DNA of 64,000 nt. Origin: Candidatus Bathyarchaeota archaeon. GTDB lineage: Archaea > Thermoproteota > Bathyarchaeia > TCS64. The position numbers and the translations under genes are program-made. Positions 1 to 64,000 of the stretch are shown here, in pieces (positions within the stretch are counted from its first letter, which is position 1; each line of letters begins with the position of its first letter). The stretch covers positions 3,070-67,069 of the forward strand of contig JBFYNP010000067.1 of the NCBI GenBank assembly GCA_041304325.1, in the 5' to 3' direction. Below the pieces are notes generated by a model, which worked only from the letters and a program-made list of their open reading frames with translations, had not been told where the DNA came from and searched no databases.

Positions 1-224
1 TTTTTTTAAGAGAATATTTATCTACCTTAATTTATTTTTAAATTAACGCCTTTCAATTTAGTGTTTTATAAAGTACTTATGTTATATATCAAATGTAGAT
101 TATTAATATGAATATTGATATGATATAATATTCTGCTATCTATAAACGGTAATATGTATCAAAAATACATAAACCATATAATAGAAAAATGTATCAATGA
201 AATGTTGAGGGCAGATGAGACCAT

Positions 225-1235
225 ATGGTGAACAATAGCACTTTAGAAATCGTTCAGTGCCCCAATTGTGGTAGTGTTGTTCCGAAAAGACTGTATTGCC
301 GTAAATGTGGAAAAGTGTTGTTGAATGCAACCTCAAAAACTTTATCGGAATCAGCAATAAAAAACGAAGACTTAGCCTTAGATGTTGATTCTGAAAAAGA
401 AGTTGCCAAGAAGAAAAAAACATTGTCTTCGGATAGAACTGCTCTTGAACAGCTTCAACAAATTCGACATGAAGCAAAATTGAGAGAGAATTCCAGACAA
501 GCGGCGATAGAAGTTACATCCCAAGTAGACCAAGAAGCGTTAGAAGAAGATGAAGAACAAGAAGCATCTATAATTACCAATAATCTTATTCCAGAAGAAA
601 CTGAATTAATCATGAATCAACCCATTTCAGAAAAAAATAAAATTTATGAGGAGAAAATAGTGTCGCAAAAAAATGAGTCAAAACCCTACATGCCAGATTT
701 ATACGTTAAAGAAATCGTCGAGAAAATGGCTAAATCCGTAAAATATGAGGTAAACCTCGTACAACTATTACAAGAAGGCCAGATGACTGAGGAAATTTTC
801 ACACGTCTCTTCAATGGTATGGCGGATGAAACTCATGGTCTTATAACACGCAGGGAAGAAGTCTTATATGAACTTGTTAGTTTGATGAAAGGTTACGAAT
901 CAACAGTATTATCAGCGCAACAAGGTATGAAATTACTGGACCTTAGAAAATCAATTGGAGATGCATCAGAAGAAGAGTTTGTCGTAAAGTCGTCTGCTTT
1001 GAATTGGGATATAAAGAACTATGGAAACAAAATCATGGATGGTCGCCAAAGATCTGATTATCTGAAATCTCTGGGTAAACTTATTCCTGAAGAAGAGCTT
1101 AAGGAGCTTGAGAATTCCTCGTCAAAATACTCAAAAGATGTTAGTTCGATAAATGTTAGCAAAGCCGTGCAAGAACGAATAATAAAGGCGATGCAGGAAG
1201 CAACGTCACTTTTAAGCGAAGCATCTGAGTTTTAG
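225..1235 (+). CDS. Hypothetical protein with an N-terminal zinc ribbon, an acidic low-complexity linker and a helical C-terminal domain
   Basis: 336-aa ORF. N-terminus has CPNCG...CRKCG (a 4-Cys ribbon), followed by an E/D/K-rich linker. No family recognised. Confidence 0.5.
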   Translation: MVNNSTLEIVQCPNCGSVVPKRLYCRKCGKVLLNATSKTLSESAIKNEDLALDVDSEKEVAKKKKTLSSDRTALEQLQQIRHEAKLRENSRQAAIEVTSQVDQEALEEDEEQEASIITNNLIPEETELIMNQPISEKNKIYEEKIVSQKNESKPYMPDLYVKEIVEKMAKSVKYEVNLVQLLQEGQMTEEIFTRLFNGMADETHGLITRREEVLYELVSLMKGYESTVLSAQQGMKLLDLRKSIGDASEEEFVVKSSALNWDIKNYGNKIMDGRQRSDYLKSLGKLIPEEELKELENSSSKYSKDVSSINVSKAVQERIIKAMQEATSLLSEASEF

Positions 1236-1251
1236 TTTTAACACTTTTTCC

Positions 1252-1680
1252 TCATAAACTCGAGCGCGATTCAAAACTATGAAGTATATTGTCTATAGAT
1301 TCGATTGTATTTGCCCCAGTAACTCTAAAATATTTTCTTAATATTCGGCGTTTCTCCTTATCTACTTTTACTCCTATTCCCTCTAAGAGAGAGGTAAGTC
1401 GATGGGCTTGTTTCATACCGGATTCGTCAAAATCAGTCAGTACAAGAACTTTGTTCGAGGTTTCTGATATATTAATGGCTAGATTAGGGAATGAGACATT
1501 TAAATGAGAGATTATATTTATTTTACCAAGGTAACCTAAATCTCTTATCGCTTTAACATCTCTTGTACCTTCAACAATTATGAGATCTGTAGTCGTGTTT
1601 AAATCAAGTAAAATGGACTGTATTTTTTCTAGCGCCTCTGCACAGCGTTTATCTCTTATCATTCCGATCACTTGAAACAA
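1252..1680 (-). CDS. Small Toprim-domain protein (archaeal small primase-like/RNase M5-like family)
   Basis: Has IIVEGTRD (Toprim Glu) and VLVLTDFDESG (DxD) motifs. The 5' end overlaps the 3' end of the upstream glycerate kinase gene. Confidence 0.7.
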   Translation of the reverse strand: MFQVIGMIRDKRCAEALEKIQSILLDLNTTTDLIIVEGTRDVKAIRDLGYLGKINIISHLNVSFPNLAINISETSNKVLVLTDFDESGMKQAHRLTSLLEGIGVKVDKEKRRILRKYFRVTGANTIESIDNILHSFESRSSL

Positions 1681-3043
1681 GGATCAGATGTATATCGTTT
1701 ACATTTGTCCCAGTAGGTCCGGTTATCAAAGTATCTCCAAGCTTATTCAGATAGTTATGAGAATCATTTTCTCTCAAGCTTTTCTCAAGATTAAACCCAG
1801 CTTTAAAGGCCCTTAGTAATGTTACACCGTCCACTAAACCTCCAGCTGAGTCTGTAGGTCCATCTACGCCATCGGTCCCTATTGAGGTGACAACGCAGTG
1901 CAGATCTTTTATTTTCTTAAGTGCGCCTAACACAAGCTCCTGATTCCTTCCTCCCTTGCCTGAACCGTGGACCTTTACTGTGGTCTCTCCACCCGCGATC
2001 ACCGCTGCCGGTGACTGAAGAGGTCTACCGCTTTGAACAATCTCCCCCGCGATAGCAGCGTAAACTTCCCCAACAATTTTAGCTTCTCCCTCGATTAGGC
2101 TGGAGAGTATTAGTGTGTTATAGCCGTGTTTTTTTGCTTCTCGTTCTGCTGCTTCTAAAGCAATCATGTTATTGGCGATGACAACGTTTTGAACTCTACT
2201 AAATATTGGGTCGTTAGTTTTTGGTGTTTCTAGTATTTCTCCTCGAAGTCCTTGGGTAAGCCTGTTTTTAACATTCTCCGGTGCTATATCCCAAACTCCG
2301 GTTTTCGTCATAATAGTAATTGCGTCATTAAAAGTTGAAGGATCTGGTGCTGTCGGTCCAGAAGCGATGATATCTATTGGATCACCAACAACGTCTGAGA
2401 GGATAAGTGTCAAAATGTCAGCCTTTCCACATGCCCTAGCTAGCTGTCCTCCTTTGAATCCGTCGAGATGTTTTCTAACAATGTTGAGTTCGTTTATCGT
2501 AGCGCCTTGTTTTAGAAGCAATGATGTGATAGTTTGGAGGTCTTGAAGGCAAAGTCCTTCAGCGGGCAGAGGCATCAAAGCTGATCCTCCTCCAGATATC
2601 AAACAAATGACTAGGTCTTTCTCAGAACATCCTTTAACCATTTTTAGTATTATTTTAACGCCTTTTACTCCATTATCGTCAGGTATTGGATGAGAACAGT
2701 GATTCAGCTTCACGTATTTTAGATTATATTGATTTTGGTCCCTGGGTATGTTAAGGAAACCATCGGTTATACTGTCACCGAAAATGAGTTCAATTGCTTT
2801 TCCCATTCGACCTCCTGCTTTTCCACCACCTATTATGAAGACTCGTGAGTATTTTTTAAGGTCATAAACGCGTTCTTCGACTTTGAGTAAACATCCACTG
2901 CGTGTTATCTTATTTAAAATGGCTTTTTCTGGATCAGCTGCATTTAACGCGGCTTCTAGGATTTCCAATGCATCTATACGCATTTGTTGGTATGCTTCAT
3001 TTGAACCATTGTTGATTACTTGATCTCTATTGATGAAATGCAT
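1649..3043 (-). CDS. Glycerate 2-kinase / hydroxypyruvate reductase-like protein (DUF4147 + MOFRL family)
   Basis: 464 aa. Has the GGGKAGGRMG motif and the length and layout typical of MOFRL glycerate kinases. Confidence 0.8.
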   Translation of the reverse strand: MHFINRDQVINNGSNEAYQQMRIDALEILEAALNAADPEKAILNKITRSGCLLKVEERVYDLKKYSRVFIIGGGKAGGRMGKAIELIFGDSITDGFLNIPRDQNQYNLKYVKLNHCSHPIPDDNGVKGVKIILKMVKGCSEKDLVICLISGGGSALMPLPAEGLCLQDLQTITSLLLKQGATINELNIVRKHLDGFKGGQLARACGKADILTLILSDVVGDPIDIIASGPTAPDPSTFNDAITIMTKTGVWDIAPENVKNRLTQGLRGEILETPKTNDPIFSRVQNVVIANNMIALEAAEREAKKHGYNTLILSSLIEGEAKIVGEVYAAIAGEIVQSGRPLQSPAAVIAGGETTVKVHGSGKGGRNQELVLGALKKIKDLHCVVTSIGTDGVDGPTDSAGGLVDGVTLLRAFKAGFNLEKSLRENDSHNYLNKLGDTLITGPTGTNVNDIHLILVSSDRNDKR

Positions 3044-3098
3044 AAGGGATAATCCCTTAAGAAAATAGTTTATGCTAGTAAAAAAGAGGTTGGATACC

Positions 3099-5309
3099 TT
3101 ACTCCCTGATAAAGAATTCTGAGGCTTGAGGTGGATCCGGGCTCATGCCTTTTCTAGTACGAATACTCTTTATCACATCAGGCAGGAGGCTATCAGGAAC
3201 GGATGCCCAATGATCGAAGGTGCTCTGCCAGAAAGCGGTTCCACTCGTCGCAGCGCGCATCTCACTGCTGAATCCAATTGTCTCACTAACAGGTACGAAC
3301 CCAGTAATTACTGCTACCGCTCCTTGTTGATCCATCTCATGTACTCTTCCGCGTTTTTTACTGACGAGACCTGTCACATTGCCCATTTCATTTAGAGGTA
3401 CACGAATTTGTATCTTGTAGATAGGTTCTAGAAGTGTTGGTCTACATGAGAGTATACCCGCGTATAGAGCACCACGAACCGCAGGCATCATTTGAGCAGG
3501 TCCACGGTGGACAGGGTCTTCATGGAGGGCTACATCGACCATAGCAACCATTATGCCTCTGACTATTTCACCAGCAAGAGGTCCGTTCTGGAGTGCCCAG
3601 GTGAAGCCTCCTCTGATATGTTCTTTTACCTCACGGATGCCCTGAATACCTACAGTAGTGTCTATCATCATGTTAGCGTTCTCGTTGATGGCGAATACGC
3701 TACGAGCTTCTTTTGTGGTCCAGTTTACTTTCTCGATAAGGATCTCTTCCATCTTTCTCTGGCTGGTGATCATGCTTATGTCACCGTTGCGGATCAAATC
3801 GATGATCCTCTCATCAAGTGGGCTGAAGCTAAAGTAGACTTTGTTGTGTTTGTTGGGGCTTTTTCCCATGAATGGGCCGTTTGATTCTCGGATGCTTTCG
3901 CGGTAAACGACAGTTGGCTCGCTCTCTGTGACATCTAAATTATACTCGCGTTTCAGATCCTTCAAAGCGATCTCTAAGTGAAGTTCACCCTGACCCGATA
4001 GCAAGTATTCTCCAGTCTCCTGGTTAATTGTTGTAACGAGGTTAGGATCCTGTATGCTAAGCTTCTGCATTGCATCGATTAGACGCGGAAGATCCGTAGG
4101 TTTCTTCGGTTCAACAGCAACAGTAAGAACTGGATCTGAAGCGTATTTTATTGACTCAAAACCAATGGCTCCTTCTTTAAGGGACATGTCTACTAAGGTT
4201 TCACCTGCACGTCCTTCACCAATACCTAGGAGTGCAATAATGTTTCCAGCTGGAATCTCATCGACGATTTCACGATACTGCCCCATATATATGCTGACTT
4301 GTTGAGTTTTAACCGGTTTTGTCGCATTTACCATCCAGAATTCTTGTCCCTTACGTAGAGTTCCACTGAATATTCTACCTGTGCTAACAACACCAGCCTG
4401 TGGGTCAATAACAATATTTGTTATACATACAATTGTTGGGCCGTTTGCATCTAGAGCATACATCGCTTTACCCATTGGGCTGTCGGGTTCACCCTTCCAG
4501 ATTGTCTTAAGACGACGAGGTTGAGAAATAATTGGGTTAGGGAGGTGCTGCACAGCCATGCTTAGAATCGCTTCTGCAAGGGGCAGTTTCTCCTGTAGTT
4601 CTTCCAGTTTACCATCTTGATACATTTGTACCATCTGTTTGAAAGAAATACCTTTTTTCTGGAGTAATGGTAAGGTGAATCCCCAGCGGTCAAGGGCGGA
4701 ACCAAATGCGACCTGCCCGATACCTGCATTTACTAACCACTCGTTTTTAATATCATCAGAGCCGTAGGTTTGAACAATGGTATTAAACTGGCCGATGATT
4801 CTAAGAATTTTTTTCTGAACCATATCGGCATCCATTTTAAGTTCTTTGATAAGCCTGTCAAATTTATTTATGTAGAGAACTGGCCTTACCTGTTCATCTA
4901 AAGCTAGTCTGAGGCGAACCTCAGTCATGATTTGGAACTCCTCAACGGCATCATCGAGCAGAATACACCCATCTAGAGCCCTCATAGCCCTTGTGACTTT
5001 TCCACTAAAGTCTACGTGGCCGGGAGTATCGATTAAGTTAATGACAAATGGTTGTCCTTTTTCATCCTCATAAAGTAGACTTATATTAGCGGTTTTAATG
5101 GTGATGCCACGTTTCTGTTCCTCCTCGAGATAGTCCAAGGCACGGGCTTCACCTGCTCTCCCTGGAGCCATTAGTCCTGCCGAGGCGAGAAGACTGTCAC
5201 TCATAGTCGTTTTTCCGTGGTCGATGTGAGCGATTATGCCGATATTCCTAATATGCTCTTTGTCACCCATGAGTTTTAGGATCTCAGATGTTTGCTTATA
5301 GCGTACCAT
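3099..5309 (-). CDS. fusA: Translation elongation factor 2 (aEF-2)
   Basis: 736 aa. Has G1 AHIDHGKTT, DTPGHVDF, and the diphthamide-region HEDPVHRG. Confidence 0.97.
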   Translation of the reverse strand: MVRYKQTSEILKLMGDKEHIRNIGIIAHIDHGKTTMSDSLLASAGLMAPGRAGEARALDYLEEEQKRGITIKTANISLLYEDEKGQPFVINLIDTPGHVDFSGKVTRAMRALDGCILLDDAVEEFQIMTEVRLRLALDEQVRPVLYINKFDRLIKELKMDADMVQKKILRIIGQFNTIVQTYGSDDIKNEWLVNAGIGQVAFGSALDRWGFTLPLLQKKGISFKQMVQMYQDGKLEELQEKLPLAEAILSMAVQHLPNPIISQPRRLKTIWKGEPDSPMGKAMYALDANGPTIVCITNIVIDPQAGVVSTGRIFSGTLRKGQEFWMVNATKPVKTQQVSIYMGQYREIVDEIPAGNIIALLGIGEGRAGETLVDMSLKEGAIGFESIKYASDPVLTVAVEPKKPTDLPRLIDAMQKLSIQDPNLVTTINQETGEYLLSGQGELHLEIALKDLKREYNLDVTESEPTVVYRESIRESNGPFMGKSPNKHNKVYFSFSPLDERIIDLIRNGDISMITSQRKMEEILIEKVNWTTKEARSVFAINENANMMIDTTVGIQGIREVKEHIRGGFTWALQNGPLAGEIVRGIMVAMVDVALHEDPVHRGPAQMMPAVRGALYAGILSCRPTLLEPIYKIQIRVPLNEMGNVTGLVSKKRGRVHEMDQQGAVAVITGFVPVSETIGFSSEMRAATSGTAFWQSTFDHWASVPDSLLPDVIKSIRTRKGMSPDPPQASEFFIRE

Positions 5310-5459
5310 AGGTTAATCAAACCTTTTCCGAATTGGGTATAGACACAAGAAAGGCTCTTTTAAACCTATTTATCGGTTCATTCAAGTAATTATTAGATCA
5401 CTTCACCGATATTCTAATGCAATTAATTTATTTAAAAATATAAAAAATAAAAATAAGTT

Positions 5460-6512
5460 TTACTTGTTCTCTTTTTCGTTCTGTAAATAGCAGATATCAT
5501 TTTTGCTTCGAAGAATGTTATTTATACTTATTTCAGCAATGGCTGAGCTGTGTTCGGATATTATTTTGAGTTCCCAAGCGATTTTGTTAAAGTAATTTGT
5601 CAGCTCAGAATGGCTACTCTGGAACTCCTTTAAAAGTTTCTCTTCTTCCTGTTCTACAGCATCATGCAGATCTACGGCATCACTTGCTACCTTGATATCT
5701 TTCTCAGTAGTACTTTTCATCGCTTTATCAAACATTGTGAAACTTATGAGTGCCATCTGACTTAGGCGCTCAATTAACTGATCATCATGCTCTTTTCGAT
5801 TTGTTTCAAGTTTTAGAATATTTTTGGCAACAGAGCTCAAGCGATCCCCAATCATTTCTAGATACCAAACTATGAGATTATATTCAACTATCTCCATAGG
5901 GTCATTAATTCCAATGCTCTCAGAGATCGCTCGGTTCTGTTGAGCTAAAGCCAGTAACCTGGCGAGTAACCAGAAAATGGTGTTGGCTTCATGCTCTCTT
6001 GTGATGGCATCTTTCGCTAGTTCTTTATCATGGTCAATAAGGCTATCAATTGACTCTTTGAACATAATGCTTGTAATTACGTAAAGACGTTTAACTACGG
6101 TTTTGAGAGGAAAATTCTTAGGATCAATGCTGCACTGGAGAAGAAGATGTTTATCACTCTCTTCGATAATACCGATTCCAAGAAGTTGCTGTGTGACTTT
6201 ACGTATACTCTCAATTTGTTCGCGCATTAATCTACGGTTTGACTCTACTCGAATTACGCTTCGTCCCAGCATGTAATTACCTATGATTACCCTTGCAAGT
6301 ATCATAGCGTTATCGCACTCGTCGGCATTTACAATGTATACCGAAGTGTTTTCGATTTTATTAGACTCAGGTGATATCCGAAGAGCTCCATCATTTTCCT
6401 CGTTTAGGAATACTATGTCTCCTTTTTTCACGTTCATTTTCTTAGCCCAATTCATAGGGATAGAAACACTAAGAGTGCTATAACCGACCTTCTGAATTTT
6501 TCTTGGCTCCAT
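5460..6512 (-). CDS. AbrB/SpoVT-domain plus PhoU-domain phosphate uptake regulator-like protein
   Basis: The N-terminal SpoVT/AbrB-like beta domain (VGYSTLSVSIPMNWAKKMNVKKGD) is followed by helical PhoU-like repeats. This is a common archaeal architecture. Confidence 0.8.
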   Translation of the reverse strand: MEPRKIQKVGYSTLSVSIPMNWAKKMNVKKGDIVFLNEENDGALRISPESNKIENTSVYIVNADECDNAMILARVIIGNYMLGRSVIRVESNRRLMREQIESIRKVTQQLLGIGIIEESDKHLLLQCSIDPKNFPLKTVVKRLYVITSIMFKESIDSLIDHDKELAKDAITREHEANTIFWLLARLLALAQQNRAISESIGINDPMEIVEYNLIVWYLEMIGDRLSSVAKNILKLETNRKEHDDQLIERLSQMALISFTMFDKAMKSTTEKDIKVASDAVDLHDAVEQEEEKLLKEFQSSHSELTNYFNKIAWELKIISEHSSAIAEISINNILRSKNDICYLQNEKENK

Positions 6513-7058
6513 AAGATACTTCCTTACAGTAAATACCCGTAGCCACGGATGTTGACTGTACTCACTAAAGTAATTATTTAAATGTATCTTATATGATAAA
6601 ACTATACTATTTGTATAACATATACTCTTTTATGGAGTTTGTTTAGACGTGGAGACAATAATCATACGATCGAAGGACGCGATTTATGTCTATAAAGTTG
6701 GATACTCCCTTTAACGGAGTGTTAATAAAAAGCTAAGTTGAGCGCTGAATAAACCCCTAAAAATGCCTTAAACCTCTTTCTCTAAGGCGATTTATTTAAT
6801 CATCAAAGAAACTTGTTTTACCTTTAAATCTTAAAACTTGTATTATTTAATAAAATGACTCGGATTTATGCCCTATTTATCAATTGGTCTAGTGTTGGGG
6901 TTGCTCTTTACTTAGATACAATTTCCGTCTATGATGTAAATAACTTAGGCTAACATTTTTTATTATTACTGGATAGAAAAACATTCAGATATCGAAAATT
7001 TAAACATCTACAAAAACGAGATCTTTCATATTTTCTTAATCAAATCGCATACGCGATA

Positions 7059-7856
7059 TCAAGAAAATATCAGGTTGAACCCAAATAGTTTAGGGAAAGG
7101 CGGAAGGAAGAATTTTACATACAATACTATTGCTAGCGTCAAGAGAGAGATCGCAAGTACTATCCAGTCTAGCTTCTCCATTTTTAATTCGAATAGGTTT
7201 GTCCTATTCTTGGTTGTTCCAAATCCGCGGCTTTCCATAGCTTCAGCTAGTTCGAGACTTCGTCTGATGCTGTTAATGATTAAAGGTAGGAGTATGGGGA
7301 TGTATTTCCGGATCCTGGTTAGGAAACCGCCTTTATCAAGTTCAAGTCCACGAGATCTCTGAGCATCTATGATGGTTTGAGCCTCATCTGCAAGAACCGG
7401 TACGAAACGGATTGCTGTAATAAAAGCGAAGTTGAATTCATATGGGACTCTCGCCTTCTCAAGCGCGAGGCTAAGGCTGTCCGGACTTGTTGTTAGGAAA
7501 AAAATGCTAAAGCTTGTGATCATCGCGAGGAAACGTACAGTGAGTGCTAAACTGTACTCTACCAAATCCCAAGTCATTCCTCCGCTGCGGAAAAAATAGA
7601 AGCTTATGATATTGGTTGTGAAGATGATTACAGCTAAAAAAGCTCCTCCTTTCAATGTTTTCAACCATGCACGGAAGATCTTTCCTGTTACAACGAGGGG
7701 TATCTGAGCGAGTAAAATTACTGTTAATGGCAGCAGATCAAAGAACATAATCCCTGAGAGAAAGATGATCACCGTCATTAGAAACTTTATTCGTGGATCC
7801 AGTTTATGGAGGGGTGAGTCACCTCGGGAAAAGCGAAGACCTTCTAGCAGACTCAT
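7059..7856 (-). CDS. ecfT: ECF transporter transmembrane (T) component, EcfT/CbiQ family
   Basis: 265-aa polytopic membrane protein with the C-terminal ARG motifs typical of EcfT (AIRFVP...RSRG). ATGA overlap with the upstream ATPase gene. Confidence 0.85.
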   Translation of the reverse strand: MSLLEGLRFSRGDSPLHKLDPRIKFLMTVIIFLSGIMFFDLLPLTVILLAQIPLVVTGKIFRAWLKTLKGGAFLAVIIFTTNIISFYFFRSGGMTWDLVEYSLALTVRFLAMITSFSIFFLTTSPDSLSLALEKARVPYEFNFAFITAIRFVPVLADEAQTIIDAQRSRGLELDKGGFLTRIRKYIPILLPLIINSIRRSLELAEAMESRGFGTTKNRTNLFELKMEKLDWIVLAISLLTLAIVLYVKFFLPPFPKLFGFNLIFS

Positions 7857-9592
7857 ATTTTGATTCCCTTCACTTTTCTTGTTATTTGATCACAGGCTTC
7901 ATCTACATCCAATACGTCCTCAGGGAATCCATAATTTGAGAGTAAAGAGAAGAGTCTTGTGACTTCAGGAGGAGCAACGCTACATTCAGCTAACGCTTTG
8001 GAGTCGGACATGATTTTTTTAGCAGACCCATCTGCCACTATCCTGCCTTTAGCCATTAGTATTATTCGTGGTTGACTCTCTGCGACGAACTCTACATCAT
8101 GGGTGACTATGATAACTGTTGTACCTTGAATGCGAAGTTGCATTAGGAAGTGTCGTAACCTCTCTTTCTGGCCATAATCCTGTCCAATTGTTGGTTCATC
8201 CAGAACCAATATCTTAGGGTTCCAGGCAAGGACAGAGGCTAACGCAACTCTTTTTCTCTCACCTCCACTTAAGGTAAATGGACTTGATTTACGGTAACGC
8301 TCGATATCTAGAATGTTCAATGCCCATTCAACGCGTTCTTTTATTACTTCCTCTTTGAAACCGAAATTACGTAATGCAAAACTTAATTCTTCTTCCACGT
8401 CTTCGGCGAATAGTTGGTCGTCGGGGTTTTGAAAAACGAGTCCGACATTCCGAGCGAGTGTTGCTACACTTACCTTAGATACGTCGGTACTGTCAATAAC
8501 TATTCGGCCTCGTTTTGGTTTTAATAGCCCATTGAGGTGTTTAACAAGGGTTGTTTTACCAGCTCCATTCTCACCCATAATCGCTACATATTCGCCATTA
8601 CTGATGTTGAGGGTTACGCCTCTGATGGCTTCAACTCCACCGGGGTAACTATAATACAAATCATCAATTTTTACTAGTGGATTATGTTGTTGTACCCTGG
8701 TGATTTCATCAAATTCTTCAATTATTTTTTTCTTAATCTGAGGTTTAGGTTTGCCGAGGGATGGGTTGAGGTACTCGTAGAATTGATTTGCGTCTAGTGG
8801 AGTTTTAGGGATCATAAAGTTATGTGTTTTTAATCTTCGAGATAGTTCAAACATTCTGGGGATACCGACACCGATGAGCCGAGTTTTTTCATCGTTAAAT
8901 ATTTCTTCAGGGGAACCATCGTTTACGATCTCTCCCTGATTGAATATGATGATTCTGTCGAGATACTTTACTGCAAGGTCAAGACGATGTTCAATGAGTA
9001 TGATGGTTATTCCATGTTCTTTGTTAAGGTGATTTAGAACCTCGAATATTTTCTCAGCGCCAACTGGATCGAGAAAGCTTGTTGGTTCATCCATCACTAT
9101 GATGCGAGGATGCATTGCTAGAATTCCCGCGATGGTAAGTCTCTGCTTCTGACCCCCACTCAGTTCGTGGGTTCCCCGCTGAAGTAGTTGATCAATATCT
9201 GTGAGTTTTGCTGATTCATCGATCTCTTCTCTCATCTTTATCTTGGGGATTCCAAGGTTTTCAAGGCCGAAAGCAATATCTTTCTCAACGGTTAGTGCGA
9301 AAATCTGGTTGTCGGGGTTTTGAAAGATGAGTCCAACATGGCGCGCTAATTCCATAGTCTGGTGATCTCGGGTATCGAGTCCTACAACTTTAATCTCCCC
9401 TTTCATTTCTCCACTATAAAAATGAGGGACAAGACCGTTGAGGCATCGACAGAATGTTGTTTTACCGCATCCGCTTGGGCCGGTTAGAAGTATGAATTCT
9501 CCTTCTTCTATGTTAAGGGTTATCCCTTTTAGGGCGGGAGCTGAAGTGTTGGGATATGTGTACCATAAATCTTTGACTTCAATGATGCCCAT
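7853..9592 (-). CDS. Fused ECF transporter ATPase (two ABC domains, EcfA-EcfA')
   Basis: Two Walker A motifs (GPSGCGKTT, GENGAGKTT), two LSGG signatures and two Walker B motifs. The start at 9592 is preceded by GAGG; an alternative ATG at 9661 overlaps the upstream stop. Confidence 0.9.
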   Translation of the reverse strand: MGIIEVKDLWYTYPNTSAPALKGITLNIEEGEFILLTGPSGCGKTTFCRCLNGLVPHFYSGEMKGEIKVVGLDTRDHQTMELARHVGLIFQNPDNQIFALTVEKDIAFGLENLGIPKIKMREEIDESAKLTDIDQLLQRGTHELSGGQKQRLTIAGILAMHPRIIVMDEPTSFLDPVGAEKIFEVLNHLNKEHGITIILIEHRLDLAVKYLDRIIIFNQGEIVNDGSPEEIFNDEKTRLIGVGIPRMFELSRRLKTHNFMIPKTPLDANQFYEYLNPSLGKPKPQIKKKIIEEFDEITRVQQHNPLVKIDDLYYSYPGGVEAIRGVTLNISNGEYVAIMGENGAGKTTLVKHLNGLLKPKRGRIVIDSTDVSKVSVATLARNVGLVFQNPDDQLFAEDVEEELSFALRNFGFKEEVIKERVEWALNILDIERYRKSSPFTLSGGERKRVALASVLAWNPKILVLDEPTIGQDYGQKERLRHFLMQLRIQGTTVIIVTHDVEFVAESQPRIILMAKGRIVADGSAKKIMSDSKALAECSVAPPEVTRLFSLLSNYGFPEDVLDVDEACDQITRKVKGIKI

Positions 9593-9657
9593 TTGGATGC
9601 CTCTAGATCGTGGATTTCGATAAAATAACACGTGCCAATATATTTCAGTTGCGTCTA

Positions 9658-10656
9658 TCATACTTTTTGTGCATCGGTTTTAGTTTTGATGTGCGCAGAT
9701 ATTACTTCCAGTGTTTTATCTAAAAACTCTTCTTCATCGCCTTCTCCATTGATTCCTGCAGCTGTCGGGTGTCCTCCTCCAGTTCCTTTGTAACCTTCCG
9801 CAAGTTTTTTGGATATTTCTCCTAGATCGATATGGGTTTTCTGCCAGAAATCATCTGTTGAGCGGAAACTGGCTTGAATAGTGTTCTTGTCTTTTCCTAC
9901 TATAATCGCAACGTCAGCGCCTAGGACGATCAAAGCCCTAGCTGCGGAGGATTGGAAGGAGCTGAGATTTGAGGTAGCTATGAACCAAGATTCGATTCGA
10001 TGAATGCTCATTCTTTGAGCAGCTTTGAATCTAGCTGTTTTTTCGGATAGATCCATTGTTGATGCAAGAAGTTCTTTGGCTTTGAAAATTGTTGCACCTG
10101 ATTCAATTAGCTCGGCTACAACTCGCAAAGTTCTTGGTGTAGCTATAGCTAAATGACGTGAATCGAAAAGGATTCCAACAAGAATTGCTGTTGCTAACGT
10201 TTCATCAAGTGGAATATTCATCTCTTTTAATAATAAAAACACTATTTCGCATGTTGCGACGGATTCAGGGTCCCCCAGATAGAAGGTGGCCAGCTTCCGC
10301 ATTTCCGGGTCTGGCGTATGGTGATCGATGATAATTTTCTCTGTGTTGTAGTCTTTAAAACGAGGAGCCCACTGCTCAAGCTGCTTAATACTTCCTGTGT
10401 CCACGATTATTAAGGTGTCAACTTTAACAGTAATTGAATCCTTGAATACGTGCAACCCTAGATATTCAAGAGTTCTATCAGAGAGTTTACTCGCACCATC
10501 TGGGGTTATAACCTCCACAAACGCTGCTGGTTTTAGATGATGAATCATTCTTTTAATTGCGTATGCGGCACAGATAGCGTCAGGGTCAGCATTGTGATGA
10601 CATAGAATTTTGATGTCTCCCTGAATATGTTTTGCGAGCTCTCGGTATTTGCTCAA
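9658..10656 (-). CDS. DHH/DHHA1 family phosphoesterase (NrnA-like)
   Basis: Has the HHNADPDA, DHH (IIDHH) and GGGHPTAAG motifs. TTG start. Confidence 0.8.
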   Translation of the reverse strand: MSKYRELAKHIQGDIKILCHHNADPDAICAAYAIKRMIHHLKPAAFVEVITPDGASKLSDRTLEYLGLHVFKDSITVKVDTLIIVDTGSIKQLEQWAPRFKDYNTEKIIIDHHTPDPEMRKLATFYLGDPESVATCEIVFLLLKEMNIPLDETLATAILVGILFDSRHLAIATPRTLRVVAELIESGATIFKAKELLASTMDLSEKTARFKAAQRMSIHRIESWFIATSNLSSFQSSAARALIVLGADVAIIVGKDKNTIQASFRSTDDFWQKTHIDLGEISKKLAEGYKGTGGGHPTAAGINGEGDEEEFLDKTLEVISAHIKTKTDAQKV

Positions 10657-10751
10657 TTACTGTATCCCCTTCGAGAATGAAGATCTCACCCCAAATATAA
10701 CTGGGAGGGGTTTTAAATTCGATAAGACGTATATTTTCTTAGTGTTGCTCC

Positions 10752-11453
10752 ATGGGAGAAGTTGACATAGTTGAATTAGTGAACATCAAAAAGAAAACCT
10801 ACACGGTTGTCCTCGGTCTCGCAGGAACGAGTATAGTAGGCAACACAGCCTTGATGTACATTGCTCGAATGAAGAAATTTCGAGAGGTAGCGCATCTGAG
10901 ATCAAAGCATATACCTCCGATGATGATAATTGCAGAAGGTGAAGTATTTCACCCTTTTAGAATATATATTGATGAAACGAATGACGTTCTGCTAATCGTT
11001 ACCGAAAGTCCACTTGATGCAGAAGGTTGTTATGCTGTAGCCACAGGTCTCTTCAACTGGTTGCATGATAAAGGTATTAAGGAGATGTACTGTATCGATG
11101 TGTTACCCGTTGGAAACATCGCTCCAAACATCAAGGCAATAGGTTACACAAACAAGATCGATCTCTCAAAGTTTGGTATACCTCAGGCAATGGAAGGAGC
11201 CATTGCTGGAGTCTCAGCTTGCCTTATGGATGAATGTCTAAAAAGGGATATCGCATGGGCGACATTATTTATCCCTATAACTCGACTCGTGGCGATGGAT
11301 TATAGTGCAACTGCAAATGCTGTTGACCTCATGAATCAACTCTTCAAATTTGGTGTAGACTCAGCTCCATTGAAGCAAAGCGATGAGAATCTTAAGAAAG
11401 CGCTTGATCAGCAACAGAAAAGCGGTTTAGGTAAAGTATTTAACAGAAGATAA
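10752..11453 (+). CDS. PAC2-family proteasome assembly chaperone-like protein
   Basis: 233 aa. The N-terminal VVLGLAGTSIVGNTA pattern resembles archaeal PAC2/PbaA-B proteins. No HbYX C-terminus. Confidence 0.55.
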   Translation: MGEVDIVELVNIKKKTYTVVLGLAGTSIVGNTALMYIARMKKFREVAHLRSKHIPPMMIIAEGEVFHPFRIYIDETNDVLLIVTESPLDAEGCYAVATGLFNWLHDKGIKEMYCIDVLPVGNIAPNIKAIGYTNKIDLSKFGIPQAMEGAIAGVSACLMDECLKRDIAWATLFIPITRLVAMDYSATANAVDLMNQLFKFGVDSAPLKQSDENLKKALDQQQKSGLGKVFNRR

Positions 11454-11463
11454 AAAACTTGGA

Positions 11464-11823
11464 TTAAGAGGTTTGGGAACCAAGCTCTTTCTGGAGGGTC
11501 TCTTGGAGTCCCTGAATCTTTTCTTTAGTCTTCTCTTCTTGTTTTTCAAGAACCTTAGATCTCATCTCTAAAAACTCTTTTTTATCCGTTAGATCCTTTA
11601 CAACTGATGTTTTGTCTTTCTCAACAAGTACTGCTCCAACGGATTTGTAGATCTTTGAGTCTTCACTAGTCTCTTCTAGGGTTTTGAGTGCTCTTTCTGT
11701 TTCGGCGGATTCCATCTCGATGCGTTGCTTTTGAGATAATAGCTGTTGCATCGTATTCTGTAGTTGCTGTAATCGGGCTATACGTTCCTGCACGTTTGGT
11801 GGGAGCTGAGATATGTCCGACAT
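11464..11823 (-). CDS. pfdB: Prefoldin beta subunit
   Basis: Coiled coil-beta hairpin-coiled coil layout: RLQQLQ...IYKSVGAVLVEKDK...LEKQ. The ATG at 11823 is preferred over the TTG at 11838. Confidence 0.85.
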   Translation of the reverse strand: MSDISQLPPNVQERIARLQQLQNTMQQLLSQKQRIEMESAETERALKTLEETSEDSKIYKSVGAVLVEKDKTSVVKDLTDKKEFLEMRSKVLEKQEEKTKEKIQGLQETLQKELGSQTS

Positions 11824-11868
11824 ATTTGGTCTGTCCAATGGTTGTGAAACTGGCTTAAATTTGTTGGG

Positions 11869-13914
11869 TTATGAAGCGCGACGATAGTAGCCTGGCCTTG
11901 GTGAGTAAATTGTTCCATCTCTCATCAGAGTGCTGATCAGCTTTGCAGCGTCGCTTCTATTTACACCATGGTCTTTAGCAAGTGCCTCATATAGATCATC
12001 ATCTTTAACAGGCCCTGTTTTCTCCATATCGGCAATTGCTCCAAGCACTTTTTGGAGTTGTGTCTGCATACTTCTGGGCTTGCCAGTGTAAAGGATGTCA
12101 ATATCGAGTTGACCTGTCGTAATATCTATGCCTACTTGCTCTAGACTGCTTTGAGTGAGAGTTATTACTGCTTCAGCGTCCTCCTTAGTGACCTCAGTTC
12201 TAAGATGACATCTTGCTCTTGCTTCTGCGAGTCGAACTAAACTCTCCAGTTGTCTTGCAGTTATGGCGACAGCGGAGGCTTCCCCACCCTCGGTTGAGGC
12301 GGAACGCATTTTCACATAAAAGTCTCGGAACCTTTCGATTACTTCATCAGACATTACTGGTTTGACGCGTTTTGCATAGCTTATGTATTTACGTAAAAGT
12401 TGTGGTTCTATAGCACTGACTATTGCCTGTCCAGCAGTACGATGGAGACCTAATATGTGTTCAGCCATTTCTGCATCTCTTGATTGATCTGGAACATCTT
12501 TTAAAACGAAAATTAGATCAAATCGGCTGAGTATTGTAACTGGTAGGTTAATATTTTGTGCTATAGTTTGATATGGATTATATCGGCCTAATGTCGGGTT
12601 ACCTGCGGCTAATATGCTTGCCCTAGCATTGAGGGTGGCAACAATACCACCTTTAGCTATGGAAACGATCTGCTGTTCCATTGCAGGGTGTATTGCTCCT
12701 CTGTCTTCTTCACGCATTTTATCAATTTCGTCTATGCAACAGACTCCTTTATCCGCTAAAACGAGGGCTCCTGCTTCGAGAATAAAGTTGCCTGTGCCAC
12801 CTTCCTTTACAACAGCAGCGGTCAATCCTGCCGCTGTACTTCCTCTACCTGTAGTTAGTAAACCTCGAGGTGCGATCTTTGCCGCAAAGCCGAGGAGTTG
12901 GCTTTTACCTGTTCCCGGATCGCCTACGAGTAGAACGTTTATGTCTCCCCTGATTCTGAGGTCTGGAAGGTTTTTTCCGACACCTCCGAAGAGTAGATAC
13001 ATTACAGACTCTTTGATGGAATCTTGACCATAAATGCTGGGTGCAATACTCTGGAGGAGACGTCGATGAACCCATGGGTCAGAAGCGATCTCCAAAATTT
13101 TGCGTTCATCTTCCTCATCTAGCTCCATTAACTCCAGCTCTCTTCCTGAAACATCGATATTATTCGCTTCCATCACCATGTCGTAGATTCTGAGTGGACC
13201 TCCCCGACCGTACCTCTGAAGCAGATCTATGCTACCTATGATTGTAATACGGTCACCAGGTCGGGCTACATCAACAAGATCGTCGCGAAGATCTATGTGA
13301 AGACTTCGGGGTAGTTGTCCAGGGGGAAGGTCCTCGGGTCTCTCCTGAATTGTTACTCGTTGTGAGTCCATGAAGACGCTAAGTTTGGGAACGAGATCGA
13401 AGCTTTTCTTATTGTCGCAGTGCTCACATTTCTGTGGTGTTTTAAGTATCTCACCGCTCTGCTCAACATAGTTTAATTCACTACATGCGCTACATCTGAA
13501 GACTGCTTTAACCACTAGAGGTGTCACAACACTTGCTCGTACAATTATGCCGTTGACCATAACGAGCTTTCCAATATAATCAGACCCGATTTTGCGGAGT
13601 GGAGTGTCTGTGGGAAGATTCCTGAACCTTACATTAATATTTTTTTGCGTCTCAGCGTAAAGTGGATCTTTAAGTCTAAGCTTTGAAGAAACAGCTTTTC
13701 TGAATATGTTAAACATTTTATCTGGTTCACGAAGTGTCTCGTTGGCAAGCTCTAAATCGTAGTTATAGAGGTTGCTGAAATCTATTACAAGGGATTTTAG
13801 CCCTTTGACTCCAAGTTCGGCGATTGCTTGATCGTACTTGATTCCTTCTTGCTCATCTCGGAAGTCTTCTATGAAGCGTGAAAACACTTCCTCTGCAGTT
13901 GTTTGTGTTGCCAC
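11869..13914 (-). CDS. mcm: Replicative MCM helicase
   Basis: 681 aa. Has a Zn finger (CSAC...CEHC), Walker A GDPGTGKSQ, Walker B CCIDEIDKM and the arginine finger SRFDLIF. GTG start directly abuts the GINS stop. Confidence 0.97.
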   Translation of the reverse strand: MATQTTAEEVFSRFIEDFRDEQEGIKYDQAIAELGVKGLKSLVIDFSNLYNYDLELANETLREPDKMFNIFRKAVSSKLRLKDPLYAETQKNINVRFRNLPTDTPLRKIGSDYIGKLVMVNGIIVRASVVTPLVVKAVFRCSACSELNYVEQSGEILKTPQKCEHCDNKKSFDLVPKLSVFMDSQRVTIQERPEDLPPGQLPRSLHIDLRDDLVDVARPGDRITIIGSIDLLQRYGRGGPLRIYDMVMEANNIDVSGRELELMELDEEDERKILEIASDPWVHRRLLQSIAPSIYGQDSIKESVMYLLFGGVGKNLPDLRIRGDINVLLVGDPGTGKSQLLGFAAKIAPRGLLTTGRGSTAAGLTAAVVKEGGTGNFILEAGALVLADKGVCCIDEIDKMREEDRGAIHPAMEQQIVSIAKGGIVATLNARASILAAGNPTLGRYNPYQTIAQNINLPVTILSRFDLIFVLKDVPDQSRDAEMAEHILGLHRTAGQAIVSAIEPQLLRKYISYAKRVKPVMSDEVIERFRDFYVKMRSASTEGGEASAVAITARQLESLVRLAEARARCHLRTEVTKEDAEAVITLTQSSLEQVGIDITTGQLDIDILYTGKPRSMQTQLQKVLGAIADMEKTGPVKDDDLYEALAKDHGVNRSDAAKLISTLMRDGTIYSPRPGYYRRAS

Positions 13915-14469
13915 CTATTTTGCCCCCATCTTCCTCATATTTATGCGCCAGGAGGAGATTATGTTTTGAAGTTCTTCGTATAAGCGTAACTCCTCAGGTT
14001 GGAATACCCCGGGTTGAGGTGGAGACTCAGCAGAAGCTAGTCTAGTAATTTTCCCTAAACGGCTTTCCAATACATCTCTGAACCTCGCTCGTAATCTGTT
14101 AAGTTGTTCAGTTTTAGTGGAGTCTTTTTCTGATTCCTTCGCAGTTTGGAGGAGACTAATATAAGCACGTGCGTAGAAATCCTATGGAAGTGGAACCGGG
14201 GGACCACCGGGATTGAACCTCTCTTTGAAGTGTATTTGAGTCCATTCGTCAGCTGTAACTCCATCGTCTTCAATGTGTGCGTATCCAGTCTCCACTAATA
14301 GTTTCGCGATCCAAAAAGGTGCTGAGAACTCGCGTCTTTCTTCAATACTTTCGATAGTATATCCGGGGGTTTCGGTTCGTGAGATCTTCCTTGTTGAAAC
14401 AAGTTTGATAGGAGTGTTCTCGTACTCTAAGCTAGTGGAATCAGAGGGCACTACGGATGGCACCTGCAT
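13915..14469 (-). CDS. GINS subunit interrupted by one in-frame TAG (14182-14184); either read through or recoded, or a pseudogene
   Basis: A single reading frame of 95 codons, then TAG, then 88 codons. The sequence ...PPVPLP[TAG]DFYARAY... spans the typical GINS LPxDFY junction. The C-terminal part (RLGKITRLA...EELRLYEEL...SW) is GINS A-domain-like. Total length is 184 codons, and the gene sits in an operon position upstream of mcm. Confidence 0.6.
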
Positions 14470-14609
14470 TAATTCCTGTCAAGGATTCTTTAATGCTACG
14501 CTCTCCATGAGATGAGAGTATCTTAAAAGTGGCATCCCTTAAATCAGAGTCTTACCACAAACCCTGTATGCTAGGTTACGTCGATGACCCCGGCATAGAT
14601 GGTCTCGTT

Positions 14610-15233
14610 CATATGGTTAGGGAAGCTCAGTCTATGCCAAATGTAAGAAAAGCCGTGAATGCACGGATGCTTGAATTCATTGAGGTGAGTCGATCCGGAT
14701 CAGATAGGTGGTTTGAAGAACTTACTTATTGTCTTCTAACGGCTTACTCAAGCGCTAGGATGGGGTACAAGTGTGTTGCTGCGCTTAGAGAGAATAATGC
14801 TCTACTTGAAAACGGAGTTGATGAGATCTACAGCTGTCTCCAAGAGCAAGGTCATAGGTTCGCCGAAAAAAGAGCCGAGTACATCTTTTCTGCACGAGAA
14901 CACGTATCCCATATAAAAGAGCTGCTTCAATCTCAGAAGAACAGCAGGCAAGCTCGTGAGTGGCTGGTTACGAATATTATGGGATTAGGTATGAAGGAGG
15001 CAAGCCACTATCTTCGAAATGTAGGTTACTTTGATCTCGCTATTATAGATAGACACATACTATCAAACATGATTGAGCTGAAGATAATACCTGAAGCGCC
15101 AAAAAGCCTTACAAAGAAACGGTATCTGGAATATGAGGTGATCCTTGATTCAGCGGCGAGGAAGCTTGGGATGCCTCTCGGTGAGATGGATCTTTATCTC
15201 TGGCAAAGGAAGACTGGTGAAGTTCTCAAGTAG
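14610..15233 (+). CDS. ogg: N-glycosylase/DNA lyase, archaeal Ogg2-type 8-oxoguanine glycosylase (HhH-GPD)
   Basis: HhH motif GLGMKEASHYLRNVGY followed by the catalytic DRHI. The ATG at 14610 gives 207 aa; the ORF is open from a GTG at 14529. Confidence 0.75.
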   Translation, partial: HMVREAQSMPNVRKAVNARMLEFIEVSRSGSDRWFEELTYCLLTAYSSARMGYKCVAALRENNALLENGVDEIYSCLQEQGHRFAEKRAEYIFSAREHVSHIKELLQSQKNSRQAREWLVTNIMGLGMKEASHYLRNVGYFDLAIIDRHILSNMIELKIIPEAPKSLTKKRYLEYEVILDSAARKLGMPLGEMDLYLWQRKTGEVLK

Positions 15234-15266
15234 CTGTTATAACGTTCTTCCACTACTCTTCTCTCA

Positions 15267-16376
15267 ATGCGAGTCATGATTGATGGGGTCACCCGTAGTA
15301 TTAGATCAGTTTGGAGGGAAGGATCATTAGTAAAGATGATAGATCAAAGAGTCCTCCCTCATCGCGTAATAGTTCTCGAACTTAAGACGCATTCAGAGAC
15401 TGCTGACGCTATAAGAGATATGGCTGTTAGAGGGGCGGGTGGGATCGGGGTATCGGCTGCATATGGTGTTGCCCAGGCAGCTATTGAAGCTAAGGGTAGA
15501 CCGTTAAAGGAATTTACGACTTACCTTGATAATGCCGCTGAAACGATTAGGATGACTAGACCGACAGCGGTGAATCTCTTTCACTCTATTGAGAGATGCC
15601 TGAAGTCGGGTTCAAAGGGGTCTGTTTCTCGTAGGGTTGAATCCATCTGTAACGAAGCGGATGCTATCGCTCTCGATGATATCTCTGCCTCAGAGAAAAT
15701 CGGTTTCAATGGTGCTGCGTTAATCAAAAATGGATCTCGGATACTCACTCACTGCAACGCAGGTGCTCTCGCCTATTTGGATCTCGGCACTGCTTTGAGC
15801 CCATTAAGAGTCGCTTATAAAGAGGGAAAGTCTTTTTTCGTTTATGTTGATGAGACTAGACCAAGGAGCCAAGGTGCAAAGCTTACAGCGTGGGAGCTTC
15901 AACAGGAAAACATTCCTTACGCGTTAATTGCGGATAATGCAGCAGGTTACTACATGATGCGGGGGGAAGTTGATCTAGTAATCGTTGGTGCTGATAGAAT
16001 AGCCGCTAATGGCGATACGGCGAATAAAATTGGTACATATGAAAAGGCAGTGATTGCCCGAGAAAATGGAGTACCGTTTTACGTCGCTGCTCCAGGGATC
16101 ACTTTCGATTTAAGTTGTCGCGATGGTTTCGGGATAGAAATAGAGGTAAGAAGCCCCGACGAGATGAATTATGTTTGGGGAAAAGATGATGAAGGCATGG
16201 TACGACGAGTAAGGATAACTGCTGAGGAAACAAATGTTTTAAATCCGAGTTTTGATGTGACACCGGCTAAATACGTTACTGGGTTTATTACGGAGAAAGG
16301 GCTAATTTGTCCGCCGTTCAAGAAGAATATTCGAGAGGCGTTTGGTAGGGCAACTCTTCCTGACCGTATCGCTTAA
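15267..16376 (+). CDS. mtnA: Methylthioribose-1-phosphate isomerase / aIF-2BI family (eIF-2B alpha/beta/delta-like)
   Basis: 369 aa. MIDQRVLPH, AIRDMAVRGAGGIG, THCNAG and GADRIAANGDTANKIGT are characteristic of MtnA-type isomerases. Confidence 0.85.
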   Translation: MRVMIDGVTRSIRSVWREGSLVKMIDQRVLPHRVIVLELKTHSETADAIRDMAVRGAGGIGVSAAYGVAQAAIEAKGRPLKEFTTYLDNAAETIRMTRPTAVNLFHSIERCLKSGSKGSVSRRVESICNEADAIALDDISASEKIGFNGAALIKNGSRILTHCNAGALAYLDLGTALSPLRVAYKEGKSFFVYVDETRPRSQGAKLTAWELQQENIPYALIADNAAGYYMMRGEVDLVIVGADRIAANGDTANKIGTYEKAVIARENGVPFYVAAPGITFDLSCRDGFGIEIEVRSPDEMNYVWGKDDEGMVRRVRITAEETNVLNPSFDVTPAKYVTGFITEKGLICPPFKKNIREAFGRATLPDRIA

Positions 16377-16405
16377 ATTTCGGTGGGGGTTACTTCTCAA
16401 AGGTT

Positions 16406-16522
16406 CCCGCCCTAGCTCAAAGGTAGAGCATTCGGCTGTAGTCTCCGCCCTGTGGGGCGAAGGCAATCAGGCTTTGAGCAGACACCGAGTGGTTCCAGGT
16501 TCGATTCCCGGGGGCGGGACCA
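16406..16522 (+). tRNA. tRNA-Tyr(GTA) with a 42-nt intron after position 37 (16442-16483) and encoded CCA
   Basis: Folded by hand. The acceptor is CCCGCCC/GGGCGGG with C1-G72 and A73 (archaeal Tyr identity). D arm is GCTC-AAAGGTA-GAGC. The anticodon stem TTCGG/CCGAG forms only after intron removal. The T loop is TTCGATT, with one A-C mismatch in the T stem. Confidence 0.85.
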
Positions 16523-16527
16523 ACCTT

Positions 16528-17424
16528 TTAATCTATAAGTTTACTATTAGCTAGATTCTCGATTGAAACGATAACTGCCTGAGTTCCTTTATCTCGAAGA
16601 CCTTCAGCATCTAGATTTCTAAACATCTGTTGTACTAAAGCTGTGCCAACAAGAGGCATCTTTGTATCAGCCGCAGTCTCCATAATTATTCTAAGGTCTT
16701 TGATGTAATCCTTCACTTTAAATCCAGGTTCTAAGTCCCCTTTGAGAAGTTTACCCCCGTTGTTTGTTAGTTGCCAGCTACCGGCTGCCCCCCCTGCGAC
16801 TGCAGCGTGGCATTTATCGAGATCTACACCCGCTTTTTTTGCGAACATTAAAGCCTCAGCGACAGCAAGCATGTTTATTCCAACAAGGATTTGGTTAACC
16901 GCCTTTACAACTTGACCATCTCCATTGCCTCCGATATGAGTAATGGTTTTTCCCATCGCCTGGAAAACCGGTAACGTCTCTTCAAACGCGTCTTTTGGAC
17001 CTCCAACCATAATGCTTAGAGTACCGTTACGTGCCCCGATATCTCCACCACTGACGGGAGCATCTAACATAATGATCCCCTTTGTTTTAAGTTTCTCAGC
17101 GATCTCTCGTGTCTTTATTGGGCTAATGGTGCTCATGTCTACAACTATCGTTCCCGGCTTAGCGCCATGTATCACACCACTAGGACCTAGAAGCACTGAC
17201 TCAACATCCTGAGAATCAGTTACAATGCTAATTATTATATCAGATTTCTCAGCGACTTCCCGTGGAGAGTTCGCTGATTTCGCTCCTGCTGTAATTATCG
17301 TCTTCATTTTCTCGGGAGAACGATTCCATACTGTTAATGGAAAACCTGCTTTAATTAGGTTCATAGTCATACCACTGCCCATGAGTCCAAGCCCAATGAA
17401 ACCTATACGTTTCAAAAAGTGCAC
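16528..17424 (-). CDS. NAD(P)-dependent 3-hydroxyisobutyrate / tartronate semialdehyde reductase family oxidoreductase
   Basis: Has the IGFIGLGLMGSGM Rossmann motif and the 6-phosphogluconate dehydrogenase-like NAD-binding layout. 298 aa. Confidence 0.85.
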   Translation of the reverse strand: MHFLKRIGFIGLGLMGSGMTMNLIKAGFPLTVWNRSPEKMKTIITAGAKSANSPREVAEKSDIIISIVTDSQDVESVLLGPSGVIHGAKPGTIVVDMSTISPIKTREIAEKLKTKGIIMLDAPVSGGDIGARNGTLSIMVGGPKDAFEETLPVFQAMGKTITHIGGNGDGQVVKAVNQILVGINMLAVAEALMFAKKAGVDLDKCHAAVAGGAAGSWQLTNNGGKLLKGDLEPGFKVKDYIKDLRIIMETAADTKMPLVGTALVQQMFRNLDAEGLRDKGTQAVIVSIENLANSKLID

Positions 17425-17463
17425 CGAAGACTAGGCAGCTTTACCGTTCTAAACTCTTTCGCT

Positions 17464-17862
17464 CTACCCGTTAACTACATTGCGTACATATATGAGATAA
17501 TAGCTTAAGCCTAATCCAATAATTATGAAAGCGATACCTACACTTAACTGTAGATTTGCATTGCTTCGGTTATAGGCAATCTGCATGCTTCGAGATGCAA
17601 GATAGAGTCCACCAAAAGTCATTGCTAGAACAATCATGCTGAAGACACTCTCAGTGAGGGTCTGCTCCCCGTAAAAAGCTACTGCACTGTTTGCTCCAGT
17701 GTTAGGGTTTTGATCAATCGCTTGTGGCTGATTAACAAGGTTGTAAACTCCTCCACCCGCTACGAATATTGTGAAAATTATTACCACTCCGATAATTACG
17801 TTCGGCGGTAAGTTTAAGCGAGGTAGCTTTCCTTCGATAGGCTTTTTACTTCGGTCTGACAT
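17464..17862 (-). CDS. Hypothetical membrane protein (3 predicted TM helices)
   Basis: 132-aa ORF with three hydrophobic segments. No family recognised. Confidence 0.5.
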   Translation of the reverse strand: MSDRSKKPIEGKLPRLNLPPNVIIGVVIIFTIFVAGGGVYNLVNQPQAIDQNPNTGANSAVAFYGEQTLTESVFSMIVLAMTFGGLYLASRSMQIAYNRSNANLQLSVGIAFIIIGLGLSYYLIYVRNVVNG

Positions 17863-17918
17863 GAGCGTCTTTCCTCAGCCACCATGATTTATCGCATCGA
17901 ATATAATACTTTTCAAAT

Positions 17919-18155
17919 TTGAAGAAATTCTTTGATGATGAAGTTTATAAGCTTTCTATCAGCCTAATCTGGCAACGGGGTTTAAGATTGCCTCAAAAAA
18001 TCGTTTGCTCTGCTTGTAAGGAGTTGCTCTATGAAGGTGAACTTCTGAAGTCTCCACAGGACATTATTAAGAAGTTTGAGGGTAAGTGCCCAAAATGCAA
18101 AAAGGATCTAAAATTTAAAATGGAATCAGTTGAAATATCTACTGCTAAAGCTTAA
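17919..18155 (+). CDS. Small zinc-ribbon protein (hypothetical)
   Basis: Has CSAC...CPKC. The start is uncertain: TTG at 17919 or an internal TTG about 70 nt downstream. Confidence 0.35.
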   Translation: MKKFFDDEVYKLSISLIWQRGLRLPQKIVCSACKELLYEGELLKSPQDIIKKFEGKCPKCKKDLKFKMESVEISTAKA

Positions 18156-18219
18156 CTGGCTCCTGAGATTTCGGTAAGGGTTTTAACTTCGTCGCCTGCT
18201 TTCTATTCAGGTAACCGAT

Positions 18220-19341
18220 TTGGATCTTAAGAAGACTCACATCTACGCTTACCATTCTGAACATGGTAACATGGTTGACTTCGGCGGGTACGCGATGCCG
18301 GTTTGGTACGAGGGGATCATCCCAGAGCACCACGCCGTACGTGAGGTATGTGGAATATTTGATACAAGCCACATGGGACGCGTATACGCTGAAGGCCCTG
18401 ATGTGGTTAAGTTCCTTGACTATATCACAACCAACGATGTCTCAGGTCTACCGGATGGCAAGGGTGTCTATGGTGTCATGTGTAAGCCTGACGGCGGTAT
18501 CGTTGATGATTTAATCGTTTATCGCCGCGACGCAGAGCACTTTCTCGTAGTATACAATGCGGGGAATCGAGCAAAGGATTTTGCGTGGCTAAGTAAGAAC
18601 ACAAAAGGCTTCAAAGTGAAACTTACTGACATGAGCGAAGAGATCGCGATGATCGCAATTCAAGGCCCGAAAGCAATGGAGATCATGAAGTCAATCAGTG
18701 GAAGTGACCCTAATTCTATAGGGAGGTTTTTCGTCGCTCCTCTACAAGTCAGCGGATATGATTGTCTCGCCGCCCGTACAGGTTACACAGGAGAGGACGG
18801 ACTAGAGATTTTTGTACTCAATTGCCCTCTAAGCAGCCCTGAAAAAGCGTTAAAGATCTGGAATGACATGATCGCAGCCGGTGCGATGCCATGTGGTTTA
18901 GGAAGTCGGGATAGCCTCCGCCTTGAGGCAGGCTTATGGCTCTATGGTAATGAGCTAAATGAGCAGACAAACCCCATCGAAGCAGGTTTAAAATGGACCG
19001 TAAAAATGGCGAAGCCTTATTTTAATGGCAAAAGAGCAATAGAAAAAGTGATCGAGGAGAAGCCTAAGAGGGTTCTTGTTGGCCTTATGATGATGGATCG
19101 GGGTATCCCTCGACATGGCTATGAAGTTTATGACGGTGACAAGCCTATTGGCGTGATCACAAGTGGAGGAATGGCGCCTATCCTTAACACTGGGATCGCT
19201 ATGGCGTATGTTCCTCCAGAGTACAAGGAGATCGGAAAGGAGATCTTCATTAAGATCCGAGAAAACTTAGCAAAGGCAAAAATAGTTAAGCACCGCCCTT
19301 TCTATGACGATAGCCAGTACGGATGGAAGAGGAATAAGTAA
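18220..19341 (+). CDS. gcvT: Glycine cleavage system T protein (aminomethyltransferase)
   Basis: 373 aa. MVDFGGYAMPVWY, FDTSHMG and ARTGYTGEDGLEIF are classic GcvT motifs. TTG start. Confidence 0.93.
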   Translation: MDLKKTHIYAYHSEHGNMVDFGGYAMPVWYEGIIPEHHAVREVCGIFDTSHMGRVYAEGPDVVKFLDYITTNDVSGLPDGKGVYGVMCKPDGGIVDDLIVYRRDAEHFLVVYNAGNRAKDFAWLSKNTKGFKVKLTDMSEEIAMIAIQGPKAMEIMKSISGSDPNSIGRFFVAPLQVSGYDCLAARTGYTGEDGLEIFVLNCPLSSPEKALKIWNDMIAAGAMPCGLGSRDSLRLEAGLWLYGNELNEQTNPIEAGLKWTVKMAKPYFNGKRAIEKVIEEKPKRVLVGLMMMDRGIPRHGYEVYDGDKPIGVITSGGMAPILNTGIAMAYVPPEYKEIGKEIFIKIRENLAKAKIVKHRPFYDDSQYGWKRNK

Positions 19342-19342
19342 A

Positions 19343-19750
19343 ATGGCAGGCGAAACAAAAGTCGAAGCAGGAATATTCTACACAAAGGAGCATGAGTATG
19401 CGAAACCGACGGCTGACGGTCTAGTAATTGTCGGTGTCGACGATTATGCCCAAGCCCAGCTCCATGAGATCGTTTACGTTGAACTCCCCAAAATGGGTGT
19501 AGACGTGGTTCAGGGTAAAGCCATTGGTGCTGTTGAGTCTGTGAAAGCCGTATCCGACATGTTTTCACCGATTAGCGGCAAGATCGTTGAGATTAACCAA
19601 GCACTCCTAGACTCCCCAGATAAGATTAACAGCGATCCTTACGGTGAAGGATGGATCGCGAAGATTCAGCCGGTTAGCTTAGAGATGGATCTAACTCGAC
19701 TGATGGATTCCGATAAGTATATGCAATACTTGTCTACCCTCAAGCATTAA
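19343..19750 (+). CDS. gcvH: Glycine cleavage system H protein
   Basis: Has YTKEHEY and the lipoyl-lysine motif VESVKAVSD. The ATG at 19343 is 2 nt after the gcvT stop. Confidence 0.93.
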   Translation: MAGETKVEAGIFYTKEHEYAKPTADGLVIVGVDDYAQAQLHEIVYVELPKMGVDVVQGKAIGAVESVKAVSDMFSPISGKIVEINQALLDSPDKINSDPYGEGWIAKIQPVSLEMDLTRLMDSDKYMQYLSTLKH

Positions 19751-19763
19751 CCATAGATATTAT

Positions 19764-19848
19764 GCGGGGGTTCCCGAGTGGCCAAAGGGGTCAGGTTCAG
19801 GACCTGATGGTTAGTCCTCCGTGGGTTCGAACCCCACCCTCCGCACCA
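19764..19848 (+). tRNA. tRNA-Leu(CAG), long variable arm, encoded CCA
   Basis: Hand fold: acceptor GCGGGGG/CCTCCGC, anticodon arm TCAGG-TTCAGGA-CCTGA, T arm GTGGG-TTCGAAC-CCCAC, A73. Confidence 0.9.
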
Positions 19849-20195
19849 TTTTCCCTGTAGCGCTGGGTTGTTTTTACCCGTATTTTCCCGGGATAAGCCC
19901 TATTTTGGCCCCTATCTTTCCGGGGTGGTAATTCATTTCGTTTGAGGGTTTTAATACACGTTATGGTCTCGGTGGTGTTGATTCGTTTGACGCAATTTTG
20001 TATGGTTTCTTTGGTTGTTTGTGTGCTTTAGTTTGTTAGGGTTTGGTGTATGAGTTTTTCAATGGGTGTTTATTTGGGTAAGTTTTTTTGTTGGCTTTAG
20101 TTTTTGGGGTTTGTATGTTCTCTTATGTATAGCTCGATTTCATGGTCTATGCGGCCTGATTTTATCATTTCTGTTAGGGTTGGCTCTATTCGCGC

Positions 20196-20217
20196 GCGCT
20201 GGCATGTCCCTAAATTA
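20196..20217. repeat. Left terminal inverted repeat of the IS
   Basis: 21/22 match to the reverse complement of 21459-21480. Confidence 0.8.
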
Positions 20218-20443
20218 ACCAACAATAGAATAACTTTATCTTAACAATAAGGGCCTCGTCACCTATGGCTACCAACCTAAGGAGGTCCCACCCATAGGAC
20301 AGGACGAACACGAGACCCTAGAAACACTCTTCAAAAACATCGACTTAAGCATTGCTGAACAGCAACTCCTCGGATGCTACCATATAGCAGGACCAGGAAG
20401 ACCACCCCGAAACCCACTCGGAATCCTCAGAGCCCTCCTCATA

Positions 20444-21280
20444 ATGCGGCTGAAAGGAATACGCAGCCTCAGAGAGCTCACAAGGATCCTCGACATCGAC
20501 CAACGCCTAAGAGAACTATGCCTAATCAGGAAAGATGAGAACGGTTACCCGAGGTCAGTAATCAGCCGCTTCACCAGACGAGTCGGAGCTGAGACCATTC
20601 AACTCATAATCGAGGAGAAGGTGGTCTGGCTTCTCCGAAGAAGCGGCGTCACCGAGGTGGATGTGGTTCTGGATGCCAGCTTCATCAAGGCCTGGAGCAT
20701 CAGAGACCCGGCGGATAACCGGAAGGGTCTCTCGGACCCGGATGCTCGTGTGGGCAGGAACGGCAGAGGATTCGACCTCGGATATAAGATGCACTCGGGG
20801 TTGGAGCCGAAGCGGGTTCTGCCTCTCGCCACATTGCTGGCTTCTGCTAATGAGAATGAGAAGAGGCATGCGGCGACGCTGGTGGAGAGGAGCCTCTCGG
20901 TTCTATCGAGGGCGGGTGTGAAGCTTGGGAGCCTGATCGCGGATAGCCAGTACAGTAGCGCTAAGGTTAGGTCTCTCGTTGAGCGTGCGGTGATCCCGTA
21001 TATGTCGAATCAGAGAGTTGAGGGCGATGCGCTGCGGGTTGATAGGCTGTTCAGGACACATGGCTCTGCTGAGGAGGTGTATCGTAGGCGGCCTGCTGTT
21101 GAGGCGTTGTTCGCGTTTCTGAAGAATCAGTTTGGGTCGACGGTGAACAAGGTTCGGGGGTTGGCGAAGGTTGGGATGTATTCTCTGCTGAGTGTGCTGT
21201 GTTTGGTGTTGAATCGGGAGGCGGCGGAGAATGTGGGTCGTCCGGATAAGGCGTTGTCTCCGACGTTCTTTAACGTGTGA
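20444..21280 (+). CDS. DDE transposase (IS4/IS5-like, DDE_Tnp_1 type)
   Basis: Has the GRPPRNPLGILRALLIMRLKG N-terminal signature, VVLDASFIKAW, IADSQYSS and RRPAVEALFAFLKNQFG. The frame is open from 20234, but the first canonical start is at 20444. Confidence 0.85.
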   Translation: MRLKGIRSLRELTRILDIDQRLRELCLIRKDENGYPRSVISRFTRRVGAETIQLIIEEKVVWLLRRSGVTEVDVVLDASFIKAWSIRDPADNRKGLSDPDARVGRNGRGFDLGYKMHSGLEPKRVLPLATLLASANENEKRHAATLVERSLSVLSRAGVKLGSLIADSQYSSAKVRSLVERAVIPYMSNQRVEGDALRVDRLFRTHGSAEEVYRRRPAVEALFAFLKNQFGSTVNKVRGLAKVGMYSLLSVLCLVLNREAAENVGRPDKALSPTFFNV

Positions 21281-21458
21281 GCGCTGAGTGGGTGTGCATG
21301 GAGGTATAGCTAGTTGTTGCTCTGCTTGTTTGTCTGGGTTCGTTAGTTTTCTGGGTGGGTTGTTGTTTGCTGTGGTTTGTTTTGGTTGGTTGATGGGTTT
21401 TTGGTTTGTTTGTGTGGTGGGTTTGCTCTGTTTATTGGGGGGTTGTTAGAAATATGTC

Positions 21459-21480
21459 TAATTTAGGGACAGGCCAGCGC
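21459..21480. repeat. Right terminal inverted repeat of the IS
   Basis: The reverse complement matches 20196-20217 at 21/22 positions. Confidence 0.8.
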
Positions 21481-21497
21481 CGGCGAGGATATAGACA

Positions 21498-21893
21498 GTG
21501 GATGAAATACAAGCGACACTTCATACTTTCCTAGATGCTTTCTCAAAGCTGGATCTCGAAACCATGATAAGCTGCTTCGCAGATGATTCAACTGCATTCT
21601 TCCCCTCAGAACATCAAATAGAGCGTCTAGTAGGTAAAACCTCCATAAAAAACGCTTTCACTGATGTCATAGCTAAAGTTAAAAGATCTGGCGGCGAGAA
21701 CCTAAAACTAGAAACCGAAGATGTAATAGCTCAAAGGTTTGGAGACGTAGCCCTCGTGACCTTCCAAATATTCGACACCCAAACCTCGCGACGTACCCTC
21801 GTCATGAAACGTGGCCATGAGGGCTGGCAGGTTATCCACATGCATGCTTCAAACGCGTCTTCGAAACCTATCCAGCGGGAGGTTAAACCTTGA
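21498..21893 (+). CDS. SnoaL-like / DUF4440 (NTF2-fold) protein
   Basis: 131 aa. The N-terminal FLDAFSKLDLETMISCFADDSTAFFP pattern is typical of the NTF2-like SnoaL/DUF4440 fold. GTG start 17 nt after the IS end. Confidence 0.65.
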   Translation: MDEIQATLHTFLDAFSKLDLETMISCFADDSTAFFPSEHQIERLVGKTSIKNAFTDVIAKVKRSGGENLKLETEDVIAQRFGDVALVTFQIFDTQTSRRTLVMKRGHEGWQVIHMHASNASSKPIQREVKP

Positions 21894-22486
21894 AAAAGGG
21901 GGACTTAGCCCTCATCCTTATCGACATCCAAAAAGACTTCTGGAGACCCTACGAGGCAAACCCTCAATTTAAATCCTTCCCAGGCAACATTCGCAGCCTC
22001 CTCACAGCAGCTCGCGAGAGAGGGATCACAATCATTCACACCCAAGCTTACTTCAAGCAGGATCGAGGAGACTGGATGCTCTTCTACAGACCTCAGGGAC
22101 GCGGTAACGTGCCATGCATAGAGGGAACCGTGGGTGCTGAGTTTGAGGAATTCTCTGAGCCTTTAATGAATGAACACGTAGTCAGGAAGCAGACCTTCGA
22201 CGGCTTTGTCGACACGGATCTTGCTAACGTATTAAAAGAAAATGGGATTAAAGTTGCGTTCATCGTGGGGCTGGAGACCTCTGTTTGTGTACTTTTCACA
22301 GCTACTTCGGTTTATCTTAAACGGATCGTTCCAGTAGTCATTTCAGATGCCTGTGCAGATGACCCGCAGCGACACAAGTCGACGCTTAAAATGTATAACA
22401 AATTATGTTTTTTGACAACGACAACACATGAGGTCCTCAATGAATGGGAGAAAGTAGTGAAGGAAGCTGAACCCTTCATTCTATAA
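21890..22486 (+). CDS. Isochorismatase-family cysteine hydrolase
   Basis: Has LILIDIQKDF (catalytic Asp region) and GLETSVCV (catalytic Cys). TTG start overlaps the upstream stop. Confidence 0.85.
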   Translation: MKKGDLALILIDIQKDFWRPYEANPQFKSFPGNIRSLLTAARERGITIIHTQAYFKQDRGDWMLFYRPQGRGNVPCIEGTVGAEFEEFSEPLMNEHVVRKQTFDGFVDTDLANVLKENGIKVAFIVGLETSVCVLFTATSVYLKRIVPVVISDACADDPQRHKSTLKMYNKLCFLTTTTHEVLNEWEKVVKEAEPFIL

Positions 22487-22540
22487 AAGAGCATGCTCCT
22501 ATGAGTAACGTTTTCAGCAGCCGCGCGTGCGGTGGGTAGC

Positions 22541-23080
22541 TTAGTCGGGGGCAACCCCATAGGGTAAGCGGAACTCTCTTCCATCAGGAGCAGTTACCAT
22601 GAAGTGATCTTCTTTTAACTCTTCATTATAGTATCGGCTAACCTTCCAACCTAGTTCGATATAATCTTGTTTAACAGCATCATTTAAAAAATCAATAATA
22701 CTTCCAACATAACAATAAGCAGAACCAACATTATAGAAGAAACCAGTTACCTCATTAACCCCAAAAGCGGATAACATCAAATCTCTTCTAAAATCACTCT
22801 CCATAAACATTTTAAACACATCCTTCATATCCATTTTCTTGTCCAACTGTTCAACCATCTGCTGAAAAACTTCACCTATACTCTTCTCGTTATTCAGATC
22901 AAACCTAACCTTCCTGCTATTAATCAAGATAAAATCTTTATAGATCCTCTCAACCGCATCGTCAACGTTTTCAACCCCCATAGCGGTCTGCATGAGGATT
23001 AAGCTCCTCATAGAACCTTTAGACAGCTGAATCACTGGCGCAGTTACACCAACACTACTTGTATCTGTATCCTTTCTCAA
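22541..23080 (-). CDS. Hypothetical protein; a conserved-looking HTH segment lies in frame upstream (open to 23206) without a canonical start
   Basis: The ORF from TTG is 179 aa. The in-frame upstream stretch reads IPKIRQEKVERIKQLIREGLTSVEIREKTGASEGYIGKL, which looks like a resolvase/Hin-like HTH. Confidence 0.5.
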   Translation of the reverse strand: MRKDTDTSSVGVTAPVIQLSKGSMRSLILMQTAMGVENVDDAVERIYKDFILINSRKVRFDLNNEKSIGEVFQQMVEQLDKKMDMKDVFKMFMESDFRRDLMLSAFGVNEVTGFFYNVGSAYCYVGSIIDFLNDAVKQDYIELGWKVSRYYNEELKEDHFMVTAPDGREFRLPYGVAPD

Positions 23081-23828
23081 CTTCCCAATATAACCCTCTG
23101 ACGCACCAGTCTTTTCACGGATTTCAACACTAGTTAAACCCTCCCGGATCAGCTGCTTGATCCTCTCTACCTTCTCTTGTCTTATCTTAGGGATAACAAT
23201 AAAACATTATTAATCATCAAATAAAAAAACTATCCATGCACTAAACAATATATCCAATGACCATGCATCACCTTACCAGCCAACCACGCGCGTGGTGCTT
23301 CCTCCCAGCTACACCACCATATAGCTACCCGGGACAGCCTCACACCCCAACCCAAATCAATATGCAATGCATCAGCTTACACTAGTGAAGATATATAATA
23401 AACCAACATCAAACAAACATTCAAGAACAAGATTAGATCAATCATCTTTCCTACAAGATCGCTTATTAAATCACTCAAGAAAAAATAAGATAATTCAAAA
23501 GAAAGAAAACTATTGCTACTTGATCTAAAACCAAATTAAAACAAACGTAAACGAAAGATAAAACACTAAAACGACAAAAATAAATCCTATAAAGAAATAA
23601 AAAACTACTTTATTCCAAGATAAAACTTTTTTAAAACCGCATCCACAAATCAATCACCTACACAAACGCAAATAACCTGCGAAAAACCCCAAATAAAAAA
23701 TGAATTAAAATTCATCCAATTAATTAATAAAATCTCTCCAATTAAATAAACAAAAAAAATGCAAAAATCGTGCACACTTTATGATGAAACGATATTAATA
23801 CCGGTAAGCCTTTTATTGTTTGACTAAT

Positions 23829-24308
23829 ATGTCATCAAAAACCCAAATCCTAAAAGAACTATTAGAGTACCACTTTAATTCTCTAGATGAGACGTTGAAA
23901 AACCTAGAAGAAAATGAGATGCATTACAAACCCACCGAGGAATCTAATAACATCGACTGGATCGTCAACCACCTCACCAGAATCAGCAACACCGCCCTCC
24001 CAAGAATCATAAAAGGAGACCCAAACTACAAACCAGCAGGATGGGCTGACGACTATAAAGACCACTGCTATGGAATCAACAAGTATCGAAGCGACCTAGC
24101 CGCTGGAAAGAAAACCATCTACGAAGGATTAGAAAAATTAACCGACGCCCAACTTGAAGAAGAGATCCCTCTCTGGGGTGGAACAAAGAAGAGAAAGGAA
24201 GGACTCTTCGCCTATATCGGAGAAATAGTCTCCCATAAAGGCCAGATCGCTTACCTCCGCGGCACAGTGAAGAGACTCAAGGCGAAGAACCCCGCCTTCC
24301 TAGCCTAA
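23829..24308 (+). CDS. DinB-family protein, paralog 1
   Basis: About 160 aa, four-helix bundle size. Conserved His positions are WIVNHLTR and SHKGQIAYLRG. Confidence 0.75.
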   Translation: MSSKTQILKELLEYHFNSLDETLKNLEENEMHYKPTEESNNIDWIVNHLTRISNTALPRIIKGDPNYKPAGWADDYKDHCYGINKYRSDLAAGKKTIYEGLEKLTDAQLEEEIPLWGGTKKRKEGLFAYIGEIVSHKGQIAYLRGTVKRLKAKNPAFLA

Positions 24309-24374
24309 CCCACCCCTACAACGCTTTTTAAACCACGTCTCCAAATAACTTAATAGGTTTTCAGGTTAACAACA

Positions 24375-24842
24375 ATGTCCGCAAAAGTAGAAACAATAAA
24401 AGCATTCGCCCAAGTAGGGTTTGACCGACTCGGAAGAGCCACCAAAGACCTTAAGAAAGAGCACCTAGACTGGAAGAGCGTCCCCGAAGCAAACAACGTA
24501 AGATGGGTACTAACTCACATGAGCCAAGAGTTGAACATCTACATCCCAAGGATCCTTAAAGACGATCCAAACTACAACCCAAATGGATGGCCTCAAGATT
24601 ACATCGGAAACACAAGCTACCCCATCGAGGAAATCATGCAGGATTTAGAGAAAGGCAAATCCGACCTAATGGAAGGCCTCGACAAGTTAAAGGACACCGA
24701 CCTCGATGCAGAGATCGAGATGTGGGGGTCCAAACGTAAGAAGGGTCAAGCTCTCATCGGGATGGTCTCTGAGATGATCCACCATGAAGGGCAAATCTCA
24801 GCCATCCTCGGCCTCAACAAGAGAATGGAGCAACACAAGTAA
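24375..24842 (+). CDS. DinB-family protein, paralog 2
   Basis: Has LDWKS...VRWVLTHMSQE...MIHHEGQISAILG. Clearly paralogous to 24924-25382. Confidence 0.8.
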   Translation: MSAKVETIKAFAQVGFDRLGRATKDLKKEHLDWKSVPEANNVRWVLTHMSQELNIYIPRILKDDPNYNPNGWPQDYIGNTSYPIEEIMQDLEKGKSDLMEGLDKLKDTDLDAEIEMWGSKRKKGQALIGMVSEMIHHEGQISAILGLNKRMEQHK

Positions 24843-24923
24843 CCACCACATCACCTTTTTTCACCACTAAATATTTAGGTTTAAACAACATATCTTTTAA
24901 CCCAGTTATAGATGTGATTGAAA

Positions 24924-25382
24924 ATGACCGTAAAGACTAATATGATAAAAGATTTCGCCGAGATCGGGTTCACCCGACTCGGAAACGCAACGAAGAACCT
25001 AACAGAGGAGCAACTCGACTGGAAGAGCTGTGATCACGCTAACACAATTAGATCAATACTCACCCACATGAGTGAAGAGCTTAATGTCTATCTTCCCAAG
25101 TTCTTAGGAACAGCCCCCCCGAAGGACTGGCCAAAAGACTATGGCACAAATAAAAACTACAAGCTCGCCAAACTCCTAAAAGACATCGAGTCAGGTAAAA
25201 GAAAATACTACGCTGGATTGAACAAACTCACAAACGAAAAGATCGATGAAGAGGTCGACGGATGGTACGGCAAGAAACCTCGCATCTACTACATCATGTT
25301 GATGACTACAGAGATCATCCACCATGAAGGTCAGATCGCTGCGATCCTCGGTATAGATAAGAGGATTAAAGGCATCAAGTAA
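24924..25382 (+). CDS. DinB-family protein, paralog 3
   Basis: Has LDWKS...IRSILTHMSEE...IIHHEGQIAAILG. Confidence 0.8.
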   Translation: MTVKTNMIKDFAEIGFTRLGNATKNLTEEQLDWKSCDHANTIRSILTHMSEELNVYLPKFLGTAPPKDWPKDYGTNKNYKLAKLLKDIESGKRKYYAGLNKLTNEKIDEEVDGWYGKKPRIYYIMLMTTEIIHHEGQIAAILGIDKRIKGIK

Positions 25383-25438
25383 CCCACACTTTTTATTCCT
25401 CGCTTATTTTCATTTCCTTATTCAAGTAGGTTAAGTCT

Positions 25439-26551
25439 TTGAGAATAGGAATCACATGTTACCCTGGGGTAGGCGGCTCCGGCATATTAGCAACCAGACT
25501 CGGCGTAGAGTTCGCAAAAAGGGACCACGAGGTTCACTTCATCACCTATGAGCGCCCCTTCGGAATCCAAGGGCTGGATACAAAAAACGTGTATGTCCAC
25601 CTGGTATCTGTACTTGATTATCCTCTATTCAAGTACCCCCCCTATACGGTTGCACTGGCATCTGAGATGGTGCGTACATGCCAGCAAGAGAACCTTGACG
25701 TAATCAATGTTCATTATTCTGTACCTCATGCAACCTCCGCATACCTGAACAGAGAGATAACTGGTGTACCCTACATAGTTACTCTCCACGGTTCAGATGT
25801 TACGATAGTAGGAAGCGACGCGAGCTACAATCCGGTTAACACTCACTCGGTAGAAAAAGCGGATGCAGTCACAGCTGTCTCCAGTTTTATGCAGAGAGAA
25901 GCCTATGAGCGCCTAGGAATCAGAAGAGAAGTGAAAGTGATCCCTAACTTCGTTGACCCTGCACTCTTTTTCCCGGCTGACTGCGATGCTTTGGAGCGTC
26001 GAGATAAGGATGAGGTCATAATCATCCATGTTAGCAACTTCCGCCCCGTTAAGCGAGTTCAAGACCTGATCTACGCTATGAAAATTGTTGTCAAAAATTA
26101 TCCTAAAACTAGAATGCTGCTTGTTGGAGATGGTCCCGATAGAGGTCCCGTTGAGCATCTTATCGATCAATTTGACCTGAATAATAATGTGACTTTAACG
26201 GGCTTCCGAAGCGATATACCAAACCTAATGCGCTGCAGTGACATAGGCGTCCTCAGCAGCGAGACAGAGAGCGCGCCATTAACTCTGCTTGAGGGTATGA
26301 GCACCGGTTTACCGATGGTAGCTACGAGCGTAGGAGGCATACCTGAAATAGTCACCGATGGAGTGGATGGCTTCATTGTTCCGCCAAAACACCCAGAAGT
26401 GATAGCGGAGGCACTAATCGCATTAGTGAATGACCAAAAGCTCCGAACCAGTATTGGAGCTAAGGCTCGTGAAAAGATTCTTAACCAATACACTTCCGAG
26501 AAAGTAGTTAACGCTTACCTTGAAATATTTAACTCAGTCAAGAAAAATTAA
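25439..26551 (+). CDS. bshA: GT4 glycosyltransferase, BshA-type (N-acetyl-alpha-D-glucosaminyl L-malate synthase-like)
   Basis: RIGITCYPGVGGSGILAT, FKYPPYT, TLHGSDVT, HVSNFRPVKRVQD, LVGDGPD and GGIPEIV follow Bacillus BshA closely along the whole length. TTG start. Confidence 0.85.
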   Translation: MRIGITCYPGVGGSGILATRLGVEFAKRDHEVHFITYERPFGIQGLDTKNVYVHLVSVLDYPLFKYPPYTVALASEMVRTCQQENLDVINVHYSVPHATSAYLNREITGVPYIVTLHGSDVTIVGSDASYNPVNTHSVEKADAVTAVSSFMQREAYERLGIRREVKVIPNFVDPALFFPADCDALERRDKDEVIIIHVSNFRPVKRVQDLIYAMKIVVKNYPKTRMLLVGDGPDRGPVEHLIDQFDLNNNVTLTGFRSDIPNLMRCSDIGVLSSETESAPLTLLEGMSTGLPMVATSVGGIPEIVTDGVDGFIVPPKHPEVIAEALIALVNDQKLRTSIGAKAREKILNQYTSEKVVNAYLEIFNSVKKN

Positions 26552-28265
26552 CGAAATAGACAGCGGAATTCGGCGTATTAGGGACATATTGTCTAGTGTA
26601 AGCACCCATCAGATCTTTCACACCCGAAACAAGAGCTATGTCAAGCCAGAGCCAGCTAACCTCCTGGCCATATTTTTCGGGAGCAAAACGTCCATAGGCA
26701 GAGCTGAGATATGTGTCAATCAAACCTAACTCGTTTTGCTTATTCTTCATTAAAGAGATAAGCTGTTGCCTAGTATCCGGGTTAACGAGTTTAGTTTTTA
26801 TAATTTCGATTTCACTTATCAATCGCCTCTCTTCAGATTCGAGTTTACTGTAAGCTGAGTCAACAGACGTCTTAATCTCATCATAAGCTACACCCATCAG
26901 ATCAACAGAGCCTTTCTTCTTCGCTTCAACCCACATAGAAAGAGCGTTGAAAAGCTCTTCACGAATCAATGTCGGATAGCCTTTCTGTTTTAAAGTCTCA
27001 GCCTGCAACTCGTTCCACGGTGTATTATAATAAACTCTAGCATAGCGAATGTAAACAGGAAAACTCAATCCTATAGCCCGGACTCCCGGCATCACTTCTG
27101 CATGGTAACTAGTCTCACCTGGACCACCAACATGAGCAGAAATTGGCATTACTGAGCTAACTGCAATCTGCCTAGAATCTACACGAGGTGAAATCGATTC
27201 AGCTAAATCCGAGAGATCAGGATTCACCACATCAACACTGAACACGTACTCCTCCAAGCATTTAGAGCATTTTCCCCTCAGCTCAGCACGAGAGCCTTCA
27301 AGGCTATACTTGAGTTCAACTCTATTACCGTGACAACCCTGTTTCGAGCACTCATAGAAGAAAGGCACATAATCCTTTTCACGTTTCCCAATCTGCGCCC
27401 GATAACCGCTTGACTCAATGAGGTCAACAGCATCGTTCGTAGCATAGATGAATCGACTCCGATTAGGCTCAGATAACAGCCGCTCAAACCCGGGTGCAAT
27501 CAGGCGGCGAATCTTAGAAACAGATGGTTTGAAAAAGACAACACCGAAGTTTGCTTCAACGTTAAATAATGTACCAAGGATCCGGCTAGACCAATCTGCA
27601 ACGTTGTCGGACGCGTAATAAGCTAAACGTATGATAGTAGAGATATGTGAAAGATTCTCCAGCATTATCTCCTGCTTCGCTGGAGCTACACCCTTAAGAA
27701 GACCACGCGTATTTCCCTCAATCTTTTCAAGACTTTTCCTAAGCCACTCCTCAGAAGGGTTAGGAAGGTTCCTGATCGGGGAACCCTCATAACCGACCGG
27801 AACCGGATAAGCAAATACAACACCTCTCCCCCCCGGGCTTGGAAGCCTTCCGTTGATAAGTTCAGGCTGAACGCCATCATAGTCCCCGATAAAGTATATA
27901 GGGACACATCCCCCCTCCTTCGCCAGCGCAACAGTATAAGCTGTCTTATTGAGTATTAGGCTTGGACCTGCCAGGAGGTTAGGTTGTTGCCCAGTCTCTG
28001 CAGCACCCAAGTCAAGGTTATCTATATTGTAATTAGCCTTCTCTGTAAGGATCCCTAGCGCCTTCATACTTTCTTTCAACGCTTTCTTAAGATCCTCCAG
28101 TCTTTCAGACGGATGGCTAAAATCCGTTTTACTTTTTCTCATCTGAGCGCCTGCCTCAGCCATATCTCGAGGAATAGCTCCCCAAAGCCTCTCAGCTAAT
28201 CTATTCCCCTCAGGGTTCACCAGATACCGACTATACAACTGATGGACAGGTAGCGCCTCAGACAT
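26538..28265 (-). CDS. bshC: BshC-family protein (bacillithiol biosynthesis cysteine-adding enzyme-like)
   Basis: 575 aa. TGQQPNLLAGPSLILNKT..., PIYFIGDYD and HVGGPGETSYHAEV correspond to the GGQQxGLxxGPLY, WxAGEDHD and AGPGExxYW blocks of BshC. Has a C-terminal coiled coil. Confidence 0.8.
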   Translation of the reverse strand: MSEALPVHQLYSRYLVNPEGNRLAERLWGAIPRDMAEAGAQMRKSKTDFSHPSERLEDLKKALKESMKALGILTEKANYNIDNLDLGAAETGQQPNLLAGPSLILNKTAYTVALAKEGGCVPIYFIGDYDGVQPELINGRLPSPGGRGVVFAYPVPVGYEGSPIRNLPNPSEEWLRKSLEKIEGNTRGLLKGVAPAKQEIMLENLSHISTIIRLAYYASDNVADWSSRILGTLFNVEANFGVVFFKPSVSKIRRLIAPGFERLLSEPNRSRFIYATNDAVDLIESSGYRAQIGKREKDYVPFFYECSKQGCHGNRVELKYSLEGSRAELRGKCSKCLEEYVFSVDVVNPDLSDLAESISPRVDSRQIAVSSVMPISAHVGGPGETSYHAEVMPGVRAIGLSFPVYIRYARVYYNTPWNELQAETLKQKGYPTLIREELFNALSMWVEAKKKGSVDLMGVAYDEIKTSVDSAYSKLESEERRLISEIEIIKTKLVNPDTRQQLISLMKNKQNELGLIDTYLSSAYGRFAPEKYGQEVSWLWLDIALVSGVKDLMGAYTRQYVPNTPNSAVYFVNFS

Positions 28266-28267
28266 AA

Positions 28268-29230
28268 TTAACTCTCCAATTTGAGGAGTCTTGCGGCGTT
28301 CTTGTAAAAGATCTTATCAACAGTACTATCCTCAACTCCAATAGCGCGAACTTCCCGAACCTGCTCACGGAGATAGTTCTCACTAAAGCCACGGGGGAAA
28401 TAACTAGAGTCAGTAGCGAAGATGATCCTATCAGCCCCAACTGTCTCTAAACACTTCAAGAAAAGGTCTCTGAGAGTCAATTTGTAAGGCATCCACGCCA
28501 TCCACTGGTTGCTACCAGATGTATCTATCATAACATTAGGACAAGCCCAACATAGCTGAAGGAGCTCACGGAAATAACAGGCTCCAAAGTGAGGGATCAC
28601 AAATTTTAGGGTAGGATACGAGGCAGCGACCTCCCATAGACTGAGGGGGTCGAGGTTATGGAGGTTTCTCGCTGGTCCACCACCTCCTCCGAGGACACCG
28701 AAATGGATTAGAACGGGGATCTCTAGCTTTTCAGCCATCTCCCAGACAGGATATGCTTCTTTGTCATCTATGTTTCTAGTGAGGCCGGAAGATAATAGTT
28801 TGAACCCTCGGAGCCCGAGTTTTGTGACAGCTCGCTCGAGTTCATCGGCTGCGTTCGGTGAGAAAAGGTCGTGATGAGCGAATCCGGTGAACCTCTCAGA
28901 GTGCATCTTAACAATTTTAGCTAAGTTATCGTTTCCTCCTCCCATCACGAAGTTAACACGTTCAACGTTCTTCTTATCCAGGTCTGCCACCCAACGTTCT
29001 GCCTGTTCTTCATCGCTATGGATTGATGTTTCCGGTGTGTCAAATCCCCACTTATGGCGCCAATCTTCGCGGTACTTTGCAGACTGCTCCATGAAAATCT
29101 TTGCTTTCCGCTCACCAAATTTTTCAATCATGCTCTGCATGTAACCGCCTCCCGGAGTGCCAGTACGTTGCACAGGGAAATGGGAGTGGAAGTCAAGTAC
29201 TCTGAACCCATGATTGGCCATAGAATCCAC
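28268..29230 (-). CDS. Amidohydrolase_2 (TIM-barrel metal-dependent hydrolase) family protein
   Basis: Has an LDFHSHFP N-terminal metal site, VLIHFG and IFATDSSYFP. It ends 2 nt before the bshC start. Confidence 0.75.
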   Translation of the reverse strand: MDSMANHGFRVLDFHSHFPVQRTGTPGGGYMQSMIEKFGERKAKIFMEQSAKYREDWRHKWGFDTPETSIHSDEEQAERWVADLDKKNVERVNFVMGGGNDNLAKIVKMHSERFTGFAHHDLFSPNAADELERAVTKLGLRGFKLLSSGLTRNIDDKEAYPVWEMAEKLEIPVLIHFGVLGGGGGPARNLHNLDPLSLWEVAASYPTLKFVIPHFGACYFRELLQLCWACPNVMIDTSGSNQWMAWMPYKLTLRDLFLKCLETVGADRIIFATDSSYFPRGFSENYLREQVREVRAIGVEDSTVDKIFYKNAARLLKLES

Positions 29231-29288
29231 CGAATAATCTAGGAGACCTCATGGGGCGTAAAAAGGTTTACCGAGTTGGGTATATCAT

Positions 29289-29630
29289 CTATCGCCAGGC
29301 AGTAAGTGTGACACCTACAAGTATCAGGAACATTCCAGCCCAGTTGGTTGGGGTAAACCCTTCTCCTAAGTAGACACTAGCGAACAGACCAACCCAAATA
29401 TAGGATGTTGCCAGTATTGGGTACAATATGCTCACTTCTCCGAAACTCAACGCATAAACGTAGATTAAGGTACATACCGCGTAAAGGGATAGCCCGATAA
29501 TGAGGTGAGTGTTGCTAAACAACTCATTTAGATTAAATGACATTTGTGAGGAGCCTTTTTTGATCTCTATCTGGCCAACAGCTCCGAGAAACGCAGCGAA
29601 AACCGTTATTATAATTGGCTTCCAGTCCAT
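29289..29630 (-). CDS. Small 4-TM membrane protein, EamA/SMR-like (DMT superfamily)
   Basis: 113 aa with four hydrophobic helices. The size and pattern resemble single EamA-domain/SMR transporters. Confidence 0.6.
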   Translation of the reverse strand: MDWKPIIITVFAAFLGAVGQIEIKKGSSQMSFNLNELFSNTHLIIGLSLYAVCTLIYVYALSFGEVSILYPILATSYIWVGLFASVYLGEGFTPTNWAGMFLILVGVTLTAWR

Positions 29631-29685
29631 GCTTCACCAATAATCTTAGGAGATTTAGAACTATCTCCCTTAACATTAAAATTTA

Positions 29686-30342
29686 TTATAACTTTTTTGT
29701 GGCTTTTTCTGTATAGAATGGTCCGTTTCGTGGAAGAACCTCCTCCTGAAAGGCTTCAGCATAGCTGCAGTTGCTCTGGATACCTCTAAGCTCTGCTTTC
29801 TTCAGATTCCAATCTTCATAGTAACGCCAAGGAAATTTAGCTAGCTGCGTCGGGTAGCAGGAGATAGCAGCTTTTTTCTTATCAACCATTTTTGAGACAT
29901 CTACTATTACACCTGGGTTAGGTATCAATGTGTTAATTTCCATGAGTAGGAGACGCTCCACTAGCCAGGGATCTTTATAAGTTGTAGTATGGGCACCCCA
30001 CTCGATTGCTTCCTTAACGAGGTTATACGTTGCACGGTGGTCAACATGATAATCGTATGGAAGATGAGTTATAACGATTCTAGGTTTCTCCGCAACGATA
30101 AAGTCCGCTACAAATTTCACCTTCAATCTCGAATTATTGACTTCGTCCTCATTCAAGACATGTGGATCAGCGATACCTAATTCTCGGCAAGCATCTACGA
30201 TTTCTTTTCGTCTTTCCCGAGGATTACAGGTGATGCATAATACGCAAGCATCCCCCCCGTTTGCGGCGTGAAGAGCGAGTGTTCCTCCGCAGCCAAAAGT
30301 TTCATCATCAGGGTGGCTGACCACAGCGAGTATACCTTTCAC
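29686..30342 (-). CDS. bshB: PIG-L/LmbE-family deacetylase, BshB-like
   Basis: The AVVSHPDDETFGCGGTLA zinc-binding signature is followed by a HVDH motif. GTG start. Confidence 0.8.
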   Translation of the reverse strand: MKGILAVVSHPDDETFGCGGTLALHAANGGDACVLCITCNPRERRKEIVDACRELGIADPHVLNEDEVNNSRLKVKFVADFIVAEKPRIVITHLPYDYHVDHRATYNLVKEAIEWGAHTTTYKDPWLVERLLLMEINTLIPNPGVIVDVSKMVDKKKAAISCYPTQLAKFPWRYYEDWNLKKAELRGIQSNCSYAEAFQEEVLPRNGPFYTEKATKKL

Positions 30343-30466
30343 AGGTTCAATCTTCTCATATTGAGGTTTAGAATCTTCCGCATCAAAAACAAAATACTTT
30401 CAACATAACTCAGATACCTACAATAATTATAACGCCTTTAAAGGACGGATTGACGCTCTCTCCACA

Positions 30467-31369
30467 TTGAAAACGATGCTTCCCGTTGCTGAGGCAGATG
30501 GTGTTACACTTTACTGCCCTAAAGGAGGAAGATATGCCTTCTTTAACAGTCCATATCCTGCTCATCGGCTCATGGCTGGGCTTGATATCTATACAGACTC
30601 CTGGTTCGGTGATACCTACCCCTCCCCGGTCTCAGGGACCATCGTAAATGTTAGAAAAATCAAAGCGCCAACGGGTCGTTTATTCAAAGTTGCAGGGTAC
30701 GACTCAATTATTATTATAAGGAGTGTTGAAAACCCGGTAAGGATTGTGAAAATCCTTCATATAGATACGGATCTAACTCCAGGAGATAAGGTTCAAATCG
30801 GTGATGAGCTTGGCGTCATGTTAAGATCAGGTTACTTTGGTTTTTATACCCCAGCTCACGCTCACGTCGAGATTAGACCTCTTGAGGACTCACTACGAGT
30901 TAGAGGTGGGTGTCAAATACGCAGTCTCTTAAATTTGAAGGAAGTCAAACAAATTAACGATTTAAAGGGAACCGTAATGAAGGTAGACCTCGATATTGCC
31001 CAAATACGATTAGATAATGCTAAGAGTGTTGGGCTTCCCGTTGAAGTGGATGGAAAACCCGGTATTCTTGATGGAGGGATCTCTACGTTTGGTTGGGTAG
31101 GAGCTCATGTTAACGATGCACCCATTAACGGAGAAATTAAACTCCTCGGAGTACCAATCGCCACAATAACCAACTCAAATACGCGGATTTGCCTTGGAGA
31201 TTGCACTCCATTCAGATTAGAGGCAAAAAACGTTGAAGTTGGACTCTATCTCACGCTTCAGGAATTTGGGCCCGTCCAGATCACTATATCCCCAAGAAAA
31301 TTAGGTAGCGTTTACTTCAAAGAAGGAGAGGAAATTGAGATCACAATAAAACATCTAGGAAATGCTTAA
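30467..31369 (+). CDS. Hypothetical protein with M23/LytM-like metallopeptidase signatures
   Basis: Has HRLMAGLDIY (HxxxD-like), GDKVQIGDELG and PAHAHVEIRP (HxH like the HLHFEIR of M23). No signal peptide was seen. Confidence 0.4.
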   Translation: MKTMLPVAEADGVTLYCPKGGRYAFFNSPYPAHRLMAGLDIYTDSWFGDTYPSPVSGTIVNVRKIKAPTGRLFKVAGYDSIIIIRSVENPVRIVKILHIDTDLTPGDKVQIGDELGVMLRSGYFGFYTPAHAHVEIRPLEDSLRVRGGCQIRSLLNLKEVKQINDLKGTVMKVDLDIAQIRLDNAKSVGLPVEVDGKPGILDGGISTFGWVGAHVNDAPINGEIKLLGVPIATITNSNTRICLGDCTPFRLEAKNVEVGLYLTLQEFGPVQITISPRKLGSVYFKEGEEIEITIKHLGNA

Positions 31370-31425
31370 AGGAGATGTTAACCGGCTTCTATTTAATACC
31401 TTAACCAAAAAGGGAGAATAGATGC

Positions 31426-32496
31426 ATGACAATAAAAGTAGCTGTAGCCGGAGTTGGAAACTGCGCTTCTGCCCTGATTCAAGGAGTTGAATTCTATAAA
31501 AACGTAGAGAAGGACGATGACATTCCGGGAGTCATGCATGCCTACTTCGGAAAATATCATATACGCGACATCGAATTCGTCACCGCCTTTGAGGTCAACA
31601 AGAAAAAAATCGGTAAGGACCTCTCAGAAGCAATATGGGCAGAGCCAAACTGCTGCGCCAAGTTCAGTGATGTTCCTAAGATGGGGGTTAAGGTTGAAGC
31701 AGGCCCTATAAGTGATGGTGTCGCCCCTCACATGTATGAGGCTTTCCACGTCGACAAAACTATCAAACCAGTAGATGTTGCGGACACACTAAAAGAAAAT
31801 GGCGCAGATATGCTTGTAAATTATCTGCCTGTAGGCTCTGCAAAAGGAACCCAGCTCTACGCTCAAGCTTGCCTCGACGCTAAAGTAGCTATGATCAACT
31901 GCATCCCAGAGTTTATCGCTTCGAACCCCACTTGGGCTAAGAAATTTATTAAAGCAAAAATACCTGTAGCTGGAGATGACATCAAGAGCCAGATCGGTGC
32001 TACCATTGTGCACCGTGTACTTGCCAAATTATTTTACGATCGCGGAGTCAAGATGGATTCAACTTATCAGCTAAACATCGGAGGGAACACCGATTTCCTC
32101 AACATGACGGTGGAGAAGAGGCTTCAGACGAAGCGGATAAGCAAAACTGAAGCTGTTAAGAGTTTAATACCTTATGACGTACCCACCAGAATTGGCCCCA
32201 GCGACTACGTTCCATTCTTAGAGGACCATAAAGTCTGCTATATACGAATCAACGGCAAAGGCTTCGGGGATCTACCACTCCTCTTCGACGGTAAGCTCCT
32301 CGTTAACGATAGCCCCAATAGTGGAGGTGTAGTAATCGACCTAATCCGAGCCGTCAAAATCGCGTTAGACAGAGGTCTTTATGGACCTCTACTCGGGATA
32401 AGCAGCTACAGTTTCAAACATCCCCCAATACAAGTTCCTGACGACGAAGCGAAGAACTGGGTTGAAGACTTTATAACCGGGAAAAGAAACGACTAA
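31426..32496 (+). CDS. myo-Inositol-1-phosphate synthase (archaeal/bacterial short type)
   Basis: 356 aa. Has IKVAVAGVGNCASALIQG at the N-terminus, the GDDIKSQIGAT and NIGGNTDF motifs, and PSDYVPFL. Confidence 0.85.
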   Translation: MTIKVAVAGVGNCASALIQGVEFYKNVEKDDDIPGVMHAYFGKYHIRDIEFVTAFEVNKKKIGKDLSEAIWAEPNCCAKFSDVPKMGVKVEAGPISDGVAPHMYEAFHVDKTIKPVDVADTLKENGADMLVNYLPVGSAKGTQLYAQACLDAKVAMINCIPEFIASNPTWAKKFIKAKIPVAGDDIKSQIGATIVHRVLAKLFYDRGVKMDSTYQLNIGGNTDFLNMTVEKRLQTKRISKTEAVKSLIPYDVPTRIGPSDYVPFLEDHKVCYIRINGKGFGDLPLLFDGKLLVNDSPNSGGVVIDLIRAVKIALDRGLYGPLLGISSYSFKHPPIQVPDDEAKNWVEDFITGKRND

Positions 32497-32498
32497 TT

Positions 32499-32999
32499 TT
32501 ACTTTTTAAACCAGAGCGCAAGCTCCGTCTTCGCCTCATCCAGGTTTCCAGAAGCGTGAATGAGGTTCTCACAAGCCCGTCCTTCAGCTGTGCTCTTCGC
32601 AATGGTGTCTAAACCATAGTCACCTCGGATGCTACCCTTTTCTGCAGTAGCTGGATCTGTATACCCTGTTATTTTACGTACTTCTGAAACAGCCTCTTCT
32701 CCACCGATCCTAACGACCAGCACAGGGTTTCTAGTGAAATATTTTCTTAACCTCTCTAGAACTTTGAACCCGTGTGCAAGAGGATCAATTATATCAGGAG
32801 AAGCCAACTGTGCTTTTTTGCCTACAGATAATGCCATCGTATCAGGGTAATGTTGTTTTAAAATAGTTTCATCTATCTTCTTAAAATATTTCAGATCTAA
32901 CACTTTAAGACCATTATTCTCGAATCGTTTAATGCATACTCCGATAAGGTTTCTTTCTAAGGCGTCAGGTTTCAATATTACCAATGTTTCCTGATACAT
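32499..32999 (-). CDS. ndk: Nucleoside diphosphate kinase-like protein
   Basis: Has TLVILKPDALERNLIG, IRGDYG and NLIHASG (catalytic His). It sits in the conserved position after L24e. Confidence 0.85.
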   Translation of the reverse strand: MYQETLVILKPDALERNLIGVCIKRFENNGLKVLDLKYFKKIDETILKQHYPDTMALSVGKKAQLASPDIIDPLAHGFKVLERLRKYFTRNPVLVVRIGGEEAVSEVRKITGYTDPATAEKGSIRGDYGLDTIAKSTAEGRACENLIHASGNLDEAKTELALWFKK

Positions 33000-33150
33000 A
33001 ACTCACAGTGAGATAACTCGAACCTATTAACAGTTAGGATAAAACGGGGTTATTTCAAACAACTGAACAAAAAAATCGACGTTGAAGCATAAAATAATTT
33101 GAAACAAAAATTATTCAATAAAATAAAAATTTCGCGTTTAAACTGTAGGG

Positions 33151-33336
33151 TTACCGTTGCTTACCCCATGAGGTTGTCCACTTGAATTTTCGTGGGTCAC
33201 GCCCCATAATAACTACGCTCTTTCTGCATTTTGATGAGCAAAAGCGAAGTAAACGGCCATCTCGTCGGACGAAATTAATGCCAGTTCCAGGCATAACCTC
33301 GTAGCCACAGAAACTACACTTGTGAGTAATAGGCAT
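33151..33336 (-). CDS. rpl24e: Ribosomal protein L24e (eL24)
   Basis: Has [31 protein letters not shown]. Confidence 0.9.
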
Positions 33337-33345
33337 TCTATACAC

Positions 33346-33558
33346 CTACCGAATCTTCCTAGCTTCTCGCTCGGTCTCTCGTAGCAGAAGTAAGTCGTCA
33401 ATTCTCACAGGGCCTTTTACGTTCCGAGTGATGATCCTACCCTTGTCCCTACCATCCTCTATTCTGACACGAACCTGCATAACCTCTCCAGTTAATCCAG
33501 TTCTACCAAGTATCTGAATAACTGTCGCAGGAGTCAGAATTTCGGTTTCTTCGGACAT
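33346..33558 (-). CDS. rps28e: Ribosomal protein S28e (eS28)
   Basis: Has [17 protein letters not shown]...[28 protein letters not shown]. Confidence 0.9.
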
Positions 33559-33569
33559 TCAGGCAGCAC

Positions 33570-33953
33570 CTACTTTACGATGCTCTTGAGCTTCTCTACG
33601 ATCTCCGCCACAAGCTTTTCAGCGTCTCCGGATTCCTCGATCGCGGCTGCAGCTGAGCCAACACCGAGTCCGAGAGCCTCACCGATACGCTGTTTGTCGG
33701 GAACATAAACGTAAGGCGCTTTTCTCTCCTCGCATAGAAGCGGAAGATGAGCTACGACCTCTGGCGGGGTGACGTTCTCAGCGATGAGAACAAGCTTGGC
33801 TTTACCACGCTCAACGGTTTTAGTAGCTTCGTTAGTGCCTTTTCGGATTTTACCGGATTCCCTAGCGATCTTTAGAGCTTCATAAGCTGCTTCAGATACC
33901 TCTTTAGGGACTGTGAACTTCACGTAGAATGGTTTCGAAGGATCAGATGACAT
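33570..33953 (-). CDS. rpl7ae: Ribosomal protein L7Ae (eL8; kink-turn binding)
   Basis: Has [30 protein letters not shown]...HLPLLCEE. Confidence 0.93.
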
Positions 33954-34014
33954 TTCATTTCCTCCAGTAGCATACTATGGCTGCAGAGTGTATTTTTAAA
34001 CGTTACTAAGAAGG

Positions 34015-35727
34015 TCAATCATGCGCGTAATAGAATACCCATGGATGTACCTGGTCGACTCTAACGAAGCCGAAGCGTTCAAACTGAATCATATCATCGA
34101 TCTTGAGGCCCTCGCACTTTCTCTCTGCGATTCCCTCTTTTATTGATGCATCAGGCATTATGACTTTTACAGGCATACTAATCTCTTCTGTAAGCCAGTG
34201 TATGAATGGGGCGTTGAGGTCTCGAGCTTTTTGATGATCTCGGCTATGATACTCTGCTGATGCGCCAACCTTCGTTGTCTTCGTTACTTTTACGTTCATT
34301 AACCCCATTAGGCGGACCACTTTTCCTACAGAAGCCTCAATGTCCTTCCGGGGCATCAGGAATACAACCTGTTTAGATGGCTTGATAATATATTCGCGAT
34401 CGCCTCTCTCAGGATGATCGGGATGTAAATGAAGTTTAGCGGTGTGCTCAGCTATGATTCCTTTCACTTTAACAGGTATTTTACCGTCTACGAAGAAGTA
34501 TCTGTTTGCCCGAGGCTCGATTATCTTCCGATTGGCTGCTGCAATATTTCCCCAACTTAAGGTACCGTTAATGGGCTTTGGCCCTACTTGAACCATAATA
34601 TCCCTGACGGTTTCAGGCTGAAGCCCTCGACGACGTAGTGCTCTGAGAGTCCCAAGCCTCGGGTCATCCCAGCCAGTAAAAGCACCGCTTTCTACACCAG
34701 CCCTAATCTTAGATTTACTTAGGATACCCGCCTCTATTCCAAGGCGTCCGATGTTAATAATCTCAGGATACTGCCAACCCATATGATCGTAAAGCCATTT
34801 TTGTCGAATACCGTTTGTCTCATGCTCCTTCCCTCGAATAACATGGCTTACCTCCATTAGATGGTCATCTATGGCACAGCTGAAATTGTATAGCGGCCAT
34901 ACACGGTATTTGCGACCTACACGAGGGTGACTGTGAGAGGCGATGCGAAGCGCCGGCCAATCACGAATAGCGGGGTTTGGATGAGTTATATCTGTCTTGA
35001 TACGAACAACCGCCTGTCCTCTTTTATATTCACCATCAAGCATTCGGCTCCATCTTTTCAAGTGCTCTTCCGGAGACTGTTCACGGCATGGACAAGGTAG
35101 TTTCGCCATATAGAGTTCCTTATAGGCCTCAGAGCTGCAAGTGCAAACGTATGCAGCACCTTTCTTGAGGACATGCTCAGCGATATCATAATATGATTTT
35201 AGCCTATCAGATTGAATGTAAGTCTCATCAACTTTAACACCCAACCAATCGAGATCCTGAGGTATCCATTCATACATCTGAGGAATCGGCGGTTTAACGT
35301 CGGCGGAGGTGTCCTCAAATCGAAGAATGAAATGGCCTTTATACATTTTCGCGTACTCATCACAGAACATTATGGGTTCAGCGCTACCAAGATGGAGTGG
35401 ACCATCAGGATTAGGTGCAAACCGAGTTTTCACCATAGGCCACTGATGTACATTCTTTAAAGCAGGCATTGTTTTTCTATTCTCAACTTTTTTAGCCTCA
35501 AATAACTCCGGGTGCTTTGCGGCTTCAATTTGCTGTTTCTCTGAGCTCCAACTATTAATCTCAATCACAACGCTTGCTATGATGCGCTGAACTTCTTTCG
35601 CATTTGTTTTAGCTTCAGGGAACTCGGCGAATATTCGCCCCATCACTGAACCAGGGTTTGCCTTCCCACCGTACTGAACGGCATTAAACAAAGCATACTT
35701 TACAGCAGCTTCCCGAATATCTTCCAT
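34015..35727 (-). CDS. gltX: Glutamyl-tRNA synthetase (archaeal type)
   Basis: 570 aa. Has RFAPNPDGPLHLGS (HIGH region) and LSKSK (KMSKS region). Confidence 0.93.
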   Translation of the reverse strand: MEDIREAAVKYALFNAVQYGGKANPGSVMGRIFAEFPEAKTNAKEVQRIIASVVIEINSWSSEKQQIEAAKHPELFEAKKVENRKTMPALKNVHQWPMVKTRFAPNPDGPLHLGSAEPIMFCDEYAKMYKGHFILRFEDTSADVKPPIPQMYEWIPQDLDWLGVKVDETYIQSDRLKSYYDIAEHVLKKGAAYVCTCSSEAYKELYMAKLPCPCREQSPEEHLKRWSRMLDGEYKRGQAVVRIKTDITHPNPAIRDWPALRIASHSHPRVGRKYRVWPLYNFSCAIDDHLMEVSHVIRGKEHETNGIRQKWLYDHMGWQYPEIINIGRLGIEAGILSKSKIRAGVESGAFTGWDDPRLGTLRALRRRGLQPETVRDIMVQVGPKPINGTLSWGNIAAANRKIIEPRANRYFFVDGKIPVKVKGIIAEHTAKLHLHPDHPERGDREYIIKPSKQVVFLMPRKDIEASVGKVVRLMGLMNVKVTKTTKVGASAEYHSRDHQKARDLNAPFIHWLTEEISMPVKVIMPDASIKEGIAERKCEGLKIDDMIQFERFGFVRVDQVHPWVFYYAHD

Positions 35728-36135
35728 TCAACTAACCTCGAGGAGCGTATCTTGAGAAGATGACTATGAGAAGGCTATTAGGCTTTACGTCACTTCACAA
35801 ACTTTATGTAAAAGTAATTACGATTTGTGTCGATTAATTAACTTATTTTTAAATTTGATTGTTTTTAATAAATAATATCAAAGATGGAAGTGAAGATCAA
35901 ATCCTGTAAAATGCTTCAATTGGGAATCCATCAATGTCAAGCTGCGCTTTATTCACTTTTATTTTAAATACTAATTATATTTAGTAACTCTAGCTTATTC
36001 AACATTATTGGACTTCAATTTTTTAAGATATGGTTTTCAATTCATAAATGAAAAAAATTGTTTATGTTTCTCAAATTTACTACTATAAAAAATAATCCTA
36101 TAGTTTAAAGAGTAGTTTAATATTGAATTATTTCC

Positions 36136-37140
36136 CTAATAAAGACGTTTTGTAAAGTAGTTTATTAGTTCATGGAGATCATTTTTCGCTCTTGATTCAG
36201 TGAAACTATCAAGCTGTTTCCTAGCCTGAGTTAAGTAACGATCGGCTTTTTTCGAGGCATAATCGATACTTCCAAGGTATTGGAGAACCTGAATCGCTTC
36301 TTCGAAGTCTTCCTTCTTTCCGTTTTTGTTCCCTATTACGGTTTCCAGGATCTTTTTCTGCCTTCCCTTCGCATGTTTTAGAGCATGTATGATGATCAGA
36401 GTCTTTTTTCCTTCTCGGAGATCACTCCCAACGGGTTTACCGAGTGTATTCTCATCTGCAGTTATACCTAATATATCGTCTACTATTTGGAAGCTGATCC
36501 CAGCAGCGTAAGCAAACTTTCCAATTGCGTTTACTTGTCTTTTAGATCCTCCACCAACTATAGCACCAACCTCTGCGCATGCTCTGAATAATGCGCTGGT
36601 TTTTCCTCCGATCATCAGGATATAATCTTCCTCCGATACTATCGCCGCGTTCGGGAAGCTCAAATCTAAAGTCTGTCCTTCACATAATTCGATAGTAGCT
36701 CGGGTAGCAGCTTCAACACAGGCGCATTTCTTCTTAGCGCTTAATGTTGGAGGTGCATGAATCGTGAAAGCCTCGTAAACTTTCGCGAAGAGGAGGTCCC
36801 CTGCACATATAGCTATAGGAACGCCATATTTGGTGTGAACTGTCGTTGTTCCACGTCGAATTGGATCATTATCCATGACATCATCATGAACGAGTGTGAA
36901 GTTATGTAAGATCTCTAACCCAGCTGAAAAGGGAATTGCGTCTTCGGGTTTTCCTCCAACGATCTCACATGACTTTATGGTGAGGTAGGGTCTTAACCTT
37001 TTTCCACCTGCCATCACAAGATGTCTTGAAGCATCATAAAGAACCTCGGGGCGACGTGGTTTAAGCAGTATGTCGATAAATGCGTCGACTCCAACAGCAT
37101 TTTTAATTAACTTTGTTTTGATGATTTCTTCGCTACTCAT
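36136..37140 (-). CDS. Geranylgeranyl diphosphate synthase (trans-polyprenyl synthase)
   Basis: First Asp-rich motif is LVHDDVMDND; the second is QIVDDILG. Confidence 0.9.
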   Translation of the reverse strand: MSSEEIIKTKLIKNAVGVDAFIDILLKPRRPEVLYDASRHLVMAGGKRLRPYLTIKSCEIVGGKPEDAIPFSAGLEILHNFTLVHDDVMDNDPIRRGTTTVHTKYGVPIAICAGDLLFAKVYEAFTIHAPPTLSAKKKCACVEAATRATIELCEGQTLDLSFPNAAIVSEEDYILMIGGKTSALFRACAEVGAIVGGGSKRQVNAIGKFAYAAGISFQIVDDILGITADENTLGKPVGSDLREGKKTLIIIHALKHAKGRQKKILETVIGNKNGKKEDFEEAIQVLQYLGSIDYASKKADRYLTQARKQLDSFTESRAKNDLHELINYFTKRLY

Positions 37141-37186
37141 ATGGGTCAGACCGCTTGGTGATTAGCATCATTATGGGAAATAAAAG

Positions 37187-38275
37187 TTAACGGATCGCGT
37201 ATTCTTCCGGTTTGAAACCGCGGATCCTAAGCCACTCTCCGGTGCGCCCCGTAATGATCACAGGAACTTTCTTCATCCTTTCGACACTTTCAGCCCCAGA
37301 TAGGAACATAACAACCTTGAGCTCACGAATGATATCTTCGATGTGAGCAAGGAGAATATCTCTCCCTTTTACTGCACTTTCAAGTAATGGTTTTGCTATA
37401 CCAACCATGTCTGCGCCTAATGCGATACATTTTGCTGTATCAGCCCCGCTACGAACGCCCCCACTTGCGATTATAACCTTCCTACTGGCCTTACGAACTT
37501 CCACGACACTCACCGCAGAGGGTATACCCCAATTCCATAAGCCTGCTCCGAGTTTTTCCTGCTCAGGTTTGCTTACCTCTTTCGCAATATAATGCTCCAC
37601 TGCAGACCAGCTCGTACCGCCTACACCACTGACTTCAAAGCCAGCAACGCCGGCATAATCAAGAAGCGTAGCGTCTTCATATGAAATACCAGCACCAGTC
37701 TCCTTAGTAACAATAGGGGTATCAATACTGTTAGAGAGATCCCTAATTTTGTTTAAGATACCCTCGTAATTGGTATCACCCCCAACCTGAACCGCTTCTT
37801 GGAGGGGATTCATATGTATTGTAAGAGCATCGGCGTCTATCATCTTCACGCAAGTTTCTGCTTCTTTGGTTCCCCACCCTTTCGCTAGTTGGGGGCACCC
37901 CATATTCGCTAAAATTAGTGCGTTTCGGGCTTTTTTTCTTACTACGCTAAATGTTTTATTAAGTTTAGGCTGCTCTACCGCGATTCTTTGACTTCCCACA
38001 CATATGCCTATGTTTAGCTCCTCGGCGACTGAGGCGAGAATTGCGTTGATCTTCATAGCCTCATCTGTTCCTCCTGTTATCGCGGAGATAATTAGCGGTG
38101 CATTTAGAGTTTTTCCGAAAAGGGTAACATGAGTATCAACCCTCTCAAGATCAAGTTCAGGTAAACAACGATGTAATAATGACACATCATTGAGACCAGT
38201 CCCTACGTCTGTCTCAACTTGATTCTCTAGACTTATTCTTATATGGCGGAGCTTCCTCTTTTCAATCTCGGTCAA
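37187..38275 (-). CDS. fni: Type 2 isopentenyl-diphosphate delta-isomerase (FMN-dependent)
   Basis: 362 aa TIM-barrel. VKETGAGIS and ASGGVRSGADTAKCIALGADMVG are typical of IDI-2. TTG start. Confidence 0.9.
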   Translation of the reverse strand: MTEIEKRKLRHIRISLENQVETDVGTGLNDVSLLHRCLPELDLERVDTHVTLFGKTLNAPLIISAITGGTDEAMKINAILASVAEELNIGICVGSQRIAVEQPKLNKTFSVVRKKARNALILANMGCPQLAKGWGTKEAETCVKMIDADALTIHMNPLQEAVQVGGDTNYEGILNKIRDLSNSIDTPIVTKETGAGISYEDATLLDYAGVAGFEVSGVGGTSWSAVEHYIAKEVSKPEQEKLGAGLWNWGIPSAVSVVEVRKASRKVIIASGGVRSGADTAKCIALGADMVGIAKPLLESAVKGRDILLAHIEDIIRELKVVMFLSGAESVERMKKVPVIITGRTGEWLRIRGFKPEEYAIR

Positions 38276-38279
38276 TAGT

Positions 38280-39065
38280 TTATCTCCTAAGCCTTGTGCA
38301 CTTCACGTTTTTCCCAAGTAATGCATTGTATATAAAATCGGGTTTTAATGCGTTTATAATTCGTACATCTACCCCAGCTTCAACTGCGGAAGCTGCTTCC
38401 TGCACCTTACCGAGCATCCCCCCCGTAACATCTATGGAAAGGGATTCACCGATCTTTAAAATATCCTTCATATTGCTGAGAGATAAATCCTCAATAAGTC
38501 TTGCTTTTAAGGTAAGTTTCGGATTCGCGGTATATACTCCATCTACGTCTACACCGTAGATAAGACGCTGAGCTTTCAAATCTATAGCGAGCCTTGCTGC
38601 TAACTGATCGCCACTGAGGATAGTAAATTTCATCTCTGTGTCTAACACTGCGTCGCCATAAAGAACAGGGACCATACCAGCTTTGACATACTGCTCTACA
38701 ATGTTGAAATCTACTTCTCCAATCCTTCTGCCGTTTGTGATTATGAAACTACTAGGGTTAACTGATACTGCGGGTACAAATGAATCTATTAATGCATTAA
38801 CAACTAAGGAGTTGAGTTGGATCATGGCTTGTCTAGTTTTACTGAATCCTGGAAGTTGAATATCGGATGTGTAACCGTGGCTTATATCGAACTGCTTCGC
38901 GAGTGGATGACCATAGCTTCCTCCGCCATGCACAATTACAATCCCTCGTCCACCAGCATTAGATATCTCACGAGTAATCCGATCGATAGCAATGGTATTT
39001 GCGGACATCGGTTGATCTTTATTGGTAATGACGGATCCTCCGAGTTTAAGAATTTCCAGCTTCAA
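38280..39065 (-). CDS. Isopentenyl phosphate kinase (amino acid kinase fold)
   Basis: Has ILKLGGSVITNK and VHGGGSYGH. It sits between mvk and fni. TTG start. Confidence 0.88.
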   Translation of the reverse strand: MKLEILKLGGSVITNKDQPMSANTIAIDRITREISNAGGRGIVIVHGGGSYGHPLAKQFDISHGYTSDIQLPGFSKTRQAMIQLNSLVVNALIDSFVPAVSVNPSSFIITNGRRIGEVDFNIVEQYVKAGMVPVLYGDAVLDTEMKFTILSGDQLAARLAIDLKAQRLIYGVDVDGVYTANPKLTLKARLIEDLSLSNMKDILKIGESLSIDVTGGMLGKVQEAASAVEAGVDVRIINALKPDFIYNALLGKNVKCTRLRR

Positions 39066-40041
39066 GTTTTCGGGTTTGCACTCCTTCGTCTGTTACATTG
39101 ACTCTGAGGGATTCACCTCTCATTAGCTGTATAGCCTTCTCAATATCACTTAGCTTCTGTTCCTCTGCAAGCGCGATCATACATCCTCCTCCACCAGCGC
39201 CAGTTAATTTAGCACCCAGAGCACCTGCCCTGCGTGCAGCATGGACGAGTCTATCTAGGTCTCCAGTTGATACACCGAGAGCTGAGAGTAAGCCATGATT
39301 AATGTTCATAAGATCTCCTAGTTTTTTTAGATCACGATTTAGAAGCGCGTCAAGACCTACTCTAGACAAGTTACCCATAGAATCTATGATGGTATCAATG
39401 AACTCGGGATTACGGTCTTTTAACGTTTTAACATTCTCGACCTGGTCTCGAGTACTTCTTTTGAAACGAGTATTACCAATGATAAAGGGGAGTGTCGAAT
39501 CTAATTTAAGCCTCTCAAAGCTCTTTCCCCTCTCATACTTCATTATCCCACCGAACGTTGCAACGTTATTATCAACACCGCTTGGTGTTCCATGTATTAT
39601 TTTTTCGCCTTCGAAACTTAAGGTTGCGATTTCTTCCTTTGTCAAATTTCCGTTGAAAAGCTCACCTACGGCTGCAGCTGTTGCAACGCATACAGCAGCT
39701 GAAGAGCCTAAACCAACTGCTATAGGTATCATACTTCTTACGACAAGAGTCAAACCACCCTCAACCCCAAGGTGCTCCTTAACCTTCCGAGCTGTGATGT
39801 TGAGAGCTGATAAGTTGCGTCCCCTCCACTCTTTGCCATGTGTGGGGTAATATTGATCATTCTCGAAATAACCGGAGAAACCGAGGTCTTCAGCGTCGAT
39901 ATAGATCTTATTATCCCCTCGTTTAAATGCGATTACACGTGCTCTTTTATCGATGGCAAGCACTATTGCTGGACCTTTGTAGACTACACTATGCTCCCCA
40001 AACAGTATCATTTTTCCAGGAGCCGTTGCTTCAACACTCAA
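39046..40041 (-). CDS. mvk: Mevalonate kinase (GHMP kinase)
   Basis: Has APGKMILFGEHSVVYKG, PIAVGLGSSAA and KLTGAGGGGC. A TTG start is required to include the conserved APGK. Confidence 0.9.
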   Translation of the reverse strand: MSVEATAPGKMILFGEHSVVYKGPAIVLAIDKRARVIAFKRGDNKIYIDAEDLGFSGYFENDQYYPTHGKEWRGRNLSALNITARKVKEHLGVEGGLTLVVRSMIPIAVGLGSSAAVCVATAAAVGELFNGNLTKEEIATLSFEGEKIIHGTPSGVDNNVATFGGIMKYERGKSFERLKLDSTLPFIIGNTRFKRSTRDQVENVKTLKDRNPEFIDTIIDSMGNLSRVGLDALLNRDLKKLGDLMNINHGLLSALGVSTGDLDRLVHAARRAGALGAKLTGAGGGGCMIALAEEQKLSDIEKAIQLMRGESLRVNVTDEGVQTRKLEAGNS

Positions 40042-40042
40042 A

Positions 40043-40906
40043 CTATTGCACCGTTTTAGTTATCTTAGCAGCAGCGTATCCTACTACCGCGTTAAGATCT
40101 CCCGTAATATTCCCGCTTGTGTTATATGATAAGACTTCTGCTCGGTCAGCTCCAAGAAGTTTGGCTGTAATGAGTGCTACCGAGACAGGGCCGTAACCAC
40201 ACATTGAAATTTTATTAGTTTGAACAACGTTCTGTAATTTCTCTTCGTCCATCTCCTTTATTGAGGCAATAACCCGATCATCTTTACGCTTCGCCGAATA
40301 TTTTGATTCATGATGCGTTAAATCAGTAGATGCTATGATCACTATGTTACGATCTCTTAGTACCTCAGCCAGTGTTTTTCCAATACTTTTACTGGTATTG
40401 AGATCTTGATAACCCATTACAATCGGGACGATCTTTATTTTTTCTCCATACAGGTACTGGAGGAAAGGTACATGTACTTCTATGGAATGTTCGTTAAAGT
40501 GAGCTGTTTCATCGAAGGTGATGATTTTTGACTCTGAGAAAATATCTTGTGCCAGTTTAGTATCTATATTCGTTTTTCCTAAAGGAGTTCGCCATTCTCC
40601 GCTTTTATAAAGAGATATTGGTGGTCCTATCCCTGTATGGTTTGGGCTGAGGATGACAGCAGTGTCTGGAGAATTCTCTTCGCTCAGAGCTAGATAGCTC
40701 CAAGCGGCTGTTTGCCCCGAATATATGTAACCCGCGTGTGGTGCAACTAAGGCGATTATGCTTCTTTCCTTATTCTGAAAGCTTGGAAGCTTCCCCGGTC
40801 CAAATTTTCCTAGAAAGCAGCTTTCAATTTCTTTCTTTAGACGCGTTGGGTCAGAAGAGTAGAATATTCCAGCAACTGAGGGATATCTGATGCTCAATAA
40901 TATCAC
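40043..40906 (-). CDS. MEMO1-family protein (AmmeMemoRadiSam system protein B-like)
   Basis: Has VAGIFYSSDP and APHAGYIYSGQTAA. Its position next to mvk and rps2 is conserved in archaea. GTG start. Confidence 0.85.
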   Translation of the reverse strand: MILLSIRYPSVAGIFYSSDPTRLKKEIESCFLGKFGPGKLPSFQNKERSIIALVAPHAGYIYSGQTAAWSYLALSEENSPDTAVILSPNHTGIGPPISLYKSGEWRTPLGKTNIDTKLAQDIFSESKIITFDETAHFNEHSIEVHVPFLQYLYGEKIKIVPIVMGYQDLNTSKSIGKTLAEVLRDRNIVIIASTDLTHHESKYSAKRKDDRVIASIKEMDEEKLQNVVQTNKISMCGYGPVSVALITAKLLGADRAEVLSYNTSGNITGDLNAVVGYAAAKITKTVQ

Positions 40907-40993
40907 TAAAGTTAATGACAGATTACACCGAAAAAAGTATCCCTAAAATAAGTTAAGAAAATCTCTGAACTTTAATAAAATTAATAGTTATAA

Positions 40994-41620
40994 CTAATTA
41001 GCCTCGAAATCGTCAATGCTCATTGACATCTCACCATTGGCAGGAAGTTCTCCCTTTTCGCGGAGTGTCTCTCTAGCGATAAGCCAGAAGGCAATAGCAA
41101 GAGCTCGACGACCTTTATTATTCATCGGGATTACTATGTCAACATTGCTCTTCATATTATCAGTGCTTGCAAGTGCAATCACTGGAACACCACATTGACT
41201 TGCCTCCTCAATGATCTGGTCATCAGCAAGACTGTCGGTAACAATAACAGCTGCAGGTTCGAAGAAGCTTGCATATGTAGGGTTTGTAAATGTTCCACTT
41301 GTAAACCTTCCAGTTACAGGTCGGCATCCAAGGGATAGGCAGAATTTTTCAACGGGATTACGACCATATCTCTTGGAGGAGGCTACGACAATTCTGTTTA
41401 GAGGCATACGACTAAGGAACTTTGCGGTGATCTTTATCCGCTCATTCATCTGCTCCATATCAAGAACATAAAGTCCATCTGGACGTACCTTGTAGATGAA
41501 AGGCTCCATGTCCTTCGTTTTTACACGCGTACCAATATGGACACCTGCGCTTAGCAGTATTTCTTGGGGTAAAAGAAGGTTTACGGTTATTTGCTGCTGT
41601 GCTTCATTCTCTGGTTGCAA
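40994..41620 (-). CDS. rps2: Ribosomal protein S2 (uS2)
   Basis: Has AGVHIGT, RFTSGTFTNP and IVTDSLADDQIIEEA. Confidence 0.92.
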   Translation of the reverse strand: MQPENEAQQQITVNLLLPQEILLSAGVHIGTRVKTKDMEPFIYKVRPDGLYVLDMEQMNERIKITAKFLSRMPLNRIVVASSKRYGRNPVEKFCLSLGCRPVTGRFTSGTFTNPTYASFFEPAAVIVTDSLADDQIIEEASQCGVPVIALASTDNMKSNVDIVIPMNNKGRRALAIAFWLIARETLREKGELPANGEMSMSIDDFEAN

Positions 41621-41626
41621 CTAGTC

Positions 41627-41848
41627 TCATCCCTTTTGGTTGAGGTTCTCACGTCCCTCGTGGAATTTTATCACATCGTCAATTATCTCAACATGTGAGA
41701 GGATCATTCTACGGCAGCAGTATCTTGATATCGCTAGGTCGTCGAGAACCTTACCCGGGTCTTCACCGGCATCGGTCCGTTTTTTGAAGGCGTAATATTT
41801 ATCGCCTATCACTTTTCCGCATGAGAAACATCTCACAGGTACAATCAA
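41627..41848 (-). CDS. rpoN: DNA-directed RNA polymerase subunit N (Rpb10 homolog)
   Basis: (M)[14 protein letters not shown]...RYCCRRM. The full conserved N-terminus is obtained only from the TTG start. Confidence 0.92.
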
Positions 41849-41949
41849 TTCATGCTGCCTCTTCCACGTCTCGGGGAGATTCCACCTTCAGAATAAGGTT
41901 GAGGAATAAAAACACTTCTCTGATTGTTGGTTTTTCAAGTTTTATTTTT

Positions 41950-42279
41950 TTATATTATTTCTTTGGTTTTCTTTTTCAGACGTTTAATAGTTCCAGATAC
42001 TCGGTCGACATGGATAACAGCGGTTTCCGCGTTAATAGAGGTGATAAATGCGATAGCAGCGCGTAGAGTCCTTAGACCGTTGTGACTGCATCTTACTATT
42101 CCTCGTCTCTCTTCTTCATTATAATCTGTTAGGAAGAGATCTACTTCGGAGAGACCTTTAATTCCGAAGAGGCTAAGCAAACTCTTCCTGATGGTTTCAT
42201 CTAGTTGAACCTTAGTTAGTTGTCCAGATGAATTTACTATGATGTGAAGATATCTTCGACGTACTCCTCTAACTGGCAT
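41950..42279 (-). CDS. rnp2: RNase P protein component 2 (Pop5 homolog)
   Basis: 109 aa. Has the RRRYLHIIV start and IVRCSH. Adjacent to Rpp30. Confidence 0.75.
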   Translation of the reverse strand: MPVRGVRRRYLHIIVNSSGQLTKVQLDETIRKSLLSLFGIKGLSEVDLFLTDYNEEERRGIVRCSHNGLRTLRAAIAFITSINAETAVIHVDRVSGTIKRLKKKTKEII

Positions 42280-42958
42280 CTGTGACCCTCTTAACTCCAG
42301 GTGAGACGTACTCTTCTGATAGTTTTGATCTGTTTTTCCTTAGTAATTGTCCGGGTGTAGTTGTTTGCATTTCAACTACTGCTTCCTCAGATATATCGAG
42401 AAGGAAGGTCATCGCTGCGATAGCTTTGGGTTCACGTAAACCCATAGACGTTGAAGCCCCGCTTGATATAATTATAGGGATATCGAATCGTCTAGCTACT
42501 TCAAGTTCTCTTTTTATCACATTTGTTAGCCTTGAGAGCCTGTTTTCTCCGGAGAATAATAGCTCGGACGCGTTAATTTCGTAGCAACAGCCTACTTCGG
42601 ATGCAAGCTGAGCTTCTTGTGTATCCAAGCGGGCATTTCTTCGAATATTGAGATCCTCTGGGAACAGAAGGATATCCACGCGGTGATCCTTGGCTGCTTG
42701 ACGAGCTACATCCTTGTTTGTGCATTTCACTGCGACGATTTCAAATTTGCCTCGAACTTTTTTAAGTTGCTCAAGGAGATCTGATCCGCGGCGAGGTTCT
42801 AAATCCACTCTTGTCGCTACGTCAATATCAATCGATGTTTCAGATCTAATATTTCCAGTTGATGCCACACAACTATATCCAAGATGTTTTGCTTCAGTTA
42901 TTAGTTTCTCAACTTCTCCTAGCCTGGGGCTGATGTGGAGATCGAAATACTTCTTCAA
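42269..42958 (-). CDS. rnp3: RNase P protein component 3 (Rpp30 homolog)
   Basis: 229 aa TIM-barrel-like. Has the FDLHI start typical of Rpp30/PHP-like proteins. Overlaps Pop5. Confidence 0.8.
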   Translation of the reverse strand: MKKYFDLHISPRLGEVEKLITEAKHLGYSCVASTGNIRSETSIDIDVATRVDLEPRRGSDLLEQLKKVRGKFEIVAVKCTNKDVARQAAKDHRVDILLFPEDLNIRRNARLDTQEAQLASEVGCCYEINASELLFSGENRLSRLTNVIKRELEVARRFDIPIIISSGASTSMGLREPKAIAAMTFLLDISEEAVVEMQTTTPGQLLRKNRSKLSEEYVSPGVKRVTDAS

Positions 42959-43419
42959 CCTTCAGGTTCTCCTCTATTATCTAAAGCCAACAAGTGGTTT
43001 CTTAGGAATATGACAGGATCAGCTTTATGAGGAAGCTGCATTTTGAGTTTTATTCGTATAGGATCAGCGTCATTGAGAACGACTCTACCAAAGTATGCTT
43101 TCTGTTTATCTATTCTGAAATATATACTCCCCGCTTCGTCAACTCTATCAGCTAGGTCAGAGTCAATTTGCAATCGATCGATACTCGAAAGTCGTTTGTA
43201 GATTAGTGCAAGAAGCTCTGATGCCTCCTTACGATGTTCAATTTTGCTGGTGAATAGTATTATAGGATCCTCAAAATGGCCGCTGAGTTTTGATTCCTCG
43301 ATTATTATCTCTTTTCCGGGAATCAGGTTCGTTATGGTTTTCTTTACCTTATCTTCATCTTCCGTAGCGTGACTGAATACGCTTATCTCAGCGCTTTTTA
43401 TTGGTCGATCCTCGAGCAT
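42955..43419 (-). CDS. DUF54-type predicted RNA-binding protein (predicted exosome-associated subunit)
   Basis: Has the ISVFSHATEDEDKV signature. It sits immediately upstream of Rpp30, as in the archaeal exosome superoperon. Confidence 0.6.
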   Translation of the reverse strand: MLEDRPIKSAEISVFSHATEDEDKVKKTITNLIPGKEIIIEESKLSGHFEDPIILFTSKIEHRKEASELLALIYKRLSSIDRLQIDSDLADRVDEAGSIYFRIDKQKAYFGRVVLNDADPIRIKLKMQLPHKADPVIFLRNHLLALDNRGEPEG

Positions 43420-43518
43420 GCCTGTTGCACGCTATTAGTAGTGAGTGCCTTGTTTTTAAGGGGTGTCGTGCTGATTTGAGGCAATGTTTAATTATCTTGA
43501 AGCGGTTTGAATGCCCGG

Positions 43519-43596
43519 GCGGCCGTGGCTTAGCCTGGATAGAGCTTGGGCCTTCGGAGCCCATGGTCGCGGGTTCGAATCCCTCCGGCCGCGCCA
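43519..43596 (+). tRNA. tRNA-Arg(TCG), encoded CCA
   Basis: Hand fold: acceptor GCGGCCG/CGGCCGC, anticodon arm TGGGC-CTTCGGA-GCCCA, T loop TTCGAAT, G73. One mismatch in the T stem. An AT-rich TATA-like box (TTTAATTAT) lies about 25 nt upstream. Confidence 0.85.
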
Positions 43597-43671
43597 ATAT
43601 CATTACATTGCTAAGCTTTCCTTCTACAATAGAGGTAAGTGTCTTTTAATTTTGTATTTGCGTCTTAAAGC

Positions 43672-45000
43672 TTAGCCTTGGTAGGTTAATGAGAACCCTG
43701 CGTAGACCTTGATGCCGAGGACGAGGTTTTCAATAGTAATATACTCATCAGGTTGATGGGCCTTTCCTGTGAGACTGGTGCCATAACCGAGACTTGGTAT
43801 ACCTGCTATCTTACTTGTACTCACTCCATCTGTACCGCCTGTCAATATCTTGATCCCCGGTCTCCTGCCCGTGACTTTGCGGATAGTTGATGTAAGCTGT
43901 TTCATAAATGGCGTTTCAGGTGACTCGTAGAAACCCGCTGAATCTACCTTTTTGTTCGTGGGTTTAACGATTTGAGTGCTATCCACCTCGACTCCGGGGA
44001 CCCCAGCTGCCTTTACAAGGCGGTTGATCTCTTTTCGAATTTCGCTCACACTTACACCAGGGGTTAAACGTATATCAAAATCCGCTTCTGCGTAATCGGG
44101 AACCACGTTCGTTTTAACGCCTCCACTGATTATATTGCATGCAACTGTGGGGTAGTAGAATAGACGCTTGACAGCTTTAATCTGCTCTGGGGTTTGTGCT
44201 TCCTGCATGTAAAATTTTGTCGCTTCTTTTAATGGCTTCTTGAGATCTGGAGGTGTATTAAGCTTGTAATTCCCTATTTTATAGACTTCTGGGATAACTT
44301 TTAGAAGCTTCATTATCGCGTTGTCGCCTAAATGAGGTGTACTTCCATGCGCGGTCTTTCCCTTCGCTATGAGCTTTGTTCCAGCACCACCCTTACAGCC
44401 TAGATCTATGCTAGGAGTCTCGTAACCCCCACCGTTGCCATCTCCTATTAGGCAGACGTCACCATTGATTTTACCAGTCTCAGAGAGCCATTTGGCTCCA
44501 GCTCCACCACCTATCTCTTCATCAGCTGTGAACCAGAACTCACATGTGTTTGATACTTTAGGAAGTTCTGATAGAATTCTTGCAGAAACCATTGCAGCGG
44601 CGCAGCTTCCCTTCATATCACTGCTTCCACGCCCCCAAACCTTCCCATCAATAATTTTTCCGCTGTAAGCGGGGTGTTTCCAAGCCTCAGGTTTTCCTTC
44701 AGGCACTACATCTATATGACCCAGCCAAAGGACCTTTCTGCCTCCGGATCCAACCTTTCCAACAATATTCGGTCTATTCGAGTCGTGTGCGTGGATTTCA
44801 CAATCAATTTTGTGGTCATCGAAGTATGTCTTAATATATTCAACACATTCAACCGTCCGTCCTGCGGGGTGAGCTGAATTGATTTTTACTAGTCCAGAGG
44901 TTAACTCTGCAACTTCTTTGGAGGATTTCTCAGCCTCGGCTAATACTTTCTTAAAGCTCATGAGAATACTATGACGCAGGATGGTTTTATGATCTTCCAT
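43672..45000 (-). CDS. M20-family metallopeptidase (ArgE/DapE/LysK-like deacylase)
   Basis: Has LGHIDVVP, RGSSDMKG and FTADEEIGG motifs. Confidence 0.8.
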   Translation of the reverse strand: MEDHKTILRHSILMSFKKVLAEAEKSSKEVAELTSGLVKINSAHPAGRTVECVEYIKTYFDDHKIDCEIHAHDSNRPNIVGKVGSGGRKVLWLGHIDVVPEGKPEAWKHPAYSGKIIDGKVWGRGSSDMKGSCAAAMVSARILSELPKVSNTCEFWFTADEEIGGGAGAKWLSETGKINGDVCLIGDGNGGGYETPSIDLGCKGGAGTKLIAKGKTAHGSTPHLGDNAIMKLLKVIPEVYKIGNYKLNTPPDLKKPLKEATKFYMQEAQTPEQIKAVKRLFYYPTVACNIISGGVKTNVVPDYAEADFDIRLTPGVSVSEIRKEINRLVKAAGVPGVEVDSTQIVKPTNKKVDSAGFYESPETPFMKQLTSTIRKVTGRRPGIKILTGGTDGVSTSKIAGIPSLGYGTSLTGKAHQPDEYITIENLVLGIKVYAGFSLTYQG

Positions 45001-45047
45001 GAACAGCTATTAAAACACAATTTTAAATAATTCTGTAGAGCATTCTG

Positions 45048-46097
45048 TTAATTTGGAATGGATCGGGTCTCCTTAAGTTTTCGAAGCCGCTCCATCTTCT
45101 CAGGTAGAAGTGTTCTTATGGGTAACTCGTATGGGCACCTCATCTCGCAGGCTCCACACTGTAAACACTGTGCAACTTTTGCAGCAGCTTCATCTACCTG
45201 CTTAACAGTACCTTCCTGCCAACCCATCCGACGGAGAACACTTACCTCGGCACGGAGAACGAAACTTATAGGAATTCCAACCGGACATGGTTGACAATAG
45301 TCACAGAACCTACAATATTGATCCCCGAGGCGCTTTTTCTCATCCTCAATCATCTTAATCTCATCTGATGTAAGATTGAGTGTACCCTGGCATACGCTGA
45401 TGTTTTCTTCAACTTCAGCTACAGACAGCATACCAGGTATTGTTATATCTGCAACTTGATTCGCCAAAACAAACTTAAGCGCGGTGTTCGGGTTGAAGAA
45501 GGCTCCTCCTCCAAAGGGTTTCATTATGATAACGCCGACATCCATCTTCTCACATACAGGTAACACCTCTTTCTCAGGTTCTGTTGCAAGGTAGTTGTAA
45601 GGAATCATCGCGGTCTCAAAAATACCTTCGTCCAAGATCTTAGCGAGCACACCTGGGTTGTGACTTGTGATTCCTAAATGCTTAATCTTGCCCTGCTTTT
45701 TAGCGTCAAGAACAGCTTCTAATGCCCCGCCTGGCGCTTTGACAGCGTTCCATGCGTCAAAAGATGCGATGTTATGAAGCTGGTATATATCAATGTAATC
45801 GGTTCGGAGGTTTCTGAGGCTGGTCGCTAAATCCCGCTCAATGTCGATGCGTGTCCTAGCATGGCTCTTTGTTGCAAGATATACTTTATCGCGGACGCCC
45901 TCAAGGGCTTTGCCTATCCTTTCCTCGCTTGTTGTGTAGCCTCTTGCGGTGTCAAAGTAATTTATTCCAAGATCATAACATCGTTTTACTACTCGTATTG
46001 CCTCCTCCTCGGAGATACGCTGGATAGGAATTCCGCCAAATCCGATAAATTTGACTTTCAATCCTGTTTTTCCGAGAACTCTTTCTTGTAGAACCAT
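45048..46097 (-). CDS. Aldo/keto reductase with a C-terminal 4Fe-4S cluster domain
   Basis: Has LGKTGLKV...GFGG and the DTARGY AKR core. The C-terminus has CRFCDYCQPCP and CLQCGACEMRCP. The start is taken at the internal ATG (MVLQERVLGK). Confidence 0.85.
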   Translation of the reverse strand: MVLQERVLGKTGLKVKFIGFGGIPIQRISEEEAIRVVKRCYDLGINYFDTARGYTTSEERIGKALEGVRDKVYLATKSHARTRIDIERDLATSLRNLRTDYIDIYQLHNIASFDAWNAVKAPGGALEAVLDAKKQGKIKHLGITSHNPGVLAKILDEGIFETAMIPYNYLATEPEKEVLPVCEKMDVGVIIMKPFGGGAFFNPNTALKFVLANQVADITIPGMLSVAEVEENISVCQGTLNLTSDEIKMIEDEKKRLGDQYCRFCDYCQPCPVGIPISFVLRAEVSVLRRMGWQEGTVKQVDEAAAKVAQCLQCGACEMRCPYELPIRTLLPEKMERLRKLKETRSIPN

Positions 46098-46178
46098 AAT
46101 TGAAAAGTGTAATGTAGCAAGATAAGGGTTAGTTAACGAGGAGAAGCACTTTTCAACCAGTTTGAGTTCTCTCAAGGC

Positions 46179-48071
46179 ATGTCAACTCACCCAGTTGCGA
46201 AGGACAGCCCAGGAGAGGTGGTTCTCCTTATGGGGAATGAGGCTATCGTCCGTGGTGCATTAGAGTCAGGTGTTCGGGTAGCAGCTAGTTACCCAGGAAC
46301 ACCCGCTTCTGAAATAGGTAATACTTTTGCAGAGCTCTCTAAGGAGATGGGATTACATTTCGAATGGTCTGCAAATGAAAAGGTTGCGTTTGAGGTCGTT
46401 TATGGTGCCTCAATGTGTAATCAGCGTGGAATGGTTAGCATGAAACATGTTGGCCTCAACGTTGCTCTCGACATAATGGAGATGGTAGCCCTCCGTGGGG
46501 TTAAAGGCGGGCTCGTCTTCATAAGCGCTGATGATCCAAGCCAGCACAGCAGCGGTCAAGAACAGGACCAGAGGTGGCTCGCAAAGCAGAACTGTGTTCC
46601 GGTGCTTGAACCAGCTGACCCTCAGGAAGCTAAAGACTTCACGATCTATGCGTATGATCTCTCGGAGAGGCTTGGAGCTCCTGTTATGCTTCGTACAGTC
46701 ACAAGAGTCAGCCATATGCGTAGCAATGTGCAGCTCGGTAAACTCCTTAAGCTCGATAGGAAAGCCGAATTTGATTGGAGCAAATTCAGTTATATCACAG
46801 CTGGCTTCGACAAGCTTTTCTACGGCAGAGAAAAAGAGGCAAATGAAAAGATCATAAAAGCTCGCGAGGAGTTTGAATCAATCTCAATTAACAAGCTCTT
46901 CATGAAGGGAAACGAAAAAATCGGAGTCATCGCAACTGGACAAACCTACAACTATGTGATGGATGCTATCGACAAATTAGGCGTCGAGAGTAAAGTCGCA
47001 GTTCTTAAATTAGCTACGAGTAATCCAATCCCAGAAAAGCTCATAAGTAAACTACTCAAAAGTGTTGAAAAGGTTTTAATCACAGAGGAACCTGACCCGT
47101 TTGTAGAACTACACGTAAGAGCTCTTGCTAAGGATACTGCTCCAAATGTTGTAATTCTCGGACGTATGAACGCTCAGCTTCCTGGGGAGGGAGAGCTTAA
47201 TTCAACAATCGTAGACACAAAGATCGCAGAGATGCTTGGTGAGAATCTTAAGGAGAATCCCCGAGTTGCGCTTGAGAAAAATGCAAAAGATCTTCTATTT
47301 CCCCGTACATTAACCCTCTGTGCTGGATGTCCCCACCGTTCAACTATCTATGCCCTTAAGAAAGCAGTAAAGAAGGTTAAGGGAGACGAGCATGCCGTTG
47401 TGATAAATGGAGATATTGGATGCTATGGGCTTGCATGGTCACCACCATTATGCTACGAAGATACATACTTTTGCATGGGTGCTAGCCTAGGCGTCAGCCA
47501 GGGAATGGCTCATCTTGGCGTGGAGTCTATTGCCTGGATTGGTGATGGCACTTTCCTCCATGCAGGGTTCGGGGCTTTAATGAATGCAGTTCAAACGAAA
47601 GCAAATATCAAGATCGTCGTTGCAGATAATAGCGTCACAGCTATGACTGGATTCCAACCAAATCCTCAACAAGGGAAAACCGCGTTAGGGGAAACCACAA
47701 AGCGCGTCATGATCGAAGACATAGCTAGAACCGTTGGAGTTGAACATATTGAAGTCGTGGATGCTTATGACATTAAAGCAGCTCAAGCCGCGTTCGAGAG
47801 GATGTTAAAAACTCCCGAAATTGCAATTGTCATCAGCCGTCGTATCTGCGCAACCGAAGCAATAAGACAGATGCGCCCTAAACGCCCAGTAGCTTGGAAA
47901 GTTAATCTCGATAAATGTATTGGGTGCAGACAATGTGTATTGACCTTCGGGTGTACCGCTATCAGCTTCGATGATGTGCAAAGTAAAGCTCTCATCGACC
48001 CTACCATATGCATGGGGTGCGGAACCTGCTCTCAAGTTTGCCCGGCTCATGCAATGGAGAGGAGTGAGTAA
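46179..48071 (+). CDS. iorA: Indolepyruvate:ferredoxin oxidoreductase alpha subunit
   Basis: 630 aa. Has a TPP-binding region (GDIGCY...GDGTF) and C-terminal CIGCRQC...CMGCGTCSQVCP. Confidence 0.9.
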   Translation: MSTHPVAKDSPGEVVLLMGNEAIVRGALESGVRVAASYPGTPASEIGNTFAELSKEMGLHFEWSANEKVAFEVVYGASMCNQRGMVSMKHVGLNVALDIMEMVALRGVKGGLVFISADDPSQHSSGQEQDQRWLAKQNCVPVLEPADPQEAKDFTIYAYDLSERLGAPVMLRTVTRVSHMRSNVQLGKLLKLDRKAEFDWSKFSYITAGFDKLFYGREKEANEKIIKAREEFESISINKLFMKGNEKIGVIATGQTYNYVMDAIDKLGVESKVAVLKLATSNPIPEKLISKLLKSVEKVLITEEPDPFVELHVRALAKDTAPNVVILGRMNAQLPGEGELNSTIVDTKIAEMLGENLKENPRVALEKNAKDLLFPRTLTLCAGCPHRSTIYALKKAVKKVKGDEHAVVINGDIGCYGLAWSPPLCYEDTYFCMGASLGVSQGMAHLGVESIAWIGDGTFLHAGFGALMNAVQTKANIKIVVADNSVTAMTGFQPNPQQGKTALGETTKRVMIEDIARTVGVEHIEVVDAYDIKAAQAAFERMLKTPEIAIVISRRICATEAIRQMRPKRPVAWKVNLDKCIGCRQCVLTFGCTAISFDDVQSKALIDPTICMGCGTCSQVCPAHAMERSE

Positions 48072-48072
48072 G

Positions 48073-48681
48073 ATGAAGGCTTTTCGCATAGTAATAGCCG
48101 GGGTTGGTGGACAGGGCACCCTTCTCGCAACACGCCTTCTTGCAGACACTGCCATCAATGAGGGAGTTAAGGTACGCATCGGTGAAACTTATGGTATGGC
48201 TCAACGGGGAGGTCCTGTCATGGGGCACATTCAGATTGGTGAAACTTACGGTCCACAGATCAGACCGGGAGAGGCTGATGCTATCCTAGGATTTGAAATC
48301 GCTGAAGCTACGCGCCGTGGAGTCTCATATCTCAAGCAGGGGGGTCTTGCAATAATAAACACAAAGAAACTCCCACCTATCGAGGTTATCAGTGGCATCC
48401 GTGGCTACCCTGAAGAAGACCACCTTCTTAGCCTCTTACGCCAAGTCACGGGAAAACTATTTGTATTCAACGCAACGAAGTTTGCTGAGCAGGCGGGGGA
48501 TCCAATAGCCACTAACATGGTTATGCTTGGAGCTCTTACTGCTAGCAAGGCACTACCCTTCGGAGAAGACAAGATCATAGCGGCTATGAAAAAGTCAATC
48601 CCTCCGAGATTCCTCGAATTAAATACAAGAGCATTTGACCTAGGCGTTCAAGCTTATCTAAAATCTGGGCTTATCTCCTAG
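48073..48681 (+). CDS. iorB: Indolepyruvate:ferredoxin oxidoreductase beta subunit
   Basis: Has the FRIVIAGVGGQGTLLA start. The ATG is 2 nt after the iorA stop; the longer track ORF is an upstream in-frame artefact. Confidence 0.9.
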   Translation: MKAFRIVIAGVGGQGTLLATRLLADTAINEGVKVRIGETYGMAQRGGPVMGHIQIGETYGPQIRPGEADAILGFEIAEATRRGVSYLKQGGLAIINTKKLPPIEVISGIRGYPEEDHLLSLLRQVTGKLFVFNATKFAEQAGDPIATNMVMLGALTASKALPFGEDKIIAAMKKSIPPRFLELNTRAFDLGVQAYLKSGLIS

Positions 48682-48789
48682 CCTATTAAAAGTGCGCGCG
48701 TTATTTTTTTAAAAACAGGCTTTTTTAATAGTATTAAGACAAGCACCAGTTTCCAAAGAGTTAATCGTTGGTTCTATTATAAGTAAGCC

Positions 48790-50247
48790 ATGATAGGATT
48801 CAAATCAAAATGGATTGTTGCCTACGATGGTAACGAACATCGCCTTCTTAGAGACGGTGAGTTAATTTTAGAAGGCAATAGGATTGAATATGTCGGAAAG
48901 AAATATTCGGGGCAAGTAGATGAATGGATTGATGCATCTCATCACGTAATCACTCCGGGTTTTTTCTGTACTCACGCTCATGCGGCTTCTGCTCCGAAGG
49001 ATAAGAGCTTCATCGATGATATTGGAGCTAAACATTTCTACATGTCTTCTTTGGGGGAGAATCTAACAGCCTTAGGAATGAGTATGAAACCTGATGATTA
49101 CCATGTTTACGCGAAATACAGTATTGCTGAACTGCTAACAAGCGGATGTACCACCATGGTAGAAATAGGCATGGTAGGAAGTCTTGGTGCAGAAAAGACA
49201 ATCAAATATATTGAAGAAATGGGAATACGAGCCGTCGAAGGGGTAGGAATCGAAGATGGTACATGGAGTCGATCTCAAGGAGCTAATCTCGTAACAGAGT
49301 GGAGAGAACTTGAATATGGATTAAAACAACTTGACGAAGCTGAAAAATTCGTTAAAAAATATGATGGTAAACTCGAAGGCAGATTGATTGGTGCATTATA
49401 TCCGTCTACAGTTGATAAGGTAAGTGCTAAGCTTCAAAACGCAGTTCGCGAAAAAGCGAATGAGTTAAAGTGTCCGGTAAGCATCCACGCGGGGCAATGG
49501 GCTATCGAGTTCCAGAATATGATAAGGATGTACCGAAAAACACCGATAGAGTTTCTGCATGAAACAGGTCTTCTAAACAAAGACCTTATAATTGGACATG
49601 GTTGGGCAATAGCTGGGCATCCCCTATTAGGATACCCGCCAGTTGAAGGAACAGATGACCTTGCTTTGCTAGCCAAATCCGGAGCTACAGTTAGTCATGA
49701 TCCGCTTGTCTTTTTGAAACGTGGAAATAAAATGTGCAGTCATACAAAATATCTGCAAGCTGGAGTAAACGTATCAATAGGCTGTGACACGAGTCCACAA
49801 GATATTTTAAATGAAATGCGAATGGCAAGCTACGTTACAAAACTAGCAGATTCAAGCTGTTTTAGTGGTAGTGCAAAAGAAATTTTCAACAGCGCAACAT
49901 TAGGAGGTGCAAAAGCAATCCAGAAAAATAATTTGGGAAAAATAATCAAAGGTGCATTAGCTGACATTGTGATCATAGACATGCAAACAATAAATAATGT
50001 CCCATGTCGCGATCCGGTTAAAAATATAGTTAATTGCGCAACAAGAAACGATGTTAAACACGTAATTATAAATGGTGAATTCGTAGTAAAAGATGGAAAG
50101 CTACTAACCATTAACGAACAGGAATTAGTTAAACAAGTCCAAAAAACGACTCAAGCAGTTTGGGATAGAATACCTGAGAATCATTACCTCAACCAGAACA
50201 GCGACGAAGTAAGCCCACAGAGCTTCAAAATATGGAACGGAGACTAA
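48790..50247 (+). CDS. Amidohydrolase-family protein (chlorohydrolase/aminohydrolase, SsnA/MtaD-like)
   Basis: Has TPGFFCTHAHA (HxH metal site), SIHAG, GHG and CDTSPQD motifs. Confidence 0.8.
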   Translation: MIGFKSKWIVAYDGNEHRLLRDGELILEGNRIEYVGKKYSGQVDEWIDASHHVITPGFFCTHAHAASAPKDKSFIDDIGAKHFYMSSLGENLTALGMSMKPDDYHVYAKYSIAELLTSGCTTMVEIGMVGSLGAEKTIKYIEEMGIRAVEGVGIEDGTWSRSQGANLVTEWRELEYGLKQLDEAEKFVKKYDGKLEGRLIGALYPSTVDKVSAKLQNAVREKANELKCPVSIHAGQWAIEFQNMIRMYRKTPIEFLHETGLLNKDLIIGHGWAIAGHPLLGYPPVEGTDDLALLAKSGATVSHDPLVFLKRGNKMCSHTKYLQAGVNVSIGCDTSPQDILNEMRMASYVTKLADSSCFSGSAKEIFNSATLGGAKAIQKNNLGKIIKGALADIVIIDMQTINNVPCRDPVKNIVNCATRNDVKHVIINGEFVVKDGKLLTINEQELVKQVQKTTQAVWDRIPENHYLNQNSDEVSPQSFKIWNGD

Positions 50248-50278
50248 ACTTGTCAAAAAAATCGGGCGCACAAATGTC

Positions 50279-51244
50279 TTATTCTATATAAACCCAGCCA
50301 ATTGGGATAGATTGGGTTTTCCAAGTTCCGCCTGGAGAGTCTTTTTTAGCCCTTATGTATTGAGTGACTTTTGTTCCAAAAGCATCTGCACAAGCGACAG
50401 TGATTGCTTCCGGTGTTCTTGAGGGCTCTGACGTATCAGGGTCTCTCTTTTCCTGGTGACTTAAAATAATATTTATCAACTTAACTCGAGTTATATCCGG
50501 AAATTCAGGTATGGCATTGATCCTTTTTGAGACAGTTTCTGCCGAGAGGTATACATGCCCCATCATGAACCCTTCTTTGCTCTCACTCAACCCTAGGGGC
50601 TCCGAATTTTCTCTTAATATACCGATATCGTGTAGAAAAGCACCTGCATAAACCATGTCTTTTTCCAAAGAGGGGTGGAGTTTACATGATAATTCGCAAT
50701 ATTGAAGCACTTCCCATGTGTGCTCTAACAATCCGCCAACACAGGCATGGTGTTGCATCCTGGCTCCGTAAAACACTCTAAACTTTCTTACAAACTCTTC
50801 GTCATTGATGAAAGAGCTTACAAGGACTTTAAGGAAAGGATCCGTAATAGAGTTCATCAGACCAGTTATGTAAGTCCACATAACACCATTGTCCTGATTT
50901 GATTGTGATACAAAATCCGCAAGATCATATTCCTCAGGATCGGCAACACGCATTGAGCTTCCATCTCTGCTACTGACTACAATCTGATGGGCTCCTTCAT
51001 GGGTATTTTTTATTCCTTTAACATTAACGACTTCACCGATCTTGATAAGAGAATCTAGCTCTTTGCAGTTAATTGTGGCGCCACTGAATATTACATACTT
51101 TATATTTCCTGTGTTGTCACCTAGGTCGCCAGCTATTATTTCTCCTCTACCTGTAGCAATAGCTTTGTATGATTTTGATTTGCATTGCAAATAGGCGTCG
51201 ACTCGGGTTCCATCTGCAAGGGCTTTGATATCGGAGCACTTCAA
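50279..51244 (-). CDS. OB-fold plus HD-domain phosphohydrolase (YhaM-like)
   Basis: An N-terminal OB-like beta domain is followed by HHACVGGLLEH...FLHDIG (an HD motif). TTG start. Confidence 0.7.
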   Translation of the reverse strand: MKCSDIKALADGTRVDAYLQCKSKSYKAIATGRGEIIAGDLGDNTGNIKYVIFSGATINCKELDSLIKIGEVVNVKGIKNTHEGAHQIVVSSRDGSSMRVADPEEYDLADFVSQSNQDNGVMWTYITGLMNSITDPFLKVLVSSFINDEEFVRKFRVFYGARMQHHACVGGLLEHTWEVLQYCELSCKLHPSLEKDMVYAGAFLHDIGILRENSEPLGLSESKEGFMMGHVYLSAETVSKRINAIPEFPDITRVKLINIILSHQEKRDPDTSEPSRTPEAITVACADAFGTKVTQYIRAKKDSPGGTWKTQSIPIGWVYIE

Positions 51245-51533
51245 GAAAGTTCATGTAAACTTAAATTGACTTATATTTAGAGGATTCGGATTTACTCGTT
51301 GTTTATTGTTCAAATAATCGCAATGACTTCTTAAAATAACAATCCAACATCACAATACACGTCCGGTTTTCTAACTTTAATTTATAAATATTTGAGTAAT
51401 ATTTGATAATGAGTATGCTTAGTCTTGATAGATTGTTATAGATATTTGATATCCTATTGGTCGCGGAGAATTAATTGGTGAAATTACACCAGATCTTAGG
51501 CTACAGTGGATTAAGGAACTTCAAGAAGCTCCC

Positions 51534-51962
51534 ATGAGACTTCGAATAGCTGTAGAAGGCCTATCTGATAAGCAGCTTGACACACCGTATCGCCTTGGGG
51601 GTTGGACTGCTCGCCAGATTGTGCATCATATATGTGATAGTAACCTTAACAGCTATATCCGTTTCAAAATGGCTTTGACAGAAGATAATCCAGCAATCAA
51701 GCTTTGGAATCAGGAAAGTTGGGCAAATTTAATTGACGCCAAGACAGCTCCGGTTAATGTTTCACTGGATCTGCTTGACTCATTACATATCCGTTGGGTG
51801 ATGTTTCTTAGATCACTTTCAGAAGTGGATTTTTCCCGCACCTTCACTCATCCCGAATCTGGTATCGTTAGCATTGAGCGGAATATATGGAATTATTCAT
51901 GGCATAGCCGTCATCATACTGCTCAGATTATTAGCCTTCGAGAGAGAATGGGTTGGAAATAA
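51534..51962 (+). CDS. DinB_2 / YfiT(BstA)-like putative thiol S-transferase; the 5' end appears damaged or non-canonical
   Basis: LDTPYRLGGWTARQIVHHICDSNLNSYIRFKMALTE and WHSRHHTAQI match the YfiT metal-binding His triad. The conserved YPIG N-terminal motif lies in frame upstream (from 51450), directly after a TGA. Confidence 0.8.
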   Translation: MRLRIAVEGLSDKQLDTPYRLGGWTARQIVHHICDSNLNSYIRFKMALTEDNPAIKLWNQESWANLIDAKTAPVNVSLDLLDSLHIRWVMFLRSLSEVDFSRTFTHPESGIVSIERNIWNYSWHSRHHTAQIISLRERMGWK

Positions 51963-52392
51963 CTAACCAATTTTATAAGGTTTAGACTTCACGCGCAAAA
52001 TATATTCAATATTTAATAATTATAGTTATTTTCATATACTTCCTATTATCTTTGTAGAAATCATTTTTTATTTTTAGAGTTAAACCAAAGATATTGTAAT
52101 CCTAATTCAGCTAAAAATAGAATAAAAATCCCGACTAGTTTATCTGGATTTGACCCTAATGACAACATCAATTTCATTCCTCTTTTAAGATATTACGTTT
52201 TCTAAACATCATCTCTTCTTCGAAACTAATTCATACCTATACTATCTTATGTAATTCTCGATATTAACAATAGCTCTATTTTAATTTAATGAATCCATCA
52301 TAGAGTTATTGAAAACACATTTTAAATAATGATATTCTATAAACCTAAAATCTACTATTAATAGATTAATCGCTAAAAAATTTTATTTTCAT

Positions 52393-53136
52393 TTAATCGC
52401 CGATGAGCTTTTTCAAGTTAAGTGTAGCCTGTGATCCTATTTTCTCAAGTGTGGATCCTTTGATCTTTGCGATCGCCCCACATACAGGAAGGAGATTCTC
52501 AGGATTTCCACCATCAGTTTCTGTGAGCAAAAGGTTTAGAGGTATAAGTTTAACCGCTTGCAAGAACTCAAAGGAAGGCTCTCGAATTATGCTCCGACCT
52601 ACAGAGAGATAAATACCAAGTTTTTCACATCTCTCTACATAAGCTGAATCCTTGTTAAAACCATGAATAGCTGCCCCGCGTTTCGCTGCTCCAGTATTTT
52701 CTAAAATATCTAGTACCTCCTGCCCTGAAGCCCGATCATGAACTAGAACGGGTAATGCCAAATCTTCCGCAAGAGCTAACTGTGCACTGAGTGTTTCGCG
52801 TTGGATATTCGGATCGATAAATCGATCCTCTCGGACCCACTCTTTAGTCATCCTACCTATGAAGTCAAGCCCTATTTCGCTGATCGCGACGACTTTTGGG
52901 TGCGCTGCAAGACCTCGAATTAGTCCCTTAGCATAGTCTCCATACTCATCTGCGTACCATGGATGTATCCCTACACAAGCTCTCACGATAGAATGTTTAC
53001 CTGAGATTTTAACCGCAGATTCACAGCTTTGTGCATCTATTCCTGCATCTAAAAGTAATTCAAATCCAATCTCTTCAGCTTTCCTCACACTTTCAGGCGT
53101 TATCGACCCTAGATGACAATGACTCTCAGAGAACAT
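52393..53136 (-). CDS. TatD-family metal-dependent hydrolase
   Basis: Has the FSESHCHLG start, GIHPW, EIGLD, LVHDR and ETDG motifs. Confidence 0.88.
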   Translation of the reverse strand: MFSESHCHLGSITPESVRKAEEIGFELLLDAGIDAQSCESAVKISGKHSIVRACVGIHPWYADEYGDYAKGLIRGLAAHPKVVAISEIGLDFIGRMTKEWVREDRFIDPNIQRETLSAQLALAEDLALPVLVHDRASGQEVLDILENTGAAKRGAAIHGFNKDSAYVERCEKLGIYLSVGRSIIREPSFEFLQAVKLIPLNLLLTETDGGNPENLLPVCGAIAKIKGSTLEKIGSQATLNLKKLIGD

Positions 53137-53289
53137 GTTGAAAAAATACTACATCTTCTATTTTTACATTTTGGCTTTTATCTACATACACTCAATTCTA
53201 GAACAACATTTGTCTAAAATCTACGAAATATTTAGATTCCAAGTTCAGTCGATTCTTACTCGATACGCAATAAAAAAGAATATTTGTAA

Positions 53290-53805
53290 TTAGGGAGGTG
53301 AAATAGCAACGGATTCATAGAAAAATACTGTGGTTGTATTTACTCTAATAAAATAAGATTTATTGTTAATTATCGAATTTTCACCTGGATCATTTTGCCA
53401 TCCAGTACTACCATCTAATTGGCTAATCTTAGGATGTGCAGTATCCAAATAAAATGTAACGCATTCACCTACGCCAACTGTACCTACGGCGTTGTTTGCA
53501 CCTGTTGGGGTGTAGTAGTTATCTGTGAAAGTAGTGGAACCAATCTTATTTTCACGAATGCTAATGGATTCTATCGCTGCAGATTTACTGCCCGTATTTC
53601 TTATTTTTATTTCCACACGATCTTCCTCACCTAAATAATCGAGCTTCCAATTAATATCCTCAATTCTTATCCAGGTCTGTGTCTGAATCGACTGAGATTC
53701 TACCATGGACATAACCCAACTATATGTTAACCCACTCACTACAATCGATGTAGAGATAAGAAGTAAAGTTGTTACAAGAAGACTCAATCCTTTTCTATTA
53801 TTCAT
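53290..53805 (-). CDS. Archaeal type IV pilin-like protein (class III signal peptide)
   Basis: The MNNRKGLS-LLVTTLLLISTSIVV N-terminus has a KG/LS prepilin peptidase-type site followed by a hydrophobic helix. Confidence 0.55.
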   Translation of the reverse strand: MNNRKGLSLLVTTLLLISTSIVVSGLTYSWVMSMVESQSIQTQTWIRIEDINWKLDYLGEEDRVEIKIRNTGSKSAAIESISIRENKIGSTTFTDNYYTPTGANNAVGTVGVGECVTFYLDTAHPKISQLDGSTGWQNDPGENSIINNKSYFIRVNTTTVFFYESVAISPP

Positions 53806-53903
53806 CTTCCTCACAACCTCTGAACTAAAATACACTTGATTTTTAATATTTAATGATAATAGAATTAACAGTATAGATTTAGGATCTTAAACTAGCTCTT
53901 TTT

Positions 53904-54809
53904 TTATGATGGTTTCACTTCGTTCCTGAGTGCCCATTTAGAATACTCTGCAAAACCAATGATATTAGGGAAGGCAGCTCTAGTTCGACTTCCTGAACTC
54001 TCTTGCGCGAGCCTGAAGATCGGGTCATTTTCTAATAGCAGATCATAGGTTTGATTTAGGTCCATTCTATCTTTAACTGCCTGAGTGATAACTCGGTTCC
54101 AGAGTTGGAGCTGTTCTTTGTATAGGATTAGTTTTTTGACCGCATCATAGCTCCAGCCGAAGTGGCTGAAGCAGATTATCTCGGGCCTGAGTGAGATGAG
54201 CTTATCAAGGCTTTCAACAGCCTTTACCGGGTTGAATGGGGGCGGCGAAGCGGGGAAGATTTGATTACTCCTTTTAGAATATAAGCCACTAACGTCCCCG
54301 AGAATTAGTATCTTGTTTTCCGGTTCATAGAAGCTTTGGCAGTGGGTAGCATGCCCAGGCGTGTAAATGACCTTGAGTGTAATTCCTCCGAGTTCGAGAT
54401 CTCCTTCTTTTGACTCGGAGATCTTCATTAAATTGACTCCACGGATCTCTCCGTAAAGGTTGAATCTATCACCGAAGAATAGCTTAGCAGCTTCCACGAG
54501 TTTCCCGGGATCCACGATGTGTTCTATCCCTTTTGGGTGAACAAGTACCTCAGATTCTGGAAAAGCATCGACCATTTGCCATGTGCCTCCACTATGGTCT
54601 AGATGGACGTGAGTAAGAGAGATGTACCTCAGTTTACGGATTTCTAAATTTTTTAGCTCAGCGAGCACACCAGATATTGCTGGGGATGGTCCGGGATCGA
54701 TTAGCATGCTCTCCTCACTTTTTATAAGGTAGGTGCTTAGAACACCCTGCTCCCCATGATAGGGAGAGTCTATCATGTATACAGGACCAAGAATATGATG
54801 AAAGGTCAT
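53904..54809 (-). CDS. MBL-fold metallo-hydrolase
   Basis: Has the THVHLDHSGG motif, with TPGH and a downstream His. Confidence 0.85.
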   Translation of the reverse strand: MTFHHILGPVYMIDSPYHGEQGVLSTYLIKSEESMLIDPGPSPAISGVLAELKNLEIRKLRYISLTHVHLDHSGGTWQMVDAFPESEVLVHPKGIEHIVDPGKLVEAAKLFFGDRFNLYGEIRGVNLMKISESKEGDLELGGITLKVIYTPGHATHCQSFYEPENKILILGDVSGLYSKRSNQIFPASPPPFNPVKAVESLDKLISLRPEIICFSHFGWSYDAVKKLILYKEQLQLWNRVITQAVKDRMDLNQTYDLLLENDPIFRLAQESSGSRTRAAFPNIIGFAEYSKWALRNEVKPS

Positions 54810-55426
54810 GAATGCTTCAAATAGCTCTAGGTTTTTATGTCTTCCACTTAGTAACTAAGAATAATCCATCATTAAGCCATTCACAAACCCCGAGGCAATA
54901 ATCAAAAGATCGATGAAAATCACGAAAGTAGGAATATTGACGATTGTGCAAGTGTTCCAGATGTGTATCTTTGAAGGAGATATTCTAGAGCGAAGTTGAA
55001 GCATCCGCTAACAATATCGTTTAATGTGCATTCATACTCTCTCCGATAAATCCTCTTATGACATCCTTAGCGATCTCCTATACCCCAATAATGTTGATGA
55101 AAACAACTCGAGCTCCACAATACTTATTGGAATCATCGTTATCCCACCGAACAAGGACTTCAACCATGAAATGAATTCACCCCAGAAAGACGAGTACTCT
55201 AGAACCATCCAGGCGAAGACTAGAAGAAAAATGCCGAAGCCTAAGTTATCAATCTAAGCGATTCGAAAGTTTCCATGGAACCCAGGATATAGTTTTTGTT
55301 CATAATAAACTTATTCACCGTATCTTATATAATAAGCTGCATCAAGTGGAAAGCCTTCTCCAAATTTCCTGCAGAAAACCATTCGGTCCACAATAAATAT
55401 TATTTATATCTCAATTTAAATTTAGT

Positions 55427-56272
55427 TCAATCAATTTCAGATGACTGATATTTCCATCTTAGATTGAACATATCTGCCAATCCCCTAACAACTCCAGGAT
55501 GTGCAGTAATCGCAGCTTCTCGAAGATAATACGGTACCTTTTCCTCTTCAACAAGAAACAAGGCCCTACCACCCTGCTTCGGATCGATTATGTTCCCTCG
55601 TATCAGGACCTCATCGGTTACTCTTACCTCAATATTTCCTCTTAATTCATTTATCTTTACCAATATCTCATCCCTTTTTTTAGCATCAGATTCAGTTAAG
55701 GTTCCTCGAGATCTTAGAAGCATTCTTATTTGAACGCCTCTAGTGGCAGCGGCTTGGAGTTCAACCTCCACATCTTTGAAATATTCCATAGCTCGGGTAA
55801 GTATCATGATCTCATTCTTTGCTAACTTTAACAGTTTTTTAGTTTCCTCAATACTAACCTCACCTACACCCACAACCCTAATTAGAGGAGTTCGAACCTT
55901 CACTTTCCCACCTTTCATGAAAAGATCGGAAGCAAGATTTGTGAAGTCATTCCGAGAAGACTCAATGGTAATTAATTTTCGACTAATCTCAGCTTTTGCA
56001 TCCGTAATAAGTGCCTCCGAAATTTCACTAGGTAAAAGAGGAGCATACAAAATAGGCCTCCCTGGACGAAAAATTACGAGTCCCTTCTGACTGAGTTCCT
56101 CTAGGACGCCATAGATACGTGCATTGGGTACTCCACAAGCTTTACTTAATTCCGTGGCTTTTGTCTCTCCCAGATACATAAGATAACTAAGAGCCGAAGC
56201 TTGATACTCATTAAGCCCCATATTTGAAAGCATATATTTGAGTTGTTCTATCTGGCTCTGCACGAATATCAT
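55427..56272 (-). CDS. TrmB-family transcriptional regulator
   Basis: The N-terminal wHTH reads GLNEYQASALSYLMYLGETKATELSKACGVPNARIYGVLEELSQKGLV. Has a C-terminal TrmB-type effector domain. Confidence 0.8.
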   Translation of the reverse strand: MIFVQSQIEQLKYMLSNMGLNEYQASALSYLMYLGETKATELSKACGVPNARIYGVLEELSQKGLVIFRPGRPILYAPLLPSEISEALITDAKAEISRKLITIESSRNDFTNLASDLFMKGGKVKVRTPLIRVVGVGEVSIEETKKLLKLAKNEIMILTRAMEYFKDVEVELQAAATRGVQIRMLLRSRGTLTESDAKKRDEILVKINELRGNIEVRVTDEVLIRGNIIDPKQGGRALFLVEEEKVPYYLREAAITAHPGVVRGLADMFNLRWKYQSSEID

Positions 56273-56382
56273 GATTTCATTTGTAATATAATATTGTTAC
56301 CTCGAATATGTGATTAACATACATTTATTAGTGGATTAAATCACTATCTTCCAGTAGTAAATAAACTCTCTGTGGGTTCGAT

Positions 56383-57537
56383 ATGAAAGTCATGATAATG
56401 GGCATGGATGGTTACCTCGGATGGACCCTCAGCATGCATATGTCCGCTCGAGGACATGATGTATGCGGTATAGATAACTACCTTCGAAGAAAAACTGTGA
56501 AGGAAATAGGATCCGATAGTGCCACACCTATAAATAGCATGAAAGATCGGATAAAATCATACGAGAAATCCTCAGGTAAGGAGCTCCGTTTCTACGAAGG
56601 AGACCTCACCCACTACGACTTTGTAGAACACATTATCCAAAGGGAGAAACCTGAGGCCATTATCCATCTAGGTGAGATTCCCTCTGCTCCATACAGTATG
56701 ATTGATGTGGATCACGCAAATTTTACTCAAGTTAACAACATTATTGGGAATAATAACATCCTCTTCGCCATGAAAAAACATGTACCTGAATGCCACCTGG
56801 TTAAACTCGGTACAATGGGAGAATATGGAACTCCTAATGTCGATATTCCTGAAGGTTTTTTCGATATTGAGTACAGAGGACGAAAGGAAAGATTACCATT
56901 TCCAAGGCAGCCCGGAAGTTGGTATCATCTCAGTAAGGTCCATGATACAAATAATATCATGTTTTCATGTCGCATATGGGGGCTTCGTAGCACAGACATA
57001 ATGCAGGGAGTTGTTCACGGCGTAGTCACTGATGATATGATTAATGATAACCTACTAACTCGATTCGACTTTGACGAGGTCTTCGGCACTGCTATCAATA
57101 GATTCTGCGCTCAAGCAGTCATAGGCCATGAAGTTACACCATATGGAAAAGGAGGTCAGACTAGAGGATACATTGCGCTACGAGATAGCATGCAGTGCAT
57201 TACTCTTGCGACCGAGAACCCTGCAGCGAAAGGTGAATACCGAGTATTCAATCAGTTCGATAAAACGTATAGTGTTAATGATCTTGCTGAACATGTGGTT
57301 AAGGTTGCTTTAGAGTTCGGTTTGGATACAAAAATATGGAATATAGAGAATCCTCGTGTTGAAATGGAGAACCACTATTATAACCCAGATTGTAGGAAGC
57401 TCCCTGATCTTGGGTTTAAGCCTGCTCATGACCTTGATGATGAGTTACGACTCACCATACCTATACTAATAAAGTATAGAGAAAATATTCAGGCGAAGCG
57501 TAACTTTATTGATCCTAAAATTAAGTGGCGTGGGTAA
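56383..57537 (+). CDS. UDP-sulfoquinovose synthase (SQD1/SqdB/Agl3 family SDR)
   Basis: GMDGYLGW, GEIPSAPYSMID, CHLVKLGTMGEYGTPNVDIPEG, SWYHLSKVHD and TDIMQGVVHG track plant SQD1 closely. Confidence 0.85.
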   Translation: MKVMIMGMDGYLGWTLSMHMSARGHDVCGIDNYLRRKTVKEIGSDSATPINSMKDRIKSYEKSSGKELRFYEGDLTHYDFVEHIIQREKPEAIIHLGEIPSAPYSMIDVDHANFTQVNNIIGNNNILFAMKKHVPECHLVKLGTMGEYGTPNVDIPEGFFDIEYRGRKERLPFPRQPGSWYHLSKVHDTNNIMFSCRIWGLRSTDIMQGVVHGVVTDDMINDNLLTRFDFDEVFGTAINRFCAQAVIGHEVTPYGKGGQTRGYIALRDSMQCITLATENPAAKGEYRVFNQFDKTYSVNDLAEHVVKVALEFGLDTKIWNIENPRVEMENHYYNPDCRKLPDLGFKPAHDLDDELRLTIPILIKYRENIQAKRNFIDPKIKWRG

Positions 57538-57577
57538 ACAACTTAAAACTACATCAAGTGCATCTTAAGTGAATGTT

Positions 57578-58519
57578 ATGAAAGTTGCTGTAACTGGAGG
57601 AGCTGGCTATATTGGTTCAACCCTTATACGTAACCTTGTATCTCAGGGACACGATGTAATCTCTATTGATAATCTCTCTCTTGGAGACTATAGCTATCTT
57701 AAAGAGATCAAAGGAAGAGAAAAAATCAAGTTAAAAATTGGCGATATTCGTGAAGAAGACACTCTGATACAAGCATTCGAGGGTGTCGATGCTATTGCTC
57801 ATCTGGCAGCTCTTCCAGGTCTTTTATTATGTGATGAGAAGCCTGAAGAGGCGATCTCTGTTAACGTTTATGGTACCTATAGAGTGCTTGAAGCTGCGAG
57901 GAAAATGGGTGTAAAGAGAGTGGTCTTCTGCTCTAGCGCTTCTACTTACGGTATTCCCACTCAATTACCTGTTACTGAGGATCATAAGCAACGCCCCCTG
58001 AACCTATATGGGGTCACAAAACTAACTAATGAAAAACAGCTTGAAACCTATCATGATAATTATGGCATGGAAACTGTAAGTCTCAGGTTTGGAAACGTTT
58101 ATGGTGTAGGAGTATACACCCATTGGACTACGGTTATCCCTAAATTCGTTAAAATGGGGTTAGAGGAAAAACCATTAACCATCTATGGTGATGGTATGAG
58201 CAGTAGAGATTATGTTCATGTTGAAGATATCAGTCAAGCCCTCATTCTAGGTATCACAGTCTCTGGAATTGGAGGTGAAACCTTTAACGTGGGTAGTGAG
58301 CCTACCACAATAGGAAAGGTTGCCAAAATTGTAGCGAATGAAGTCGAGGCGACAACGAATAAAAATGTGGAGATCATTTATTTACCTCCACGTTTAGGTG
58401 AAACAAAAGAGTTTACTTATGATCTAAAAAAAATTAAAACTAAGATGGGATATAAGCCGAAATGGAATATTAGAGAAGGCGTTAAACAGATAATTAAATA
58501 CAAGGTTAAATTAAGTTAA
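57578..58519 (+). CDS. NAD-dependent epimerase/dehydratase (UDP-glucose 4-epimerase-like)
   Basis: Has VTGGAGYIGS, SSASTYG and YGVTK (the YxxxK catalytic motif). Confidence 0.85.
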   Translation: MKVAVTGGAGYIGSTLIRNLVSQGHDVISIDNLSLGDYSYLKEIKGREKIKLKIGDIREEDTLIQAFEGVDAIAHLAALPGLLLCDEKPEEAISVNVYGTYRVLEAARKMGVKRVVFCSSASTYGIPTQLPVTEDHKQRPLNLYGVTKLTNEKQLETYHDNYGMETVSLRFGNVYGVGVYTHWTTVIPKFVKMGLEEKPLTIYGDGMSSRDYVHVEDISQALILGITVSGIGGETFNVGSEPTTIGKVAKIVANEVEATTNKNVEIIYLPPRLGETKEFTYDLKKIKTKMGYKPKWNIREGVKQIIKYKVKLS

Positions 58520-58590
58520 AGAAGTAAAAGCATTTGTGGTTTTGGAGTCAACTCGCTTAATTCAGATATAGTTTATAATTTAAAGAATAA

Positions 58591-58821
58591 TTATGCGACA
58601 ACTATCATCGTTAACGTCGATCTCACATGGTTAAGTCGACGAATTTTATTTGTTATCACGTCTTTCAACTCCTGCATTGTAGCAGCTTCCAAGCGAACCA
58701 CGAAGTCATAAACTCCGTATACTCCATAAACCTCTTTTACCTCAGCGATTTCTTGAAGTGCTTTTGAAACATCGGTGCCTTCTCCAAGATCAGTATTAAT
58801 TAATACAAAAGCATTGCTCAC
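58591..58821 (-). CDS. Stand-alone Lrp/AsnC ligand-binding (RAM) domain protein
   Basis: 76 aa. Has AFVLINT...VKEVYGVYGVYDFVVRLEA. Confidence 0.7.
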   Translation of the reverse strand: MSNAFVLINTDLGEGTDVSKALQEIAEVKEVYGVYGVYDFVVRLEAATMQELKDVITNKIRRLNHVRSTLTMIVVA

Positions 58822-58967
58822 ATCATCACCTTGTAAATCAATATCGCGAAAATGTTTTTAACTTTTTCCTGTTTACGCGCGCGTGCATTCTCCAAGCTTA
58901 ATGGTATATTACCCATCCGATTCACAAACATTTTTTCATTAGAGTCTATATTATCTTCAGGATATAA

Positions 58968-59726
58968 TTGTTGGATAAAATATTAGATGCAGTGGAAATT
59001 ATTAAGACTTCTAAATATGTAACTGCGTTGACAGGAGCAGGAGTTTCAGTAGAAAGTGGTATACGCCATTTCAGGGGGCCAGAAGGACTCTGGACGGAGA
59101 AAGGTGAACCGCCCATGGATGGCTACCAGAAGTTCATTTCAGATCCTAAGAAGCACTGGGAGAATGCACTTAGTGGAGTCTTAGGGCAGGAGCTGAAAAT
59201 AGGTGAAGCAAAACCTAATAATGGTCATTATGCATTCGCAGAGCTTGAACGGATTGGAATCATTCGCTGCATCATAACTCAGAATATTGATAGCCTTCAC
59301 TCAACTGCGGGCTCTAAAAAGCTTTTAGAGATACATGGTAATTCATTCAAACTACGTTGTTTAGATTGTGAAAGCAGGTTTCCTAGAGAAGATATAAGTT
59401 TGATTAATTTACCTCCCAGATGCCAGAAATGTGGAGGGTTACTTAAGGGAGACACAGTAATGTTTGGTGAACCTATACCTGGATACATTCTCCAAAGATG
59501 CCAAGAAGAGACGAATCGGAGCGACTGTATGATTGTTGCAGGTACATCAGCCGTCGTTTATCCGGCGGCAGGTCTTCCTCTCACAGTAAAGCGTAGAGGA
59601 GGAAAAATCATTGAAGTTAATCCATTAGAAACAGTTCTAACTGACATCTCTGATGTCTCAATACGAGCAAAATCTGGTGTAGCTATACCAGCTCTCCTTG
59701 AAACTTTAAGAAAATTTAATTTTTAG
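58968..59726 (+). CDS. cobB: NAD-dependent protein deacylase, Sir2 family
   Basis: Has GAGVSVESGIRHFRG, TQNIDSLH, and the Zn motif C..C...C..C (CLDC...CQKC). TTG start. Confidence 0.9.
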   Translation: MLDKILDAVEIIKTSKYVTALTGAGVSVESGIRHFRGPEGLWTEKGEPPMDGYQKFISDPKKHWENALSGVLGQELKIGEAKPNNGHYAFAELERIGIIRCIITQNIDSLHSTAGSKKLLEIHGNSFKLRCLDCESRFPREDISLINLPPRCQKCGGLLKGDTVMFGEPIPGYILQRCQEETNRSDCMIVAGTSAVVYPAAGLPLTVKRRGGKIIEVNPLETVLTDISDVSIRAKSGVAIPALLETLRKFNF

Positions 59727-60426
59727 GTCTAACCTCAACCTTTGCCCCATAATGAGCTGCGATACGATCCGCTACCTGTCTTATCGTAAGGTTCTCACCT
59801 TTCATCAAAGTCATACCTTTAGGTTGGTCGATGTATTCCATTAGTGTTTTTGCGCAATCTTCGAGCGTAATGAGGGTTACAGGTGTATCTTCTGGTGGAA
59901 AGATTCTTACGACACCATTCTCTCGCGCCATTTTTCCGAAACGTGGAAATAATCTCCCATCATTTGGGTCTTTTCCCTCTAAGTCATAAATGTTTGGTAG
60001 CCTAACTATGAGGCTATTAGAAAGCTCAGATATTAGTTTTTCAGCTTCCCATTTTGCATCAGCGTATGGTGATTGAAGTTTTCCGCAGCATTGACAACGG
60101 AAAGTATCTCCTGCGAGCTGCGTTGAAGTGAAGATTAACCTCACGTCGTTTTTACGACAAGCGTTTACAACATTACGTGTACCCTCAAGTATGTTAATCC
60201 AGTATTCAAGAGGGCGCAGTAAACTATCAGGAACTATACAGAGAGAGGCTAGATGAAAGCAAACATCAGTGTTTTTAATATAAGATTCAACGCGATCTGA
60301 GTCCAAAATATTATCTAAAGAATTTCCTTTAATATCGTAGACGGTTACAACATGATTTTTTAACTTAAGATTCTTGACTAGCTGCGACCCAATATATCCG
60401 TTACCACCAGTTACAAGTATCTTCAT
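59716..60426 (-). CDS. Short NAD(P)-binding epimerase/dehydratase-like (atypical SDR) protein
   Basis: Has the ILVTGGNGYIGSQL Rossmann motif. 236 aa. Its 3' end converges on and overlaps cobB by 11 nt. Confidence 0.7.
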   Translation of the reverse strand: MKILVTGGNGYIGSQLVKNLKLKNHVVTVYDIKGNSLDNILDSDRVESYIKNTDVCFHLASLCIVPDSLLRPLEYWINILEGTRNVVNACRKNDVRLIFTSTQLAGDTFRCQCCGKLQSPYADAKWEAEKLISELSNSLIVRLPNIYDLEGKDPNDGRLFPRFGKMARENGVVRIFPPEDTPVTLITLEDCAKTLMEYIDQPKGMTLMKGENLTIRQVADRIAAHYGAKVEVRPKN

Positions 60427-60434
60427 ACCGTCAC

Positions 60435-60770
60435 CTATGTTATCTTTGCACCGTTTGAAATCTTACGTTCAACGGTTAATAACGCGAGGTTAGCCTCGCT
60501 TTCGGATGCGAGGAGCATGCCGTTACTATCGTTCCCAAATATCTTCGCTGGTTTTAGATTGCAGAGAACTGCAATCTGGAGTCCGACTAATTCTTCGCAT
60601 GTATAGTATTCAGCGATACCACTTATTATCTGGCGAGTATGATCACCCATATCCATTTGTATTCGAAAAAGCTTGTTGCTGTTAGGAATCGGTTCAACCA
60701 GTTTGATGGTGCCAATGCGAATATCAAGGCGCTTAAAGTCACGGATTGAGATTATCTCTTCAGTTGACAT
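60435..60770 (-). CDS. tRNA-binding domain protein (Trbp111/CsaA-like OB fold)
   Basis: Has DIRIGTIKLVEPIPNSNKL...QIISGIAEYY...NLKPAKIFGNDSNGMLLA. Confidence 0.8.
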   Translation of the reverse strand: MSTEEIISIRDFKRLDIRIGTIKLVEPIPNSNKLFRIQMDMGDHTRQIISGIAEYYTCEELVGLQIAVLCNLKPAKIFGNDSNGMLLASESEANLALLTVERKISNGAKIT

Positions 60771-60851
60771 TGGGAAGCTCTATATTTCCATGGTTTTAAG
60801 GTTAGTTATCACGAGCATAATGTTAGGTAACGATGTTAGTGTCAACTATGC

Positions 60852-62045
60852 TTAATGGTTACTTGTGTTGAGGTACCGTTCAGCAATTTTAGTGTACAAG
60901 TTGCTGCAGATTGGTAGATCCTCGATGAGAACATACTCGTTCTTCTCGTGGGTTCCTCCACCGTTCAGAGTAGATACTCCTCGTCTAGGACCTAGATGCA
61001 GGCAAGGGATTCCGCCTTCACCTGCAAAGATATTTGCGTCAGTAATTCCGTAAGCGTGCTCATATAAGGGGGATTTGCCCTTCACTTCTCGATAAATGGA
61101 GTCGAATGCTTTCATTATTGGGTCATCTTTTCTCATACTGTAGGCTTCATATTGGGGTGGTTTTGTTTTCACTTCGACAGTGGACTTTAAATTGAGTTCC
61201 TTAACAAGTTGCTTCATATCATCAACCGCTGTTTTTACGGTCTCTCCTGGAACTAGTAGTCTGTTTACTTCGAACCTGGCCTCAGCTGGGACAACGACAC
61301 TGTAAATCTGGTAGCCTCCTTCGAATTTGAGTGTGGAATAGTTGCCTTTCTTAAACTCTGGGTGGTTAATGAAGGTTAATTTATCGAGGTTAGCCACTAT
61401 TTTTGCTGCATCCTCAACGGCATTGATTCCAAAATGAGGACGGAATGCGTGAGCAGCTTTGCCATGAATGTGTACGTCATATAGAATTTTGCCTGTTATC
61501 CCAAGGGGGATAGGCTTCGTTTCGTCTCCGGGATAAGGTTCAGCAAGAATAACTGCATCAACTTTACTAAAGTCTGTTTTCAGTAGAGCTTTTGATCCTT
61601 TTCCATAAGCTTCTTCATCTATAACTCCGCTAAAGCTGAGCTCTCCATTTAAAGTGTGATTAGATGATATGATAGCTCTAAGCATATTGAGTATACAGGC
61701 TATGCCGGCTTTCATATCGCAGCTACCAAGACCATAAAGCCGTCCTTCCTTTTTTACTGGAGTAAATGGATCTGTTTCCCATCCTGCTACAATTGGAACC
61801 GTGTCTAAATGACCATTGAACATAAGGCGTTTACCGGGTTTATCACCTTTGAGGCGAGCATAAATGTTGGGGCGTTTAGATTCTACTTCTTGAAGTTCTG
61901 GCTTAAGACCTATAGCGGTAAGTTCTGTGTGAAGATAATCAGCGAGTTCTTTCTCCTGACCCACCACACTATTAATCCGAATCATCTCCTCTAATTTCCG
62001 GAGCGTATATGAGTCATCGAGTTGCTTTAACACGTCGTCAATCAA
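60852..62045 (-). CDS. M20-family metallopeptidase/deacylase (second copy)
   Basis: Has NGHLDTVP, GSCDMKAG and GVIDEE motifs. Confidence 0.8.
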   Translation of the reverse strand: MIDDVLKQLDDSYTLRKLEEMIRINSVVGQEKELADYLHTELTAIGLKPELQEVESKRPNIYARLKGDKPGKRLMFNGHLDTVPIVAGWETDPFTPVKKEGRLYGLGSCDMKAGIACILNMLRAIISSNHTLNGELSFSGVIDEEAYGKGSKALLKTDFSKVDAVILAEPYPGDETKPIPLGITGKILYDVHIHGKAAHAFRPHFGINAVEDAAKIVANLDKLTFINHPEFKKGNYSTLKFEGGYQIYSVVVPAEARFEVNRLLVPGETVKTAVDDMKQLVKELNLKSTVEVKTKPPQYEAYSMRKDDPIMKAFDSIYREVKGKSPLYEHAYGITDANIFAGEGGIPCLHLGPRRGVSTLNGGGTHEKNEYVLIEDLPICSNLYTKIAERYLNTSNH

Positions 62046-62251
62046 AGTTTATCTTGCTATTATTCACAAAAAATGGTATAAGCCTATCGAAGCTTATTTG
62101 ACTGCTAGAATGTCCTGAGAAGAAGATTTTCTAAAGCGTTTTTAATATTGATATAAATGAAAGGAGACAATATTTGAAGTTCGCTGGAAAATAATTCGCG
62201 CTATAGAGAAACGTCAAATATCCCTTTGCGCGTCGTATTACGCGACCAGGT

Positions 62252-63280
62252 TTGAAGTTGGTTACATTTAAGATTCATACCGAGCAACGCCTCGGAGCTA
62301 TAGTAAAAGAAGGAATTGTTGACCTAAACTCCGCTTATACTCTTTATTTAAAGGAGAAAGGGGAAATATACGCCAAACGCGCTGCTGCAGCGATTATTCC
62401 TTCATGCATGGTTGGATTCCTAGAAGGAGGTGAAGCCGCGAGAAAGGAAGCAGAAAAGGTACTAAAGTGGATTGCTAAAATGAAAGATCCTAGAGGTATC
62501 GACGGTGAGAAAATTATCCTCGGTGCAGAAGCAAGGATTCAAGCGCCAATAACTTACCCAGGCAAGATCTATTGCACTGCAGTAAACTATTATGATCATG
62601 CAACAGAGAGTATGAAAGATCCGGTTGAGCGGAAGAAGGAGATCGATCGCATTAAGAGTCTTAACTTAAAAGTCGCCGATTGTTTCCAGAAGCAACCCAG
62701 CCTAATAGTGGGGCAGGGTGCACCTATAATCAAGCCAAACGCCTCAGATAAACTCGATTATGAAAACGAGCTTGCTGTTGTTATCGGAAAGAAATGCAAA
62801 GATGTGAAACCTGAAGACGTTTACAAAGTCATTGGGGGATATACTATACTTATAGACGTGAGCTTCCGCGATCAAGGCTTCCCCAGAGATGTTGATTTCC
62901 GCCTCTATAAGGGAGATATAAACTGGACGAAGGGAAAAGGAATGGATAATGCTGCGCCTACAGGGCCCTGCATTGTTACCTCGGACGAGATCATCGATCC
63001 TTACAAACCTGCACTTAAGCTAGTGACTAGAGTAAACGGTAAAGTTCGCCAGAATGGAACTGTTGAAGATATGATCATAAAAATTCCCGATATTGTGAGC
63101 TATATGAGTCGTGGAACTACTCTCAACCCTGGAGATATTATCGCTACAGGTACTTGCGCAGGTGTTGCAGGGAGCTGGGGGCCTGAAGGATATCTTAAGA
63201 TTGGCGATATTCTTGAGTGTGAGATCCAACCTATCGGTGTTATGAAACACACTGTTGTTGCGGATTTTGGGCCTGTTTAA
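62252..63280 (+). CDS. Fumarylacetoacetate hydrolase (FAH) family protein
   Basis: Has DYENELAVVIGK, KGKGMD and GDIIATGT motifs. TTG start. Confidence 0.88.
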   Translation: MKLVTFKIHTEQRLGAIVKEGIVDLNSAYTLYLKEKGEIYAKRAAAAIIPSCMVGFLEGGEAARKEAEKVLKWIAKMKDPRGIDGEKIILGAEARIQAPITYPGKIYCTAVNYYDHATESMKDPVERKKEIDRIKSLNLKVADCFQKQPSLIVGQGAPIIKPNASDKLDYENELAVVIGKKCKDVKPEDVYKVIGGYTILIDVSFRDQGFPRDVDFRLYKGDINWTKGKGMDNAAPTGPCIVTSDEIIDPYKPALKLVTRVNGKVRQNGTVEDMIIKIPDIVSYMSRGTTLNPGDIIATGTCAGVAGSWGPEGYLKIGDILECEIQPIGVMKHTVVADFGPV

Positions 63281-63329
63281 ATTCGCGCGCGCACTACAAT
63301 TTTATTATAAATATTTTTTGGTTTTTCGA

Positions 63330-64000
63330 CTAACTTTCTTCTTTCTCTATAGTTTTCAATTGAGACTTGTACATATCAAGGAGTTCTATCACTGTTGTTG
63401 CTTCCTCTGCAGTTTTCTCCTCTCGCCACCTCTGGAATCGAGGAAATCTAACTGCAATTCCTGAACCAGCCCGTATCTCTCCATAACCCGCAGGGTGTAT
63501 TGGGCTAAGTGTAAGCTCATCTCCTAAAACCTCTATTACTTTCTCAGGGGTAAACCAAATATTTGCATCCATCAAGGAATCGACGAGGCTATGTTTATCT
63601 TCATGACGAAAGGGATTCATAATTTGAGGAAGTTTTTCTAGATCTTCATCGGTAAATCCAGAACCGACTTTACAAACTGTACGATACATATCAGCCTCTT
63701 TATCGTATGCGGCAACAAGAAGAGCTCCGTAGCTTCCTGCACGTCTACCTCTACCGTAAAATGCCCCTACTATAACAAGATCGATAGAGTCTTCCATCTT
63801 ACTCTGATAGCTCCGCTTGAGCTTTACCCAAAGCCAGCTTCGAGCACCAGCTCTATATATCGACTCGTCTGCAAGACTCTTACAGACAAGCCCCTCTGTA
63901 CCAGCTGCGATTGCTTGCTCAAAGAATTTTTCCAGTTCTCCAGGATCTTCAGTTTCCAAAGCTTCTACCCGATGGAACCTATCGGTTTCGTCAATTATCT
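63330..64000 (-). CDS. lig: ATP-dependent DNA ligase, C-terminal part (5' end lies beyond the window)
   Basis: Has EGLVCKSL...YRAGARSWLWVKLK (motifs IV-V), an OB domain and RFPRFQRWREEK (motif VI). The frame stays open to position 64000. Confidence 0.85.
   Translation of the reverse strand, partial: IIDETDRFHRVEALETEDPGELEKFFEQAIAAGTEGLVCKSLADESIYRAGARSWLWVKLKRSYQSKMEDSIDLVIVGAFYGRGRRAGSYGALLVAAYDKEADMYRTVCKVGSGFTDEDLEKLPQIMNPFRHEDKHSLVDSLMDANIWFTPEKVIEVLGDELTLSPIHPAGYGEIRAGSGIAVRFPRFQRWREEKTAEEATTVIELLDMYKSQLKTIEKEES

What the first reader, a model, noticed from the sequence alone, without database searches (positions are those of the whole stretch)
13915..14469. GINS gene upstream of MCM carries a single in-frame TAG with conserved sequence on both sides
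Translating the minus strand through the TAG at 14182-14184 keeps one frame: 95 codons, TAG, then 88 codons. It reads ...FNPGGPPVPLP-[TAG]-DFYARAYISLLQ...RLGKITRLA...EELRLYEELQNIISSW. The TAG sits exactly in the LPxDFY junction typical of GINS proteins. The total of 184 codons is the normal GINS length. The downstream part has no usable start codon of its own. The gene ends 0 nt before the GTG start of mcm. GINS is an essential CMG helicase component. The options are programmed or leaky amber read-through, site-specific recoding, a very recent nonsense mutation compensated by a second GINS gene elsewhere, or a sequencing or assembly error.
Basis: seen in the sequence. Interest (0 to 1): 0.6.

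Follow-up and report, generated by a model that had tools for sequence, protein, structure and literature searches.

The report
Private stop codon in archaeal Gins23
The in-frame TAG in this archaeal replication gene (gins23) is a one-letter difference found only in this single metagenome assembly, because every other public copy of the same species reads lysine there, so it is an assembly error or private mutation and not a recoding signal.

Summary
On the minus strand of 13915-14469, a 184-codon Gins23 gene carries TAG at codon 96 (14182-14184), and its stop abuts the GTG start of mcm. The recoding reading is not supported.

The genome is a Bathyarchaeia MAG (2.14 Mb, 136 contigs, 88.8% complete). 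It has no PylS or PylD and no CUA-anticodon tRNA. TAG ends about 25% of its long ORFs, and TAG is not enriched among interrupted coding frames. No PylS was found in 40 relatives either.

All full-length Gins23 orthologues in those relatives are uninterrupted, and the aligned residue is mostly Lys. Four conspecific assemblies (96-98% protein identity) encode intact 184-aa proteins with Lys96. Two of them, read as DNA, have AAG.

Every Logan contig that covers position 14184 reads Lys: eight run ids from at least six studies, with two ids probably one data set. One of these contigs comes from the same study as the best holders and differs from the window only at that base. The 95-aa truncated product occurs on this one contig only.

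The TAG is therefore a private AAG-to-TAG change. It is most likely a consensus error or minority variant from low-depth metagenome assembly, and less likely a real fresh nonsense allele. The assembly's own raw reads were not available. Interest is low.

The parts
13915..14469 (-). gins23 gene: 184 sense positions plus the terminal TAG, interrupted in this assembly by TAG at codon 96
   Evidence: Orthologues in 40 relatives and four conspecific 184-aa proteins.
14182..14184 (-). In-frame TAG (codon 96). The T of TAG is the + strand A at 14184. All other copies read AAG, and two read AAA, which is also Lys.
   Evidence: Logan contigs; DNA alignment; protein alignment.
14185..14469 (-). N-terminal 95 codons, the small B domain of a BA-type GINS subunit. 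This is the only product if the TAG terminates translation.
   Evidence: The exact 95-aa product is on record for one contig only.
13918..14181 (-). C-terminal 88 codons, the helical A domain (Pfam Sld5 match at residues 85-178). It has no start codon of its own before codon 134.
   Evidence: Differences from conspecific strains here are 8 synonymous to 1 non-synonymous.
11869..13914 (-). mcm (681 aa). Its GTG start directly abuts the gins23 stop.
   Evidence: The same abutment is seen in conspecific contigs.

Best explanation
This is an ordinary gins23-mcm operon of a soil and wetland Bathyarchaeia species. In the species, codon 96 of gins23 is lysine (AAG), and the gene encodes a normal 184-aa BA-type GINS subunit that binds MCM. 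The TAG in this window is a single A-to-T difference that exists only in this one MAG contig. It is most likely a consensus error or a minority variant fixed by low-depth, multi-strain metagenome (co-)assembly. In that case the cells make full-length Gins23 by standard decoding and nothing is recoded. Shown: the TAG is private to this assembly, the recoding machinery is absent, and TAG is used normally as a stop. Inferred: the difference arose in sequencing or assembly and not in the DNA of the dominant strain.
For: (1) Orthologue search: every full-length orthologue found in the 40 relatives is free of internal stops. The single '1 TAG' flag (G038) is the terminal stop of an intact 180-aa ORF.
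(2) The aligned column is K in most genus members, otherwise E, A, N or D. AAG to TAG is one substitution.
(3) The 95-aa truncated product is on record for one contig only. Its 90% cluster holds four 184-aa proteins from Logan, JGI/IMG, NCBI and ENA. They are 96-98% identical to the window protein and all have K96.
(4) DNA of two of these (97.2% and 96.4% identical to the window over 3.6 and 1.6 kb) reads AAG.
(5) All 11 Logan contigs that cover 14184 read T on the + strand, giving AAG, or AAA in two of them. They come from runs X3, X7, X8, X12, X14, X15, X19 and X20; X14 and X15 are probably one data set. The X3 contig (14151-14302) differs from the window only at 14184, and X3 is from the same study as the best holders.
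(6) In X1, the best holder, a 151-nt contig aligns up to 14183 and leaves its last 3 letters unaligned. This is what a mismatch at 14184 would produce (inference).
(7) A 61-nt query in which every 31-mer spans the TAG found no run (only 3 sampled words, so this is weak).
(8) Local depth in the holders is about 2-5x.
Against: The raw reads of the sample or samples this MAG was assembled from could not be examined, because all runs were available only as Logan contigs. De Bruijn assemblers discard k-mers seen once, so the T was probably present in at least two reads. That favours a real molecule (a minority allele or PCR duplicate) over a pure base-calling error. No contig of the window's exact haplotype other than the X3 one covers the site.
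Confidence: 0.62

Rival explanations
1. This is a real, very recent nonsense allele. The sampled strain truly carries TAG at codon 96, so gins23 is a fresh pseudogene, or it depends on background near-cognate read-through. The allele would be private to that population.
For: The assembler kept the TAG path, which usually needs at least two reads. Contigs of other assemblies break close to the site: the X1 contig stops at 14183, and the 99.5%-identical JBFYNN contig stops at 14105. This fits a variant bubble. No decay is expected yet in a fresh allele, so the clean downstream half does not argue against it.
Against: No other assembly or contig carries the TAG. No second Gins23-type gene exists to compensate. 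Truncation at residue 95 removes the whole helical A domain (Pfam Sld5 match at residues 85-178). From my own knowledge, that domain forms the core of the GINS tetramer. In archaea that have both subunits, Gins23 mediates the contact with MCM (PMC7776575). A null allele should therefore be strongly counter-selected and is unlikely to dominate a population.
Confidence: 0.33
2. This is programmed recoding of the amber codon, either pyrrolysine insertion or a dedicated suppressor or read-through signal, so that full-length Gins23 is made from the TAG-containing mRNA.
For: The TAG replaces a Lys codon, and some other Bathyarchaeota do encode PylRS (PMC9630628). The frame stays open on both sides.
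Against: No PylS match at E<=1 and no PylD match above the cut-off in this genome. No PylS above the cut-off in 40 relatives: best 46 bits against a cut-off of 178. No CUA, UUA or UCA tRNA, with or without introns allowed. TAG ends 460 of 1827 long ORFs. TAG is not enriched among in-frame interrupted coding segments: 21 TAG, 38 TAA, 12 TGA overall, and 2, 6 and 5 when no start lies nearby. The stop is absent from all orthologues and conspecifics. There is no stable structure downstream (z = 0.23).
Confidence: 0.03
3. The gene is split. The TAG separates the B domain and the A domain into two independently translated polypeptides that reassemble.
For: The TAG lies close to the B/A domain junction. 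The Pfam A-domain match starts at residue 85 and the TAG is at residue 96.
Against: There is no ATG, GTG or TTG after the TAG until codon 134, and no overlap-type restart context. No relative has a split arrangement.
Confidence: 0.01

Closest known systems
Archaeal Gins23 (BA-type GINS subunit, the Psf2/Psf3 homologue) encoded next to mcm, as in Saccharolobus solfataricus
   Same: It matches NCBIfam Gins23 and Pfam Sld5. The helical A domain is C-terminal. The length is 184 aa. The gene lies directly upstream of mcm, as described for S. solfataricus, where gins23 shares an operon with mcm and Gins23 mediates the GINS-MCM contact (PMC7776575).
   Different: The HMM score (65.7 bits) is below NCBI's equivalog cut-off of 120, so this is a divergent Bathyarchaeia version. 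This one assembly carries a private TAG at codon 96.
Pyrrolysine (amber) decoding in Pyl-encoding archaea, including a few Bathyarchaeota
   Same: There is an in-frame TAG at a position where relatives have lysine.
   Different: PylS, PylD and tRNA-CUA are all absent. TAG is a frequent stop in this genome. The TAG is not conserved even within the species.
Single-base consensus errors and strain-variant chimeras in low-coverage metagenome-assembled genomes
   Same: The change is a singleton substitution in one MAG contig. Depth is low (about 2-5x in the holders). Several co-occurring strains differ at many nearby third-codon positions. Contigs in other assemblies break next to the site.
   Different: This was not proven, because the assembly's own reads were not available.

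Membership tests
Gins23 (NCBIfam NF053565; Pfam PF05916 Sld5/GINS helical bundle) | Significant match to the family profile over most of its length | tested here: inconclusive
   NF053565: E 4.1e-18, 65.7 bits, profile positions 26-156 of 159, but below the curated cut-off of 120. PF05916: 20.9 bits against a cut-off of 22.3, or 22.3 bits when neighbouring matches in the frame are added. Homology is clear, but equivalog status by NCBI's threshold is not reached.
Gins23 (NCBIfam NF053565; Pfam PF05916 Sld5/GINS helical bundle) | BA domain order: small B domain N-terminal, helical A domain C-terminal | tested here: met
   The Pfam helical-bundle match covers residues 85-178, the C-terminal half. 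The BA order for Gins23 is described in PMC7776575.
Gins23 (NCBIfam NF053565; Pfam PF05916 Sld5/GINS helical bundle) | Genomic linkage to mcm | tested here: met
   The stop abuts the mcm GTG. The same arrangement is seen in conspecific contigs.
Gins23 (NCBIfam NF053565; Pfam PF05916 Sld5/GINS helical bundle) | Forms a 2:2 tetramer with Gins51 and stimulates MCM | not testable with these tools
   This needs biochemistry. No Gins51 was detected with PF05916 in this 88.8%-complete MAG.
Pyrrolysine amber recoding | PylRS (pylS) present | tested here: not met
   TIGR02367: no match at E<=1 in the genome, and none over the cut-off in 40 relatives. The positive control (Methanosarcina) scored over the cut-off.
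Pyrrolysine amber recoding | Pyl biosynthesis genes (pylBCD) | tested here: not met
   TIGR03911 (PylD): best match 27.3 bits against a cut-off of 150. pylB and pylC were not searched separately.
Pyrrolysine amber recoding | tRNA with a CUA anticodon (pylT) | tested here: not met
   ARAGORN found none on the whole genome, with and without introns allowed. The genome is incomplete, with 34 tRNAs found.
Pyrrolysine amber recoding | TAG rare as a stop, and in-frame TAGs enriched in coding regions | tested here: not met
   TAG ends 25% of long ORFs. There is no TAG excess among interrupted coding frames.
Programmed stop-codon read-through | The stop codon is conserved at the same place in orthologues | tested here: not met
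   No full-length orthologue in the 40 relatives and none of 4 conspecific proteins has it.
Programmed stop-codon read-through | A stimulatory RNA structure or context downstream | tested here: not met
   The 116 nt from the TAG onward fold no better than shuffled sequence (z = 0.23).
Pseudogene (fresh nonsense allele) | The stop is present in the organism's DNA, supported by independent reads | not testable with these tools
   Only Logan contigs were served. None carries TAG, and the source reads were not available.

The most novel reading that the evidence does not exclude
The TAG is real and dominant in the sampled strain. This archaeon has no Pyl system, no suppressor tRNA and no second Gins23. 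It would survive on low-level near-cognate read-through of an amber codon in a core replisome gene, or it would show that Gins23 is dispensable in Bathyarchaeia.
Probability: 0.03. Interest if true: 0.45.

Novelty: not a real feature. Interest (0 to 1): 0.06.

Why it matters
It matters little biologically. The locus is a standard archaeal gins23-mcm operon. The practical value is for annotation: this MAG's gins23 should not be read as a pseudogene, a split gene or a recoding case. The case also shows that a singleton in-frame stop in a low-coverage MAG can be settled quickly by comparing conspecific assemblies and public-run contigs.

Tried and rejected
- Pyl recoding is rejected. PylS and PylD are absent in this genome and PylS is absent in 40 relatives, although some other Bathyarchaeota have PylRS (PMC9630628).
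- A suppressor tRNA is rejected. ARAGORN found none, with or without introns allowed.
- Genome-wide TAG reassignment is rejected by stop usage and by a codon-usage screen of interrupted frames. The gins23 site itself fell just under that screen's threshold: its downstream window scored 0.073 against a threshold of 0.094. The screen is therefore not very sensitive for short, fast-evolving genes.
- A PYLIS-like or read-through structure is rejected.
- A second Gins23 paralogue was not found.
- The apparent TAG in the distant relative G038 is only the terminal stop of an intact ORF.
- The apparent 840-aa Gins23-MCM fusion frame in G018 is an open frame running through a stretch of N.
- I tried to find runs holding the TAG-specific 31-mers. 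None were listed, but only 3 sampled words were available.
- I tried to read the site in the 99.5%-identical JBFYNN contig. That contig ends 79 nt short of the TAG.

Full report
**Observation**

- On the minus strand, an ORF starts at ATG 14469 and runs 95 codons to TAG at 14182-14184. It continues in the same frame for 88 codons to TAG at 13915-13917.
- The next base, 13914, begins the GTG start of a 681-aa MCM. The MCM domains are clear: MCM P-loop E 1.9e-94 plus the OB, lid and N domains.
- The read-through product matches NCBIfam Gins23 over residues 48-177 (E 4e-18).
- It also matches the Pfam GINS helical bundle over residues 85-178. That match starts before the TAG and runs far beyond it. 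The two halves are therefore one gene, not two chance ORFs.
- The first in-frame ATG, GTG or TTG after the TAG is at codon 134.

**Organism**

The window is C67:3070-67069 of a 2.14-Mb, 136-contig genome with 44% G+C, 88.8% completeness and 5.2% contamination. The closest mcm loci in the species-representative collection all come from Bathyarchaeia/Bathyarchaeota MAGs from peat, wetland, soil and sediment. Earlier notes of this scan also call the genome Bathyarchaeia.

**Is TAG recoded in this genome?**

Every test points against recoding.
- PylS (TIGR02367) has no match at E<=1. PylD (TIGR03911) reaches only 27 bits against a cut-off of 150. The Methanosarcina control scored over the cut-off in both searches.
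- Some Bathyarchaeota do carry PylRS (PMC9630628). I therefore searched 40 relatives from genus to class. None has PylS above the cut-off; the best score was 46 bits against 178.
- ARAGORN finds no tRNA with a CUA, UUA or UCA anticodon, with or without introns allowed.
- TAG terminates 460 of 1827 long stop-to-stop ORFs, TAA 915 and TGA 452.
- In a codon-usage screen for in-frame stops flanked by coding-like sequence, the counts were 21 TAG, 38 TAA and 12 TGA. Where no start codon lay nearby, they were 2, 6 and 5. These follow ordinary stop usage.
- The 116 nt from the TAG onward fold no better than shuffled sequence (z = 0.23).

**Is the TAG conserved?**

It is not.
- Every full-length Gins23 orthologue in the 40 relatives has an uninterrupted frame.
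- Two flags in that table turned out to be trivial. The '1 TAG' in G038 is the terminal stop of an intact 180-aa ORF. The 840-aa frame in G018 runs through a stretch of N.
- In the alignment of 19 orthologues, the column under the TAG is Lys in most genus members, and otherwise Glu, Ala, Asn or Asp. It sits inside a conserved L-P-x-[DEG]-F-Y context.

**Is the TAG present in the species?**

It was not found in any other copy.
- An exact look-up shows the 95-aa truncated product on one contig only, the window's own 111-kb contig. The other four members of its 90% cluster are 184 aa long. They come from Logan, JGI/IMG, NCBI and ENA.
- These four proteins are 96-98% identical to the window protein, and all have Lys at position 96.
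- Two of them were fetched as DNA. They are 97.2% and 96.4% identical to the window over 3.6 and 1.6 kb, and both read AAG.
- Of the 15 differences between the window and the JBFYNO copy, 11 are synonymous. Downstream of the TAG the split is 8 synonymous to 1 non-synonymous. Both halves are therefore under purifying selection in the species.

**Public sequencing runs**

- Twenty runs from soil, wetland and freshwater-sediment metagenomes hold near-identical sequence.
- I laid Logan contigs from all twenty on the region. Every contig that covers + strand position 14184 reads T instead of the window's A, giving AAG; two contigs read AAA.
- These contigs come from X3 (1), X7 (2), X8 (1), X12 (2), X14 (1), X15 (1), X19 (1) and X20 (1). 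X14 and X15 are probably one data set.
- The X3 contig is the most telling. It covers 14151-14302 and shares the window's alleles at all neighbouring polymorphic sites. It differs only at 14184, and it comes from the same study as the best holders X1, X2 and X4.
- In X1, a 151-nt contig aligns up to 14183 with its last three letters unaligned. A mismatch at 14184 would produce this (my inference).
- A 61-nt query in which every 31-mer spans the TAG found no run. This is weak evidence, because only 3 sampled words were used.
- Depth in all holders is low, about 2-5x.

**Interpretation**

The gene is an ordinary BA-type Gins23 placed directly upstream of mcm. This is the arrangement and partnership known from Saccharolobus, where Gins23 mediates the contact with MCM (PMC7776575). 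The TAG is a single A-to-T change from AAG that is private to this one assembly.

I rank a consensus error or minority variant from low-depth, multi-strain assembly first, at about 0.6. A real, fresh nonsense allele in the sampled strain comes second, at about 0.3. Two points weigh against the second reading:
- Truncation at residue 95 removes the whole A domain.
- No second Gins23-type gene exists in the genome.

Programmed recoding or read-through is at about 0.03, and a split gene at about 0.01.

**What remains open**

The assembly's own raw reads were not available, because all runs were served only as Logan contigs. The choice between an error and a real private allele is therefore inferred, not shown. 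Mapping the original reads would decide it.

Noticed in passing
L044, L080, L093: Three public MAGs labelled as bacteria (two Candidatus Krumholzibacteriaceae, one Candidatus Acidoferrum) carry contigs with a Bathyarchaeia-type mcm that is 53-69% identical to the window's. These are probably mis-binned archaeal contigs in those records.
   Followed up: no
whole genome G000: A Pfam Sld5/GINS search of the whole genome found only the Gins23 gene. No Gins51-type subunit was detected. It may lie in the missing ~11% of the MAG or be too divergent for the model.
   Followed up: no
window 14382 (codon 30 of gins23): The window has Ser30 (TCA) where all four conspecific proteins have Pro. Unlike the TAG, this allele is confirmed in independent contigs of runs X2 and X6, so it is a real strain polymorphism.
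   Followed up: partly
window 13914-13917; L112 1592-1597: The gins23 stop TAG is followed directly by the GTG start of mcm, in the same frame with 0 nt between. The abutment is conserved in conspecific contigs, which suggests tightly coupled translation of the two replisome genes.
   Followed up: partly
window 14529-15233 (+): An Ogg-HhH-type DNA glycosylase gene is transcribed divergently from gins23-mcm across a roughly 60-nt spacer. The same neighbour is present in conspecific contigs.
   Followed up: no
L114 (G018:C52) about 1350-1450: A run of N, either masked or a scaffold gap, joins the gins23 and mcm frames in this relative. In the search table it mimics an 840-aa fusion protein, but it is not a real fusion.
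   Followed up: yes

What the first reader, a model, noticed from the sequence alone, without database searches (positions are those of the whole stretch)
23829..30342. Complete bacillithiol-type thiol gene set (bshA, bshC, bshB) in one compact locus of an archaeal chromosome
Seen in sequence: a GT4 enzyme matches Bacillus BshA block by block (25439-26551). A 575-aa protein carries the BshC signature blocks (26538-28265). An LmbE/PIG-L deacetylase is also present (29686-30342). They form two convergent units: DinB x3 with bshA on the + strand, and bshB-membrane protein-amidohydrolase-bshC on the - strand. The bshA and bshC 3' ends overlap by 14 nt. Established knowledge: in Bacillus, BshA, BshB and BshC together make bacillithiol, their genes are scattered there, and DinB/YfiT proteins act as bacillithiol S-transferases. 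Inference: this archaeon probably makes bacillithiol or a close variant, and the locus is a self-contained thiol-redox module. Because it sits in the accessory tract after tRNA-Leu, it may have been acquired horizontally. The biochemistry of BshC itself is still poorly resolved, so a tightly linked archaeal version with extra genes is a useful handle.
Basis: partly seen in the sequence, partly recalled or inferred. Interest (0 to 1): 0.75.

Follow-up and report, generated by a model that had tools for sequence, protein, structure and literature searches.

The report
Archaeal bacillithiol-type thiol gene cluster
This Bathyarchaeia chromosome carries a native, widely conserved gene cluster that very probably makes and uses a bacillithiol-like protective thiol, but its cysteine-adding enzyme and deacetylase are deeply divergent archaeal versions, not standard Bacillus-type BshC and BshB.

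Summary
BshA passes its NCBIfam equivalog model (397.9 bits; cutoff 273.7).

The 575-aa protein is still a true, deep BshC homolog. Its AlphaFold model has one significant PDB match, B. subtilis BshC, and hhalign against canonical BshCs gives 99.8% probability. It belongs to an archaeal subfamily with an invariant 4-Cys zinc-ribbon-like insert that the six canonical bacterial BshCs examined lack.

PIG-L, the BshC-like gene and BshA are linked in about 55 Bathyarchaeia and about 25 Asgard species-level loci. Bathyarchaeia loci add DinB transferases, often an Amidohydro_2 gene, and sometimes a thioredoxin-fold gene. The same Amidohydro_2 ortholog also flanks a fully canonical bshC-bshB1-bshA operon in another lineage.

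Recent horizontal acquisition is not supported. Synteny is conserved on both sides and codon usage is native. Only the 19.85–23.8 kb transposase tract looks foreign.

Archaeal BshA/BshC homologs were noted in a 2020 review, while a 2025 survey reported none. I rate this a new variant of a known pathway, of moderate interest. The chemistry is untested.

The parts
23820..24308 (+). DinB1: DinB_2/MST-family putative thiol S-transferase (162 aa)
   Evidence: PF04978 MST 42.4 bits and PF12867 DinB_2 36.4 bits. Weak match to the mycothiol S-transferase structure 8fx9, E=1.5e-4. Invariant His51/His139 pair. Ortholog 73% identical in L001.
24375..24842 (+). DinB2: second, anciently diverged DinB_2 paralog (155 aa)
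   Evidence: PF12867 42.2 bits. 36% identical to DinB1. 46% identical to the DinB next to the canonical BSH operon in L087.
24918..25382 (+). DinB3: third DinB_2 paralog (154 aa)
   Evidence: PF12867 31.2 bits and PF05163 25.9 bits. Orthologs 68-76% identical in the Amidohydro_2-less group of Bathyarchaeia loci.
25439..26551 (+). bshA: UDP-GlcNAc:L-malate N-acetylglucosaminyltransferase (GT4), 370 aa
   Evidence: TIGR03999 thiol_BshA 397.9 bits, above the 273.7 cutoff, covering 1-367 of the protein and 1-373 of 375 profile positions. 311 bits and 40.8% identity to B. anthracis BshA 2jjm/3mbo. The MshA model gives only 67 bits.
26538..28265 (-). bshC-like: archaeal-type homolog of the BshC cysteine-adding enzyme, 575 aa
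   Evidence: TIGR03998 85.9 bits, below the 265.8 cutoff; PF10079 75 bits, above its gathering score of 27. AF2 model pLDDT 90.6. The only significant PDB match is 4wbd BshC: E=2.6e-19, TM 0.62/0.66, 561 columns, 16% identity. hhalign against canonical BshCs: 99.8% probability, E=1.8e-29. 16 of 39 canonical-invariant residues are kept.
27258..27350 (-). Codons for the C306-x4-C311 ... C333-x2-C336 zinc-ribbon-like insert of the BshC-like protein
   Evidence: All four Cys are invariant in 37 clade members. The motif is present in Asgard orthologs and absent from six canonical BshCs. It lies in a confident beta-rich subdomain, strands 302-345, block pLDDT 94-96. Zinc binding itself is inferred.
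28268..29230 (-). Amidohydro_2 (PF04909) TIM-barrel metal-dependent enzyme, 320 aa, 2 nt upstream of bshC-like
   Evidence: PF04909 129.4 bits. Invariant H15-x-H17, H176, H214 and D274. The fold is closest to ACMSD-type decarboxylases, hydratases and lactonases, TM about 0.6. It sits beside the BshC-like gene in about 35 Bathyarchaeia loci, in L088 and L090, and beside a canonical BSH operon in L087.
29289..29630 (-). Small EamA/ArnE-like membrane protein, 113 aa; about four hydrophobic segments by eye
   Evidence: PF00892 EamA 32.1 bits; ArnE model 38 bits, below cutoff. Found only here and in the 93%-identical relative. Absent from all 82 other loci.
29686..30342 (-). PIG-L/LmbE-family deacetylase, candidate bshB, 218 aa
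   Evidence: PF02585 68.5 bits. Its best NCBIfam hit is BshB1, at 78.6 bits against a 182.5 cutoff. Best PDB match is T. thermophilus TT1542 at 53 bits; BshB1 6p2t gives 28 bits. The HPDDE and HVDH motifs are present.

Best explanation
The locus is a chromosomal, vertically inherited module for making and using a bacillithiol-type low-molecular-weight thiol in a Bathyarchaeia archaeon.

Proposed pathway:
1. BshA (25439-26551) joins UDP-GlcNAc to L-malate to give GlcNAc-malate. This rests on an equivalog-level match.
2. The PIG-L enzyme (29686-30342) removes the acetyl group to give GlcN-malate. This is inferred from family membership and conserved linkage.
3. The 575-aa archaeal-type BshC homolog (26538-28265) adds cysteine to the free amine. 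This is inferred from homology, fold and linkage. The reaction is not biochemically defined even for Bacillus BshC.
4. The three DinB_2/MST proteins (23820-25382) use the thiol as S-transferases or thiol-dependent enzymes towards electrophiles (inferred).

The Amidohydro_2 enzyme, 2 nt from bshC-like, is a conserved accessory enzyme of this thiol system. Its step is unknown; candidates are processing of conjugates or of the aglycone, or modification of the thiol. The small EamA-like membrane protein is a lineage-specific add-on, possibly an exporter.

The BshC-like protein represents a distinct archaeal (Bathyarchaeia plus Asgard) subfamily with a probable structural zinc ribbon.
For: BshA passes its equivalog model here and in every Bathyarchaeia, Thorarchaeota/Promethearchaeota and Heimdallarchaeota partner locus tested: 376-418 bits against a 273.7 cutoff. 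It is 40.8% identical to crystallised B. anthracis BshA.

For the BshC-like protein, the only significant fold match is B. subtilis BshC over 561 columns. Profile-profile probability is 99.8%. Sixteen of 39 canonical-invariant residues are kept, including Q94, K107, D130, E135, the G381-P-x-E384-x-x-Y387 motif and Q534-E535.

In 79 species-level GTDB loci, PIG-L, BshC-like and BshA are adjacent, in different gene orders in Bathyarchaeia and in Thor/Promethearchaeota. They are also adjacent in a sister clade annotated Heimdallarchaeota. Co-occurrence and co-localisation with bshA is how bshC was originally identified (PMC5790435).

DinB_2 genes flank most Bathyarchaeia loci. A WCGDC thioredoxin-fold gene lies between bshC-like and bshA in about 22 loci. 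An Amidohydro_2 62% identical to this one sits beside DinB_2 and a fully canonical bshC (436 bits), bshB1 (239 bits), bshA (468 bits) operon in L087.

The locus is native: synteny is conserved on both flanks and codon usage matches the core genes.
Against: The BshC-like and PIG-L proteins are far below their equivalog cutoffs. Pairwise similarity to B. subtilis BshC is insignificant (E=0.15). Several canonical-invariant residues are replaced, including the second Asp of the canonical D-x-D motif and two Arg residues, so the substrate or the mechanism may differ.

The reaction catalysed by BshC has never been reconstituted in vitro (PMC5790435), so a cysteine-adding role is itself genetic inference. 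[quoted passage not shown]

No bacilliredoxin or Bdr/YpdA-type reductase was identified, though only part of the window's genes were screened and the rest of the genome is unavailable. The Amidohydro_2 function could not be resolved from fold.
Confidence: 0.7

Rival explanations
1. The locus makes a modified or different Cys-GlcN-type thiol rather than bacillithiol itself. For example, the Amidohydro_2 enzyme may alter the aglycone or the thiol, or the divergent BshC-like enzyme may attach a different or differently activated residue.
For: The BshC-like protein is only about 16-21% identical to canonical BshC and has lost several canonical-invariant residues. It carries a 4-Cys insert that the canonical enzymes examined lack. 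A well-conserved Amidohydro_2 enzyme (60-79% identity) is 2 nt from bshC-like. A natural BSH derivative, N-methyl-BSH, is already known (PMC6282198).
Against: BshA passes the malate-specific equivalog model with a wide margin. Amidohydro_2 is missing from the locus in about 20 Bathyarchaeia genomes and from all the Asgard loci, so it is not needed for the core product. The same Amidohydro_2 ortholog accompanies a fully canonical BSH operon, which suggests it acts on or alongside ordinary BSH.
Confidence: 0.2
2. The genes do not make a thiol. GT4 plus PIG-L build a GlcN-containing glycoconjugate, for example a glucosaminyl-inositol lipid or a GlcN-malate solute, helped by the neighbouring inositol-3-phosphate synthase. 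The BshC-like protein has some unrelated role.
For: An inositol-3-phosphate synthase gene lies 1.1 kb away, at 31426-32496. From my own knowledge, GT4 plus PIG-L pairs also make GlcN-phosphatidylinositol-type lipids. PIG-L is assigned only at family level. It also resembles archaeal diacetylchitobiose deacetylases, at 41 bits.
Against: The GT4 scores 397.9 bits on the BshA model against 67 bits on MshA and 62 bits on GlcN-PG synthase. Ino1 linkage is not conserved: it is on the opposite side of the locus in L006, L007 and L014, and absent from most loci, including all the Asgard ones. The BshC-like gene and the DinB_2 genes co-vary with the GT4 in several lineages. Thioredoxin-fold genes are inserted in the locus in about 22 genomes.
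Confidence: 0.06
3. One reading: the module is a recently acquired genomic island in the accessory tract downstream of tRNA-Leu.
For: tRNA-Leu lies at 19764-19848 and is followed by a DDE transposase, SnoaL and isochorismatase genes. These have atypical codon usage (RSCU r=0.365 against core) and lie directly next to DinB1. BshA is about as similar to Bacillus BshA (40.8%) as to Asgard BshA (45-47%), which leaves an ancient inter-domain transfer possible.
Against: The locus has native codon usage (r=0.794, against 0.795 for core versus core) and an unremarkable tetranucleotide distance. The same flanking genes occur in L001 and L002, whose BshC-like proteins are about 54% identical. The housekeeping side is collinear with a 93%-identical relative that lacks the transposase tract. 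The cluster is present in about 55 Bathyarchaeia species representatives.
Confidence: 0.03

Closest known systems
Bacillithiol biosynthesis pathway BshA/BshB/BshC of Bacillota, Chlorobiota, Bacteroidota and Deinococcota
   Same: It has the same three enzyme families in the same logical order: a GT4 GlcNAc-malate synthase, a PIG-L/LmbE deacetylase and a BshC-fold enzyme. BshA is an equivalog-level match. The BshC fold and core motifs (GQQ, K, D, E, GPGE..Y, QE) are conserved.
   Different: BshC and BshB are below their equivalog cutoffs. The BshC-like protein carries an invariant 4-Cys zinc-ribbon-like insert and does not hit the canonical coiled-coil Pfam model PF24850. All three genes are clustered with the transferases, whereas the B. 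subtilis genes are split between separate operons (PMC5790435). The host is an anaerobic archaeal lineage in which BSH has never been measured (PMC7278568).
B. subtilis BshC (YllA), PDB 4wbd
   Same: It is the only significant structural neighbour: Foldseek E=2.6e-19, TM 0.62/0.66, 561 aligned columns. That fits the same Rossmann-like core and long C-terminal helices.
   Different: Identity is 16%, and pairwise phmmer gives E=0.15. The archaeal protein is 35 residues longer, with a Cys4 beta-subdomain at residues 300-346 in place of a short Cys-free hairpin.
DinB/YfiT-family thiol S-transferases (bacillithiol BstA, mycothiol MST)
   Same: They have a DinB_2/MST domain and the conserved His pair. 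They are physically linked to the thiol-synthesis genes.
   Different: They are far below the MST equivalog cutoff (39.7 bits against 170). There are three anciently diverged paralogs, 34-36% identical to one another. The substrates are unknown.
Mycothiol pathway (MshA/MshB/MshC/MshD, Ino1)
   Same: It is an analogous Cys-GlcN thiol made by a GT4, a PIG-L deacetylase and a Cys-adding enzyme. An Ino1 gene lies nearby.
   Different: The MshA model gives 67 bits against a 462.5 cutoff, and MshB 31 bits against 224. No MshC/CysRS-like ligase or MshD is present in the locus. Ino1 linkage is not conserved.
Archaeal BshA/BshC homologs noted by Rawat and Maupin-Furlow 2020
   Same: It is the same phenomenon. 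InterPro found 39 archaeal hits each for BshA and BshC, mostly in Asgard archaea, and the authors suggested archaea may make BSH.
   Different: That note gave no locus structure, no BshB candidate, no Bathyarchaeia and no subfamily analysis. Here I add the clustering, the Zn-ribbon subfamily, the DinB, Amidohydro_2 and Trx companions, and the breadth across Bathyarchaeia.

Membership tests
[quoted passage not shown] | Whole-protein score at or above the curated equivalog cutoff (273.7 bits), with full-length coverage | tested here: met
   397.9 bits, residues 1-367 against profile positions 1-373 of 375.
[quoted passage not shown] | Close similarity to biochemically and structurally characterised BshA, in preference to other GT4 enzymes | tested here: met
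   311 bits and 40.8% identity to B. anthracis BshA 2jjm/3mbo, and 293 bits to B. subtilis BshA 5d00. The next NCBIfam family scores 157 bits, below its own cutoff.
[quoted passage not shown] | Uses UDP-GlcNAc and L-malate to form GlcNAc-malate | not testable with these tools
   This needs an enzyme assay. The structural papers listing the malate-binding residues were not available.
BshC (NCBIfam TIGR03998, bacillithiol cysteine-adding enzyme) | Whole-protein score at or above the equivalog cutoff (265.8 bits) | tested here: not met
   85.9 bits. Canonical BshCs score 436-542 bits in the same test.
BshC (NCBIfam TIGR03998, bacillithiol cysteine-adding enzyme) | N-terminal Rossmann-like BshC domain (Pfam PF10079) | tested here: met
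   75 bits against a gathering score of 27, though only residues 203-404 form the best stretch.
BshC (NCBIfam TIGR03998, bacillithiol cysteine-adding enzyme) | C-terminal BshC coiled-coil domain (Pfam PF24850) | tested here: inconclusive
   There was no PF24850 hit at E<=0.01, whereas the canonical BshC in L087 has one. However, the model shows long helices at 454-491 and 499-524, and Foldseek aligns 561 columns to 4wbd.
BshC (NCBIfam TIGR03998, bacillithiol cysteine-adding enzyme) | Overall BshC fold | tested here: met
   4wbd is the only PDB match with E<=0.001: E=2.6e-19, TM 0.62/0.66. hhalign gives 99.8% probability, E=1.8e-29, over 435 columns.
BshC (NCBIfam TIGR03998, bacillithiol cysteine-adding enzyme) | Conservation of family-invariant residues | tested here: inconclusive
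   16 of 39 canonical-invariant columns are kept in at least 80% of archaeal sequences. Several are replaced: canonical D to V132, W to F/Y125, R to Y408, R to V536. The catalytic residues of BshC are not defined.
BshC (NCBIfam TIGR03998, bacillithiol cysteine-adding enzyme) | Genomic co-occurrence and co-localisation with bshA and bshB, the criterion by which bshC was discovered | tested here: met
   It is adjacent to a BshA-equivalog GT4 and a PIG-L gene in most of the 79 loci long enough to show neighbours, in two different gene orders. The same holds in the Heimdallarchaeota sister clade.
BshC (NCBIfam TIGR03998, bacillithiol cysteine-adding enzyme) | Required for adding Cys to GlcN-malate in vivo | not testable with these tools
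   This needs genetic complementation or biochemistry. The reaction has not been reconstituted even for Bacillus BshC.
BshB1/BshB2 (NCBIfam TIGR04001/TIGR04000, GlcNAc-malate deacetylase) | Score at or above the equivalog cutoff (182.5 / 195.25 bits) | tested here: not met
   78.6 and 65.4 bits. Partner-locus PIG-L proteins score 75-93 bits. The BshB1 in L087 scores 239 bits.
BshB1/BshB2 (NCBIfam TIGR04001/TIGR04000, GlcNAc-malate deacetylase) | PIG-L/LmbE domain with the metal-binding and catalytic motifs | tested here: met
   PF02585 68.5 bits. SHPDDETFGCGG and DYHVDH are present and align to the same motifs in TT1542.
BshB1/BshB2 (NCBIfam TIGR04001/TIGR04000, GlcNAc-malate deacetylase) | Deacetylates GlcNAc-malate | not testable with these tools
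   This needs an enzyme assay.
DinB/YfiT-type thiol S-transferase (Pfam PF12867 DinB_2 / PF04978 MST) | DinB_2 or MST domain above the gathering score | tested here: met
   DinB1: MST 42.4 and DinB_2 36.4 bits. DinB2: DinB_2 42.2 bits. DinB3: DinB_2 31.2 bits. The MST equivalog NF047843 is not met: 39.7 and 30.4 bits against 170.
DinB/YfiT-type thiol S-transferase (Pfam PF12867 DinB_2 / PF04978 MST) | Conserved metal-binding histidines | tested here: met
   His51 and His139 (DinB1 numbering) are invariant across 7 sequences. A third ligand was not assigned.
DinB/YfiT-type thiol S-transferase (Pfam PF12867 DinB_2 / PF04978 MST) | Thiol-dependent S-transferase activity | not testable with these tools
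   This needs an enzyme assay with the cognate thiol.
Mycothiol pathway (MshA TIGR03449, MshB TIGR03445) | Scores at or above the equivalog cutoffs | tested here: not met
   MshA 67.1 bits against 462.5; MshB 31.3 against 224.35; Mca 16.3 against 277.

The most novel reading that the evidence does not exclude
Bathyarchaeia and Asgard archaea make a bacillithiol-type thiol with a distinct, zinc-ribbon-bearing type of BshC. The PF04909 amidohydrolase that travels with both the archaeal-type and the canonical BshC operons is a previously unrecognised enzyme of bacillithiol metabolism. Together they would give a new experimental route into the still-undefined cysteine-adding step.
Probability: 0.2. 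Interest if true: 0.75.

Novelty: new variant of a known kind. Interest (0 to 1): 0.5.

Why it matters
No low-molecular-weight Cys-GlcN thiol has been measured in any archaeon. A 2025 survey stated that no archaea encode the complete BSH pathway (PMC12719100). That survey relied on BLAST with Chlorobaculum tepidum queries against RefSeq.

This locus shows that two major uncultured archaeal groups, Bathyarchaeia and Asgard, carry a clustered three-gene set. Its BshC and BshB are too divergent for such searches. If the set is active, the known range of bacillithiol-type redox buffers extends into anoxic-sediment archaea and into the closest prokaryotic relatives of eukaryotes.

It also supplies two natural variants of the problem enzyme BshC, whose reaction has never been reconstituted: a Zn-ribbon type, and a conserved amidohydrolase companion. 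Either could be tried in reconstitution experiments.

Tried and rejected
1. A single-protein scan of GTDB genomes with the BshC-like protein found nothing. It worked only with an alignment-derived pattern.
2. Pairwise phmmer of the BshC-like protein against the PDB was insignificant (E=0.15). Structure prediction plus Foldseek and hhalign were needed.
3. I tried to read the BshA and BshC structural papers (PMC5954418, PMC2943542, PMC4303302) to check malate-binding and active-site residues. None are held, so the acceptor-site residues were not checked.
4. I tried to assign a function to Amidohydro_2. NCBIfam gave no hit, the PDB sequence search gave only remote hits, and the AF2 model with Foldseek gave only family-level matches to ACMSD-type decarboxylases, lactonases and hydratases. 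The substrate is unresolved.
5. I considered a mycothiol or GlcN-inositol reading because Ino1 is adjacent. I rejected it on model scores and non-conserved linkage.
6. I considered the HGT-island reading and rejected it on synteny and codon usage.
7. I tried to identify the organism of L087, which has the canonical operon plus Amidohydro_2. It has no tRNAs and no informative cluster names, so it remains unknown.

Full report
**Observation**

- Plus strand: three DinB-family ORFs (23820-24308, 24375-24842, 24918-25382) and a GT4 glycosyltransferase (25439-26551).
- Minus strand: a PIG-L/LmbE protein (29686-30342), a 113-aa EamA/ArnE-like membrane protein (29289-29630), an Amidohydro_2 protein (28268-29230) and a 575-aa protein (26538-28265).

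The two units converge and overlap by exactly 14 nt. Intergenic gaps are 66, 75 and 56 nt on the plus strand and 2, 58 and 55 nt on the minus strand, which fits two operons. The window is archaeal: it encodes S28e, L7Ae and IF-2B. Its nearest relatives are all annotated Candidatus Bathyarchaeota or Bathyarchaeia.

| Protein | Model | Score (bits) | Cutoff (bits) | Result |
|---|---|---|---|---|
| GT4, 25439-26551 | TIGR03999 thiol_BshA | 397.9 | 273.7 | pass |
| 575-aa protein, 26538-28265 | TIGR03998 thiol_BshC | 85.9 | 265.8 | fail |
| PIG-L, 29686-30342 | TIGR04001 thiol_BshB1 | 78.6 | 182.5 | fail |
| PIG-L, 29686-30342 | TIGR04000 thiol_BshB2 | 65.4 | 195.25 | fail |

The GT4 matches the BshA model over its full length. 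It also scores 311 bits and 40.8% identity against crystallised B. anthracis BshA. The 575-aa protein and the PIG-L protein do pass their broader Pfam domains: PF10079 at 75 bits and PF02585 at 68.5 bits. What these two proteins are is taken up next.

**The BshC-like protein**

Pairwise comparison with B. subtilis BshC (PDB 4wbd) is insignificant (E=0.15). Only the GQQ..LL.GP and GPGE..Y blocks align. Three lines of evidence nevertheless show real homology:
- An AlphaFold2 model built on 37 homologs is confident (pLDDT 90.6, pTM 0.91). Its only significant PDB neighbour is 4wbd: E=2.6e-19, TM 0.62/0.66, 561 aligned columns, 16% identity. Weak class-I aminoacyl-tRNA synthetase hits follow.
- A profile-profile comparison of the archaeal alignment with six canonical BshCs (each 464-542 bits on TIGR03998) gives 99.8% probability, E=1.8e-29, over 435 columns.
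- Sixteen of the 39 columns invariant in canonical BshC are kept in at least 80% of archaeal sequences. These include Q94, G100, K107, D130, E135, G381, P382, E384, Y387, P403, Q534 and E535. Others are replaced.

An exhaustive profile search of 1.84 billion representatives shows a sharp score gap. Full-length clade members mostly score about 220 to 860 bits. Below them comes a tail of about 1,400 proteins at 94 bits or less, which includes canonical BshCs.

The protein is therefore a genuine but deep BshC homolog that forms its own subfamily. One distinctive feature is four invariant cysteines, C306-x4-C311 and C333-x2-C336. They sit in a confident beta-rich subdomain. They are present in Asgard orthologs, and in variant form in Heimdall and more distant groups. 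All six canonical BshCs lack them and have a shorter Cys-free hairpin at that position. I interpret this as a structural zinc ribbon. That is an inference; I had no access to model coordinates or metal data.

**Distribution and linkage**

A GTDB species-representative scan found 79 loci:
- about 55 in Bathyarchaeia, at 42-55% identity;
- about 25 in Asgard archaea: Thor/Promethearchaeota at 36-39%, Hermodarchaeota at 38% and Heimdallarchaeota at 32%;
- four short contigs from MAGs labelled as bacteria. These carry typical Bathyarchaeia gene order and are probably binning errors.

A tblastn survey of the window's proteins against all loci gave these arrangements:
- Bathyarchaeia: PIG-L, [Amidohydro_2], BshC-like, then convergently BshA, DinB, DinB.
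- Thor/Promethearchaeota: PIG-L on the opposite strand, then BshA and BshC-like co-directional. No DinB or Amidohydro_2 homologs were found beside these loci.
- A sister clade annotated Heimdallarchaeota again has BshC-like, BshA and PIG-L together.

Every partner GT4 tested passes the BshA equivalog model (376-418 bits). Every partner PIG-L has BshB1 as its best hit but scores only 75-93 bits. About 22 Bathyarchaeia loci also carry a thioredoxin-fold protein with a WCGDC motif between bshC-like and bshA.

Conserved linkage of the three families across phyla, in different gene orders, is strong evidence that they act in one pathway. It is also the type of evidence by which bshC was first identified (PMC5790435).

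**The extra genes**

*Amidohydro_2.* The gene is 2 nt from bshC-like. About 35 Bathyarchaeia loci have it in the same position. Its ortholog group is better conserved (59-96% identity among the best 120 hits) than the BshC-like protein.
- In a genome whose thiol locus lacks it (L082), the gene is elsewhere but still next to a DinB-like ORF (L086).
- On a 797-kb metagenomic contig of unknown organism (L087), an ortholog 62% identical sits next to DinB_2 and a fully canonical operon: BshC 436 bits, BshB1 239 bits and BshA 468 bits, all above cutoff.
- This amidohydrolase therefore accompanies both BshC types, which ties it to bacillithiol metabolism.

Its chemistry is unresolved. It keeps an HxH/H/H/D metal set. 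Its model (pLDDT 85) resembles ACMSD-type non-oxidative decarboxylases, hydratases and lactonases only at family level, with TM about 0.6 and 13-21% identity.

*EamA-like membrane protein.* It occurs only in this window and in a 93%-identical relative, so it is a lineage-specific addition.

*DinB genes.* The three are old paralogs, 34-36% identical to one another. They share a conserved His pair, and their orthologs in other genomes are 70-76% identical.

**Horizontal transfer**

The evidence points the other way.
- Left flank: Ogg, IF-2B, NAD_binding_2, GCV_T and GCV_H also flank the DinB side in L001 and L002, whose BshC-like proteins are only about 54% identical.
- Right flank: DUF8155, Ino1, NDK, S28e, L7Ae, GluRS and polyprenyl synthase are collinear with the 93%-identical relative. 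Beyond DinB1 that relative has different genes and no transposase tract.
- Codon usage of the locus correlates with flanking core genes as well as core genes correlate with each other (RSCU r=0.794 against 0.795). Its tetranucleotide distance is ordinary: 25% of same-size windows are more deviant.
- Only the 19850-23819 tract is atypical (r=0.365). It holds a DDE transposase, SnoaL, isochorismatase and an unknown 179-aa ORF.

The thiol locus is native, and the island is a separate small insertion beside it. An ancient inter-domain transfer cannot be excluded, especially for bshA, which is about as similar to Bacillus BshA as to Asgard BshA. That needs rooted phylogenies, which I could not build properly here.

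**Mechanism**

*Supported at equivalog level:* BshA makes GlcNAc-malate.

*Inferred from family plus conserved linkage:* PIG-L deacetylates GlcNAc-malate, and the BshC-like enzyme adds cysteine to give bacillithiol or a close derivative. The DinB proteins use this thiol on electrophiles.

*Speculative:* Amidohydro_2 acts on the thiol, its conjugates or its aglycone. The EamA-like protein exports something. The Cys4 motif binds structural zinc.

I put 0.7 on the core reading. A modified or different thiol gets 0.2, a non-thiol glycoconjugate 0.06, and a recent island 0.03.

**Comparison with what is known**

[quoted passage not shown] GenBank already labels some of these proteins 'bacillithiol biosynthesis BshC'. 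A 2025 RefSeq BLAST survey concluded that no archaea contain the complete pathway (PMC12719100). Full-text searches found no paper linking bacillithiol genes to Bathyarchaeia beyond incidental mentions.

The finding is therefore not categorically new. It is a new variant of a known pathway. What I add is the subfamily definition, the Zn-ribbon insert, the breadth in Bathyarchaeia, and the conserved DinB, Amidohydro_2 and Trx companions. Interest is moderate (0.5). It would rise if the amidohydrolase or the archaeal BshC type helped to solve the unreconstituted BshC reaction.

Noticed in passing
window 19850-23819: A small insertion tract lies between tRNA-Leu(CAG) and DinB1. It holds a DDE_Tnp_1 transposase (20444-21280), a SnoaL-like gene (21498-21893), an isochorismatase (21890-22486) and an unknown 179-aa ORF (22541-23080). 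Its codon usage is atypical (RSCU r=0.365 against core). It is absent from the 93%-identical relative, which has other genes beyond DinB1.
   Followed up: partly
window 51534-51962 (+): A fourth DinB_2 protein (142 aa, 71.9 bits, weak MDMPI_N hit) lies about 21 kb from the locus. It is only 17% identical to DinB1, so it is a distinct DinB subfamily.
   Followed up: partly
window about 49000-57500: This is the most compositionally deviant stretch of the window (GC about 0.39, the highest tetranucleotide distance). It encodes an HD-domain protein, the fourth DinB_2, TatD, a metallo-beta-lactamase-fold protein (53904-54809) and a TrmB-family regulator (55427-56272). I did not examine whether any of these relates to thiol metabolism, for example as a glyoxalase II-like enzyme.
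   Followed up: no
L003 9740-10333 (-) and about 22 other Bathyarchaeia loci (e.g. L016, L029, L046, L088): A 197-aa thioredoxin-fold protein (PF14595 Thioredoxin_9, WCGDC motif) is inserted between bshC-like and bshA. It is a candidate redoxin for this thiol system. It is absent from the window.
   Followed up: partly
L087 6001-10961 (JGI metagenome 3300034406, 797-kb contig): An organism of unknown identity has Amidohydro_2 (62% identical to the window's), DinB_2, and fully canonical BshC, BshB1 and BshA, all above NCBIfam cutoffs. This links the PF04909 ortholog group to standard bacillithiol operons.
   Followed up: partly
L025 and L034 (both CP070640.1, Bathyarchaeota bin91 chromosome): One genome carries two separate BshC-like plus BshA loci. 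One has Amidohydro_2 and a DinB. The other has neither these nor PIG-L nearby. This suggests a duplicated module.
   Followed up: no
L021, L027, L079, L028: Short contigs in MAGs labelled Krumholzibacteriaceae, Desulfaltia and Patescibacteria (all from the SMAG_U14xxx series) carry loci with typical Bathyarchaeia gene order and about 50% identity to the window's BshC-like protein. They are probably binning contamination rather than bacterial occurrences.
   Followed up: partly
L088 11574-12945; L003 13976-14593: MerR/GyrI-like regulator genes sit next to the DinB genes in some Bathyarchaeia loci. They may be effector-responsive regulators of the module.
   Followed up: no
L085 62-2661 and proteins P0193, P0198, P0201: Still more divergent BshC-superfamily proteins exist (94 bits or less against the archaeal profile; little or no TIGR03998 signal). 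They have their own Cys4-type motifs. P0193 is adjacent to a PIG-L gene. These may be further uncharacterised branches of the family.
   Followed up: partly
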